From Convolutriloba macropyga (Eukaryota): a DNA stretch of 64,000 bases. The stretch covers positions 58,218,001-58,282,000 of the forward strand of contig NC_134471.1 of NCBI RefSeq assembly GCF_964194025.1, in the 5' to 3' direction. The notes under the pieces are model-generated. The model searched no databases and was not told the DNA's origin. It was given only the letters and a program-made list of their open reading frames with translations. The position numbers and the translations under genes are program-made. Positions 1 through 64,000 of this stretch are shown in pieces (the first letter of the stretch is position 1; each line of letters starts with the position of its first letter).

Positions 1-2439
1 AACGATTTGCTGTATGGTTGTATGAACTATGGCGGCTTTTGTTGGTATTTTTACTCGTCGAAGAGATACCATCAAATAAATTGAGGACACGCCAATCGCA
101 TCATTATCAGCTGTTTAACGGTGTTTTATGTTGTTCCCCCTTGAGTTTCTTTCTTGCATCTATAGCGTGTTTATTTTTGTCTTCACTTGTTTTTGTCTAG
201 TGTTGTCTCATTCCTCTTTGGTCCCATATTTTGCAAGGTCAGAATTTTGAACTTGCGATTTTGGTCGTCTTGATTTATTGTTACTGAAGTTTGGTCGTCC
301 GTCTCTAACACTGTAGAACCTGATGCTAAGACGTCGTAGAAGTCCTGGAGACTCTTTTTAGGACGTTTACTTTTTCATCGCTTCAGAGCCAATTTCAGTT
401 CCAGTGGCTCTTCTGTTCGGGGCAAAGGCGCTTCTTTTTCAGAGAGTTTTATTATCCTTAATCCGCAAGCGGATGATTATCTTGTATTTGACCATAACTT
501 TGAGTTGCTTTTATCCATTTTTTTTGATCTCGTCAACTCGTCTTTCAGTCTGTTTGCAATTGTCTTCTGGCATCAGTTCATCCCATCTGAATAACTTCGG
601 TTCTGAATAATTAAATAGAATCGTTTGAAAGACAATTGCTCAGATTATGAGACCTAATTATACTGATTTAGGGCGTGTTTTAGTTTCAGCGTTTGGTTGT
701 CCCTTCAACTATACCTATTGCTATATGATTGTGATTTGTTCAATATTTTCTATTACAAAATGCTTGTTTACTTGTCCAGCTTGACACCTTGCTTGATCAA
801 AGCTTTTTGTGCGTGGAGCTTTTTTGTGCATGTACAAAAATAAGGCTGCGAATAAATTCTGCATGCTGGTGGCATTTGCTCTATGAAATATTTCGTCTGA
901 TTGGAAGAGCATAGAAAATCTATAAATTCTTGCAAGGAAAAATTTTTTTGATTTCTTTCATTAAATTTTGGTCCACCAAAATCTACCTGCATTTCCTTAT
1001 TCGGTACTCAAAATTTAAAAGGCTCCATTTTTTCAACGGTATTATAGGTTTGAAGTTTTCACTTTTTTTCACAGAGGGCCCACGTGGTTTGTCTTTGTCA
1101 ATATATCCTTATTCATAGACGTGCACCGCCATATCAGTCATGCCTCAGGACCCCGGATGGATCCTGTAGATGGCACTTAATATTTCATATTTCATATTTC
1201 ATAGATTTTAGGTCTGCAATCCTATCATCCACAAACACACTCATTTAACATGAAGGTCCCCCAGAAGCTGGACTTATCGACGTCTGAAGTCAGAACGACT
1301 AGGAGTGTCTATGAGAAAATTTTCGAAAGCGCTAAGTTGAATTCGTCCCAAAAAGCACTTGTTGTGGGTTTATCATTTGCGAAGCCTGTTCCACCTGTAG
1401 CTGCTGTTGACTGAGTCGACGCAATTTATGGCGCAGTTTACGGCCTGCTTCGTCGCTGAAGCGTGCTTTTGCGGGTGCTAACTGCTGATTCCATTTGAGA
1501 ATAATAGATTTTTTTGTAACTTGTTGATTTTAAATCTAACTGTTGTGTTATGAGAGTTGTGGGAAAAGCAATCACTACTTAGTGCTGTATCAGCACTATT
1601 TACGTCGTTGGAATTTTTGGCATTCCTCGTTGTATCAAATGCGTGTCTGCCTTAACACTTGATCTTGTAACTGGACTCTGCAAAACGAGATACATATTTT
1701 CAGCGCATTCTGGTTTTGTTTTGACTTACTTTTATCCTAATTTACTTTATTTTGAGGAGCAAATTTACAGTGTTTCCATTTACTCAGCAGAAACTGCTGT
1801 TTAAAGCAACGTCTGATTTAGACAGTTGTTGATAAAATTAACTCTTTATCATATTTTGAAATATTTACAGTGCCTTGTTGCGGCTCACGTGAAGTGTAGT
1901 CAGCTGGAACCAATTTGTGAGGCCGGAAATTGATCTATTGCAAAGTTAAACTGTATATTTCTATCTATCCTACGTTAGACTTGTCAGACCTATGGTCACG
2001 CATAATTGAAATTAAATTTCTGTGGTGAAATGTAACTAAAACTGGTTAATCCTATAGTTTTATATGCGTTAAATCGCCCACACTACTTCTAAGCGTTCTA
2101 ATTCAATGATATTATTCAAGAATTGCGACCCGAAAGCCAAAATTTGCCGGATCTCAATAGCTTGGGTTATCTTTTATTAATAGCCGTCCTCATCATCTCA
2201 GCCGGCTATAATAGCGCTCCTATTTTTACAATTCAAAGAATTTGAATTGTATTGGGGCGCTGTCTTTTTTTTTAAGAACTGTTCACACATTTTCATGATT
2301 TTTGAAGTCAAATTGGAGTAGTGATTTTGGTCACGCCGAAACAGGAAATGGAGCGAAAAAGTGAGTGGTTTTGCGGCGTGAATTTTTTTCGCTCTAATTT
2401 TAAAGTAGAGTGAGAAAACGGTGTTTGAACAAAAATTCG

Positions 2440-2735
2440 GTTTCTCGGTAGTGGTTTTTTGTTCACATGCAGCAATTTAACTCTGATTTTTACTGTTTTT
2501 TCAATTTTCTGGATCGGATTTTTTTCTAAATGGTTTTCCCAATCCATTCACAGCTCATTCTAGGCCTAGTTTTTTTTTGTTTGAATTAAATTTTCATTTC
2601 TCGCTAGTGGTTTTTTTGTTCACATGCGGCTGACATTGATTTTCTGTTTTTTTTTCTTATTTTTTGATCTGATTTTTTAAAATGGTTTTTTCAATTCACT
2701 CATAGTCCATTCTAGGTCTAGTTTTTCTGTTTAGT
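2440..2735. repeat. Diverged ~155-bp tandem duplication
   Basis: tagtggttttttgttcacatgc...aaatggtttt...cattctagg(c/t)ctagttttt occurs at ~2449-2575 and ~2605-2730. Confidence 0.7.
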
Positions 2736-4066
2736 CAATGAAAATTCTTTGAATTGTGCGTCAGGACTTGTCCTGCTATGTTTTTTACTTCGTCGAACTT
2801 TTTTTCGCTTTACCATTTTGCCGCTTTTTCAGCATTTTGCGTGAAATCTTTTTGACTTCTCTAGACTAGTTTCTTTCTTCTCCCATTCTGCTAAAAGTGA
2901 ACTTGAACATCAGTTGCTCAGCAAAGCAATTCAAAATGAACAGAGTCAGAATAAAAAATTGAAGTCAGAAATAGAAACGGGATAAACCCATAAAGCCCAA
3001 TTTTAGATGCCCGCTATTTGAACGTCGTTCCTATAAGTCTTAGTTACCATCTCTTATGCTTATTGGTATTGATAGTAGCCCCTGTAGCCTCTCTCTAAGA
3101 AACAGAAGTATGTTCAACTACGAAATGCCATCAAAATAAATCGGACTTAAAAAATGTTTTTGTACAAAAATCTTTTTTTTTCGATATTTTCTATTCTTTC
3201 AATCCCAATCATGCTTATTGAAATCAACGGCGGCTATTTTCCGGTTATTTCTTGGAAAAAACTTTTGTGATTGTCTGTCCAACCAAAACCTCGTACTTTA
3301 GAAAATAAAGAAAACAGTTGAAAGAGATTAGGACCGTTTTGTTGACCAGTGGTTTGATGCCCGTCTGCCATTTTTGTGAAGCAACTCTTTTTTCGATCAT
3401 CAAAGAGTTCTATTTCAAAATAATTGGAATATATTATTGAAACGTAGCTGTTGTCTGAAACACTATAATTTGACTCAATATATTCATTTAGATTTCACAT
3501 TTGCATGCGTTTGCGTCTTGTGTCTGACGAGCGTTAACTACTCAATTTAGTTGAGGATTACTTCGGTTATCAATTAAATTTTTTCGACATACCTTATTAA
3601 AATTTTCTAGGTCTCATTTTCTGCACTTGTTATTTGGTCTGCAGTAGTAATCGCTTTTCTTTTGCTGTCTTTGTGGGGTTTTCGCTCTACAAAATCTGTT
3701 ATTGAACTGAATTGCAGATAAGCTGCTCGTGTTGTTGATTGTTATTTGTTGTTGACTGCAATGTTTAGAATTTTTGGTTCTATTGTGTCACATAGCTGTT
3801 CGTTTTGTACATCATCGTCTGGCATATTTGTTATTCATATTTTTTTCAATACTTCAGGTTAGTAATCTTTAAAATTGAAATTGCGAGTCAACACTTTGAG
3901 AACGCTGTAAAAGTGCTCTATTGTCTCAAGTTTCTTCTGCTTCCAAGAAAAACGATCGAATCCATCAAATGTCTTGTTTCTAGGCCAGATGAGCATGTTC
4001 CAAGATTTTTTGTCAATTGGTATTGATCCTGATGGGAAAATATTTGAGAAAGGATACGTCCTCCTT

Positions 4067-4197
4067 AGTAGTGGATAAAACAGGGATACCAACCACCAGT
4101 AAAATTTGACCTTTTCTCCTAACGCTAATCCCGCATGTCGAATCGGGCCAAATTTTACTGCTTGTTGCTATCCCTGTTTTATCCACTACTACATATT
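4067..4197 (+). repeat. Left terminal inverted repeat; 4067-4190 is itself a palindrome
   Basis: Reverse complement of 18966-19096 with 2 mismatches. 4067-4111 pairs with 4146-4190 at 41/45 positions around a 34-nt spacer. Confidence 0.95.
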
Positions 4198-5152
4198 ACC
4201 TTTATATTCACTCAAAATCTATCCTTTCTTGTCTCACTTAGTGCAAACCACTAGTGTCGAGTTAAGCTGGTAATTAACTGTTATCAGACGGATAGTTTGG
4301 GTTCTATAGACCTTCGGTCATGCTTCGCCATCCCCACTGACTCCAGTGGCCGTCCCCAGATACTAGTATAAAGCTAGTCAGACCGTGTAACAAGCACGTA
4401 AAACCAACTTGCGAAAATTGGTGTAACCACTTCGTGGATAACTTGAACAAAAAAGAAAACTTGAACAGAAACTGAAAGAAATATTAAAATAATAAAAAAT
4501 AATACATCCCCCAATCAAAATTTAATCAATCTAAAACTAAAATTTTCTGTCTCACTTGGCGTAGGGGTTAAATCATCGAGTCTAGTTAAGTTGCTTTAGC
4601 AAACGGAAGGTTTGGGGTTCCTTCCTCACTATCTCCAGTGAACGTCCCCCGATTTGATGAATTGCTATAAAACTGAGTGAGATAAATAAACCAAATTCAC
4701 AGTTCTTAAAAAGGATGATCCCTGCTGTGAGACTGTATATTGGACACACTGTGATGGGTATACAGTTCAAAACACTGAGGTCGGTGGAAGCACAGTGATC
4801 CGTGTTTTTCAGTATAACCTGAATAAAAAAACCAGCTTAAATCTTTTATAAATTTTAAATTTTGCTAATATTTATATAATATTAAGATCCTTGCTAATTA
4901 AGCTAAAACCCAAAGTAATAGCAAAATTTAATAGTTTATTAAAAAATAAAGCAAATTTCAAAATAAGAGCGAAATCCTTTTTTTAAGCGCGAATCACTCT
5001 TTAAGAGCAAAATCGCCCCTATCGGAGTGATGTCCCAGTACAAAATCACTATCTATCGCGCTTAAAGAGTGATTTCCCTCTTCTTTAGATAACTCTTAAA
5101 GTTATCTAAATTTTTAAATAAATTTTTATTTTTTTTCCTTTTCTTTATTTTT

Positions 5153-5731
5153 TTATTTTAAATTATCTATACTCTTCAATAAATTTATATTCTCTTTTAC
5201 TTTTTCTATATTTATTCCATTATTAAAAAGAAATGATACAAAATTATAATTTTTACACGAACAACTTTCCCCAGTTTGGGTAATAGCTCTTCGAGGATTT
5301 AAATTTCTACTAAATCCTATAGTTAATTCTACATCTGGAGGTTGTTTCTTTACATGAGCTCTTATTCCATCATATCTCACAACAGAAGGACAATATAGAC
5401 AAATAACTTTAGCTAAAGTACAATTTCTACACGTATACTTACTCTCATCAAAATCAGTTAGCGGTTTTACAGAATTACATGTATTACAATTTCTAGTTAA
5501 GACTTTGGTGTTAAAGTTAGAGTAAGAGTAAGAGTTAGAGATTGAGTTAGTGTTATAGCTAGAGTTGAAGTTAGAGTTTGAATTATAGTTAGAGTTAGAG
5601 TTAGAGCTAACGCTAGAGTTATAGTTAGAGCAAGAGTTAGAGTTAGAGATAGAGTTAGAGTTAGGGTAAGAGTTAATACTAAAGCTAGAGTTATATCCAG
5701 ATTCATCTTTAAAAGAACAACCAGTTTTCAT
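5153..5731 (-). CDS. Polinton accessory protein: Ser/Asn low-complexity N-terminus plus Cys-rich (Zn-binding) C-terminus
   Basis: 192-aa ORF; (SN)n tract encoded by a TTAGAG-type hexamer repeat; CxxC pairs (CNTC, CRNC, CLYC) and a downstream His. Confidence 0.55.
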   Translation of the reverse strand: MKTGCSFKDESGYNSSFSINSYPNSNSISNSNSCSNYNSSVSSNSNSNYNSNSNFNSSYNTNSISNSYSYSNFNTKVLTRNCNTCNSVKPLTDFDESKYTCRNCTLAKVICLYCPSVVRYDGIRAHVKKQPPDVELTIGFSRNLNPRRAITQTGESCSCKNYNFVSFLFNNGINIEKVKENINLLKSIDNLK

Positions 5732-5880
5732 ACAAATACTACTTATTGTTTTAGCACCACATGCACATTTACTAATTTTGTCTTCATGATATATTGAATA
5801 ATGAAAAGCTAAATTAAAAGGGAATCCACACTTATGACTACACTCTTAACATTTTATAACCATTTATAATTGGCCAAATT

Positions 5881-7356
5881 TCAATTACACCCAACATATT
5901 TAGCCAAGATATCAGTTACATCTCTAGTATTATCTTTAGACGCGACAAACTCTGTTAAAAATTTCTTCCCCGTCGTATTGAGTGTATTAGTTTTATATCT
6001 TCTATCTAAAATCACTTCAAGGTCTAATTCCGTTCTTTCTCTAACAAAATTTATAATTTCATCTCTAATTTCTTCATTATTTCCATATAGTCTGTTTAAA
6101 TACCTTCGTCCCTCTTTATTTAAAATTCCAGTCTCTTTACTTATATACTCTCGTTTTAGCTTTTCGATAAACTGTTTTCTTTGCTCTTCTTCTCTGTATC
6201 CAAAATGGTGAAACATCTGCGAAGCAGTTCCACTGATGGACGAAGTCCCATTAACTAATGTACTTGCTATATTCAATATATTACTTGCACTCGTTGCCAC
6301 ATGTCCAGCAGTTTTTACTGTTGTGTCATGACTCATATAATTATATATCATGAAACATGTACCTATGACGCCTAAAATAGTTGATATTAATCTAAAACCA
6401 TCTGCTTTAATCATTTCTTTTGTTAAAACATCATTCTATATTTCAATACCTTTTAATGTAAGCAGTTTATTAAAGTAGAACTGATAATTATCATGATTAA
6501 TAGTATGTCTGTCTGTAGCATATATCGTGAGTGGTTTCATATATGCTATAAGATTATTTTTGTCTTCCCTTTCTAATTTATCTTTTAAACTCAGAGCTTT
6601 TAAATCATGGAAACCAACTCTCGAGTCATATATCATAGTTCTATTCTTATCACTAGTAATAAAAGTATTCTCTTTCCTATTATATTTAATTACACCATAA
6701 TGAAGTTCATCTGACATTCCGTCTGTACAATTAAAATGGTTACTATTTAACTCACTAATTATTTTAATGAAGTTATGTTCACATTTATATATTTCATTTA
6801 AATTTTTAAATATATCAGCTCCATTATAAGTTGTTAAATAAATAGTATCACAACTTGTTCTTGTTGTATTAATTATTTGGGCTGGTTTATGACACATTAC
6901 AATCATTTGAATATTATAATGTCTTCTTTCTGTGAAATAATAAGCTATATCCTTATTTAACTTATCACCCATATCATCAAGAACAATTAAACTATCTTTG
7001 AATTTAGACTTAATTTTTGATGTGATCATGTTTATATCGCATGTATTAAATCCATTATAAAACTCACCAGTCTCAAGATCTATCCAATCTCTATCATCTT
7101 TACATACAATGATTATATTTTTAGCTTGCTGTTGGTTTTGGTTTTGGTTCTGGTCTTGGTTTTGGTTTTGGTCTAAGTCTAACTTTAAATTTTGTCTAAT
7201 AAAATATGTTTTACCTGTTCCAGTTCCACCATAAACAATAGTATGTAATGGTGACTTTTCATATTCAAATCTAACTAGACTCCTATTCATAAATCCACCA
7301 AAGCTTTCCTCTAGTTTTGTATATTTTTTCGGTATTGAATCATATATTAAAAACAA
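5881..7356 (-). pseudogene. Packaging ATPase 1 (A32/FtsK-HerA-like) with long C-terminal extension, split by one in-frame TAG
   Basis: Walker A GGTGTGKT, Walker B LIVLDD, and the RHYNI motif in ORF 6436-7356. The stop at 6436-6438 is followed in frame by NDVLTKE and then ORF 5881-6414, which contains a hydrophobic segment (LISTILGVIGTCFMIY). Confidence 0.85.
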
Positions 7357-7424
7357 AATCCAATTATGGTAGTAAAAATTATAACTCGGCTACCTGTCTC
7401 CATTTTTATATTGATAATAATGCT

Positions 7425-7829
7425 ATGAGTGATATCACAATAAAAGATATCGGAAAAGATATAAGTCTAACACCAATTGAAATAGTGATGAGAGATCAAA
7501 CTCCAGATAACACAAGTGAACCTAACGTCAACATAATTGTAAACCTACATCCAACTGATGGTACACATCGGGTTTTAGTTATAAGAAGAGAAGGTGGTCC
7601 TGTGTATTACTTTGATAGTTTTGGTGTAGAATCCCCACCATTATTTTTAGAAGAATATGTTGATCTAGGCTCTAATGAGAGAATACAACAATATGATGAA
7701 TCGTATTGTGGGGCTTATTGTTTATATATGATCTATCTTATTGATAGAGGATTTAGAATTAACAAGGCTTTGAATATTCTAGTTAATCAATGTAAATATC
7801 CGGGAATATATAATGAGTGTTTTTTTTAG
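7425..7829 (+). CDS. Adenain-like (adenovirus-type) cysteine maturation protease
   Basis: GTH(R)V, YYFDSFG and IQ...CGAYC motifs give the His/Asp/Gln/Cys arrangement of adenain. The usual W after His is R here (CGG, probably from TGG). Confidence 0.9.
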   Translation: MSDITIKDIGKDISLTPIEIVMRDQTPDNTSEPNVNIIVNLHPTDGTHRVLVIRREGGPVYYFDSFGVESPPLFLEEYVDLGSNERIQQYDESYCGAYCLYMIYLIDRGFRINKALNILVNQCKYPGIYNECFF

Positions 7830-7834
7830 GTTGT

Positions 7835-8240
7835 AATGTTAATGATAAATATAATGTTAATGATAATGATAATGATAATGATAATGTTAATGTTNNNNNN
7901 NNNNNNNNNNNNNNNNNNNNNNNNNNNNNNNNNNNNNNNNNNNNNNNNNNNNNNNNNNNNNNNNNNNNNNNNNNNNNNNNNNNNNNNNNNNNNNNNNNNN
8001 NNNNNNNNNNNNNNNNNNNNNNNNNNNNNNNNNNNNNNNNNNNNNNNNNNNNNNNNNNNNNNNNNNNNNNNNNNNNNNNNNNNNNNNNNNNNNNNNNNNN
8101 NNNNNNNNNNNNNNNNNNNNNNNNNNNNNNNNNNNNNNNNAATGATAATATTAATGATAATGATTATGTTAATGATAATGATAATGATAATGATAATGTT
8201 AATGTTAATGATAATGATAATGTTAATGTTAATGATAATT
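7835..8240 (+). repeat. (AATGAT/AATGTT)n hexamer microsatellite encoding (Asn-Asp/Val)n; spans the assembly gap
   Basis: Directly visible on both sides of the N run (7895-8140). Confidence 0.9.
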
Positions 8241-8379
8241 TTATATATCTATTTGATGAAAAACATCAAAGGGGTAAACCTAACAACAAAGAATATCCGC
8301 GAACAGACTCCGTCTGTGGTAAACCAAGCGGTTTTTCCGATCTTAGTAACAATATCTCTGTAAGCATAAATGAAGATCT

Positions 8380-9023
8380 ACAATCATGGCTAAATGATGA
8401 TAACATAATTACTGAAGCTACACTCCGAGAGAACTTTAGATGTATAATATCTGGTCCTAATGAATGTGGTAAGACATTCTTATTATAAAAAACTAATTCT
8501 GGCTAGAATATACTTTGATAATCTATGCATCATTGGTCCTACTGGTGATCAATATGAAGGTGTAGAGAGAATAAACGATAAAGCAGATGTTGAGTTTGTT
8601 AAAGATATAAAAGGTTTACCCTCTCCCAATCAACTACCAAAAGATTTAAAGAAACTATTGATATTCGATGATGTTAGAGCCAAAGAACCAGTTATTAATG
8701 AATACTTTTGTAGGGGTAGACATAACAATTGTAATATGATATAACTTAATCAAAATCTATTCACAATAGATAGACAGAGTGTTAGAGAGAATTTTAATCT
8801 ATTTATTTTATTTGAACACAGAGGTAAAGTCCTCATATCTATATATCAAGATTTCTTTAATAATGTTGAACTTAGTTATAATGATTTTGCTAATATATGT
8901 AATAAGGTATGGAAAGAGGTAATTATATTATGGTAATCTTTTAATTACATTGTCATTGATATAGCTAAAAAGAAAAATATTAATGGTAAACTAAGAATTA
9001 ATTGGGACCGGAGAGTTTTGTAG
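8380..9023 (+). pseudogene. Packaging ATPase 2 (A32/FtsK-HerA-like), frameshifted
   Basis: Walker A SGPNECGKT; after a frameshift near 8485, Walker B LLIFDD, GRHNN, then *LNQNLFTIDRQSVREN...KLRINWD, ending at TAG 9021-9023. Confidence 0.88.
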
Positions 9024-9073
9024 TTTAGTTTAAGTTTAAGTTTATATCTCGACTAGATCAACGAAGTTGCTGG

Positions 9074-9815
9074 TTACACCAGATGTAAAGTAAAACTTAA
9101 TACATCACCATTAAAGTCTATAGGTCTTCCATGCTCATCTTTAATATGAAACTCTATATATTCTATTCTATCTTTAGTTACATTTTGATAAAAAGATATT
9201 AGTTGGTATAATATTTATCAAGTAACCTGGTGGTTTGGTTAGGGTAAAAGTATTTAGTATGTCTGTGTTATTCCCATTATCTTTAACACCAGATATCACA
9301 TTACAATGAATGTTAATAGCACTAAAATCCATAATATCAACAATTTTCTGAGATGTATATTTACCTTGTTCATATACTATTTTTCTAAAGCCCAGTAATG
9401 GGGCTATTGAATTTTCTATGTCAAAGTTAATTACACCTTGTTTTATTTCCATTAAACTTTTCATTGTACTCTTATCAGGTTCTATTATAACATTACCATT
9501 AGTTTCTCCTTTTATTAATTCTGCTATTTCGATTAATTCATATGCACCTGGTATAACAGCTAAAATACGGGTCTTTGATCATGTTTCACCTTGGGTATCA
9601 TATAAAAATTGATTGTTCCTTCTATTCACATTAAACACCAAATTATAAACAGATAATCTAATTAAACCTAATTTTGATGAGTTAAGTATAGGTTAACTAA
9701 GAGTAAACTTTTCTGTTGGCTTTATCATTCTAAAGTTAAGTGTATGCTCTTCTTTAGTTTTAGTTAGAGTTTCATGTATCTTTTGTAGTTCATATAGAAT
9801 TAAATTGTCTGTCAA
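9074..9815 (-). pseudogene. Minor capsid protein (penton-like, single jelly-roll)
   Basis: Reconstructed LSVYNLVFNV..NNQF, PGAYEL, SIAPLLGF, INIHCNVI and C-terminal IKDEHGRPIDFNG...TLHL motifs typical of Polinton/adintovirus mCP. Start decayed to TTG; stops and frameshifts present. Confidence 0.8.
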
Positions 9816-9932
9816 TTTTTTTTAAATATTAGATTATATTTATAGTTATGATTACAGCTTCGGTTATAGTTATACCTATAGTTATAATTATGGTTATAGT
9901 TATAGTTGAAGTTAAATTTTTGGATTATAAAA

Positions 9933-11175
9933 ATGAACTTTAATTTGGATACAAATTAATGTTATAATAATGATATACAAAAATTAGGATTATAAAATAT
10001 AAACCTAATAAACTAGCAACAATGAATACTGTTAATACTAATATTAATATCATACTCAGTAGAGAAGAGAATCATTTAAATTTGCGTGATTCGTATCTGG
10101 AGATAGAGTTTGTTGTATCAGATGATGCTGGTGGTGTATTTGCTAATAATGCTAATATCAGATTAGTTAATTATGGTATGATGGCATTGTTTAGTTCAGT
10201 TAAACTTGAAACTAGTGGTGGTAGGACTAATGAATATAGAGATCCTTGTCATCTGAATCTATTGATGGATATGTTATTAACTAGTATTGATGATGAATAT
10301 GAGAGTGGTTTTGTTAGAGATCAAGGCAATAGAGATAGTCAACTTAAAGGTGACCATATTGCTGCAGAACAAAGTCATATATATATGATGATTAAGGTGA
10401 GTGATCTATTTGGTTTTGTAAATGATTTAGAAAAGATTATGAATGGTTCAGGATTTAAACTATTATTTTAAAAAAATAATAATGATAGAGCTCTATTTAC
10501 AGTTAATGCCGGTGCTGATGCAGTTTGTAATGATGGTAATTTAGATATTAGAGATATATCATGGTGTGTGATCAGTATTGATCCTGGTAATGACAATAGA
10601 ATTATTGTACAAAAGGGTTGAAGTAAAAAGAATATTGTAGACTTTAGCTATTATGAAAGAAAGACGTTTTATAAGAGTGTACCCAATGCTAGTAGCTTCT
10701 TGTTTGATCTAGGTATGGAAAGTGGTATGGAAAGACCACAATATATAATAGTATGTTTTGAAAATAATAATGTTAATGAACAAACTCATGATGCCGTACA
10801 TTTGATAAAATGAATGTTACTGAAAGTTATTGTAAGATTGGTAGTGAGTTTTATCCCGAGGTTTGAATGAATATTGATTATGGTACTAATAATTATAATG
10901 AGGCTTTTAAACAGATTATCATCTTTAATAAAGATTATACTGGGCTGCCACATAATATAAAACCATATATAAATCATAGAATATTCAAAGATAATTATAA
11001 AATATATGTATTCGATACTAGATATCAAAATGATCATATAGATCCACAACTAATACAACTTAATTTTAAAATTAGTGCTGCAGTTGCCGATGTTATATGT
11101 CATGCATTATTATTAACCAGAAAGGTTATTAGTACTAATAGTGAAGGTAATAAGATAGTTGATATAGTCTCGTAG
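9933..11175 (+). pseudogene. Major capsid protein (hexon-like, double jelly-roll)
   Basis: ORFs 10022-10471 and 10867-11175 plus intervening frames: DSYLEIEF, ALFSSVKLETSGG, ERPQYIIV, GSEFYP, NYNEAF, YKIYVFD. About 410 codons, divergent from the mCP gene. Confidence 0.8.
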
Positions 11176-11569
11176 AGTCTAACAGCCGGAGGCTTATTAT
11201 ATCTTAGGCCTAGTTATAGTCATGGTCATTGTTATCTGCGAAGCAGTTCATGATAGTCATCGTTATGATTATGGTGAAACATTGGCGAAGCCCAATAGAC
11301 ATAGTTATGGTGAAACATGGGCAAAACCCCATAGCTCTAAACTATTTCTTACATGTCTTAACAAAACCCTTAGCATAAATAATATCTAATTTCTTTTTAT
11401 TCTCTAGAGATAGGACTCCGTTCATGCTACGCCATCGGCCCTTAGGTTCAAGTTTTGTCTTAGGCTTAGTCTTCGAGCTTCGCTCGCGGGTGGAACCCGT
11501 AGTCTTAGGGTTAGGTTTAACAACAAAAGTATTCTACTTTTTAGCTTCCAATTTTTTTTATATATAGAA

Positions 11570-12010
11570 AAGAGTCTTTTACAGAAATTCAAAACTAATT
11601 CATATTGTGTTGGTGGTAGACATTATAGAGGTACTAATAACATAAGAAGTTTTATCGGGGAACCCCATTCACGGATTACTTCAAAAGGTACTAAGATGTT
11701 AAAGGGTAATTTTGTTAAGTGTAAGAGAAATAAGTCAATGACTGTTAGTGATGCAACAATAGAAGCAGAGGGATTGGAAGATTTCTTTAAAAGTGTTGGT
11801 AAAGCTAAGGCTAACTTTAGAAAGAAGGTTGATGATAATCCAGTAAGAGCATTAGAAATAGCAATTAAAATAGGAAGTGTGGCTGCATCTAGAAACCCTA
11901 GAGCTGCTTTATCAGCCACACTTCATTTAATTGAATTTGCAACTACTGGTGAAGGTATAAAGGTAGTACAAAAAGGAAGAGGGTTATACTTAGGTACAAA
12001 GAAAAGATAA
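11570..12010 (+). pseudogene. Small basic virion/core-like protein with Zn-ribbon-like N-terminus and GxG(L) putative protease sites
   Basis: In-frame upstream extension (YCVGGRH...KC) of ORF 11696-12010; AEGL, GEGI and GRGLYL motifs; probable start ATG decayed to AAG. Confidence 0.55.
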
Positions 12011-12119
12011 TTTATTTATGGCTAAGACTAAGACTATAGTTTCAGTTAAAACGCTATAAATATCTATAAATATTAATGCTAATATTATTATTACTAAAAA
12101 CATTGTTATTCCTAAGCAC

Positions 12120-12704
12120 TTATGGCTTTAATCTAAAAAAACACTTAACTTCTTTTTCTTGTTCTTCTTATATTCTTCATATACCTTGACTAATTCATAA
12201 TATTCATCATTATCTATTTTATTATCTTTCATTGATTTATTATATAGTATATTAAGATTGTCGCTAAACTGTTTACTTAAATTATACATTTGTGAATACT
12301 TTATAATTTTATTTCTTATTTTAAGATTAATTGTTTTTGATAATGAACCACGAACAGTTGCTGCAGCAAAAGCTGTTGGTATAGAATAAGGTAATCCTAT
12401 ACCTGTTAATGCAACTGATGTTGTTGTTGCCGTTGTTGCTATTGATGGTAATACTATGTCTGTTATCTCAGCTACGTTAATATAATTTTTATCTACTTAA
12501 CTTCCTATTATAGTTATTAGTTTCAGTTTCATAATATTTTCTAATATCTTTTATAATGTTAATACTATTATTAAATTTATTATTGGCTTGAATCTTTTCA
12601 TTTATTAATCGTTCTGACACTGATGATAAATCTGGACATAGTAATCTCTCACTCGGTGCTGTCGGAATGGTCATGGACTCCGTCATAGTTTTGCTTATTT
12701 TCAT
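12120..12704 (-). pseudogene. Membrane-active protein resembling the adintovirus 'GasderminX' family
   Basis: Reconstructed hydrophobic hairpin (TSVALTGIGLP..PTAFAAA) followed by LSKQF...KSMKDNKIDNDEYYELVKVYEEY, matching from memory the C-terminal D-x-x-I-x-x-x-E-[FY] pattern of that family. Confidence 0.55.
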
Positions 12705-13406
12705 TAGTAAAAATTCTTTCTATTTCTTTCATTATATTTTCTTGTTTAAAACCATAATGCATCTCAAGTCTTGCCTTCTCTTTATTATCAACTAACGTAC
12801 TTTTTAAAAGTATAGCAATTATATATTGTACTATAACTTTTCTAAGAGATTTATTGTATTTTGTCATTTCTCTTAGACCGTTAGTAAACATATCATCTAA
12901 ATATATGTTAGTAATATTTTGATTAAACTTATTATTATCAAATTCTTGTTTTATTTGATTATATTTAGAGATAGTATCAGCAGCAACTTTATTACAAAAG
13001 TCAACAGTATTTATGATTTCATTTGCTGATTCAATAAACTAATTAGTTCGTCATTGACTCCTGTTTCATTTAGTTGTAATGTTTTAGTTGTGACTTTATC
13101 AAATTCACCTTTTCTTAGCTCAGTTACGTTTTTACTTAAAATATCTTTTTTATTATTAGAAGATAATGAGTTATTGTCACAATACTCTTTATTAACAACA
13201 TCTTTTTCATCTATCGGAGGATGTACATTTGTAATTTTATAGGTATCCTTCATATCAATATTATCATTATCTTCTAGGAATAACCCACGAACCTTACTTA
13301 GTGATAAGTTGTTTGTTGATGTTGATCCGAGAAGCGGGTTCCCCGATGGACCTCCGGTCATGCTTCGCCATTGATGTTTCGCTTGGTTAAATCTATTTCT
13401 TGTCAT
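12649..13406 (-). pseudogene. Putative fiber/virion appendage protein; ORFs 13011-13406 and 12649-12891 are probably one frameshifted gene
   Basis: IDMK..YKITNVHPPIDEKDVVNKEYCD resembles the N-x-x-x-P...D-x-x-[NT]-K-x-Y-x-D fiber/adhesin neck motif, followed by coiled-coil-like sequence. Confidence 0.45.
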
Positions 13407-14326
13407 CTTTGTATTTGTTTACAGTAAGAAATATATCTAACGATTCTAAAACTTTGATTAGATTCAAAGTCAAACTCGGATTTTGATAGTTCCTGTTCAT
13501 AATATTTACCTTCTATTATCTCACCATTAATATCTTTTGCTTTATATGTTGTTGGTTGTGTTTCTAAAACTTCATTAACAAATTGTTCTGTATTCCAATT
13601 AGAAGTGTATCCCTTAGAGAAGATTTTGCGTTTATCTGCACTTCTAACATAATCACCAACTTTAAATTTTGGTTCAATATTAGTAGAAGTAGATATAATC
13701 TGCGAAGCAGGTTCCCTGATATCTCTAACTGTATCAGGATTATTAGAAGCATCAACTGTTGTCATATTAATTGTTGAATGAATGTTATTGTTATATGTTA
13801 TGACTGCATCATTTAGTATATTTACCCAATTACCATCACCATTGATGAACATTGGTTTTTTAATTATATGTAATAATGTTCTATTGAATCTCTCTATAAA
13901 CACAGCATTTAAATCACTATAAGTAGAATATAGTTTTGATTCAAATTATTTAAGTAAAGATTTAAATGTTTTTTTTCTAAAACTCACTACCTCTATCTAC
14001 CCATACCTTTTCTGGCTTTCGACTTTCAGAGCCACCCTGTGGACCTTCTGATAGGATTGTTTTAAAACCTTTAGTTATAGATAAACCAGATTTATTCTTT
14101 AATCGAATAGCCCATGCATATTTTGTGAATATATCTATAACTGTTAATATAAACTTATAATTATTATTGTATTAACTTAGAGATGACTTATCAATTAAAT
14201 CAGCTGACCATGTTTCATCTTTATATAATGGTATTATTCTTTCTCTTCTAACTTTGTTATTTGAGGACTGAAAACTTCTTTAGCTAATAGTTGTTGTTGT
14301 TGTTGTTGTTGTTGTTTTTCCATCAT
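13403..14326 (-). pseudogene. Retroviral-like (rve) DDE integrase of Polinton type
   Basis: Reconstructed WSADLID, LTVIDIFTKYAW, WVDRGSEF, IERFNRTL, YNNNIHSTINMT, KFKVGDYVR and FSKGYTSNW motifs; several stops; no C-terminal chromodomain evident. Confidence 0.93.
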
Positions 14327-15329
14327 TATTTATTTACAATAGTTAAAAACAAAATTATCTGCTCTTGATTAATAATATTCATAGATAATAGTTGCTTAGA
14401 TATATCTAGCAATTCATCATATAATCCATCATGATCAGCTTTTGTTTCTAGTATTAATAATTCTAATCTTTCTACTAAACCATTTAAATGGCAACTTCGT
14501 TGATTGTTGGGGACAGTCTTAGTAACACCACTAGCTTCTATTTGTTTATCAGTCTCATATTCAGTTTCTTCTTCTTCTTCTTCTACTCCTTGTTCATAGT
14601 CACTAGTATCAGGATTATATAAATAATCTTCACTGGAGGTTGGTAATGATATAACATGAGAAGTGGTTTCACCGATACTAGCAAACATTCCTCTTATAAG
14701 TTTTGATCTATTACTTTTACTATCTCCTCTTTGTTTATAACAATATCCCTTAGAAATTGTTTTATTTTGTTTTCTTCACCTTTTATATCTCCTTCGGTTA
14801 CATTTTTATTAGTAATAAATATAGCAAGGCCCTTAGAAAAATCATAGACTTTACCTTTCATTTTTATACCATCAGGGACTAGAGATACATCTACACCATT
14901 TATTTTAAATTTGTTTGAATTTGGATAAACTGATTTTAATTGGAATTGTTTATTTGTTTGTTTACCCATTTCTAACAAAGTATCAATCATATCATTGTCC
15001 ACAGCAAATGTTTCGCCTCTATCATCTTCTAATGTTACGGGTTGATCGGGCGTGGGTGTTGAGAGAGCAGCCCGTTCATCAAGAGAGCTGCTTTGTTGAT
15101 GGTGTCCTAGACTCTTTAAAGCATTACTATTACTGGCTAGCGCGGCTAGAGTTTTGTTTTGAAGAGCTTGCACTGTTTCAGCGTTTGTATTTAAAGATTT
15201 AGTTAGAGGATCAAATAAATCTTCTATGTCACCATAATATTCTTGTTGTCTTAGTTTATCTTCTAATCTATTTCTTCTGTTTTGTTTTTCTAGACTGTTT
15301 AATTCTATAAGGTCATCTAGCTTAGCCAT
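14326..15329 (-). pseudogene. Conserved Polinton-type protein of unknown function (two ORFs, probably one frameshifted gene)
   Basis: N-terminal DLFDPLT and C-terminal LVERLELLILETKAD...DELLDISKQLL motif recurrent in Polinton ORFs. Confidence 0.55.
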
Positions 15330-15448
15330 TTTTATATGTTGAGAAACATTATTATACTATGTATGAATTAGATCTATAATATAAAAACAATACTGTCTTA
15401 TGTATGAATTAGATCTATAATTATACTAACTACTATTTATTTTTATGT

Positions 15449-18400
15449 TCACAGATCATTATATAGTTTAATAGCAGCTTCAATTAACATTCTATCATCA
15501 TTAGTAGTCAGTTCTAAAATATTTTTCATCAATGATCCTTAAGACTCTTTACTTACATCTAACCCTAATTTTATTAATAGCTCTAATATAGTATAATTAA
15601 TTTTATTTACTAGATCTCTTTTGAATAGATATAGATTCTCATCATGAGGATAGCTTTTAATATTATTTACGTAAAGTTTTATCATCAATTGTGTTTTGGA
15701 CTAATTTTACTTGTTTTTGCTGTTGTCATGTTATCAACTTTTTGTATTCTACATTCATCTACACTTCTCTCTGTGTTACACATTAGTGCATTATAATACT
15801 CCTCATGTTTAGCATTGTTACAATTCTTTTTTCCCTTCTCTTTAGTTTTATTTGGGTAGTCTTTGAAGCTATATGTCTTTGGTGTTAGGGCCACAAACTC
15901 TCCTTTGATATTACTTCCCATTTCATGTTTGAATTTACCAGAGACTTTATTATTAGTTTTGATTGATGGCGCCAGATTGGTAGCGTTTACATCATTGCCT
16001 AGCCGTATAGGTTATTCTTGTCTATGTACCATATCTGCGAAGCAGGTTCCTTGATTGACCTCTGGTCATCCGTGAAACGGCTTCGCTGATGCATCGCCAT
16101 TTTACTTCCATTACTATTGTTGACTATCCTATGAACCATTATACCGCATATGCCACTACTCTTTGCTTCAACAAAATCATCTAGCATTTGTTTGTCTTGT
16201 AAGGTATCTAATGAAACACTGCTTGACATTAAGCAACAATCAAAACTATAATCCGGGAGACTATTGTAATGTAATAGGTTGAGTCCACATTCTTTCATAC
16301 TTATTCTGATATATTCATTCATGCAGCAGTCTAATATTTCCACATCATTCTGTAAAAACTCTGTAAAACAGTTAGATCTTTAGCAGTTTTATGTCTGTTG
16401 TCTTTATTAAAGCTATTGACTTCTTCTTGTGTTGGTAATTTATTAAATAGAAAGGATTTGAAGTTTTCTATATTTAGATTACCTATAACTTCTTGGTACA
16501 ACTTTGTTGTGGTTCCCCAGGTGTCTAAACCAAAGTGTTCATATGGATATAATATTTTAGTTTTAAACCCATAAATCTTTGCCATTTGATCTAGAGGCAT
16601 AGCTAAGAAGTTATAACTATCTAAGAATTTGAGACAACCAATGCTAAACATCTTAGACTTAACAGCGGCTAGTGTTATGTTATCTACTTTTCTTCTATCA
16701 TTATTCTGCTTAAAGAGTTCACTGTATAGTAGATTGAAGTCATAGCCAGAGCCATTTTGGAATATTACAGGATTGAAGTTCTGTTGTTTATACCTCAGAT
16801 TACATATTTTACATGCTGGTCCTCTATATTTACCAGTTTCATAACAAAGATCTCTTACTTTATTAATACATGTTTTACTGCAGATATGCAAGTGTTATTA
16901 GTTTCATGATGTAATTTATCTTCTTCATTGAATATCATTTGTTTGTTGCGCTTGAAGCTATTCTCAGTTTCTATTTCTAATAGATCACTAGCAAATCTTT
17001 TAATACAATCAAGACCGAAGTAGTATTTGAAATTACCCTGGCAGATGTAACCCACACTTATTGGTATTTGTTCAGCTATTACACATTTACAGTCATTAGT
17101 TGCGACTTCAACAATGCAACATTCTATATCAGCAGTTATAACATTTTTATATTCTGACGCTTATGTTCATTTATAAAAGTAATTTTTTTCTTCTTAGGAC
17201 AAAAAAACCTCGGGTTCGAAAGAGTTGTTACATTCATGTTTGTCGTATTTGATTTGTGAATCAAACCAATATGTACATCTGTCACAGTAATAGAATTTGT
17301 GGTTCATTCTTTTTTGTCGATCTAATAAGGTTTCTATGTTTTTAATTAGAGCACAGTGTTCTGTAATACCATCTCCCAATCCAATATTCTGACATCTTTT
17401 CTATCTTTATCAAAATCATCCATTTGTTTAAACAATTCTACTTTGCCCCCATCACAAGGTGTTTACACCCAAATATTAACATTGTACACCTTCTGTATTC
17501 TTATAATATAACCAAAATCATCTTCATCTCGTTGACGTGCTTCAATTAGATTATTTACATATTTAATCTCGCGTGTTGCGTGGTCCATAGCAGGATGTAG
17601 CCAAGCAGTAATAATTAGTTGCAAGCAGTTATTTTTGTAACTACGTATTTTTAACATCAATTTAGAGTTTTTGAGATCAGGGGGTAGATCTATACAACTA
17701 CCAATAGATGCTTTAGTTGGTTCAATATTTATCTGAATACTTCTCAATCCACGAAATTCGAAGTCGTAGCCATAATCTTCATATAATTCCTCTTCGAAAT
17801 CTAGCCATTGTTTGAAATCACCGTAGTCATATATAGCCATATTAATAATATAGTCGGTGTTGAAGAATATTTTTGTAATTTTAACTTCTTCTTTGGTTCT
17901 CTTCTTGTACTCACACTGGGCTGTGACCTTATATTTAAAACTCTTAACTTTTCTAAACTGATAACAGTCTTTAATTTCCTCTAATATGTAATCAGTTGCT
18001 TCGTCTATATCTTCAATGTAATTCCCACCTTTATCCGTAATATAAAATTCTCTCATGTTCTGACTTGAATTTATATCAAACTCTTTTGTGTTTTCTAGAT
18101 ACATGCGATTGTGACTATATGAATGAGTAGTTAGAGCTATTTTAATTCTAAGTTCTTCATGACATTCTTTACATTCAAACTTAATTCTGGTGTAGATATT
18201 GTCGTCGGGTTTAGTTTTAGTTTTAATAATATCTTTAGTTTCAGTTTTAGTAGAAGGTTTGACATAGATAAAGTCTCCATCCGAATCATACATTTTCATT
18301 ATAGTTTTAGTTGAGGCTTCAGTTTTAGTTGAGGCGTCAGTTATAGCCTCATCCAAATCAGAATCAAACTTTTTCTCCACTAGTTCTTTATGTTTGAGAT

Positions 18401-18503
18401 CGTATGATTGATGTCTGTATAAACCCTTCTTTGTTTCAAAGGATAAATTACAGACGTCGCAGAAGTTCACACTTGTGACATTACTGTTTGTTGAGTGAGA
18501 CAT
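15449..18503 (-). pseudogene. Protein-primed family B DNA polymerase (pPolB), fragmented and internally deleted
   Basis: N-terminal C2H2-like fingers; HCALIK; exonuclease I (ADIE); Zn insert VRD(L)C..TGKYRGPAC..CNL; exonuclease II (FQNGSGYD); KFLDSY; YPYE; motif A YIDKNNLYG; C-terminal GKFKHE...EFVALTPKTYS...KEKG. Confidence 0.92.
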
Positions 18504-18556
18504 GGTGTATTTTATTAGGGAAAACTTTGGAAAAAATTTTTTTTGAAAGTGAAAAA

Positions 18557-18855
18557 ATGAAGTGTGATAAGTGTAAAATTAAGCCTTGGAAAAATGTTGT
18601 AATGATTGCAAAGAATTAGAATATTGTTGTTATATATGTAAAAATATAGTTAAAGTAAAAAATTATATTAAACATTTGGGAGACCATTATGATAATTCAG
18701 ATCAATATCTGGCGTGTAATATGCGTAAAGTTTACAAACATATTTCTTTCTTTAGGTTTAGAAATGGAAGATGCAGATTGTGCATCTATCTTAATAGATA
18801 TAGATATACAAATACCAAAGATAGATTCAAGGAAGGAATATGCCAAAAGGTTTAA
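18557..18855 (+). pseudogene. Small Cys-rich (Zn-binding) accessory protein
   Basis: MKCDKC then, after a frameshift, CCNDC...CCYIC...HLGDH...CRLC. Confidence 0.45.
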
Positions 18856-18965
18856 TATAAAAGTGTAGTATAGACAAGAAATATTTTTTGTGATGTACTT
18901 AAGTGAATTTGGAAACGAGCTTATTATTAATTTCTAGAATTCAGTTTAATGCTAGTCTTAGAGTG

Positions 18966-19096
18966 AATATGTAGTAGTGGATAAAACAGGGATAGCAACA
19001 AGCAGTAAAATTTGGCCCGATTCGACATGCGCGATTAGCGTTAGGAGAAAGGGTCAAATTTTACTGGTGGTTGGTATCCCTGTTTTATCCACTACT
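18966..19096 (-). repeat. Right terminal inverted repeat; 18973-19096 is itself a palindrome
   Basis: Same structure as the left TIR, followed immediately by the TSD CTCCTT. Confidence 0.95.
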
Positions 19097-20469
19097 CTCC
19101 TTCTCTTCGATACTCAAATTGAGCAAAGATAATCAATTTTGTTCAATCATGGATCATGGTTGTTTGGCGCACAAAATTTCAGTTTGTATTGATTGCTGAC
19201 ATTTGAGTTCCGTTTGCAATTTGAGTTGTTTATTTCTTCATTTGCATTTGTTTTGCATTTCTTTATCCAGAAGATCGGTCGGATCAGTTACTGGGCTTTA
19301 TATTAGTAATTCGGTCCAGCAGGAAGTTTTACTTGTTTAGGTTTTTCCTATAACAAATGCTCAAGGGCGATGCTCATGGATGGGGGCTATCTGTGGTGCT
19401 AACTCTGCCATGTCGTTGTTGTCAACGTGTAATAACGATGGTTACTGAAAAGCAAAGCAAATCGTATAGTTTGTTATTTGGGAGAATTTGACTTCGCGTT
19501 GCGAAATCGCTAAAGCTATCAGCAATACTAAGCAAGAATCCAAGTCCAGTGTTTGCACCCCAACTTCAATGATAAATCATTGCTATTTGTGCAGAAAACA
19601 AAGAACCAGTTATTGTCCAAAAACCTGCGAGCAAAATAGATTTGTTGAAGCTTTTGCAACATCAAAAAATTGCCTTTAACATTGTCAATGGAAAAGTGTA
19701 CATAAAACAGTTTCAAATCACATGTTCAAAAGCTCGTTTTCGTTAAGTTTAGCTTGTTTCTGGTTTGTAATTCTTTGGAGAGAGTTGTTTAGTCAAACTT
19801 TTGTCAAATACGTATAAGGAGACGAATAAGTTCATACTGAGTTTCATAGCACTTCTTAAAAAAGAAGTGCAAATGAGTAGCATTGACGTATTTTTTAAGT
19901 TAAGCGAGCACGTAGTCATAAAATAGTCTCAATGCAGAGCACAGTTCTGGCGGATAAAATTAGCAGCTTAAGAAAATTCGTTTTTCCTGTTTGACCCCCC
20001 CCCCCATCCAGCTGTTGTTTTCACCCGCACTAATGTCATATAAAACGTGATTATTTCTGCATATCACATGCCTTTTTTGCATGTTTTATGGATCTGGAGA
20101 ACCGTCACGTATTGTTGGTGATGGCACAAACGGAAAATGTCCTATTTTTTTGCTACCATTTGAATTTTATACGACGTTTTTAATCAGTGTTGTTTTCGAT
20201 CCTTTCGATTTGTGCCCCACGTTAGAGAGCACGTGCTATTACAGAGTAAATCATTATGTAGAAAATAGGCAAGTGCGTTTGCGGGTTTCAAATAATATGC
20301 CTCCACTAAGCTGGTGGGTACAATTGAAAATAAATAGTCTTAACTCTTTTAAACAAGAAAATAATAATATAACCAAATGGGTAAAGTTTACGTGCCTTCA
20401 GTGTAGTCAGGGATAAAAAATTTTATAATTGAAGTAATGCAATAATCTTCTGATTAATGCTTAATGCTA

Positions 20470-23400
20470 CTCATTCAAATATTCATTCTTATATATTTAA
20501 AAGTAAGAACCAAGACCCATAAGATCTTAAGTTTCTGTCTATTGGTATATTTTGACGCTGACATTCCAAGAGCTCTGATAAAGTTTTTATGAAGCAAACT
20601 TTTTCTGGACACTCTGACACTCAAAGGTAACCTTTTCCACTTTAGTATGCTCTTGAAAGTCAATGATCTTTTACTCTGCTTCGTATACTTTTGCGTTCTT
20701 ATTATCAGGTGTTTTGTCTGTTTGTTCTGTTATCCCCTGGCTAACTCTCTGCGAAGTTTCAATGAAATTTCAGTAAAAAGAAATAGATTATGGGAAATTT
20801 GATTTGAAAAGATCACGACAATGATAAAATTTATGACGCGTATAACAAATTCCAATGTTGTCGACTTAAACGCTATATGTATTTGGTTGACCTTAATTGA
20901 AAAAGATTCCACTGATTGACAAATGAGAGAAAGCTAAAAAAAATTAAAACATGCAAACTTAGTTCCAAATGTATACTGTAGTGAGCGAAAGGCAGCCGTT
21001 TTTCAAAAAAATCTTCATTCGTATAAAAGAAAGGAAGGGTTCCTGAAAAAGTACTTGGTGTACTCCATGATCAACGACAAGTTTTGTTGGTTTCTCAGAG
21101 CCTATTTTAACACATTATCGCATTGTGATTTTTTTTTCGAAGTTCAAAATTGAAGCAATCTTGCCTTTTAAGAAAAATTTTGTGTGAAATTGATCTGAAT
21201 ATTTCAGCAAGGTCAAAACACTGCTATAGTGGTTTTCCATTTTTAATGTTTCTATCAGTATCACAGGAAAACAATACTGCATCTGCTGAGGGCTTTTTAT
21301 TGTCGAAATCAAATTTTTCTTCATAAAATTGATTTTTCCATCAAAGTAATCCATCACTTCGATAAGAGGCTTCTCGAACAGAAAAAATTTGTGTGACTGA
21401 AATTGTTGGATGGTTGCTCATTTGTAGTTTATTCTTTTTTGTGAATTGATGTTATATATGCATTATTTAGACTATTTGAAAGAACAATCACTAGAATTCA
21501 AGTCTGGAATGACAATTTTTTGTCACAAACTACCATTCGCATATTACAATCTTTAAAGCTCCGGTTAACCTGTCGATTTAAACGCTATAAGTTTTCTGTT
21601 GACATTAATTGTAAAAAATTCCACTGATTGACAACTGAGAGAAAACTAAAGATTGAAAAACATGGAGCCTTCCTTCCAAATGTATTTTTAGTGAGCAAAA
21701 GGCAGCCGTTTTGCAAAAAATCTTCATTCGTATGAAAGAAAGGAAGGGTTCCTGAAAATGTACTTGATTTACTCCATTATCAACGACAAGTTTTGTTGGT
21801 TTCTCAAAGCCTTGTTATTTATTAACGTTTTGTGATCTTTCCTGAGGTTTCCTGAGTTTTCCTGAAGTTTTCTTGCCTTTTAAGAAAAGTTTTGTGCGAA
21901 ATTGAACTGAATAAATTAGTAAGGTCAAAATAGTGCTGCAATATTTTTTCCATTTGTAATGATTTCAACAATCTCAGTGAAAAACAAAACTGCATTTTCT
22001 GACAATTTTTTATGTTGAAATCCGAATTGTACTTTATTTGATTGGTGTCTCTATTAATGTAAACCGTCATTTCGATAAGAGGCGTCTCGAAAAATTCGGC
22101 AAAAATTGGTGTGACTAAAATTGTTCGATAGTTGCTCATTAGCAGTTCATTCTTTTTTATGAATTGGTTTATTATATGCAAGATTTAGATTACTTGGAAT
22201 AACGACCACTAAAATTAAAGTGCGGAATGACACAATTTTTTGTCACAAACTTCAATTTGAAATTCAAAACTTTAATGCTCTGCTTAACCTGTCGATTTAA
22301 ACGCTGTATGTTTTTTGTTGACATTCATTGTAAAAAAAATCCACTGATTGACCAATGAGAGACAACTAGCGATTTTAAAACACGCAGCCTTGCTTCTAAA
22401 TGTACTATTAGAGAGCGAAAAGCAGCCGTTTTTAACATCCTTCATTCGTATAAAAGAAAACTAGGGATCCTAAAAAAGTACCTTTGTGTACTCCATGATT
22501 GACGACAAGTTTTGTTGATTTCTCAGAGCCTATTTTAACGCATTAACGCATTGTGATCTTTCTTCGAGGTTCAAAGTTGAAGCAATCTTGTCTTTTCAGA
22601 AAATTTTTTGTGAAATTGAGTTGAATATTTCGGCAAGTTCAAATCACTGCTATAGTGTTTTTCAACTTAGTGTTTACATCAGCACCATTGGAAAACTATT
22701 TTGCATCTGCTCAGAGCTTTTAATTGTCCAATCCGAATTGTTCTTCTTTCAATTGATAACTACATCAATGTAACCCATCACTTTGATAAGAGGCTTCTCA
22801 AACAATTTGGCAAAAATTTGTGTGACTTAAATTGTTCGATTGTTGCTGATTTGTAGTTTATTCATTCTTTTTTATGATTGGGTGCGATATATGTATGATT
22901 TAGACTACTTGCAATAACAATTACTAAAATTCAAGTCCAGTATGACAATTTTCTGTCGCGAACTACAATTCGCTTACAACAAACTTTAATGCTCCGGTTA
23001 ACCTGTCGATTTAAACGCTGTATGTTTTTTGTTGAAATTAATACCAAAAAACTCTACTGATTGACAAATGAGAGACGACTAAAGATGTTAAAACATGCAG
23101 CCTTGCTTCCAATTGTGCTTTTAGTGAGCTCAAAGCAGCCGTTTTTCAACATCCTTCTTTCGTGAAAAAGAAAGTTAGGGAACCTAAAAATGTTGTGATT
23201 TTTTTTCGAGGTTCAAATTTGAAGCACTTTTGCCTTTTAAGAAAGATTTTGAGTCGAATTGATCTGAACATTTCAGCAAATTCAAAACACTGCTGTAGTG
23301 TTTTTCCACTTTTAATGTTTCCGTCACTCTCAATGGAACACAATACTGCATCTGCTGAGGGTTTCTTTACTGTCTAATCCAAATTGCTCTTCATTCAATT

Positions 23401-26400
23401 CATAATACCATCAATGTAACCCATTACTTCAATAAAAGGAGTCTCAAAAAATTTGGCAAAAATTTGTGTGACTTTAATTGTTCGATAGTTGCTCATTTGT
23501 AGTTTATTCTCTTTTATGAATTGATGTGATATATGCATGATTTAGACTACATGCAATAACAATTACTAAAAGTCAAATCCGGAAAGACATTTTTTGTCAA
23601 AAACTACAGTTCATAGATCACACACTTTAATGCTCCGGTTAACCTGTCGATTTAAACGCTCTATACATTTTGTTGACCTTAATCGTAAGCAAACTTCACT
23701 CATTGACAAATGAGGGACAACTAAGGATTATAAAACATGCAGCCTTGCTTCCAAATGTATTTTTAGTGAGCGAAAAGCAGCCGTTTTTAACGTCCTTCAT
23801 TCGTAAAAAAGAAAATTAGGGATTTTAAAAAAGTACCTTTGTGTACTCCATGCTTGACGACAAATTTTGTTGATTTCTCAGAGCCATTTTTAATGCATAA
23901 ACGTATCGTCATTTTTTCGAGGTTCAAAAAAGAAGCACTCTTCGCTCTTGAGAAAGATTTTGTGCAAAATTGAACTTAATAAATTAGTAAGGTCAAAATA
24001 TTGCTGCAGTGTTTTTTCCTTTTTAATATTTCAATCAGTCTCACTGAAAAACAATACTGAATCTGCTGACGATTTTTTTTTTCGGATCCAAATTGTTCTT
24101 CATTCAATTGATGTTTCTATGGCTTGAATCCATCACTGCAATAAGAGCCTTCTCAAACAGTTTGTCAAAAAATTGGTGTGCCTGAAATAGTTCGATAGTT
24201 GCTCTTTTGTGGTTCAATCTTTTTTATGAATTGGTGTGATATATGCCTGATTTAGATTACATGGAAGAAGAGTCATTAAAAATTTACTCCAGATGACAAT
24301 TTTTTGGTAACCCGCTACAAGTTCCATATAACAAACTTTAATGCTTCAGTAAAACTGTCAATTGAAATGCTATATATTTTTGATGATATTACTTGTGAAA
24401 GCATTCACTGATTGACAAATGAATGACTACTGAAGATTTTAAAGCATGCAGCCTTACTTCCAAAGACATATAAGGGCGAGCGAAAAGCAGCAGTTTTCAA
24501 AAAAAATCACTGGTATAAAAGAAAATTAGGGGTCCTAAAAAAGTATCTTGGTGTACTCAATGATTAACGACAGGTTCTGTAGAATTCTCAGAGCCCATTT
24601 AAGCATTAACGTATTTTGATCTTTATTCGAGGTTCAAAGTTGAAGCACTCTTGCCTTTTGAGAAATATTTTGTTCGAAATTGCACTGAATACTCTTGAAT
24701 GATTCAAACGTTGCTGCAGTGTTTTTCCATTTTTAATGTTTTCATCAGTCTCAAGGAAAGAAAATACTGCATCTGCTGACCATTCTCTTTTTTCGAATCA
24801 GAATTGTTTTTTTAATTGATATTTCTCTCAATGCAATTAATTATTTCGATCGGAGGCCTCTCTAACAGTTTGGCAAAAATTGGTGTGACTGCAATTTGTC
24901 ATTTTTGGTTGATTCCTTTCTGTTATGAATTGGTGAGATATATGCATGATTTTGATGACTTGGAATAACAAGCACTAAAATTCAAGTGCGGAATGACGAT
25001 TTTTGTCACAAACTACAACTCGCATATGACAAAGTTTAATGCTCCAGTTAACCTATCGATTTGAACGCTGTTTGCTTTTGTGGACATTAATTGTAAAAAA
25101 ACTTTACTGGTTGACAGATGAGAGACAACTAAAAGTTTCAGATCATGCAGTTTTTTTCCAAATGTATATTGTAGTGAGCGAAAGTCAGCCGTTTAATATT
25201 GTTCATTCGTTCAAAAGAAACTTAGGGGTACTAAAAGTATCTTCTTGTATAAAAACTATGATAAACGACAAGTTTTGTTGGTTTCTCAGAGACTATTTCA
25301 ACGCATGAACGCATTGTGATCTGTCTTAGAAGCTTAAAGTGGAGGCATTTGTGCCTTTTAAGAAGAATTTGAGCCAAATTGATTTCAAAGCCTTTGAAAT
25401 GTCAAAAAAATTATGAAGTGCTTTTTCATTTTTATTGTTTTCATCAGTCTCATTGAGAACTATTACTGCATCTGCTGACGCTTTTCTATTTTTGAATCCA
25501 AACTTTCTTCAATCAGTTGATGTTTCTTTTAATCTAATCCATCAATTCGATAATAGGCTTCTCAAACAGTTTGTGCATAAAAATTCGTGATTGAAATTCG
25601 AAATTCGCCAATAGCTGCTTATTTGTGAACGATTCTTTTATATGAATTGTTGTAATATATGCATGATTTTGATTAATTGGAATAAAAATCAATAAATATT
25701 AATTCCAATTGACAACTATTTGTCACCCACTAAAATTCGCAGATAACAAACTTCAATGCTCCAGTTAACCTGTCGATTTAAACGATGAATGCTTATGTTG
25801 ACATTAATTGTAAAAAAGCTCCACTGATTGACAATTGAGAAACGACTAAACATTTTGAATCATGCAGAATTTTTTCCAAAAGTATTTTGTTGTGAGCGAA
25901 AGGCAGCCGTTTCTTAATATCCTTCAATTGTATTAAAAAATGTAGGGTTCCTAAAAAGTACTTTGGTGTAATCCATAATTAACGACAAGTTTCGTTAATT
26001 TCCCGGAGCCTATTCTAATGTGTTAACGCATTGTGTTCATTCTTCGAGGTTCAAAGTTGGAGCACTCTTGCCTTTTCAGAAGGGTTTTGTGCAAAACTGA
26101 ACTGAATTATTTTGCAAGGTCAAAACATTACTATAGCGTTTTTCCATTTTTAATGTTTCCATCAGTCTAAGTCAAATAGAATACTGCACGATTTTCTACT
26201 TTTGAATCCGAGTTTTTTCATTATTCAATTGATTGTTCTATTAATGTAATCCATCATTTTGATAACAGGCTTCTCAAACAGTTTGTGCAAAAAATTTTGT
26301 GGCTGAAATTCTGAAATTGATCAAAAGTTGCTCATTTGTGAACGATTCTTTCTGATGAATTGGTGTAATATATGCATGATTTTGATTACTTTGAAAAACA

Positions 26401-29400
26401 ATCGATAAAAAATAATTCCAAATGACAACTTTTTGTGACCCAATAAAGTTTGCATACAACAAACTTCAATTCTCCAGTTAACCTGTCGATTTAAACGATC
26501 AATGCTTTTGTTGACATCAATTGTGAAAAGAAATCCGCTGATTGACAAATGAGAAACGACTAAATTTATTCAAATATGCAGCAATTTTCCAAAACTTTGT
26601 TTTTGTTGTGAGCGAAAGGCAGCCGTTTTATAATATTCTTCATTTGTATTTAAAAAATTAGGGTTCCTAAAAAGTATTTTGAGGTACTAGATATTTAACG
26701 ACAAGTTTTGTTGATTTCTCAGGGCCTATTTTAATGCATTAACGCATTGTGTTCATTCTTCAAGAGTCGAAATTGAAGCGCTCTCGCCTTTTAAAAAGGG
26801 TTTTGTGCAAAAATGAACTGAATAGTTCTGCAAGGTCAAAACATTACTATAGTGTTTTTCCATTTTTTGTCTTTCCATCAGTCTCAGTCAAATACAATGA
26901 TGCAACTGCTGTTGATTTTCTAGTTTTCAATCCGAATTTTTTCATTATTCAGTTGATGGTTCTATTAATGTAATCCATCAATTTGATAAGAGGCTTCTCA
27001 AGCAGTTTGTCGAAAATTGTTGCGACTAAATTGTTCGATATTTGATCATTTGCGGTTCATTGTTTTTTATTAAATGGTTTGATATATGCATGATTCAGAT
27101 TAAATGAAATAACAACCATTAAAAATTAAGTCCAGATGACAATTTTTGTCACCCACTATAATTCGCAAACAGAAAATCTCAAAGCTCCGGTTAACCTGTC
27201 GATTTAAACTATGAATGCTTTCGTTGACATTAATTGAAAAGAACTGCACTAATTGACCAATGAGAAACGACTAAAGGTATTCAAATATGCAGCAATTTTC
27301 CAAAACTTTGTTTTTTTTTGTGAGCGAAAGGCAGCCGTTTTTAATATTCTTCATTTCTTTTTAAAAATTAGGGTTCCTTAAAAGTTTTCTGGTGTACTCC
27401 AAAAATAACGACAAGTTTTGTTGATTTCTCGGAGCCTATTTTAACGCATCAACACATTGTGTTCTTTCTTTGAGGTTCAAAAAAGAAGCAGTCTTGCCTT
27501 TCAAGAAGGATTGTACGCAAATTGAACTTAGTAGTTCTGCAAGGTCAAAACATTACTATAGTGTTTTTCCATTTTTAATGTCTTCATCAGTCTCAGTGAA
27601 AAACACTACTGCAACTGCTGACGATTTTTATTTTCGAATCCAATTTTTTTCTATAATCCAATTGATGTTTCCATTATTGTAATCCATCATTTTGATAAAG
27701 AGTTCCTCAAACAGCTTGTCAAAAATTGTTGTGACTGAAAATGTTCGATAGCTGCTCCTTGGTGGTTCATTCTTCTTTGAGAATTGGTGTCATATATGCG
27801 GGGTGTAGATTACTTGGAATAACAACCACTAAAAATAAAATCCAGATGACAATTTTTTTCACCCACTACAATTCGCAAATAGCAAATTTTAACGCTCCAG
27901 TTAACCTGTCGGTTTAAACGCTGTATGCTCTTTGTTGACATTAATTGTATGAAAAAAAGTCCACTGATTGACAATTGAGAAACAACTGAAGTTTGTAGAG
28001 CTTAGAGGATGCAGCTTTTATTCTGAAGGTATATCGTAGTGAGCGAAAGGCAGCCGTTTAATAACCTTCATTGGTTCAAAGAAATTCGGGGTACTAAAAG
28101 TACTTTGATGTACTCGATGATAAACGACAAGTTTTCTTGATTTCTAGGAGCCTATTATAACGCAATAACGCACTGTGACCGATCTTGGAGGCCTAAAGTT
28201 GAAGCACTTGTGCCTTTTAAAGATTTTGTGTAAAATTGAACTGAATAGCTTTGCAAGTTCAAAACATTACTACAATGTTTTTCCATTTTTAATTTTTCCA
28301 TCAGTCTCAGGGAAAAACAACACTGCAACTGCGGGCGATTTTGTATTTTGGAATCCAAGTTTTTATTATTCAATTGATTTTTCTTTTAATTTTGTTTATC
28401 ATCTTGACACGAGGTACAAGATACAGTTTGTCAAAAATTGGTGTCATTGAAAATGTTCGATAGTTGCCCAATTATGGTTCATTCTCTTTTATGAAATGGT
28501 GTCATATATGCTTGATTTAGATTACCTGGAAAAACAGCCATTAAAAACTAAGTCCTGATGACAATCTTTGTCAACCACTACAGTTCGATTATATCAAATT
28601 TCAAGGCTCCAGCAAACCTGTCCATCTAAACGCTAATTGTTTTTTGTTGACATTAATTGTAAAAAGAGCCCTGATTGACAAATGAGAGACAACCAAAGAT
28701 TTTAGAGCATGCAGCATTCTTTCCAAAGTTTATTGTAGTGAGCGAAAGGCGGCTGTTTTTATTATTCTTCATTTTCATGAAAAAAATTAGTGTTGCTAAA
28801 AAAGTACTTTGGTCTACTCCATAATTAACAACAAATTTTGTTGATTTCTCGGAGCCTATTTTAATGCATCAACGCATTGTGTTCTTTTTTCGAGGTCCAC
28901 AATTGAAGCACCCTTGCCTCTTCAGAAAGATTTTGTGCAATATTGAACCGAATAAGTTTGCAAGGTCAACCATCATTGTGGTATTTTCCCATTTTCAATG
29001 TTTCCATCAGTGGAATTGAAGAACAATACTGCAACTGCTGACAACTTCTGATATTTAACGACAAGTTTTGTTGGTTTCTCGGAGCCTATTTTAATGCATT
29101 AACGCATTGTGTTCATTCTTCAAGAGTCAAAGTTGAAGCACTCTCGCCTTTTAAGAAGGGTTTTGTGCAAAAATGAACTGAATAGTTTTGCAAGGTCAAA
29201 ACATTACTATAGTGTTTTTCCTTTTTTTATCTTTCCATCAGTCTAAGTCAAATACAATAATGCAACTGCTGTTGATTTTCTAATTTTTAGTCCGAATTTT
29301 TTCATTATTCAATTGATGGTTCTTTTTAATGTAATCCATCAATTTGATAAGAGGCTTCTCAAGCAGTTTGTCGAAAATTGTTGCGACTGAAATTGTTCAA

Positions 29401-32400
29401 TATTTGATCATTTGCGGTTGATTCGTGTCTATTAAATGGTTTGATATATGCATGATTCAGATTAATTGAAATAACAACCATTAAAAATTAAGTCCAGATG
29501 ACAATTTTTGTCACCCGCTATAATTCGCAAATAGAAAATTTCAAAACTCCGGTTAACCTTTCGATTTAAACTATGAATGCTTTCGTTGACATTAATTGAA
29601 AAAATGCACTAATTGACAAACGAGAAACGACTAAAGGTATTCAAATATGCAGCAATTTTCCAAAACTTTGTTTTTTTTTGTGAGCGAAAGGCAGCCGTTT
29701 TTAATATTCTTCATTTCTATTTAAAAATTAGTGTTCCTTAAAAGTTTTCTGGTGTAATCCATAAATAACGACAAGTTTTGTTGATTTCTCGGAGCCAATT
29801 TTAACGCATTAACACATTGTGTTCTTTCTTTGAGGTTCAAAGTTGAAGCAGTCCTGCCTTTCAAGAAGAATTGTATGCAAAGTTGACCTTAGTAGTTCCG
29901 CAAGGTCAAAACATTACTATAGTATTTTTCCATTTTTAATGTCTTCATCAGTCTCAGTGAAAAACACTACTGCAACTGCTGACAATTTTTTATTTTCAAA
30001 TCTAAATTTTTCTATAAGCCAATTCATTTTTCCAATATTGTAATCCATCATTTCGATAAAGAGTTCCTCAAACAGCTTGTCCAAAATTGTTGTGACTGAA
30101 AATATTCGATAGTAGCTCCTTGGTGGTTCATTCTTCTTTAAGAATTGGTGTCATATATGCGGGGTTTAAATTATTTGGAATAACAACCACTAAAAATAAA
30201 TTCCAGATGACAATTTTTGTCACCCACTACAATTCGCAAATAGCAAATTTTAACGCTCCAATTAACCGGTCGGTTTAAACGCTGTATGCTTTTTGTTGAT
30301 ATAAATTGTAAGAAAAAAGTCCACTGATTGAAAATTGAGAAACAACTGAAGTTTTTAGAGCATGCAGCTTTTATTCTGAAGGTATATCGTAGTGAGCGAA
30401 AGGCAGCCGTTTAATATCCTTCATTGATTCAAAGAAATTCAGGGGTACAAAAAGTACTTTGGTGTACTCGATGATAAGCGACAGTTTTATTGATTTCTAG
30501 GAGCCTATTATAACGCAATAACGCATTGCGACCTATCTTGGAGGCCAAAAGTTCAAGCACATGTGCCTTTTAAAAAAAGATCTTGTGTAAAATTGAACTG
30601 AATAGCTTTGCAAGTTCAAAACATACTATAATGTTTTTCCATTTTTAAATTTTTCATCAGTCTCAGGGAAAAACAACACTGCAACTGCGGGCGATTTTAT
30701 ATTTTTGAATCCTAGTTTTTATTCTTCAATTGATTTTTCGATTAATTTTGTTTATTATCTTGACAATAGGTACAAGATACAGTTTGTCAAAGATAAGTGT
30801 CACTGAAAATGTTCGATAGTTGCTCATTTATGGTTCATTCTCTTTTATGTAATGGTGTCAGATATGCTTGTTTTAGATTACCTGGAAAAACAGCCAATAA
30901 AAACTAAGTCCTGATGACAATATTTGTCACCAATTACAGTTCGCATATAGCAAACTTCGATGCTCCGGCTAACCTGTCCATTTTGCAGCCATTTTTATTA
31001 TCCTTCATTTGCATGAAAAAATTTAGTGTTGCTAACAAAGTACTTTGGTCTAATCCATAATTAAAGACAGGTTTTGTTGATTTCTCGGAGCCTATTTTAA
31101 TGCATCAACGCATTGTGTTCTTTTTTCGAGGTCCAAAATTGAAGCACTCTTGCCTCTTAAGAAAGATTTTGTGCAAAATTGAACCGAATAAGTTTGCCAG
31201 GTCAACCATCATTGTGGTATTTTCCCATTTTCAATGTTTCCATCAGTCTAATTGAAAAACAATACTGCAACTGCTGACAATTTCTTATTTTCGAATCCAA
31301 TTTTGTTTATCGTTTAATTGATGCTTCTATTAACGTAATCCATCATTTTGATGAGAAGATTCTCAAACGGTCTGTAGAAAATTGTTGTGACTGAAACTGT
31401 TCGTTGGTTGCTCATATGTTGGTTCAGTCTTTTTTAAGCATTGATTTGAAATATGCATCATTTAGATTACTTGAAATAAAAACAGTAAAAAAATTAAGTC
31501 CAGATGACAATTTTTGTCACCCTCTAAAGTTCACATATGACAAACTTCAATGCTCCAGTTAACTTGTCGATTTAATTTTGTATGTTTTTGTCGAGATTAA
31601 TTGTAAACAAAACTCTATTGATTGACAAATGAGAGACAACTAAAGATTTTCCAGCATGCAGCTTTACTTCCGACAGTATATTGTAGCGAGCGAAAGGCAG
31701 CTGTTTTCTAATATCCTTCACTTGTATAAAAAAATTAGGGGTCCTAAAAGTACGTGGGTGTAATCCATAACTAACGACAAGTTTTGTTGATTTCTCGAAG
31801 CCTAGTTTAGAATTTTAACGCATTGTGTTCTTTCTTTGAGGTTCAAAGATGAAGCACTCTTGTCTTTTAAGAAATATTGTGTGCAAAATTGAACTGAATA
31901 GTTTTGCAGGGTCAAAACATTACCATAGTGTTTCTCCATTTTTAATGTTTCCATCAGTCTCAGGGAAAAACAACAATGTAACTGCTGGTGAATTCAATTT
32001 TTCGAATCCCGTTTTTTTATTATTCAATTGATTTTTCAATTAGTTTAATCCATCATCTTGACAAGAGGTCGTCTCTCATACAGTTTGTCAAAAATTGGAG
32101 TGACTGAAAATGTCTGACAGATGCTCATTTGTGGTTCACTCTTTTTTATGAATTGGTGTCATATATACTTAGTATAGATTACTTGTAAAAAAAGCCATTA
32201 AAAATAAAGTTCAGATGACAATTTTTGTCACCCGTTACAATTTGCATATAGCAAACTTTAATGCTCCAGCTAACCTGTCCATTAACGTATTTTGATCTTT
32301 GTTCGAGGTTCAAAGTTGAAGCACTCTTGCCTTTTGAGAAATATTTTGTGCGAAATTCCACTGAATACTCTTGAATGATTCAAACATTGCAGCAGTGTTT

Positions 32401-35400
32401 TTCCATTTTTAATGTCTTCATTAGTCTCAAGGAAAGACAAAACTGCATCTGCTGACCATTTCTTTTTTCGAATTAGAATTGTTTTTTAATTGATATTTCT
32501 CTCAATGCAATTCATTATTTCGATCAGAGGCTTCTCAAACAGTTTGGCAAAAATTGGTGTGAATGCAATTGGTAATTTGTGGTTGATTCTTTTTTCATGA
32601 ATTGGTGAGATATATGCATGATTTTGATTACTTCGAAAAACAATCACTAAAATTCAAGTGCGGAATGACCAGTTTTGTCACCAACTACAATTCGCATATG
32701 ACAAAGTTTAATGCTCCAGTTAACCTATCGATTTAAACGCTGTATGTTTTTTGTTGACATTATTTGTAAAAAACGCCATCCATTAACATATGAGAGACGA
32801 CTAAAGATTTTAAAGTATGCAGCTTTACTTCTAAAGCCATATTGTAGTGGGTGAAAGGCAACCTTTCCCTAATATCCTTCACTTGTTTTTTTTAAAAAAA
32901 TTAGGGATACTAAAAAAGTACTTTGGTGTACTCCATAATTAACGACAGGTTTTGTTGATTTCTCGGAGTCTATTTGAATGCATCAACGCATTTTGTTCTT
33001 TTTTCGAGGTTCACAGTTGAAGCATTCTTGCCTTTTAGGAAAAATTTTGTGCAAAATTGAACTGAATAAGTTTGCAAGGTCAACCATTTTTGTATTTTCC
33101 CATCTTCAATGTTTCCATCAGTCTAAGTGAAAAACAATACTCCAACTGCTGACGATTTCTTATTTTCCCATCCAAGTTTGTTTATCATTTTATTGATGCT
33201 TCTATTAACGTCACCCATCTTTTTGATGAGAAGCTTCTCAAACAATTTGTAGAAAAATGTTGGGACTGAAATTGTTTGATAGTTGCTCAATTGTGGTTCA
33301 AATTTTTTTTAAATTGGTTTGAACCATGCATCAATTAGATTACTTGAAAAAAAACCATAAAAAATTAAATCCAGATGACAATTTTGTCACCCTCTACAAT
33401 TCGCATATGACAAACTTCAAAGCTCCAGTTAACCTGTCGATTTAAACTTGTATGTTTTTGTCGAGATTAATTGTAAAAAAACTCCATTGATTGACAAATG
33501 AGAGACGACTATAGATTTTCCAGCATGCAGCTTTACTTCCAAAAGTTTATAGTAGTGAGCGAAAGGCAACTGTTTTCTAAAATCCTTCACTTGTATAAAA
33601 AAATTAGGTGTCCGAAAAAAGTACGTTGGTGTACTCCATAACTAACGACAATTTCTGTTATTTTCTCGGAGCCTATTTTAAAAAATTAACGCATTGTGTT
33701 CTTTCTTTGAGGTTCAAAGTTGAAGCACTCTTGTCTTTTAAGAAATATTTTGTGCAAAATTGAACTGAATAGTTTTGCAGGGTCAAAACATTACCCTAGT
33801 GTTTCTCCATTTTTAATGTTTCCATCAGTCTCAGGGAAAAACAATACTGTAACTGCTGGTGTTTTCATTTTTTCGAATCCCATTTTTTTTATTATTCAAT
33901 TGATTGTTCTATTAGTTTAAGCCATCAACTTGACAAGAAGTCTCTCACACTGTTTGCCAAAAATTAGAGTGACTGAAAATGTCTGATAGTTGCTCATTTG
34001 TGGTTCATTCTTTTTTATGAATTGGTGTCATATATACTTAGTATAGATTACTTGTAAAAAAAAGCCACTAAAAATAAAGTTCAGATGATGATTTTTGTCA
34101 CCCGTTACCATTTGCATATAGCAAACTTTAATGCTCCAGCTAACCTGTCCATTAACGTATTTTGATCTTTGTTCGAGGTTCAAAGTTGAAGCACTCTTGC
34201 CTTTTGAGAAATATTTTGTGCGAAACTCCACTGAACACTCTTGAATGATTCAAACATTGCTGCAGTGTTTTTCCATTTTTAATGTCTTCATTAGTCTCAA
34301 GGAAAGACAATACTACATCTGCTGACCATTTCTTTTTTCGAATTAGAATTGGTTTTTTAATTGATATTTCTCTCAATGCAATTCGTTATTTCAATATCAA
34401 TGCAATTCGTTTGGCAAAAATTGGTGTGAATGCAATTGGTCATTTGTGGTTGATTTTTTTTCATGAATTGGTGAGATATATGCATGATTTTGATTACTTC
34501 GCAAAACAATCGCTAAAATTCAAGTGCGGAATGACCAGTTTTGTCACAAACTACAATTCGCATATGACAAAGTTTAATGCTCCAGTTAACCTATCGATTT
34601 AAACGCTGTATGTTTTTTGTTGACATTATTTGTAAAAAACGCCACCCATTGACATATGAGAGACGACTAAAGATTTTAAAATATGCAGCTTTACTTCTAA
34701 AGCCATATTGTAGTGGGTGAAAAGCAACCTTTCCCTAATATCCTTCACTTGTTTTTTTATAAAAATTAGGGTTACTAAAAAAGTACTTTGGTGTACTCCA
34801 TAATTAACGACAGGTTTTGTTGATTTCTCGGAGTCTATTTGAATGCCTCAACGCATTTTTTTCTTTCTTCGAGGTTCACAGTTGAAGCAGTCTTGCCTTT
34901 AAAAAAGATTTCGTGCAAAATTGAACTGAATAGGTTTGCAAGGTCAACCATTACAATAGTATTTTCCCATTTTTAATGTTTCCGTCTAATTGCAGTTTTT
35001 ATTTTCGAATCCAAATTTGTTTATCAAGCAATTAATGTTTCTATTAATGAAATCCATCGTTTTGATAAGAAACTTCTCGCACAGTTTGTCGAAATATGTT
35101 CTGACTGAAATTGTTGGATAGTTGCTCATTTGTGGTTCAGACGTTTTTAAGAATTGGTTTGAAATATGCATGCGTTAGATTACCTGGAACAAAAACCATA
35201 ACAAATTAAGTCCAGATGACAATTTTTTCACCCTCTACAATTAACATACAACAAATTTCAGTGCTTCAGTTAACCTGTCAGTTTAAAGATTGTGTATTTT
35301 TTGTTGACATTAATTGTTAAAAACTCCATTGATTGAAAAATGAGAGACGACTAAAGATATTAGAGCATAGAGCATTCTTTCCAAAGTATGTTGTAGTGGA

Positions 35401-38062
35401 CAAAAGGCAGCCGTTTTGTGATATCCCTCATTTGTATAAAAAAATCGGGTCTTTAAAAAGTACGTTGGTGTACTCCATAATTAGCGACAGGTTTTGCTGA
35501 TTTCTCGGAGAATTTTTTAACGCATCAACGCATTGTGTTCATTCTTCGAGGTTCAAAGTTGGAGCACTTTTGCCTTTTCAGAAGGGTTTTGTGCAAAACT
35601 GAACTTAATAGTTTTGCAAGTTCAACCATTACAATAGTATTTTCCCATTTTCAATGTTTCCATCAGTCTAATTGAAGAACAATTCTGCAACTGCAGACGA
35701 TTTCCTATTTTCGAATGCAAATTTGTTTATAATTTAATTGATGCTTCTATTAACGTAATCCATCATTTTGATAACAAGCTCTTCCAACAGTTTGTCGAAA
35801 ATTGTTGTGACTGAAATTGTTCAATAATTGCTCATTTGTGGTTCAGTCTTTTTAAAGAATTGGTTTGAAATATGCGTGGTTTAGTTTACTTGGAATAAAA
35901 ACCATAAAAAATTAAATCCAGATGACAATTTTTGTCAAATTCTACAGTTCGCATATAACAAAATTCACTGCTCCAGTTAACCTCTCGATTTAGGCGTAAT
36001 ATGTTTTTTTTGTTGATATTAATTGTAAAAACTCCACTGATTGAAAAATGAGAGACGATTAGAGCATGCAGCATTTTTTCCAAAGTATACTGTAATGAGC
36101 GAAAGCCAGCCGTCTTCTAATTTCTTTCATTTGTATGAAAAATAATAGTGGTCCTAAAAAGTACGTTAGTACACTTTCCATTATAAACGACAAGTTTCCT
36201 CAAAGCCTTTTTAAATGCATTAACGTATTATGATCTTTCCTAGAGGCTCAAATATGATGCACTCTTGCCTTTTATGAAAAGATTTTGTGCAAAATTGAAC
36301 TGAATAGTTCTGCATGACCAAAATATGACTATAGTGTTTTTCCATTTTTAATGTCTCCATCAGTCTCAGAAACAACAGTATGGCATCTGCTGACGATTTT
36401 CTATTTTTGAATCTAAATTTTCTTTGTTCAATTGATGTTTCCATTAATGAAATCCATCATTTCGATAAAAGGCTTCTCAAACAGTTTGAATAAAATTGTT
36501 GTGACTGAAATTGGCTGATAGTTGCTCATTTTTGGTTGATTATTTTATGAATTGGTGGTATATGCATGGTTTAGAATACATGGAAAAACAATTATTAAAA
36601 AAGGTCCAGATGACAATTTTTGTCACCCACTGCGATTCGCAATAACAAACTTGAATGCTCCGGTTAACCTGTCGATTCAAACGTTGTATATTCTTTGTTG
36701 GAATTAATTGTAAAAAAGCTCCACTGATTGCCAAATGAGAGACGACTAACGCTTTTAAAACATGCAGCACTCTTTCAAAAATATATTGTAGTGCGCGAAA
36801 AGCAGCCGTTTTTTAATATCCTTCATTCGATTAAAAGAAATGTAGCGGTACTAATAGGTTCCTTGGTGTACTCCGTAGCTAACGACAAGTTTTGTTGATT
36901 TCTTGGAGCTTATTTTAACGCATTAACCCATTGTGTTCTGTCTTCGAGGTTCAAAGTTGAAGTACTCTTGCCTTGTAAGAAAGATTTTAAAAAAAATTGA
37001 ACTGAATATTTTTGCAAGGTCAAATTCTTTCTATAGTATTTTTCCATTTCAAAGTTTTCCATCAGTCTCAGGGAAGAACAATACCGCACAATACCGCAAC
37101 TGCTGACAATTTTTTTCGAATCCGAATGTTTTTTATCATTCAATTGATGTTTCTATTAATGTAATGCATCATTTTGATATAAAACGTCTCAAACAGTTTG
37201 TAAAAAATTGGTGTGACTGAAATTGTTCAATAGTTGCTCATTTGTGGTTCATTCTTTTTTATGAAATGGTTTGATATATGCTTGATTCAGATTAATTGGA
37301 ATAACAACCACTAAAAATTAAGTCCAGATGAGAATTTTTGTCACCCATTACAAATCACAAATGGCAAATTTTAATGCTCTAGTTAAGCTGTCGATTTAAA
37401 CGCTGTATGTTTTCTGTTGATATTAATTGTAAAAAAATCTGCTGATTGACAAATGAGAGACGACTAAAGATTTTAGAGCATGCAACGCATTCTTTCCAAA
37501 GTTTATTGTTGTGAGCGAAAGGCAGCCGTTTTTAATATCGTTTGTATTTAAAAAAATTAGGGGTCCTAAAAAAGAACCTTTGTGTACTCCATAACTAGCG
37601 ACAAGTTTTGTTGATGTCCTGGAGCCTATTTTAACACATTACCGCATTGTGTTCTTTCTTTGAGGTTCAAAGTTGAAGTACTCTTGCCTTTTAAGATTTT
37701 GTGCAAAATTGAACTGAAAAGTTTTGCAAGGTCAAAACCTTACTATTATGTTTATCCATTTTTAATATTTCCATCAGTCTCAGTGAAAAAAAATACTGCA
37801 ACTGTTGACAATTTTTTATTTTCGAATCCGAATTTTTCTTAAATTGATTAAAGGTATCCATCATTTCAAAAAGAGGCCTCTCAAATAGTTTGTCTAAAAT
37901 TGGTGTGACTGAAGTTGGCCAATAGTTGCTCAATTTTGGTTGATTATTTTAAATCAATTTAGAATACTTAGAATAGTGTCATATGCATGATTTAGAATAC
38001 TTGGAATAACAATAATTCATAATTCCAGCTGACAATTTTTCATCACCCACTACAATTCGTTA
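20470..38062. repeat. Satellite array of ~720-bp monomers (~24 copies, some truncated)
   Basis: The marker gagcgaaaggcagccgttt or close variants recur near 20983, 21693, 22413, 23126, 23768, 24478, 25176, 25894, 26610, 27322, 28041, 28740, 29682, 30394, 31688, 32850, 33557, 34717, 35399, 36098, 36794 and 37513. The many similar short ORFs are translations of the repeat. Confidence 0.95.
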
Positions 38063-39919
38063 ACTGTTCGGGAAACTTTTTTGTAAATAGTTTTATCGAA
38101 ATTTTCCTATTCAACTTAGTCACCAAAAACATGAAAAACGTTTGTGTGCTCCGACCAAATTCTGGATGCTCCAAAATTTAACTCGTCCACAAGAAAATGT
38201 TTTTAGCTGAGGAAACTTCACGAAACGTTTACCATAAAGTCGCGGGGCTCGCTCATGTTTGAAAAATTTTTCCAGTAATTGAGATCGAAACTCAAATCGC
38301 CCAAAAACAAAACTGTCTTCTGCTTTAAAATGTTGACTAATAAATATTGAAAGCAGTTATCAAATCAAATACGGAAGCAATATGAAGTTTGGTCGAATAT
38401 CGCCCATGTAACCTACATGCCATCTATTGATAGACATGCCAAAGTGTGGGCGGGGATATAAATTATTGGGGGCCTTGAAACACCATGTTAATAGTGCATT
38501 TGAGAACTCATCAAAAAATGAATTACCTCTAATTACCTGTGAATTACCTTGTAGCAGCTAGCAAACTAAGTCAAGTATAGGTGAAACTGGCGATAGAGAC
38601 CCTGACACAGCTTTTCAGTTTAGTGTCACAAGGCAGATAAAATTGAACACTAAGACAATATCAGTACAGGGCACGTCTTATGGCAATTCTTATCAGTAAT
38701 GTATCAGAGCTATGATCATGTCACTTTTTACACTTGTCAGTTTAAATGCAAGTCTTGGCTAAGACGTGCACGTCTAAACGCATGTCTTAGCCAAGATTTG
38801 GCAGTCAAAAAAACCGTCAGAAATAGCAGGAAAAACGTCAAAGAGCCAGGAGAGGAGAACATATATAGTTTTGTAGTTCTGCATGTTTTGTTGAGGGTGT
38901 GTTGTTAATGCGCCCCCTCAAAGTGGCTAAATTCCGGCTAAAAACGGGCGGCTGAAACGGCCCTTAACTAGCTGAAATGACCAATTTGACTTCCCGGTGT
39001 CCTACAGTATTGTTTGGGATCATTTTGTACCAGTTTCGTATAAATTTTTACCCCGGAAAAGTGTCTGGAAATTAATCTCGAAACCGCGACGCGTTACAAA
39101 AATTTTCGAAATTGGATTTGAGTTGGGAATCAACCTGCACCTGTAATACAAGTCTTGGCAAAGACTTGTCAGACCTGCAGACTTGCAGCAGTCTTGGTAG
39201 ACTTACATTTAGACTGAGCTAGTGCTGATCTTGACTTGCAGTTCAGTCCGTGTTCTCTAATAGAAATTGTCGCAAGACTTTTTTATACACAGTACACGCG
39301 CTTTCGTATAAAATAGTTACGTATTCTTGAAGTTGAGGTTAATAGCTTCAATCACTGCTTTCAAAACATTTTTGGTACACAATTTTAATTTTTTCAAGCG
39401 GTTGGTTGAATTGGTTGCTATATAAATACAGTTGCTTGTGGTTACAAATTTGGCAATATTTAGCATAGCAAACTTCGATTCGGATCTGTACTAATCCCCT
39501 TCACGTTCTTATGCCCATCCGTTTTTAAGCAAATGCCCACTGAACCTGGGGGGAGAGGCAATAGATCCCAAATCAAAGCGCAAATTATTTTGTGTCTTTC
39601 CAATTATACCACACGAAATTACAGCTCCAATCACCTCAATGTAATTGGGAGTGCGCTGTACTTTATCTGAACACTAAACTTGGGGGGGGGGGGGAGGGAG
39701 GGAGGGAGGGGGTCTTTAATGTGAAAGGCCCATTTTCATTTCCCCGGTATAGATTATGGCGATCTATCTTGACCAACTTTTAGGAAATTCTAAAATGGAA
39801 ATTTTAGAGGCTAAAGTTTGAACTCTTGCTTGGTTCTGCAAATTATCAGTGCAAAATATCTGTTTGCGTGGTATAATGGAAATGAAAATGTGATAATGTT
39901 CGCAGCGCGTCACTTTCCT

Positions 39920-41160
39920 TTAAATAACTCCTTTGATGATTACAACACCGATTACTACAGCAACAACGTTCTTCAACGAGATTTTCGCCAATGAATCAGA
40001 GGTGCCAGGCCCACCGGTGCCACCTCCACTTTCACCATCACTTGCTCCAGGCGATCCTCCTGGTGATCCACCAGGCGATCCTCCAGCTGATTCTTCAGGT
40101 TTTGCATTATCTATTTCCTCCTCGTGATCCAACTCTATACTCAAAACTATTAGATAATTTGCCCTGCCCTGCCCACGCCATTGAATAAGACATAACCCCC
40201 GATTTCGCAATAATATTCAGGTTGCTTGGAGTAGTCACAACTCCACCCACATAGCACGGGATATTGGGAAGGGGTTTTAAATAATATACAATTAGGCGGG
40301 GGAGGGGAGGGCAAAAGCACTTAAATGTACGAATGCAAAAACTTTCATTCACAAATAGATGCAATTAATTGCAAAAATCTGCAAATTATAATATTTAAGA
40401 TAGATTTTTATATAAAAATGCAAATTATAATATTTAAGATAGATTTTTATATAAAAATGCAAATTATAATATTTAAGATAGATTTTTATATAAAAATGTC
40501 AAAATCCTATACCCTTACCGTAACATGTCACAAAATCTGGCAATTTTTTGTGCAAGTGTTTGTATTCGCTCTGTGGGAAGATGTAAGTGCCAACATTTTG
40601 GTCGCCTTTGAGCTCATCGTCACTCAGTTTAGTTTTGAACAAGCATATCACGTATGCTTCCTTGTCCGTATTCGGGAGTTTGTGGTATTTGCAGCCTATT
40701 TGATTTGTAGTGAGTGATGTCATCATGACGAAGGGGTTCATAGATGCATGGCTATTTCCTTCTCCTTTAGCACATTGACTTGGCATTTTAGACGTCTCCC
40801 CTGGGTAATGGTAGTAAAATGAATCAAGCATCCAGTTCTCAAAGGCCCTAGTAACGTTTCCACCTGCTTGACAGTCCCAGGCCACAGAATAGTTCTTTAG
40901 TTCAGATTCTACTAATTTATTTTTTGCACTCGAGCTTGATAGCAATTGTTCTTGTTCTTCAGTTTACCTAAGCCTAATTCTTCGTTCAATGTAATATCCT
41001 TCCATTTCTTTTGGGTGCTGAGTATCTCATTCACCTTCTCTTTTATGGTTTCGGTTGCGCTTTTTCCACTTGTTGATTTACTACTGTCATCACAGCCATG
41101 TTCGGGAACAAACACAGTCGCTGTCACAATTATCAACACACAAATTGATTCCTGTCTCAT
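39920..41160 (-). CDS. Probable host gene: secreted CAP/SCP(PR-1)-like protein with Gly/Ser/Pro linker and GPI-anchor-like tail; spliced, two apparent frameshifts
   Basis: Signal-like MRQESICVLIIVTATVFV; AFENW..., PFVMMTSLTTNQIGC...YVICLF resembling CAP motifs; Cys-rich hinge C....YYC..RGLC; (GGSP)3 linker; hydrophobic C-terminus. Probable intron from the GTAAG donor near 40519. Confidence 0.55.
40378..40498. repeat. 39-bp minisatellite x3 in the putative intron
   Basis: tgcaaattataatatttaagatagatttttatataaaaa repeated three times. Confidence 0.9.
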
Positions 41161-42200
41161 TGCTTCAACCTCTTGTTCTAAACGTCTAAACTAATTTACT
41201 TGGCATCTAATGTTTTAACTATGCATTTAGATTGCACTTTTTTTTGCAACAAGTAAATTAAAATTATAACCATACGGTTAAATATACCTGAAACAAAAAA
41301 TAATTCAAATCATTCAAACAAAATAATATAATAAACATCAACAATCTTCTTAAAGAATCACATTTTAAAATTTTCTTTCGATTGTTTTCTTCCTAAAAAT
41401 AAAAATAACTTTTAAAAGCTCCTACGTTACTATTCAAAGGAATTTTTTCATGTTGTGAGAGCAAGAAATCATTCAACGTTTTCTTAAAAACTTTTCCATT
41501 TTTTGCCAACCGAAGCCAATGTGGTAACTTATTCCATTTTTGTACGCATTGACGAACAATCGAATTCATTCCAAAGCTTGTTTCGGCATTTTGTCTAACT
41601 TTGAATTGTTTTGTTCGAGTATTTTGATGAAGACTCAGATACCCGTGAAAATTTTCAGAATTTTCTGGCCTAGCGATATCATAATTGCAAAGGGGGGGGG
41701 GCTATTCGTGAAAAGAATTTCAGCGAGCGATTTGTTGACCAATCGGAGACAAGGAACACGTATGCACATACTATGTTAACATGAATCGAATAAAGTATGG
41801 CAATTAGCCGGATTGAATACAAAGCGGAATGAATTTAAGGCGCGCGGGTCGGTCGGCGCTCTTCGCAGCTTCGCCGCGATAACGGACCCGCGCATTCCGG
41901 ATTACATCCTCCAGCGCAAGAGACATGGCCGTGAAAACCAATCCGCAATTGTGCTTCAACATTCGACTACCTAAATTGTAGGCCAAGAAATATTAAGTAT
42001 AGCAGAAGGGGGCAATTCTCTACTAGGTACCAAGGGAGGGGCGCAACTGTTGGAAAGATCCTTTTTTAGTTGTTCTCATTTAAACCTACCTCCGTCAGGA
42101 AAATAGACGAATATGGTATATTCATACGGTAATTGAAGGCGGGGCGGGGACTGTGATATCTGAACACTAAAAAGGGGGGCTATAATTGTAAAGACCCAAA

Positions 42201-42279
42201 AATTGAGACGTGAAAAACTATCGATTGAGTTGAGTGAAAGTTTCTCTCACCTCAATCGATAGTTTTTCACGTCTCAATT
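42201..42279. repeat. 79-bp near-perfect palindrome (MITE-like or hairpin)
   Basis: A 29-bp perfect arm (aattgagacgtgaaaaactatcgattgag) pairs with 42251-42279; 2 further mismatches and a 1-nt centre. Confidence 0.9.
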
Positions 42280-42447
42280 ATTGATTCATTCATCAAAAAT
42301 TTACTTGTGCTAAAAACTTACCTTTACGGGTGAGTAACTTTTGACACAATGAACTCGCAAACTACAAACTGGCTCAAGATCAAATTTGACTGAGGGAAAA
42401 CTAGCAGCTGAATTTCAGCTCGATTTTCTGATTTATGATATGGCTTG

Positions 42448-42820
42448 CTAGCTCAAAAAAATGAAGAAAGCTGACTTCTGACTTTCATATTTGCGGGTTT
42501 TGGGTTATTTGTTCAGCATTTGACATTTAAGTTCTTCTGATTTTCAGATATGCGGGTTTTGGGTTATTTGTTCAGCATCTGACATTTAATTTCTTCTGAT
42601 TTTCAGATATGCGGGTTTTCTAGCTCAAAAAAATGAAGAAAGCTGACTTCTGACTTTCATATTTGCGGGTTTTGGGTTATTTGTTCAGCATTTGACATTT
42701 AAGTTCTTCTGATTTTCAGATATGCGGGTTTTGGGTTATTTGTTCAGCATCTGACATTTAATTTCTTCTGATTTTCAGATATGCGGGTTTTGGGTATTTG
42801 TTCAGTGTTTGACTTTTAAC
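42448..42820. repeat. Nested tandem repeat (~172-bp duplication containing ~60-bp subunits)
   Basis: ctagctcaaaaaaatgaagaaagctgac at ~42448 and ~42619; tgcgggttttgggttatttgttcagca subunits repeated. Confidence 0.9.
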
Positions 42821-43859
42821 TTTCGACAAAAACAGAACTGACTTGACTTTTGTCATCACGATTGCATTCGGCTTCTTGTTTTTGATTTTGCTTGTTGTTG
42901 AGAAGAGTTGTAATTACAATCCCCCCCCCCCCTCCCAAAAAAAGGAAAAAAATGGTTTGTATTCAAAAATGAACATGAATGTGCTAAATTTGGGTCTTTC
43001 CCATTATAGCCTCTCGTTTTAGAGGTCAAATTCAAACGAATAGAAGTATAGGATATCATCCCGCTTCAACCTGCAACTCGACCTGAGCAATTTAACATCT
43101 GACCTGAACAATTATTGGTTTTTTTTCTTAATGAGCTTTAGCTCAGCTGATAAAAAAGGGATTTTGCTCAGTTTATTCCATCAAATCAAATCAAGAATTC
43201 ACACTCATCAACGCACACCGGCGATGCAAGCGCACGCCGGATCTTTTCCGTTTGTGCCCCCATTACCATAAATGCATCCACCTCCCCTGAGAAGTATTTT
43301 GCGGAGAAGTCCTGAAAACAGTGGTCGAACAAACAGACAACAATCAAAAACTGGACGGTAGTTAAATTTTTCAACTAAATGTCAGAAACAAATTGTGAAC
43401 TCAGGCACGCAAAAGAAGTTAAAAGAAACAAGGAGGCTCGGTAATGAGTGTACGCACATAATGTTCCGAACCCGCTCATCCACATTCATGACACAATTGG
43501 TCACCAAATGATGAAGACATAGAAAACTTTCAAAAACATACACATCGTTTAATAAACAACCAATGAAATAAGATAATGCCACGCTAGAGGGCCAATGAAG
43601 GTTGTTCATAATAGGAGTACTAGAAAGGACAATAATAAAAACCAAACAACAAATATTATTTAAGACCAAAACTCGATGTCTATAATAAAAAAAAACAAAA
43701 TCAAACTCGGATCAGAAAAAAAACAAAACAAAACAATTTAACCTATGCTTCCTTAGAAAAGATATGAGACCTGTCACCACTGCGACTGGTTAACAGGTCG
43801 AAAAAAAGAGCAAATAGGTGTTCGAAAATACTTTTACACTTTAGAGAACACTTTCACAA

Positions 43860-46022
43860 TTATTAATGTCACTAGATCTCACCTGAAACCACTAAAACGT
43901 TCATTTATATCTACATAGGAAGCAATTGAGACATGTCATTATCCAATAATCAATTGCGCAAAATTTCAAAGCGAATGGGATTAACAATTATTGTTATAAT
44001 TTAAAAAGAATCCAAAAGTCTTTTCAAATGTACAAATATATAAAAATCTAAAATTTTATGATATCTCGTAGTCAGATTATTTATAAAGTCAGGAAACAAA
44101 TTTTTGAAATTAAAAATTTTCTAAAGATTAAGCTATAGCTCATTGGAAACGGGTTGTGGCCTGTGTTTACAGGGACCGATCTACAAATCGACCTTGAAGA
44201 TAATTAAAAAAAACGGAAGCTCAAAAACTAAAACTTATTAGAAAACCATTACCTTCAAAAGTTATAACCGACTTAGGATTACAGGAAAAAGCGATGAATT
44301 AAGTTTCAACACCTCAGGGAGACTAAGTCTAAGACTAAGTCACAATCTCACAAAAAACGAATACATAATTAAGACAAAACTTCAAATATTGTTACGACAT
44401 GACACTGTTCAAGGCACTATAATTATCAGATGTTAACTGCAAAAACTTCAAAATTTCAGTTTACTATCATCTTAACATCAACGAGTCTTCCCTATAAAAA
44501 GACTACTCAGACATGACAAAAAGAAACGCAAAAAAAATTGAACAGTATAGAAATCTCGAACACTTTTTATGAAACCAAATTGTCGAAGCAATCAGTGACA
44601 GCGTATAACCAAGCGCAAAAAATGTTTGAATCAACAAAAGTAATTGAGACTTCTAATGAGTGAGATTGAGTAACATGGTGACAAAAAAGGAAAAAAAAAC
44701 TGATGAATTTTTTTTTTTAATTTATATTGAAAGTCAATAAAACAAACAGCTATAAATAGAAGTCTTTAACTAGGTTGAGTTATAAGTCTTGGGGAAGCAA
44801 TTAAGATCTACCGCTATGGGGTATATGGCGCACAACAAGGAAAAGGAAGACAAACATAGGCAAAACAAAAAACCCACAAAGTATTGCGAGATAACTGTGT
44901 CTCCGATCAAAAAAAGGACAAACTATTCAACAAATACAAATATTAGTGTCATTAGATATCATCTGAAACCACTGAAGCGTTCATTTATGTCTACATAGGA
45001 AGCAATTGAGACATTTCAATATCCAATGTTCATTTGCGCAAATTTTCAAAGCAAATGGGATTGACATTTATTGTTATAATTTAAAAAGAATCCAAAAAAC
45101 TTTTGAAATGAACAAATTTATAAAAATGTAATATTTTATGAAATCTCGTAGTCATATTATTAATAAAGCCAGGAAACAAATTTTTGAAGCTAAACATTTC
45201 TAATAATTAAGTTATAGCTCAATGGAAACGGGTTGTGGCCTGTATTTACAGGGACAGATCGACAAATCGACCTTAAAACTAATTGAAAAAAAGGAAACTC
45301 AAGAACTCAAACTTATTAGAAAACAAATATTTTAAAAAATATAATAGCAGAATTAAGATTACAAGAAAAAGCGATGAATAAGGATTCAACACCTCAGGGA
45401 GACAATCGGGCCTGCTAATGATAAGACTAAGTCACAATCTCACAAAAACAAATACATAATTAGGACAAAACTTCAAACATTTTTACGACATGACACTGTT
45501 CAAGGCACTATAATTATCAGATGTTAACTGCAAAAACTCAAAATTTTCAGTTTACTATCATCATAACATCACCGAGTCTTCGCTATAAAAGGACTACTCA
45601 GACATGACAAAAAGAAACGCAAAAAAAATTGAACAGTATAGAAATCTCGAACACTTTTTATGAAACCAAATTGTCGAAGCAATCAGTGACAGCGTATAAC
45701 CAAGCGCAAAAGATGTTTGAATCAACAAAAGTAATTGAGACTTCTAATGAGTGAGATTGAGTAACATGGTGACAAAAAAGGAAAAAAAAACTGATGAATT
45801 TTTTTTTTAATTTATATTGAAAGTCAATAAAACAAACAGCTATAAATTGAAATCTTTAATTAGGTTGAGTTATAAGTCTTGGGGAAGCAATTAACATCTA
45901 TCGCTATGGGTTATATGGCGCACAACAAGGAAAAGGAAGACAAACATAGGCAAAACAAAAAACCCACAAAGTATTGCGAGATAACTGTGTCTCCGCCCAA
46001 AAAGCACAAACTATTCAACAAA
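43860..46022. repeat. ~1080-bp tandem duplication
   Basis: 43862-44940 aligns with 44942-46022 (e.g. ctgaaaccact..cgttcattt; ggcgcacaacaaggaaaaggaagac). Confidence 0.92.
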
Positions 46023-46229
46023 CATAATTAACATATCCAGATACGCCTTTTTCCAAAGATGTGCAATTTCTTTAGAATGCCTTCCCTTGATTGAACTTGT
46101 CAATAATATGATAATGAACTCGTAAAATATGCATATATGACCAAAAAAAAACAAACGCTTTGTACCAAAATAAAAAACTATTAGTTGAATATAAAACCAT
46201 TACCGACATTAATTTATAACTCACAGGAT

Positions 46230-47722
46230 TTCGGTTTCCGCTTGTTTTTACTGGAACTACGACCGAAACTGAAAGAAATGAGATGAAATAGTGGAAAAGA
46301 CCAAGAAGAGTACGCAGGGTTGAACTGTGATACGTTTTCCGGAGGCACGGCGTATATTATTCAAGAGTGTATTCCGAAAAAGGCCGGGCAATCGATTCAA
46401 ATTCCCCTTGATCAACTGTGCCCTCTGGTAAGTCTACCAGGTTGAGTCTAAAAGACTCTATTTTCTCCTCGTGGGCAGCGTTTACAAAACTATCAGGTAT
46501 TTCGACTCCTATTCTCTCATTTTCCACCGTTCTCAGAACTTCAAACAAAGACTGCAGTTGTGGATGCAGTTCAGCAATAACAACTTCGCTTGAATTTTGC
46601 TGACATGCTTTTGAATCCGTGAATAGAACGATTGTTGGGGTTTTCAACCCATCCATGGCCAAAGGGTCTATTCAGACAACTTCTTCATCCCGGTATCTGC
46701 TCACCCTGTAATTGGTGGTTCACTCGAGTATAGTTTATAAAGTTAAAATCGTCTTCACGGGACGTGATTAGATAAGCTGAGTCGTCCAGGTATTCCGCAG
46801 CTGCTTCGTCGTAGAATTTCAACTTCGCGCGGACATGGTCTCAAAACAGACGTCGGTAAGTTGAAAAACAAGCTCGAGAGACATGTTGAGGAGGAGCTTT
46901 GTGCCATAATACAGAGTAACAATCTGGAGCTCCTCTACAATTCGAATTCATCTTTCCTTCGGTAACTTCTGCAAAATTATTGTTATATTCCCGAACCAAC
47001 AAATAACTCTTGTCAAATCTGTACTTGGTTGCTGTCGATCCGTTAGCTATTGGCTGCGGAATAGGTACCGCGCGGTAAACACGATAAAAACCATTCGCAT
47101 GATGAACCGGAATATTAAGCAAAATTTTCAAGCTATTATGAGAAACTATTGTCCATTCAACAAGTTCGAACCCGTAATACGTCATGAGATCATGTCGTGG
47201 AATTGCCTCCTTCAGGGTGTCCAGTTGAAGTCCATCAAAGAACTGCCACAGAACTTCCGGTGGAATCAAAGTAGCAGGAATGTATCCCTGAGCCAGAGAA
47301 CCCAAGGCATCGTCCAGCACGTAGCCAAAATCGGGCAGGATAATTTTGTAGGCAAATAACTCCAATCTTATAGCAGTCATATGATCGCTGAAAATTCGAA
47401 CTCCTGATGTGAAGGCAATGCTCTTTTTAAAAGTTGATGCCCACTCATGACTCCTTCCTCACTGTCCCGATTTTTGGTCACCATAAGCTCCATAAGATAA
47501 CGTTTTCGCTAGTTGCGAAACCGCAACTCTAATAGTGTGAAATTTCGCGTTTGCAAGACCGGGAATTGGCACGGCTACCCACGTCGCCTCGAGTCCACTT
47601 GAAATTATCACTGCCGCTTCAGGAATGAAAACCGCTCCAGCCGTGTTTCTTTCGATCTCTGATTGCACTGTTCCTGCAAGAAAGAGCGACGCAAGGGCCC
47701 TGCACACAACCACCCTTCCCAT
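46230..47722 (-). pseudogene. env: env-like fusion glycoprotein (baculovirus F/errantivirus-like), fragmented
   Basis: Signal-like MGRVVVCRALASLFLAG; LAQGYIPATLIPPEVL; LNIPV...YRVYRAVPIPQPI; Cys-rich segment; located 3' of the integrase. Confidence 0.65.
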
Positions 47723-48004
47723 TATGAAGGATTGTATCTAAATAAGTGTCAATATTATTTCAATGAACACTATTATGAACCTAGATCTTTAATCGAGATC
47801 AATAATTTGCCCAATATACAAAAAGTATTTTTTCAACGATTGGATTTAATTTTTGCTGGGAGGAGCAACCCCAAAAAAATTCCTAAAATCTTTCAATAGT
47901 ATCAAAATAAAACGTTTATTCGTCAATCCAGAGTTGGATCACGGGCTTAATATCTCAGGCGAATCTTTAGCTTGGATCACCGGTTGTTTTTCCACGTCAA
48001 GTTC

Positions 48005-51000
48005 TTAGTCGTTACTATCAGATATTGGACTTTCATCGTTGCTCTTGTTTGATTCCCTTAGATCACTACCTTGTCCAGTGTTTGTATCAGCTGACATGTC
48101 TACATTCACCGCCACATTGCAGGAGTTAGAGTCTTGTTCGGCCTCAACTAACGGGACGGAGGGCTCATTTGATCTCGCATCACGTGATCGGACTGGTGCC
48201 GCAGCAATATTACGTCTGCGCTGTTGCCTTTCATGGAGCGTGTTTTCGGCATTCCTCAAGACCACCCCATCATCATCTTCTTCAACTTGATCGTCAGGGA
48301 ATTTATTGAAGAAATCTTGCGAAGAAATCCGGTGTAGGTCTCTTGTTCTTACCACTTGCGTCACCTGTTTGCTCCTCATTATATGGGTTCAGCAAACTGA
48401 AATGAACTATCCTCGTTTTTCTCGGTTTTCCTTTTTTGTGAATCATGTAGTTGACTTCAGAAGTCGTTTCCTGGATAATGTGAGTGCCTTCGTAGTAAAC
48501 AATGAAATTTTTTGATTTGGCCTTTTGCTTCGAGTAAAGCCAAACTTTTGACGGTTCGTATGGTTCGCCATAAAGCTTTTGCTTTAGTTTCCTACCCGTT
48601 GTCGTCCTTGCAGCGCATGGAAGACACCACAATAACCCTTTTTCTATATCCAATCTCATTGACGGCCACCAGAACCTCTGTTTGACTCGGTTGAGTGTTT
48701 TTTCGAACGCAAAATGACCCACTAACGGGAGAGTCATGTAGTTGCTCTAAAATATAATTACTGCCACTTGCTGGAACATTCAATTGTAGAACTGGCTCCT
48801 CCGAGGAAACGCTCGCTTTCGTGAATCACTTACGATACAGCATTCCGTTCCAAATTTCCCTGAGGGTGATATGGAGTTGGCATGCTTCGATCCAGTACAG
48901 AGGACTACCTGAAAACTATATTCCTGTACGAATTGACACATTCGGAACGTCATTCCCGTTGCATCATCGTCCATGTCTTGCTGAAGAGCCAGCGAAGGCT
49001 AGCATGATCAGTTTGAATGATGAAATGCAGTCCCCATATGTAATTTTTATACCACTTCAACTCTTGGATCACTGCAAAAGCCTCGCGTATGGTTGCGTTT
49101 CATTTCTCTTTTTGTGAGGACCATACTTGAGTAAACAATTAGCTGCTCCACGCAATCAACAACATTAGAGATCACTGCTCCTCAACTCACTTTGCTAGCA
49201 TCTTTATCAATGATGAAGGGGCAATCAAAAAGAAGAAACTGCATCACTTGCGCGATAGCAAGTTCGACTCGAAGTCAATCAAATGATAATCGGCAGTCGG
49301 AATTCCTTTTTTTCCTTCTTTGTAAATGATGTAGTTGACTTCTGAAGTCCTTTCCTGGATCATGTAAGGACCGTCGTAGGGAACAAAGAACTTCTTTGAT
49401 TTGTCCTTTTGCTTCGAGTAAAGCCAAACTTCTGCAATTTCGTAGGGTTCGCCATAAACCTTTTGAGGTAAAGGTCCTTCTGTAACTGCTGGTTTACTCC
49501 TAATTGATCCCTGGCGTTACCATAAGCTTCAAGAAACTGTGCCTCGAGCCACTCGATAAACTCTCTCTGGCTGAGTTCTGCATCATGGGGTTTTGGATAA
49601 AACAAGTCAATTGGATACTGGCATTCTTGTCCAAACACTAGACTAAACGGCGTCACTTGTGTGGTCCTATGAACGGTTGTGTTGTAAACAAATTCTACGA
49701 AGCGTAACATCTCGACCCAGTTCCAAGGATTACCAGCACAAGACTTGGATATGACATCTCCCAAAACTCTACTGTGCCTTTCAGATTGGTCATTTCCCTG
49801 AGGGTGATACGGAGACGTACGCGTTTTGTCAATCTTCAGTAATTTGCACATGTCGAGGATTAAATGACTGCCAAATTTCTTTCCTTGATCTGTGTGCAAA
49901 ACATCTGGAACCCCGAATTTTAGAACCCACTTCTCAACAATTGCTCGGGCGAAATCATCTGACTCCGTACTCACGACAAGTGTGCTTAAAACGAACTTTG
50001 TAAACATATCAGTTACAACTGGAATATGTTTTGACTTTGAAGCTTTGGCCATCGTTACTGGTCACAGAATATCGGCTGCTTCCGTATGAAATCGAATTCC
50101 AACTTTAAACGACTGGAGGACGGCAACAAGTTTCCTACCCGTTGTCGTCCTTGCAGCGCAAGGAAGCCACCTAATAACCGTTTTTCTATATCCAATCTCA
50201 TTGACGACCACCAGAACCTCTGTTTGACTCGGTTGAGTGTTGTTTCGAACGCAAAATGACCCACTAACGGGAGAGTCATCTATTTGCTCTAATATCTAAT
50301 TACGGCCACCTGCTGGAACAATCAATTGTAGAACTGGCTCCTCCGAAGAAATGCTCTCGTTCTTTAACCACTTACGATATAGTATTCCGTTCCTAATTGA
50401 CAGTTCATTCCATCTTTCCCATAGTGCCATTACTTCTTGCCCGTTTTGAGCAGCTTCATCTTTGGCTGTCAGGTTGGTTCCAAGTTTAGACAGTTTTCGT
50501 TCTCGTCTAAAATTGCCTAAAAGAGAATGCGGCTGATCGCCTTATCTTATCATTGCATCAACCTCACGTCCGATTCACCGCGAGTCCGAGTTGTTGAGTC
50601 CTGTTCTTCATCGTTTTCTAGCAGTTGGTCATCTTCTAGATCCACTGTTCCGTTATGCTGACCCTCAACTGTAAGCCGTAGATGATCAGTTGTTTTGCAA
50701 ATTGCTGTGTCTACATCCACAGCCTCGGGACAATTTCCTGTCAGTTCTTCTCTTTCCCCGGGTTCCCACTCCGGATTCTCTTCTTTGCGCCTTGTGAGAC
50801 CGTCAGCGTTGGCATGCTTCAATCCAGCACGGTGGACTACTTGGAAATTATTTTCTTGTAGGAATTGACACATTCGGAACTTCATTCCCGTCGCATCATC
50901 GTCATTGTCTTGCCTGAAGAGCCAGCGATGGCTAGCATGATCAGTTCGAATGATGAGAATCAGTCCCTATATGTAGTTTTTATACCACTTCAACGCTTGG

Positions 51001-52940
51001 ATCACTGCAAGTGCCTCGCGTATGGTTGCGTTTCATTTCTGTTTTTGTGAGGACCATGCTTGAGTAAACAATTGGCCGCTCCACGTCGTCAACAACATTA
51101 GAGATCACTGCTCCTCAACTCACTTTGCTAGCATCTGTATCAATGATGAAGGGGCAATCAAAACGAAGAAACTGAATCACTGGCGCGATAGCAAGTTCGA
51201 CTCGAAGTCTATCAAATGATAATTGACAGCCGGAATTCTACTCGAAGCCAGCATCTTTCTTTGTGAGATCCGCGAGTGGCCTAGCAATCTGTGCAAAATC
51301 TCTCATGAAGCGTCGATAGTAAAAGCAGAAGCCAACAACAGACCGAATTGTTTCTCCGTCTTTGGTACGGGCCAATGCTTTACCGCCAAAACTTTGTCAG
51401 GGTGAGGTTTTGCTCCACCGTTGCCAATAACATGACTAAGATATACAACTTCTCGTTGAAATAATTTACAGTTTTTGGGCTTCAAATTCAAGTTCAGCGC
51501 TCGCAGCGTTTGAAAAATGGTTTGTATGTGTTCCAAGTGATCAACTTTATCAGTACTTTAAGCCAGGTCTTCGTCTAGGAAGATGAGAATATTTTTGTAG
51601 AGGTAGTCTCTGAAAATTTTATTCATCAATCGTTGGAACGTTCCAGGTGCATTTGACAGTCCAAAAGTTATTCGAACGTATTCATGAAGACCTCCATCCG
51701 AAGTCAGGAAAACCGTTTTTTGACAATGCTCCGGGGCCACAGGAATCTGCGAATATCCACTTGCCAAGTCCATTGAGGAAAACACTTTTGCTTCCTTCAG
51801 TGCATCAAACGACTGGTTGATCTTAGGAATTGGGAAAACATCTTTGATTGCTACGTCATTTAGCTTTCTGTAGCCAATGCCAACTCGTAAGCTCCCGATT
51901 TTCTTGTTCACAAGTACTACTGGGAAACTGTAAGTACTTTGAGAGGGTCGTATGATCCCTTGATCCAACATTGCATCCAATTCTTCCCTGATAATCTCTT
52001 TCTCCTCTGGGAGGAAATTTTGTTGGAGGGCTTTCACCAGTCTCAATTCTGTGTTTCACAACATTGGTGCAGCCTAACTCGTCGTTCGTCAAGGCTAAAA
52101 CGTCTCGAAACTCTCCTACTAAGGCTCTCAAATCATTCAAATCATTGCCTGTTACACCAGGCGCCGATAACTCTCTGGATATCGTCTTCAAGTTGAGACG
52201 TCCCTTTCAACTCAATTTGTAATTGGTTATCAAGATGTGTTTCAGCAGTCTTGGCAATGTGATCGAATAAGTTTGGGACCATTTTCGAGCTATTAGAAAC
52301 CTGTAGCATGCACAATCATTTGATGGTCATGAGCAACCCCCTCAAAATTAGTGTCCGACCTTTTCGGTCCTTCAATTCGTATTGGCACTGTTTATCCCTC
52401 TTTCTGATCTGTCCAAAGCTGATCAGTATCCAAGTCGATAATGCAACGTTACCCCTTTTAAGTCTCAAGGCCCAGGATCATGGGGTTGTCGAGATCAGGC
52501 ATGACTAAAACTTCTATACCAGTGTCGTTTTGCCCAAACATAGATGCCATTTAGCTCTGCTAATAACTTCAACTCGTTTACTGTCTGCTGTTTCCAGTCT
52601 ACCAGTATACTTTTGCATTCGATCCGGAAAATCCAAAAAAAAAACAATGTATCGTAACTGATAATGTTCGTGTTTGCTCCCGTATCTATAAGGAAGGTTA
52701 GCTTCGTGTCATCCGAATCAACTGAGACTAATATTCTGTATGCCTTCTATCCTTGCTCAGGCAACTCACGGATTGTGTCTGTTGTGGATGTCTTTGTAGC
52801 TAGGGTCTCGTCCAATTCGTGATACATCATTAACTGATTGGACTGCGATCCTTCGTTATTGGTGGCAACCGCTGTTTTGGGTTTATTTTTGTATTCAGCC
52901 GGGATAAACCCTTCCCTCCGGAAATCTCCCGTGGGCCCGG
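48005..52940 (-). pseudogene. pol: Gypsy pol (protease, RT, RNase H, integrase) with a partial internal duplication
   Basis: LTFLIDTGA (~52675-52700); PVVLV, MDLASGY, FGLSNAPGTFQRLM, IFLDE; FIIDTDAS; HANADGL; GHFAF...WWSSM; HTDQG, TSPYHPQGN..ER; GPY. Confidence 0.92.
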
Positions 52941-52958
52941 CCCTTTCTAGTTTTAAAG
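52896..52958 (-). promoter_or_regulatory. Putative gag-pol -1 ribosomal frameshift signal
   Basis: Minus strand TTTAAAAC-TAG just after the CCHC knuckle, followed by a GC-rich stem (gccggg/cccggc). Confidence 0.5.
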
Positions 52959-54076
52959 GAATGTTGGTAAGAAGTGGACAGTCTCTCTTGAAATGATCCG
53001 AACTTCCACAATGAAAACAACCAGTACCACCTTGTCATCGTTGTTGACCAGGGCTGTATTCTCCCTGCGTTCGAGAAGTTGACGCAAATCCTTGTCCGTA
53101 TCGACTATCTGGAGGGTACGGTTTGAACAATTGCTTTCCAGTGTTCTGAGGTGCAGGGACGTGCTCTGCCGGGAGTCCCGGTATGACAGACGAGACAAAC
53201 TTAGTCATCGTCGAAGATATATTTGACTTAAACTTTTCCTGACTCTCAACAATTTTTGTCAATTTTGGTCCCAAGCGCATCATTGGTCCGTGGACTTTGT
53301 GCAATTGAGTTGCCCTGAACACCTCTTGATGCTTGTGAAGGCAAAGGTTAAGCCACCACCGGAGGAAAAGAAGTTGCCTCCGCCATTGTTCTTATTGCTA
53401 ATATTCTTCTCCACCGTCGAAATTGCGAACATTTCGTAATGGCTTCAAGACTCAGTGCTCTGTTTACAGCTTCATCAACTGTCTGTGGATCCTCTCGAAG
53501 ATGCAGTTCGTAAATATCGGAATCGAACAAACCATCGATAAATTGTTCTCTGTTCATGTCATCTCGGGACAAAGTGTTCATGTGTGTATGTGCGATATCA
53601 CCAATGCCCTTACTTTTCTCGAAAACTCACGCGTTTCCGCCTTGTTACCCTACATGGGTGCCTTGAAATCAGCTCTGGCCGTACGATGATCACTGTAAGG
53701 CAACCTTCATGGGTCCAAGTACTCAAAAACCCTTGCTAGTGTTGGCGGCAAATTCCTCCCCACTTGTTTCGTAAATCTAGCAGGTATGGCAATGAACTCA
53801 ACAAGCGCCCACTATGTTAAAGAAAATGGAAGGGTCCAAATTGCTTTGATATCGTCCTAACCATAGGTGTCAGCTAGCCAGAGAAAGTGCTGCTTCCACT
53901 GGATCCACGTCGAGTGTTTTTTCGAGGGGTATCGATCTGGCCTCAGCGTGCCCGATCCGAAAACCCCACGGCCATTGTTTGCAGCATCCGCCTGCGTCTT
54001 CATCATCTCTGTCTAGCTCGAGAGGATCGTTGGGTAGATCTTCTCCGTTTTCACTTATTTCGAAAAACTTCACCAC
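52950..54076 (-). pseudogene. gag: Gypsy gag
   Basis: REQFIDGL...PQTVDEAV capsid-like motif and CCHC knuckle CFHCGSSDHFKRDC (~52975-53020). Confidence 0.85.
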
Positions 54077-56155
54077 TTAGTGGACAAAGAAATCTTACAG
54101 AAATTCGGAGAAGCGATGACCCACAGAAGCGACATTGTCGTGTTCTGAATTTATAACTAGACTACCAATGATGAAAAATTGTCACCCAGAAGATCGATCT
54201 ACCTTAATTAGAACCAACACCGAAGGTTTAAAAGTAAATGATGAAGCAAGCGCTACTTTGTCTCTTTTCTGAGTTTTTCCCCTCGTCCACTCTTGCAGGC
54301 AGTTTTGAGCACAAACTTAGAATCCACAGTAACTAAATGCAACTCTCAATCAACTAATGACTTGAGACAAATTCAACTGCAAAATTTTTGGATAAGTTCA
54401 AAATGTTCTCGTGATTCACTCGCAATATAATTAACCAAGTTACTCACAGTTTCCTAACTGGTCTTGCAGATTTACAGAGTGTTGACAGTTAAGTCCCACT
54501 AAACCAACTGCTCGCTAGCTCAGTTTTTTCTCTCTCTCCCCCTTCAACTTATATTCGATAAACTGATTACAACTTTTTTCTATTTGGCCAACTTTATCTT
54601 ATCTTAATTAAATACACTTTGAGCACTTAAGTAAACACCATAAGCCATTTTGACTAATTGACACATTCGTAGGTGGGTTTCCTTCACTAAACAAACAGAT
54701 TAACGTCAGAGTATACGATCCTTATCGCTTTTATTTGCGCACACAAATTTAGCGCCAAGCTGGTTTTGTCGCTTTGTTTTTCAAGGACTATCGTTCTCCA
54801 TGTGTGCATTATACTGCTAATTCCTGCCACAAAAGCTAAAATATTGGCCTTATATGCTTTTCCCGGCATTCCGTGCAATTCCCCATACAAAAAAGTCAGT
54901 AACTAAAATTTCCCAAAAACCCAAAAATTTGACCTCTAGGGGTCAATTAGGGGTCAACAGTCAAAAATGAATGGTCAATTTGGTAAAAATAACTATCGGC
55001 GCGGACAACCCTACCATAGTAACACCTACCCACCAATTTTTATCACCTAACTCTTAATAGAATACGAGCAAGGAACGCGCACACTTTTAATCGACCTACC
55101 GGATGAACCCAAATTTCAGAACTCAATATCTCGGAAGTAGTTGTCAAAACGTCTTTGGTTAAAAAATTCTAGTAAATATAAGGTGCCTTCAACTTGCCTG
55201 CCAAGTTTCATGACCAACGAATCAGCCGTTGCGAGTCATTTGCAATTTGAAAATTTTTAACTAGTGTCGACCAAAATAAAAAAATCCAATTTCGCGAAAA
55301 GTTACCGGGGTGGGTATATTTTGTCACTAACAGTCCTGGGTTATCGTATTTTCACCATATCAAAATCATTTCGGGGCTACAAATTTGTTTTTTTTTTATT
55401 TTCGGCTTTCGGTTTGTCCCGCAGCACCGGCGTGCGCTCGAAATCTGGGTTTAAAAATATCACCAATCAAAAGCCCTTGAAAAGTTTCACTAACCCTCCA
55501 AAAATTATAGGGCTACCAGTACTCCACGGGCAATTAAAATTTTACGTTCCGCAGCACGGGCATGCACTAGTTCCGTGCAGTTGTTGGTGTGGGGTCAAAT
55601 CTGACATTAAAATCCGATTCCTAGTACCGAAATTAGTCTATTCTCCAATTTTCAGGTCAATCCGACTTCAAATTTTCGAAAAAACACTATTTCAATTTAG
55701 GTGCTAACTACCTTCTAGTGATAATAAACAATATTCTCAAAAATCGCCATTTTACATCATAATCCCTTCCCAAGATCATGCAAATTAGTCCTTCAATTCA
55801 AACGTGCATGACATTACAACTGAATAATCCCGTTATTTCCGACTCAAAGAGTCTTGTTTCACAGTAAAATAACTAAAAACCTTCAAATCACACTTCTTCC
55901 GGTGTTAATAACTGGAGGGTGGGTGTTCTGATCGGCCTGAAAATATATCCGTAATAGAGGACTATTAGGGGTTCATCCCATCAATGACTGGTTATCAAAC
56001 AATAACTCTTTCCCCTCCGGGGGTGTCGGACAAACTCTGTCCAGGGTTTTTCGAAAAACTGATAAATTGCGTTTTTATTTACTGTAAGTCATTAAAACTC
56101 TGCTTAAGTGTCTTACTTTGCGTACATTTATAGGTTATATACATTTTCAGTTGAA

Positions 56156-56803
56156 ATGGATAGTCAAACCTACTTTGAAATCTTTCATTATTTTAAATCG
56201 GGCCTTTATCCGATAAAATGTACGCAGATTCACAAGAAAAACCTCCGTCGTAAAGGGCTTTATTGCAAGTGGGTTCAGGGATCACGGTTCTAAACCGAAG
56301 TATCGCCAGAACTAAGATTACAGAATTGCCCCGGGAAAACAATCATCCCTCCAAAGAAAATCTGGAATCTATGATACTGCACGGTATGATCGCGTTACTT
56401 TAGATGTAGCCCACCCCAAAATCAATTGCGTGGCCTCATGTCTAGCAACCATTATCACTGGAGATCCCACTCGGGCTGGAAAAATCGAGCAAAGTTTTGT
56501 TACATTACGGAACGGATCAAACAAGCATTTATTTAAATGAACTGGAAAACCCCCCTGATCAGAGGAATCAAGGATGTGGAGTACGTAAACACTACAGACT
56601 TACAATTATTTGGTCGTCATTGTCGTTTAAACATTTATGTGTACTATGATCCTGAGGGTGGAGAAAAACCTTATTACCTACAACTACCTGGAACACATAA
56701 AGGATTGCAAGATGGGGCGATATTCTTGAAATTCCAAGTGGTAGAGGGTGTGCAACACTGCCTCCTAAAATATCAATGCGAATTTAAATCAACGAGCGGG
56801 TAA
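56156..56803 (+). pseudogene. Transposon-like remnant: integrase-type N-terminal motif joined to an OTU-like cysteine-protease fragment
   Basis: YFEIFHYFKSGLYP...KKNLRRK, then NCVASCLATIITG, YVNTTDLQLF..LNIYVY and IFL....HC in shifting frames. Confidence 0.35.
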
Positions 56804-57988
56804 TAAACTTTTATTTTACTTCAAAGAGGTATATACAATAATAAACTAGTTTTTCGCGGTCTTGGCTGGCTCCCTAGCGAGCATTCTTTCCACCGCCAAG
56901 GCAAATTTGGTTCCCGTTTTCGGATATCCGCCGTATTTACACCGCCTGTAGCGGCCATCTTTGATTTGCTCTGTATTAGAGCCGTTTTAGCCCTTTCTTT
57001 AATTGTTTTTCCTTTCAGTGCGGGTGCAGATGTTTCAATTTTTACATGGGAGGGCTCAAATAAAGACGAGGGAGGTCATGCGGGCACTGAAATCTCTGAT
57101 CCTCTCGATTGAGTTTTTCCTCTTAAATTGCGAACAATTTTTCGTGGTTGCTTTGCTCTGGCAAGTTAGCTTTAAATACTTTCTTTAATGACCTTTACTT
57201 GTGCTCATAATCAACTATTTACACATTCACCGCCGCCTGTTTTGTCTCATCAACCTAACTTGACAGCCTTTCATTACTCAACCTCAACCAATTTAATATG
57301 CTTTTATCCGGTTTGTAACTTTGCCTACTTTTGTGCATATTTGTTGTAATGAGAAATTGGGGCACCAAGTATATGCTTTCAAGAGAGTGCTTAAAATTGT
57401 TCAATTTAGCTTCGGTGTAATTATCTTAATAGATTGTCCTAAATACGCGCTTTCCAACAAGCATACATACAAGTATATTCGCCGCATCGTTCAATTTCCA
57501 TGCTGGCTACACTCACGGATTCGCCCATTTTGTTTCGGCCTTATTCTTTTTAGGCTTTCTTTCAATTTTTCTTGTGTTACGTACTGTGTTTACTCTGCAA
57601 ATTTCTTGGGGACAAATTTTTGCCAGTAGTCAATCGTTGTTCATTTGAGCAATCGTTCATGGAGTCAGAGCTCAAGATTCAAATAAATCTTCCATCGAAT
57701 CAGAGTGTTTTAAAACATATCCTTAGTCTAATCATTTGTTAAAAAAGCACGTCTAAGTTTCACGTTGCTGGACAAAAGTGACAAAGTTTTTATTGTCATT
57801 TTAGCGGTTCATTGAATCATCCTGAAAGTTGCAATAACATTAGCAACATGATGCAAGGGCACAAAAGGGGCATCAACGGTTTTTGGAGGCATTAATAGAT
57901 TGAAGTATTTTGTCATCTTCTTTGAAGGCTAAAATGTTGTCAAGACGGTCACTACTTCAATTTGTGAGAAAAGTGTTACCCACGTTGC

Positions 57989-60900
57989 CTAAAACCGAAG
58001 CAGAGAAAATAAAAAAGAATTCGGAGAAGAAACGCATGCGAGACCGGAAACGGGGCGAACGAACGTGCAGAAAGCCATTTTTATCTTTACGACTCGTCTT
58101 TCTTCATATCGCTCTGTCGTTTTCTCCATGACTCTTCCCAGTGGCCAAATCCCTCTTGGTGTTTGGCCTTTCAACACCCAAACGATGTCGTCAACTTTGA
58201 GCGGTCGATCGTTGCTGTTTGACCATTTTGACCGTCGGCTAAGGGTTGACAGATACTCTTTCACCAAACGCTGCCATACATGGTTCATCAGGTTCTGCTT
58301 GTTCTTCCATATCTTGAAGCTTGCAGGTTGTCAGTCTCCAAATTGTCCTGGTGGTGAGCTATTGAAGGAACGCTGGATAAAAAAATGGTTTGGTGTCAAA
58401 GGTTTCTTGTTGTCTGGTTGCCCAGCAATGTCAGCGGTTTGGAATTGAGAATTGATTCTGTTTCCACAATGATTGTGAAGAAATTGTCAAAGGACAGTCT
58501 TCTTGAACTTAGAATGATGAGGAGCATTCATTTGGCGCTCTGGATCAAACGAGCTCAGACACTGCCAAAATGAGGTCCGTATGTGGGATTGAATTTCCAC
58601 GTTGTATTGGCTACCGCTCAAAACTTTGTAGATTCTGTCAATATCCAGGGCTTTAACAGTTTTCGTCAGTTTTTCAGAAGCGCCAACTACGGTTTTTCTG
58701 TTGTCGCTGTAAAGAAGTTGGGGCTGGCATCGCCGACTGCAAAATCTTCTGAAGGCATTGAGAAACGTATCTGTGTTTAACTCTGGACACGTTTCTAAGT
58801 GATCTGCACGCGTCACCATGCATGTAAATTTCAGACCATAATGTTTTTCTATAACGCCTTTGGAATCTCCGATGTATAGGGGTCCAAACAAATCTACTAC
58901 AGAATTTGCAAAAGGGAACTGTGTTTCTGCTGTTGCAAAACGAGAACCGGGTAATGGTGCCACAATTGGTTGAATGTTTTTCATGTCAAAGCGTCGACAT
59001 AAAAAACAAGAAAATTGTACACTTGCTAACGCTTTCCAAAGGACAATCGCATAATAACGTTGTTAAATGAAGGCTTTTGTTGGTTCTGTTGACTGGTGAA
59101 TACATAATTGATGGGCATGTTCCAAGTATGAACGAACAATTTTGTCAATGGCGTGCAAAATGATTGGTCGTTTTTCCAAATCCAGTTGTGTTGGTGCATA
59201 CTGCAATCGACCACAAGATCTGAGTAATCTCTTCTCATCCATTAATGGATTTAGGCATCGTTGTCTGCACTTACAATCTAGTTTGATTCCACGTTGTAAG
59301 GAAATAACAACCGAAGGGGAAAAACGTCCAGAGATATTTTCAGGAGAAAATTTCTTGATAACGGAATGTCTTTAGTTGTGTACTAGTGATTGCTCGTTCC
59401 CATTTTCTTTGTGCGATAAATTATGTTGAACACAGTTGTCATTGTCTGAAGAAATTTCTTCCATGTTGAGAATTTGATCGGGTCGACTACAGGTTTAAGC
59501 GTCTTGAGACTTCTCGTGACTGCCGCGCATTTTACGCGTGGTTTGTTTATCTAACTCGTTTTCGCATAGAAATTGTGGTTGTTCTAATTACTTCTGCTGA
59601 ATTTAGCTTGTCTCAAGACGCGAGGTCCGTGATCGGCGGGATTGAGATAAGTTGAGATGTGATGCCATTGCTTGGGTAAAAAATTTTTATGATTTTCTTG
59701 CAATTTGTTTGAAACAAAGACGTTTTGCTTCTTATTTGAGGCTATTCAGTCCGAAACTACTTGACTGTCGGACCGGAGAAAAATTTGGTCGATTGTCAGT
59801 GTCATTACTCTTTGGATCAATTGTAGAGGGCGCACTCTTATAACAGCGGCTTCTAGTTCTGTTTTTTTGCAGGCTTCTTTGTTTAATGGGAGCGACTTTG
59901 CCCTTTCCAATGAGAAAAGAGAGTTTTTGCTGACCATTTTGGCTATTTGTGGTACGAAACGGCTGCCATAGCTGCCATTGAGGCATCCACAAAAATGTGA
60001 AATTGGCTGGCGGTCTTTTGCTCAAGTTATGAACAGTTCTTGGTTTTCGAATTTCTGGAGTGGTAACGTAGCTGGTTGGTTGAATGTCAGTGTCAATTTT
60101 TTTTGCATCAGTTGTAGAAGGCCCTCTCCTAAAACAGCGGCTTCTAGTTCCATTTTTGGCACGCTTATTTGTTTAGTGGGAGCGCCTTTGCACTTTCCAA
60201 TGAGAAAAGAGGCTGGTTGATGACGATTTTCTCTATTTTTGGTACGGAGATAGGAAACGGCTGCCACAGCTGCCATTGAGGCACCCACAGAAATGTGAAG
60301 TTGGCTGGCTGGGTTTTTGCTCATATTGTGAACAGTTCTTGGCATTCGAATTTCTGGCATTGCAAAGTAGCTGTTATGAAGTTTCTGGAGGGCATTCTGT
60401 AGCTCCAGTGGTATCAATTCATCCCAAATTTTTTCCAAGTTTCCGAATCTGCTGCAGAATCATTCTGATCCTAAATGTCAGAGGAGACAACAAGCCGAGG
60501 GGATCAAAGATTGAGGATGCCAAACTGAATAACTTCCTTTGTGTGTACACTGCTGCATCTTTAGGAAATTGTTGTAGGGGAAACATGACAAAATCGTCAG
60601 TTGTTACGTTCCATTTTTGACCGAGAACTCTCATGATCCCTTTTGTTTCGTCTTTGTCATCGTCTGAGATTTCAGCGAGAACCACTGGTGTGTCCAAAAC
60701 AAGTTTTGTGAACCTGAAGCCGCCTTTTTAGGCAGTTTTTTGTCTGTGAAATTTTGGCTTTCGCTATTGTTGGAATAGACAGGATGTAGTCATCCATATA
60801 AAAGTGGTGCGTAATGGCAATCAATGCTGCTGGAAACTGAAATTTTTTATCTTCAGCACATTTGGGAAGCACATAAATTGCGCAAAATGGTGAAAATATA

Positions 60901-63900
60901 GCACCAAAGATTAACCTAGTAAACTGGAATTGTCGGATGTTGTTGTCTATTATCAAAAGAACACGAGGAGCAGACAAGTCTTCTTGTCTGACGGTAATTT
61001 GCATAAACATTCCTGCAATTTCTGAAAGGACAGCGACCGGATGTTCTCTGAATCTCAACAAAATTCCAACTAAGATAATTAACAAATCAGGACCAGTTAG
61101 AAAGTTTGAGTTCAGTGATTCACCACGAAACTTTAATGCTGCGTTTGCAACTCTTCTCACTTTTCCGGGTTTGTTTGGTTTAGTGACCGGATGATGAGGT
61201 AAGTACCATACTGACTATGGAGGTGTTGCTTGCATTTCGACTGGCTTGAGAAAATTTTTATCCAGAATTGTTGGGAGTATCTGGTTGTACTTCTCATTGA
61301 GACCCGGATCGTTTTTTTGTTTCTTTTTGTAGACTTTTTAGTTGACTGGCTGCTGAGAAATAGTTATTCTGGAGGAGTTTCTTTACAAGTTTCCAAGGAT
61401 GTCCATTCTGATATCTTTCACCGTTGTAATTGATTGAGTTTTCCATTTTTGCATTGCTAATTGGTCTAGTGAGCTGTCTTCATTTTGTTCGGGTAATGTA
61501 CCTCCAGCGTCTATTTTCCTGGGTCTTTGAACCAATTCGTCCAATGGTTCTTCTCCAATGTCTTTCCGGCAGACATGGTAAGCGAATGGTTGTCGCTGCT
61601 GGGGTTCGTTTGCATTCATTGTTTTATGAGAAAGCTCGTACTTTCCAGCGAGAGTTCAACCAAGCTTTGTCTTGACGCCAAATGGATGCTTTTTGCTACC
61701 TTCGATTACATCGACTGGGTACGCGAAGGCAAACGTATTGACACGAAGGAGGCTATGTCAGGAGGCTATTGCCCTATTGGCTATGTCAGGGAAATAAATG
61801 TGACTAATTACTTTGAAGGTGTCGCAGAATTCATTGAGTTCGAGAACGTTAGCGGGCGATACATTGAGACGTGGCGTGCTATAGGCTCTTGCCATGCTGA
61901 ATTGCTGGTTGATTTTGTCAAGAAGCGTTACTGTCACTGTTTCACTTATTTTTGACAGCGTTATTGCATGTTCAGTGTTTAAGTACTGCAGAGTTGTTGA
62001 TGCCTCACAGGGAAGCTCAGGAAAACTAGTAATGTTATCCATCAGGAGGGCGAACTTGCTTCCGGGATCGATCAAGGCATAGATATCAAACACTTTGCCT
62101 CCGTTTACAAATGAAACTGGTAGTATTTGTAGTTGCTCATACCATTCAGGAGGAAGAATTGTATTTCGGTTGATACTGAAGTTTTGGGTCCGATTCGAAG
62201 CATTCAACGTGAATTGGCACGTTGAATATTTTGTTGTGGTGATTGTTGATTACCAGAGAACAATTAACCATATATTGTGTGTTGGTTCTTTTTACTGCTA
62301 ACAGTGTCAGTACTTTTGTTTTGATTTTGCTGCTTGTTGAAAGGATGGCTGTCTTTGGCGGCTTGCTACATTTTGTGTCGGCTGGTTGGGATGGCTTGAT
62401 AAGAAAGCAGCGGTGCGTCGCTTAACTTGTATCGAAGGATCATGCAAAATTGTGTGGTGAAACCATTTACATATTTGGCATCGTTTTGTGGAAGGACATG
62501 AATGCTTAAAATTTTTGTTGCTTATTCAGTTCGAGCAAAGATTGTTCTTGCTCACAATTTCGCAATTTCATACCTTTGGTCTGTCAAACATTTTTGTTAT
62601 TCAGGGCATATAGCGAGTATGTGGTTTTCTTTTGCCTTTCTCTCAAGACTTGTTCCACTGATCAGCATCTTTACGCGGAGGAAAGGGTGGTTGACCATGC
62701 TGGTTTGCAGTGCAATTTGAGTGCAATGAATTCTGTTTCCAACTGTTTGGCGATTTATTAGAAAGTTTGTTCACAGCATTGCTGTTCCTACTATCAGTGT
62801 TGTTAATTCTGCTAACGTTATTATTGTTTTGACCGAAAGTGATCGTATTATTAGACGGCTTTTGAACATTTTCTCTGTTGATTTTGTCGTACACTTGAGC
62901 CTAAACTTCAAGCCACTTTTGGAATTCAGAGAGTGTTGCCCGTTTACCAATTGATGCGATTGTATTTTCTGTCCGTTTAATCAGAATGTTATGTTGAATT
63001 TTCTCTTTCGACTTTTTCATCAATGTTGAGCTTTGCAGGTCAGCTTTGAAAACAAATAATCAAAAGCTTGCACTAACCGTTTGAGAAAAAAATTAAAAGA
63101 TACCAAATTCTGTCTGTTGTAATCAGTGTTCGGATCCAGGCTTCCAATTGATTGATAAATGCATTCACAGCAATGCTACGTTCTCCAAAGTGATTCATAT
63201 GTCTTTCAATGCAATCGGGTAGTATGCAGGGTCACACAAATCAGCTTAAATTTTTTCCATGGCATTTCCTACGACCAGGTTTTGCAGGTATGTATTGCGG
63301 TGTGCTTCTGTAAGACTGATATTATTGTGGACAAGGTTGAAAAAAATGTTTATCCACTCATGGTATTTCATTGGTTTCCATTGAAATTTGGAATTGCAAG
63401 GTGGAAGTTTAATGGAGCTCCTTTTTGTGGTTTCCAATTTGAAATTGGGCTCAAACGGGATTCTTTCTGTTTGTATTTTAGTTCGTGGCTGAAACTCGTG
63501 GCTTTCAAGACAGGACCAATTTGGAAACTGATTCCAGTTTTCTGAAACGTTTGGTTGGCTAACTTGTTGAGCAATCGGAGGAAAGATGGCTATTTGGTAG
63601 TTTCTAAATGGATTTTCCGGAGTTGGTGGAAAGTTAAGTGGTTGTGAAGGTGTACAACTAACGAGCGTGGTACCAGTGTTGTTGAATGTTGAAACAATTC
63701 CTATCGTTTGGTTCTTGTGTTTTAATTAAACTGTTAAACTGAACTACAGTTGGCTATTGTTCATTTCGATATTGTTGGGAATTTTTTGGTTGCACTACCG
63801 TAGGCAAGGACCAATCTCTCGGTATTCTGGTTTTGATTGATTGGAAAAATTGTCATATTTCGGTTGAAACTTTTAGAGCTGTGGAAATTTGGTTGTTGTC

Positions 63901-64000
63901 AAATTACAAAGGAATGTGACTACAGTCTTCGAAAGGTTGTGGATTGGGAGCGGTGATTTTTATCGTTGTATTTCTTCCATTTTCAGAATGACGTTTAGGT
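57989..64000 (-). mobile_element. Degenerate BEL/Pao LTR retrotransposon (gag-pol), truncated by the window edge
   Basis: DUF1759-like gag (IPNFNG..YHEW..F...VH); protease YALIDPGS; RT LTGPDL, FYMDDY; Pao RNase H IFDPLG, KVAP..PKMELEAA; integrase VDLFGP, YSDN; DUF5641 WQRLVKEYL...WPLGRV. Confidence 0.93.

Follow-up and report, generated by a model that had tools for sequence, protein, structure and literature searches.

How do Polintons (Mavericks) replicate, and how do they protect their ends? To our knowledge, neither has ever been shown, and the standard model rests on long-range pairing between the two terminal inverted repeats (TIRs). The locus described here, which lies in a window of 64,000 nucleotides from Convolutriloba macropyga (by "the window," we mean the whole of this stretch), puts the question in a particular form: what is to be made of a Polinton whose TIRs consist of little more than a palindrome, such that each end might pair with itself?

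A decayed Polinton and its relatives

The element runs from 4067 to 19096 (15,030 bp) between two directly read copies of the 6-bp target-site duplication (TSD) CTCCTT, one at 4061–4066 and its identical partner at 19097–19102. A first-pass annotation of this DNA had placed the TSD at the outer ends only, and so it is: the inner palindrome boundaries of the window copy carry no CTCCTT-type duplication and belong to the TIR, with its ACATATT tail. The assignment to the Polintons holds as well, given the presence of pPolB, an rve integrase, an A32/FtsK-type ATPase, a double-jelly-roll capsid protein, and TIRs with a 6-bp TSD on an element of 15–20 kb. This is a decayed, integrated Polinton/Maverick, and every one of its core genes is broken. 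The window belongs to ENA assembly ERZ25071359, where relatives number in the hundreds, and we read the element against 11 sister copies from there.

Beside the ATPase-side palindrome lies a noncoding subterminal module (4215–4700, forward strand), as it does in sisters L001 and L005; in L008, L009, and L010, the module is mirrored and adjoins the opposite, pPolB-side palindrome. Two reverse-strand genes follow, one for a Ser/Asn-repeat, Cys-rich protein with no assigned function (5159–5863; one stop relative to the longest sister ORF) and one, broken, for the A32/FtsK-type packaging ATPase (5896–7359; one in-frame stop relative to sister ORFs of 370–500 aa), for which Pox_A32 (PF04665) scores 30.2 bits on the window ORF (cut-off 22.8) and 33.2 bits in L007. 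The broken forward-strand gene at 7401–9017 (about three stops and at least one frame change) joins a protease-like N-terminal domain through an Asn/Asp linker to a second P-loop domain. In its ORF at 7401–7829, a His...Asp...Gln...Cys-like order of motifs, discerned by eye only, suggests a candidate adenain/Ulp1-like cysteine protease; Pfam and the PDB yielded no match for this putative domain (some relatives reach E of ~0.03 to Peptidase_C39/C48), and its AlphaFold model, with a pLDDT of 43, is unusable. The second P-loop protein has a sub-threshold match to RNA_helicase (S3H-type) at 17.9 bits. The same gene contains a run of N (7895–8140) within an Asn/Asp-coding (AATGAT/AATGTT)n repeat. 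Continuity across this gap is plausible because its 246 positions (41 × 6) leave reading frame and hexamer register in agreement on both sides, because landmarks to either side are shifted by an equal offset (21) in the public contig, and because sister copies have a single ORF of ~480–520 aa across the equivalent region. The gap is 3.7 kb from the nearest TIR and has no bearing on the ends of the element.

Farther along lie a broken conserved gene at the position of a minor capsid protein (9077–9818, reverse strand; about two stops and one frame change), for which Pfam and PHROG searches gave no match, and the broken gene of the double-jelly-roll major capsid protein (9980–11175, forward strand; two to three stops and at least one frame change). 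The latter is recognized by DNA homology to sister genes, in which PF21738 scores 66.8 bits (L043) and 49.3 bits (L009); its DNA is 90% identical to the capsid gene of L002. The broken rve (retroviral-type) integrase gene (13409–14273, reverse strand; one to three stops and one or two frame changes, according to which sister ORF serves as reference) is homologous to sister genes that match PF00665 at 33.3 bits (L043; cut-off 32.6) and 32.0 bits (L002). Past a conserved gene with no assigned function (14344–15332, reverse strand; one frame change, no stops) comes pPolB (15452–18575, reverse strand), heavily broken over three frames with at least eight stops and again identified by DNA homology to its sisters. 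DNA_pol_B_2 (PF03175) scores 20.3 bits on a window piece, 42 bits in L008, and 57.3 bits (cut-off 25.8) on the sister ORF L009:16695–18281, where Endonuclease_7 also scores 29 bits, that is, an EndoVII domain is fused to pPolB. Insect Mavericks likewise have an EndoVII domain in front of POLB (PMC5803895).

A palindrome at each end

The two TIRs, each 131 nt, are mirror images of each other. The left one (4067–4197, forward strand) consists of an outer arm (4067–4112) that opens with an invariant 16-nt terminal box (4067–4082), a spacer (4113–4144), an inner arm (4145–4190, with the inner box at 4175–4190), and a 7-nt tail (4191–4197); the right one (18966–19096, reverse strand) has its tail at 18966–18972, inner arm at 18973–19018, spacer at 19019–19050, and outer arm at 19051–19096. 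With the right TIR reverse complemented, there are two differences over 131 nt, the first within the spacer and the second where arm and spacer meet, and beyond the 131 nt, similarity ends abruptly. The first 124 nt of each TIR form an imperfect palindrome, its 46-nt arms 91% complementary and its spacer 32–34 nt long. The window contains exactly four copies of a 22-nt end motif, at 4067, 4169 (reverse strand), 18973, and 19075 (reverse strand), where chance would supply none. Single-stranded DNA from these ends is predicted to fold at −33.7 to −47.7 kcal/mol (z of −11.6 to −15.3), and none of 200 shuffles was as stable. The first-pass annotation had described inverted ends with two differences, self-complementary arms about a spacer, two copies of the terminal box at each end, one facing outward and one inward, and the ability to fold into a long hairpin; all of this survives closer measurement, the hairpin in the form of predicted folds.

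Is it an accident of one copy? The annotation would have been undone by relatives that lack the inner arm, and most of those examined have it. A homologous palindrome is present in 8 of the 11 sisters (L002, L004, L007, L008, L009, L010, L043, and L044), unrelated palindromes are present in two (L001 and L005), and one copy is truncated. Together with the window copy, the eight provide 12 ends in full and another that is nearly complete; at the decayed right end of L004, the inner ACTACT is lost. Three copies (window, L007, and L008) are complete at 15,030, 19,209, and 18,338 bp, each with a perfect 6-bp TSD (CACTGA in L007 and AGAGAG in L008) and a TIR identity of ~98.5%; the TIRs of L007 and L008 measure only 182 and 142 nt, which is the palindrome plus 10–18 nt.

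Two other origins can be dealt with here. Library artefacts can create palindromes, and a chimeric fold-back in long reads might have misled the assembly, but the same structure stands at 12 complete ends on 9 contigs with 35–56x coverage, and those ends are internal to contigs and flanked by TSDs; we find an artefact scarcely credible. Alternatively, the ends could stem from a separate fold-back mini-element of 124 bp (a MITE of two Polinton termini) that is also mobile alone. Each unit does contain both terminal boxes, oriented as in a complete miniature element. The units are, however, mirror images at the two ends in all three complete copies and have no TSD of their own, and solo 124-bp units were not seen in ~90 kb of nonelement DNA, which makes this a very improbable origin. 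Nor did that DNA contain the 124-bp mini-element that the first-pass annotation thought the ends might release. A two-box probe matched element ends only in the loci examined and found nothing in JGI metagenomes or IMG/VR.

Across copies, the anatomy is constant: an invariant 16-nt box starting with AGTAGT, an 11-nt variable segment, a 19-nt segment, a 32-nt loop, the mirror arm, and a 7-nt tail. Segment by segment, identity is 99–100% in the boxes, 96% in the spacer, and 66–70% in the segments that covary. Among 46 pairs, ~89.5% of cells are paired (30–47% in slid controls), both-sided changes occur at six pairs (18–21 cells), and the covariation score was reached by 0 of 500 shuffles, although these shuffles treat copies as independent and so overstate independence, the copies being related by descent and the compensatory variants amounting to about five lineages. 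Arm positions 28 and 30, two fixed mismatches in the 19-nt segment, are unpaired in every copy. The palindrome has been retained across copies whose ATPase proteins are only 63–64% identical. Compensatory changes imply that pairing is maintained, and because sister copies keep the fold through matching changes on both arms, comparison of the sequences indicates that the palindromic end is a real, maintained, family-wide structure and not a one-off accident.

In two copies, unrelated palindromes have taken the place of the family's own. That of L001 spans 116 nt (z −11.8), that of L005 spans 65 nt with perfect 21-bp arms (z −8.2), and both are self-complementary over nearly their full length, bounded by AGTA(G/A)T...A(C/T)TACT, and situated outside remnants of the old inner arms. 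Palindromes with AGTAGT-type boundaries have thus arisen anew at least twice.

Must the pairing itself matter? Perhaps each end is simply a pair of inverted duplex-DNA binding sites (the 16-nt boxes and perhaps the loop) on which an integrase or a polymerase/terminal-protein complex assembles as a multimer, with self-complementarity a by-product. Many transposons have several transposase sites per end. Here, there are exactly two boxes at each end, with no further subterminal copies, and the boxes and loop are the most conserved parts (the arm interior being variable), which fits sequence-specific protein binding on duplex DNA too. Against this, the 11-nt segment beside the box varies in sequence, and yet double changes keep it complementary, a signature of pairing and not of a recognized sequence, and the unrelated ends of L001 and L005 are self-complementary nearly throughout. 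We think this explanation rather unlikely.

It might also be that the palindrome does nothing: a fold-back duplication would have happened once, in the family ancestor, and passed to all descendants, with occasional arm-to-arm conversion keeping the arms alike. Fold-back repair is known to create palindromes, and all the homologous palindromes share a single origin. Long palindromes are usually unstable, however, and this one persists. Compensated arm variants differ among about five lineages, with two mismatches fixed only 1–3 nt away, a pattern hard to reconcile with conversion tracts; the TIR is trimmed to the palindrome in the three complete copies; and there have been at least two origins of unrelated palindromes that share the boundary motifs. 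Accidental annealing is named as an alternative for comparable palindromes in a 2026 preprint (bioRxiv 10.64898/2026.07.28.741278), but for this family, we hold a functionless relic to be improbable.

How such an end might be copied

If the fold matters, does it prime replication? Parvovirus-like self-priming, one of the functions first suggested for these ends, predicts flip/flop isomers, and this suggestion has not fared well. The spacer and the arm asymmetries lie the same way round at all 13 readable ends (0 inverted), and for 9 separately integrated copies, the chance of this is at most ~1 in 4,000 if flip and flop were sampled equally at each integration. Since one end stays in a fixed orientation in certain viruses that replicate by hairpins, the missing flop only makes rolling-hairpin replication less likely.

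Hairpin priming of a parvovirus- or poxvirus-like kind, in which the folded 3′ ends of the palindromes would prime synthesis after excision, does have points in its favour. The ends do have, by their predicted folds, the foldable terminal palindrome of rolling-hairpin replicons, and ~124 nt of palindrome followed by a short nonpalindromic TIR tail recalls the layout of parvoviral ITRs. Speculatively, a Rep-like nickase might even be dispensable, its place taken by a nuclease that resolves junctions, for which the EndoVII domain is a candidate. On the other side, the arms show fixed asymmetries, the polymerase of the family is of the protein-primed type, and each end starts with a 3-nt tandem repeat of the sort typical of slide-back priming. 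A Pfam scan of ~35 ORFs from the window and the sister copies brought up no HUH or Rep domain, though a small or broken ORF could hide one. A hairpin-priming model has been published for palindrome-bearing virophages of Halocafeteria (bioRxiv 10.64898/2026.07.28.741278); for the present family, we consider it improbable that the hairpin is the primer. The evidence speaks more for a structural module at the ends, copied through protein priming from one end to the other, than for parvovirus-like rolling-hairpin replication.

What we propose, with confidence and doubt in about equal measure, is that the window holds a decayed copy of an abundant Polinton/Maverick family whose TIR has shrunk to roughly one hairpin-forming palindrome and whose replication combines protein-primed copying with local fold-back. 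A protein-primed polymerase would copy the element from end to end, which would explain the absence of flip/flop. Where displacement or resection leaves a single strand, either end could snap back locally and rebuild a duplex terminal box without help from the other end 15 kb away, and the internal template so provided at each end might restore eroded terminal nucleotides. The fixed arm mismatches may keep the true outer end distinct from the inner pseudo-end, and the EndoVII-type domain fused to the polymerase is, speculatively, a candidate partner for branched or hairpin DNA. Because all copies inspected are degenerate, we infer the activity of the family and the priming mode of its polymerase from homology only.

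A bolder version, which we offer tentatively and think possible but less likely than not, is that a self-contained fold-back telomere with a spare inverted priming box now stands in for the long TIR, by means of which displaced or eroded ends would rebuild themselves locally, and that ends lost altogether would be replaced by new palindromes through fold-back copying, as L001 and L005 may have been.

Comparison with known systems

Canonical Polintons/Mavericks were reportedly described by Kapitonov and Jurka in 2006 and by Pritham et al. in 2007. With them, the family shares a length of 15–19 kb, the 6-bp TSD, TIRs that start with AG and a short tandem repeat, and genes for pPolB, an rve integrase, an A32-type ATPase, and a double-jelly-roll capsid protein. 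Unlike theirs, its TIR is only 131–182 nt and almost wholly one self-complementary unit, and so the terminal box occurs twice per end in opposite orientations. We found no description in the literature of such a one-unit palindromic TIR in Polintons that encode pPolB.

Adenoviruses offer a parallel: protein-primed replication, a short terminal tandem repeat, a displaced strand that pairs its repeats into the duplex origin of a panhandle, and a damaged end for whose repair the other repeat can serve. Their repeats lack self-complementarity, however, and the partner is the other end of the genome, whereas the Polinton ends could pair with themselves. The ITRs of parvoviruses and dependoparvoviruses resemble these ends in having a terminal palindrome of similar size, a short nonpalindromic part, imperfect arms, and conserved mismatches; they differ in belonging to ssDNA genomes with a Rep nickase and rolling-hairpin flip/flop, where our family has shown no flop and, among the ORFs scanned, no Rep, and encodes a polymerase of the protein-primed type.

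The supposed novelty of palindromic Polinton TIRs has to be qualified. According to a preprint of 2026, endogenous virophages of Halocafeteria seosinensis and one Polinton-like-virus subtype have palindromes of ~52 nt in TIRs adjoining TSDs, mostly in elements without pPolB, and hairpin priming is proposed for them (bioRxiv 10.64898/2026.07.28.741278). The palindrome inside the TIR beside the TSD, the RVE integrase, and the virus supergroup are common to both, whereas the present family has a palindrome of ~124 nt, a fixed orientation, compensatory changes, and pPolB, where the others tend to go with non-pPolB replication genes; neither covariation nor orientation is analysed in the preprint text consulted.

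Likened in mechanism only are the telomeres of Streptomyces linear replicons, which are capped and primed by a terminal protein and whose packed palindromes fold back on the single strand to provide a template that restores truncated terminal nucleotides (PMC4513846, PMC5449611). Those replicons are bacterial, start replication internally and patch the last stretch, use several small palindromes with Tap/Tpg, and are no integrating transposon; our family is known here from integrated copies.

Why might any of this matter? We have comparative evidence that in a pPolB-encoding Polinton, the structure of the end, beyond its sequence, is under constraint, and whether flip/flop is present or absent becomes a concrete check by which protein-primed and hairpin-primed copying can be told apart at palindromic ends, a question raised in 2026 for virophages and Polinton-like viruses (bioRxiv 10.64898/2026.07.28.741278). 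A fold-back telomere, if there is one, would place a eukaryotic mobile element, in its mechanism, between replicons that are protein-primed (adenovirus/Polinton) and those with hairpin ends (parvovirus/bidnavirus, poxvirus); it would bear on the kinship of hairpin-ended and protein-primed DNA viruses, and it would link eukaryotic virus-like transposons to the logic of bacterial telomeres capped by a terminal protein.

Identity and decay of the element

The element at 4067-19096 of the window is a Polinton/Maverick, as the first-pass annotation had proposed. Its own ORFs yield a Pox_A32 ATPase above the Pfam cut-off and a weak match to DNA_pol_B_2; the window lies within contig ctg36040_50x_l of ENA assembly ERZ25071359, the source of the sister copies, in which the ATPase has at least 733 relatives and a capsid piece at least 881. 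In the longer sister ORFs we find DNA_pol_B_2 (the pPolB polymerase; 57 bits) with an Endonuclease VII domain ahead of it, rve (32-33 bits), Pox_A32 (33 bits) and a double-jelly-roll domain (49-67 bits), and the three complete copies, of 15.0, 18.3 and 19.2 kb, have perfect 6-bp target-site duplications (TSDs); domains, size and TSDs all agree with the assignment. Endonuclease VII (PF02945) sits directly N-terminal to DNA_pol_B_2, with C2H2 zinc fingers before it (window 15452-18575; sister loci L009:16695-18281 and L007:16673-18133), an architecture known from insect Mavericks and not peculiar to the present family (PMC5803895).

The window copy is dead. Counted against the longest sister ORFs, its ATPase gene has one stop, the protease-like/P-loop gene about three stops and one frame change (plus a gap of N), the capsid genes each two to three stops and one frame change, the integrase gene one to three stops and one or two frame changes, and the polymerase gene, spread over three frames, at least eight stops. 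The sister copies are likewise broken, to varying degrees. A variant genetic code behind the fragmented ORFs was rejected, as no stop reassignment lengthens them beyond what fewer stops would be expected to give.

Besides the A32-type ATPase there is a second P-loop protein, to which an Asn/Asp repeat joins a protease-like domain (window 7401-9017; L007:7634-9082). It has only a sub-threshold RNA_helicase (S3H-type) match, of 17.9 bits; the putative protease domain found no confirming match in Pfam, PHROGs or PDB sequences, and its AlphaFold model has a pLDDT of 43. The N gap (7895-8140) falls inside the (AATGAT/AATGTT)n repeat, which codes for Asn/Asp on either side of it. Continuity across it is plausible, if unproven, because the 246 N as written preserve both codon frame and hexamer register, because the flanking landmarks have an equal offset in the public contig and because the equivalent region of the sister copies is one ORF of about 480-520 aa. 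The gap lies 3.7 kb away from the nearest end and leaves what we report about the ends unaffected.

The element, of 26-30% GC, also contains GC-rich patches of about 25-80 nt in which the heptamer GCGAAGC, an unusually stable DNA mini-hairpin, sits: the 15-kb element has 9 occurrences and the remaining 49 kb of the window has 2, the maximum for the other 209 permutations of its letters being 4. Several patches are 23-39-nt insertions within element genes, missing from most sister copies, and the sisters (L001-L010) bear patches of their own at other sites. They look like tiny mobile or templated GC-rich palindromic inserts and recall the GC clusters found in organelle genomes rich in AT. Outside the element the window is rich in repeats, and its remaining ORFs are degenerate Ty3/gypsy-type remnants (rve, Integrase_H2C2, Integrase_p58_C, RVT_1) at 46841-52046 and 60672-61160, in its GC-richer part. 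Tandem repeats occupy the host flanks at 42448-42819 (172/59 nt), 40380-40503 (39 nt) and 2441-2726 (152 nt), and the 18 kb at 20000-38000, where ORFs do not exceed 121 aa, are very even in composition (GC 0.31-0.35). Scans of the window for tRNAs and Rfam families gave no match.

Palindromic ends in the window and in sister copies

The first-pass annotation described each end as a palindrome bearing an outward and an inward copy of the terminal motif, and its description is right in all particulars. The 22-nt end motif, for which chance predicts no occurrence in the 64-kb window, occurs exactly four times, outward and inward at either end of the element. The left terminal inverted repeat (TIR; 4067-4197) differs from the reverse complement of the right (18966-19096) at 2 positions in 131 nt, beyond which the similarity ends. 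Each TIR has 46-nt arms, 91% complementary, around a 32-34-nt spacer; folded as single-stranded DNA, the 124-mers reach -34 to -48 kcal/mol (z -11.6 to -15.3). The TSD CTCCTT (4061-4066 and 19097-19102) borders the outer ends only.

Is this a peculiarity of one dead copy? We fetched and compared 11 others, and at the reachable end or ends of 8 of them (L002, L004, L007, L008, L009, L010, L043 and L044) the palindrome is homologous, even though the ATPases of L043 and L044 are only 63-64% identical to that of the window; two more carry different palindromes, so that the sharing of such ends among copies, for which the annotation had proposed to look, is borne out. With the window copy included, the homologous ends number 12 complete and one nearly complete. 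Because the TIRs of the three complete copies (131, 142 and 182 nt) exceed the palindrome by just 7-18 nt, the palindrome makes up essentially the whole TIR in this family. That of L007 is longer owing to a 48-nt internal duplication (outer arm/spacer start), present at both ends (447-618 and 19484-19655), which therefore arose earlier or was copied between ends.

The two different palindromes are one of 116 nt at an end of L001, self-complementary over nearly its full length (z -11.8), and one of 65 nt at an end of L005, with perfect 21-bp arms (z -8.2). AGTA(G/A)T and its complement once more mark the boundaries of each, and each is situated outside what remains of the standard inner arm. 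That they are independently inserted MITEs is not supported, as neither has a TSD of its own. Within the L001 palindrome (12765-12958) are three short remnants with ACTACT at their ends, and before each stand a few bases similar to those that open the element body; they give the appearance of former termini stacked on one another.

L006 retains the inner arm alone. Independent truncations in L006 (4495-4544) and L008 (4558-4607) leave exactly that arm, the break falling at TIR position 82-84, the border of loop and inner arm; unrelated DNA adjoins one of them, and the other is where an internal tandem duplication of 2.3 kb has its junction. They are suggestive of breakage at the hairpin loop. 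A subterminal module, non-coding and about 470 bp long, adjoins the ATPase-side palindrome in the window (4215-4700), L001 and L005 and, mirrored, the polymerase-side palindrome in L008 (19920-20386), L009 (20254-20718) and L010 (17630-18071), a placement that would fit a once-longer TIR with differential loss, or end-to-end copying.

No paralogue of the element flanks that might serve as an empty site turned up among the fetched loci, and no solo 124-bp unit in about 90 kb of non-element source-genome DNA, a sample too small to be informative. Outside ERZ25071359, a profile-derived peptide scan of IMG/VR and the JGI metagenomes found no relatives; in IMG/VR the 16-mer end box had 32 matches, all single and chance-like, and a two-box gapped probe gave none in either collection.

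Constraint on the palindrome and probable mode of copying

What, then, is being conserved? Aligned with one another, the ends show no variation in the outer 16-nt box, 99% identity in the inner box and 96% in the spacer; the 11-nt segments beside the boxes, in both arms, fall to 66-70%. These variable segments nonetheless remain complementary: six pairs (18-21 cells) have changed on both sides, and in each of about five lineage-specific arm variants the two arms match. The covariation score was reached by 0 of 500 shuffles (the copies are related by descent, and shuffle statistics carry limited weight), and pairing drops from 89.5% to 30-47% when the partner is slid by 1-3 columns. Palindrome positions 28 and 30 are unpaired in all copies. 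The ends might have been mere duplicated binding sites, or their arms might be alike through arm-to-arm conversion; a segment that is variable yet complementary, beside fixed mismatches, opposes both. In other words, a stretch free in sequence and fixed in complementarity argues, from comparison of the copies, for a fold (hairpin or cruciform) under selection.

The first-pass annotation had raised parvovirus-like self-priming and asked for flip/flop isomers of the spacer. Rolling-hairpin copying with terminal resolution would predict both spacer orientations among copies that integrated separately. None of the 13 readable ends is inverted: in all of them the spacer and the asymmetric arm positions run the same way round relative to the element body (match 88-92% outside-in vs 72-77% reversed), an outcome that rolling-hairpin copying would give with a chance of at most about 1 in 4,000. 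Some hairpin-replicating viruses hold one end in a single orientation, a caveat to the missing flop. Faithful end-to-end copying is favoured by the fixed orientation, by the presence of a gene for a protein-primed polymerase and by the tandem 3-nt repeat at the extreme tip.

A possible role, and comparison with known systems

If the ends are copied faithfully from tip to tip, why fold at all? Where displacement or resection leaves a single strand, each end would fold on itself far faster than the two ends could meet, and the folded end would recreate a duplex copy of the terminal box. Folding would also set the inner box opposite the tip as a template, so that eroded terminal nucleotides could be restored locally. 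The fixed mismatches may label the outer end as the genuine one, and branched DNA of this kind could be a substrate for the EndoVII-type domain that is fused to the polymerase. The ends of L001 and L005 resemble what end loss, followed by formation of a new palindrome, might leave, new ends perhaps being usable only if they terminate again in the priming motif.

The use we propose would be that of the telomeres of Streptomyces, capped by terminal protein, where fold-back palindromes template the restoration of lost terminal nucleotides (PMC4513846, PMC5449611). Closer to Polintons, a July 2026 preprint on Halocafeteria seosinensis describes TSD-adjacent palindromes within the TIRs of several endogenous virophage subtypes and one Polinton-like-virus subtype, mostly in elements with non-pPolB replication genes, and proposes hairpin priming (bioRxiv 10.64898/2026.07.28.741278). 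Our literature search for palindromic, hairpin or fold-back TIRs in Polintons/Mavericks gave no relevant description beyond it. The novelty that the first-pass annotation saw in palindromic TIRs is thus tempered by the virophages and the Polinton-like virus, and the present case extends such ends to a pPolB-encoding Polinton. This Polinton resides in a large, repeat-rich genome, and to the terminal palindromes already known it adds covariation, fixed orientation and the turnover of ends.

Follow-up and report, generated by a model that had tools for sequence, protein, structure and literature searches.

Relatives of a decayed Polinton/Maverick copy point to a constitutive protease-ATPase fusion rather than a frameshift site

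Intact members of the Polinton/Maverick family described here were shown to carry a single ORF of ~430-550 aa, in which a protease, a Cys-rich cap, an acidic linker and an A32-type ATPase follow one another. Judged from the proteins of these relatives, the protease-linker-ATPase fusion is real at the level of the family, and the supposed frameshift site in the copy at hand is a mutation of that copy. The copy lies within the window, i.e. the whole stretch of 64,000 nt of DNA that was analysed.

Comparison of the TIRs and flanks delimits a Polinton/Maverick element of 15,030 bp with 138-bp TIRs and a 6-bp TSD. As is diagnostic for Polintons/Mavericks, the TIR ends are of the AG/AGT type next to a 6-bp TSD, and pieces of both a pPolB and an rve integrase gene are present. 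The content comprises family B polymerase pieces, an rve integrase, two P-loop ATPases and a protease. The features are as follows, in window coordinates:

4061-4066, no strand: left TSD, 6 bp; the 6-mer is identical on either flank
4067-4204, no strand: left TIR, 138 nt, starting AGTAGT; 96% complementary to 18959-19096
6436-7389, minus strand: ATPase 1, a stand-alone divergent A32-like P-loop ATPase, stop-to-stop; Pox_A32 30 bits, cut-off 22.8
7401-7826, plus strand: adenain-like cysteine protease domain with His, Asp, Gln and Cys motifs; up to 92% identical to relatives, aligned by tblastn
7820-7829, plus strand: T-run and TAG, a reading-frame break; shared with a few other decayed copies
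7830-8400, plus strand: Asn/Asp-rich low-complexity linker with a 6-bp tandem unit; TRF period 6 at 7834-7892 and 8141-8239
8400-9023, plus strand: ATPase 2, canonical Polinton A32/FtsK-HerA packaging type by tree and motifs; fused in relatives
9174-9578, minus strand: ORF piece, possibly minor capsid protein from position and recall; without Pfam match
9974-11175, plus strand: fragmented ORF, possibly major capsid protein from size and position; without convincing Pfam match
13403-14250, minus strand: rve integrase in pieces, two frames; Pfam rve E 9e-4 on 13980-14171, sub-cut-off
15400-18578, minus strand: family B polymerase pieces; DNA_pol_B_2 E 3e-4 on 16334-16894, sub-cut-off
18959-19096, no strand: right TIR, an inverted-repeat match to 4067-4204
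19097-19102, no strand: right TSD, 6 bp; the 6-mer is identical on either flank

Gene fragmentation keeps the DNA_pol_B_2 and rve scores under the Pfam cut-offs, the polymerase and integrase genes being scattered across several frames. The putative capsid frame holds 12 stops (best frame, 9970-11180), and for double or single jelly-roll capsid genes the ORFs at 9174-11175 are fragmented and gave no convincing Pfam match. The element in the window is decayed, a dead member of a high-copy Polinton/Maverick family. Read contigs from four of the eight listed public runs reveal a very high-copy family over 7300-9100, where they are informative outside the repeats at 7830-7894 and 8141-8248, the junction and the gap lying beyond their coverage. 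At the ATPase breaks, most other copies in these contigs have a sequence unlike that of the window.

Several further observations concern the element and its surroundings. Within each TIR (4066-4191, 18973-19096) lies an inverted repeat of 46 nt that could form a hairpin. Tandem repeats of 6 bp are found inside element genes at 5510-5695, 7132-7180, 7834-8243 and 9834-9907, and encode the two-residue tracts (SN)n, (QN)n and (ND)n. A short GC-rich motif is present in four copies, all within the element (6217, 11236, 13700 and 16035, minus strand), with none in the remaining 49 kb of the window (chance mean 0.55). Apparently the same DNA recurs as in-frame inserts in loops of the protease, linker and ATPase of relatives, read in differing frames and strands (QGTCFAD, IREPASQI, ICEAGSLI, DLRSSFAN), and the protease loop lengths of relatives step by seven codons (12, 19, 26; 7, 14). 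The pattern resembles that of a small insertion element, specific to this family, which colonises coding loops. Elsewhere in the window, decayed LTR-retrotransposon-like ORFs with reverse-transcriptase matches lie at 46800-52100 and 58400-63800, possibly Gypsy-like and BEL/Pao-like. Such decayed reverse-transcriptase elements in the flanks point to an animal host.

The junction itself proved to be as the sequence-only reading had described it. The protease ORF ends in ...ECFF at a run of eight T (7820-7827) closed by TAG (7827-7829), and frame translation gives FLGCNVND(ND)n in the -1 frame after the run. An assembly gap of 246 N (7895-8140) falls inside the linker, and past it the (ND)n frame continues with neither stop nor Met up to the Walker A motif GPNECGKT at 8453. 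The fusion gene in the window carries at least five lesions, the T-run/TAG being one and the other four having gone unmentioned in that reading. The frame of ATPase 2 changes near 8483-8490, directly after Walker A, and stops follow at 8742-8744 and 8934-8936. The window protease is also missing the N-terminal start region, since the tblastn match opens at residue 13 of relatives and the ATG at 7425 aligns with their residue 20.

Two explanations of this junction had been offered, a constitutive fusion broken by an indel and programmed -1 frameshifting, together with the suggestion to search for adenain+A32 fusion proteins and to compare T-run length across copies. The search recovered relatives with the whole arrangement in one ORF. 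The protease query gave 190 matches among 243 candidates when run against longer proteins, and the best 120 of the 190 are 73-93% identical to the window protease. Within these 120, the ORF reaches the segment preceding Walker A in 93 and the ATPase core in 54, while protease and all four ATPase pieces share one ORF in 31; the linker is the end point in 27. A fusion relative is colinear with the window DNA through protease, linker and ATPase (tblastn). A spliced-gene artefact was considered and rejected because this colinearity holds on genomic DNA across the linker.

The sister copies were compared as proteins, 545 relatives in total, of which 230 carry the junction anchor. The anchored sample is skewed to long proteins, two of the searches having been restricted to these, and leaves aside 39 proteins whose end lies before or at the anchor, as well as 25 lacking the anchor motif. 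Read-through in frame for at least 15 residues past the junction was seen in 194/230, and 145 of the 194 cross it through the same Cys-containing tripeptide. The other 36 stop at the junction in many different ways; endings identical to that of the window number four in the 230, beside a dozen other truncation types. The heptamer and its frame offset are therefore not conserved. Frameshifting is unsupported, and the data support a constitutive fusion that was broken in the window through an indel within a T-rich stretch. Under the refutation criterion that came with the two proposals, the intact relatives refute frameshifting and back the fusion.

Short relatives do accumulate at the junction. 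Among the best 120 of 619 in a near-length set (maximum length 235 aa), 41 end at reference positions 150-156, i.e. at the junction, and the window-like ending occurs in one of the 48 anchored proteins. Since the endings vary and the cluster members listed span 34 to 545 aa, this pile-up is best explained by query-coverage ranking, the 235-aa limit and the indel-prone T-rich tract. A minority subpopulation may have a free protease.

Viral programmed -1 frameshift sites of the gag-pol type provide the comparison for the window junction. It shares with them an in-phase U UUU UUU heptamer before the stop, but the heptamer is unconserved among copies and no stimulatory structure was seen. XXXYYYZ heptamers occur 97 times on the plus strand of the 15-kb element in any frame, and T runs of eight or more occur six times; the window heptamer is no more than chance expectation. 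The folding test was limited to the 68 nt between the heptamer and the 246-N gap, and in this stretch no stimulatory RNA structure was found, the sequence folding worse than shuffles (z = +1.42).

The anatomy of the fusion was examined in 41 near-full fusions. Between the junction and Walker A lie 105-206 aa (median 157), 43% of them Asn plus Asp; the window has 209 codons, gap counted. The His, Asp and Gln-Cys motifs of the protease are kept in 40, 41 and 41 of the 41, and the Walker A, Walker B, arginine finger and Gln motifs of the ATPase in 40, 41, 38 and 38, the Walker A count being partly circular because the filter demanded a Walker-like motif. These motifs are presumably catalytic. Of 32 full fusions, 30 retain four clustered Cys at the protease end. 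Median pairwise identity over 150 random pairs of these 32 is 91% for the protease, 45% for the linker and 89% for the ATPase, and the low value for the linker could stem from the mutability of microsatellites instead of relaxed selection. Linkers are acidic, with a median net charge of -15. No Met is present in the 60 residues upstream of Walker A in 29/32, and therefore no separate ATPase start.

The identity of the protease domain rests on comparison of features and motifs. Residues 1-157 of the fusion P0005 scored 0.95-0.96 to Peptidase_C5 clusters of 143-163 aa (Atlas features). There was no Pfam protease match for the window or for six fusions, with weak C5/C48 matches in one relative (E 0.08-0.1). 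A PDB sequence search returned nothing below E 0.98, and the AlphaFold model of the fusion P0004 was uninformative (pLDDT 36). Searched as a whole protein in the Atlas, the fusion gave only tentative matches, at 0.84-0.85, to A32 clusters of 219-309 aa, none of them listed with a protease family.

The two ATPases of the element differ. In a tree, the fused ATPase 2 clusters with P0309 (support 98/98) among ordinary Polinton-type ATPases, P0309 being its closest stand-alone relative at 47% identity. The model of P0309 is confident (pLDDT 88) and matches STIV B204 (E 3e-8) and A32-like viral ATPases, so that the fold match belongs to P0309 and not to the fused domain itself. Pox_A32 matches in Pfam are weak and sub-cut-off, in 2/6 fusions. 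By placement and motifs, the fused ATPase 2 is of the canonical Polinton A32 type. It shares the Walker A, Walker B, arginine-finger and Gln motifs with STIV B204 and poxvirus A32, but the relatives viewed have no N-terminal protease, unlike the fusion. ATPase 1 lies on the opposite strand in a head-to-head arrangement with the fusion gene. It shares no more than 22% identity with any of the other 23 ATPase rows, and its branch in the tree is long. By the tree it is not an ortholog of the usual Polinton motor, and its role is probably accessory. It also carries a (QN/QD)n insert, with His at the position of the Gln motif of the fused ATPase.

Taken together, these features suggest that translation probably covers the entire fusion and that the protein acts largely uncut, its motor part bringing the protease to the packaging vertex. 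The whole fusion would be made as one chain, the ATPase ring would dock at this vertex, and the linker, long and disordered, would deliver the protease to the assembling capsid, with protease and motor in a 1:1 stoichiometry. A fuller version can be put forward tentatively and is, in our estimate, somewhat less probable than not: the protease would be permanently fused to the motor subunits on an acidic leash, coupling maturation to packaging, while ATPase 1 would serve a separate step or a mixed ring. If true, such a permanent protease-motor fusion would be a new way to build double jelly-roll virions.

The foremost alternative, though an unlikely one, is a tolerated accident, in which the stop between neighbouring genes was lost in one founder and spread by a recent transposition burst that needed neither gene, the linker growing as a microsatellite. 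The range of the fusion is relevant here. It has not been seen outside the family: a divergent-protease profile found 96 long proteins, all from ENA, of which 82 had been found previously and the remaining 14 share 63-96% identity with P0005. Nine of nine distant ATPases viewed (31-47% identical) begin shortly before Walker A without an N-terminal protease, and the nearest protease clusters in the Atlas are stand-alone in length. Because all long matches are ENA proteins, each from its own contig, and may stem from one or two host genomes, the fusion may be the accident of one lineage. The linker is a 6-bp repeat and so its length changes preserve the frame by themselves, and the element holds a second ATPase. 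However, catalytic motifs are kept in both domains, and the several linker subtypes are all in frame. Moreover, in P0391, a single decayed-looking protein (46% identical), the chain likewise continues from the protease to the Walker A region, via a short linker, which hints that the fusion may predate the repeat expansion.

The fusion seems restricted to a single expanded family, perhaps present in one or two hosts. This is to be read with the deep HMMER search in mind, where the best 150 of 2445 were crowded by the same family and may hide distant fusions; a profile comparison, A1 vs A3, was not counted, being partly circular as A3 includes same-family rows. Pattern matches to related loci in viral contigs (4 and 58) and in metagenome contigs (598) yielded no confirmed locus, and the phage collection gave no match to the locus. 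Three distant Polinton-type ATPases, P0366, P0393 and P0410, are extended by ~220-250 aa at the C-terminus, and one of them includes a C2H2 zinc finger; they could represent further fusions or gene calls that read through. Such extensions would fit a wider tolerance of this ATPase for fusion partners.

Slightly less probable again is a polyprotein, i.e. one chain from which the protease releases itself, the fusion fixing only co-expression. The adenain-type cleavage motif, which we take to be (M/L/I)xGG or (M/L/I)xGxG, was found in 0/32 linkers, and GG of any kind in 11/32; this is a consensus for adenain, and the specificity of the protease in this family may differ. On the other side, a long exposed linker is easily cut, related clan CE proteases process virion polyproteins, and the mavirus protease cleaves GG↓X and GX↓G according to PMC6048507. 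Programmed -1 frameshifting at U UUU UUU, giving free protease plus a minor fusion, is highly improbable: the in-phase heptamer, the four relatives ending alike and the short relatives at the junction are outweighed by read-through in most anchored relatives, the diversity of short endings, the lack of structure within 68 nt, the commonness of such heptamers and a gene decayed throughout, its downstream ATPase itself being broken three times.

The fusion bears on how the maturation protease enters the capsid in Polinton-lineage viruses and how its action is timed with DNA packaging. A natural protease-motor fusion is direct genetic evidence of both acting at one place, and provides a single protein for testing cleavage, oligomer state and cross-activation. 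It also calls for caution in annotation, as one ORF conceals two core genes in this family and slippery-looking junctions in decayed copies need checking against sister copies.

A protease-ATPase fusion in a Polinton family seems undescribed. The accessible portions of the literature, including PMC11161782, PMC3671162, PMC8502044, PMC8097293, PMC10748475, PMC6048507, 10.64898/2026.06.19.733378 and 10.64898/2026.10.13.758929, contain neither such a fusion nor a two-ATPase Polinton, although supplement maps could show such a fusion. Vertebrate Mavericks have pro and atp even in opposite modules (PMC8097293), and separate length cut-offs are given for protease and ATPase (PMC10748475). With the Polintons/Mavericks (Polintoviricetes, adintoviruses), as described in PMC8097293 and PMC8502044, the window family shares the 15-kb size, AGT-ended TIRs, 6-bp TSD and pPolB, along with the rve integrase, adenain-like protease and A32 ATPase. 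However, their described pro and atp are separate genes, whereas the window family has one ORF plus a second divergent ATPase. For mavirus, PMC6048507 reports that the protease MVP and the ATPase MV15 are both detected in virions, and that the protease must be enclosed during assembly, a closed shell keeping outside protease out. The combination of a clan CE protease with an FtsK/HerA ATPase is common to both systems, but MVP and MV15 are separate proteins without a covalent tether, whereas in the window family the two are fused.
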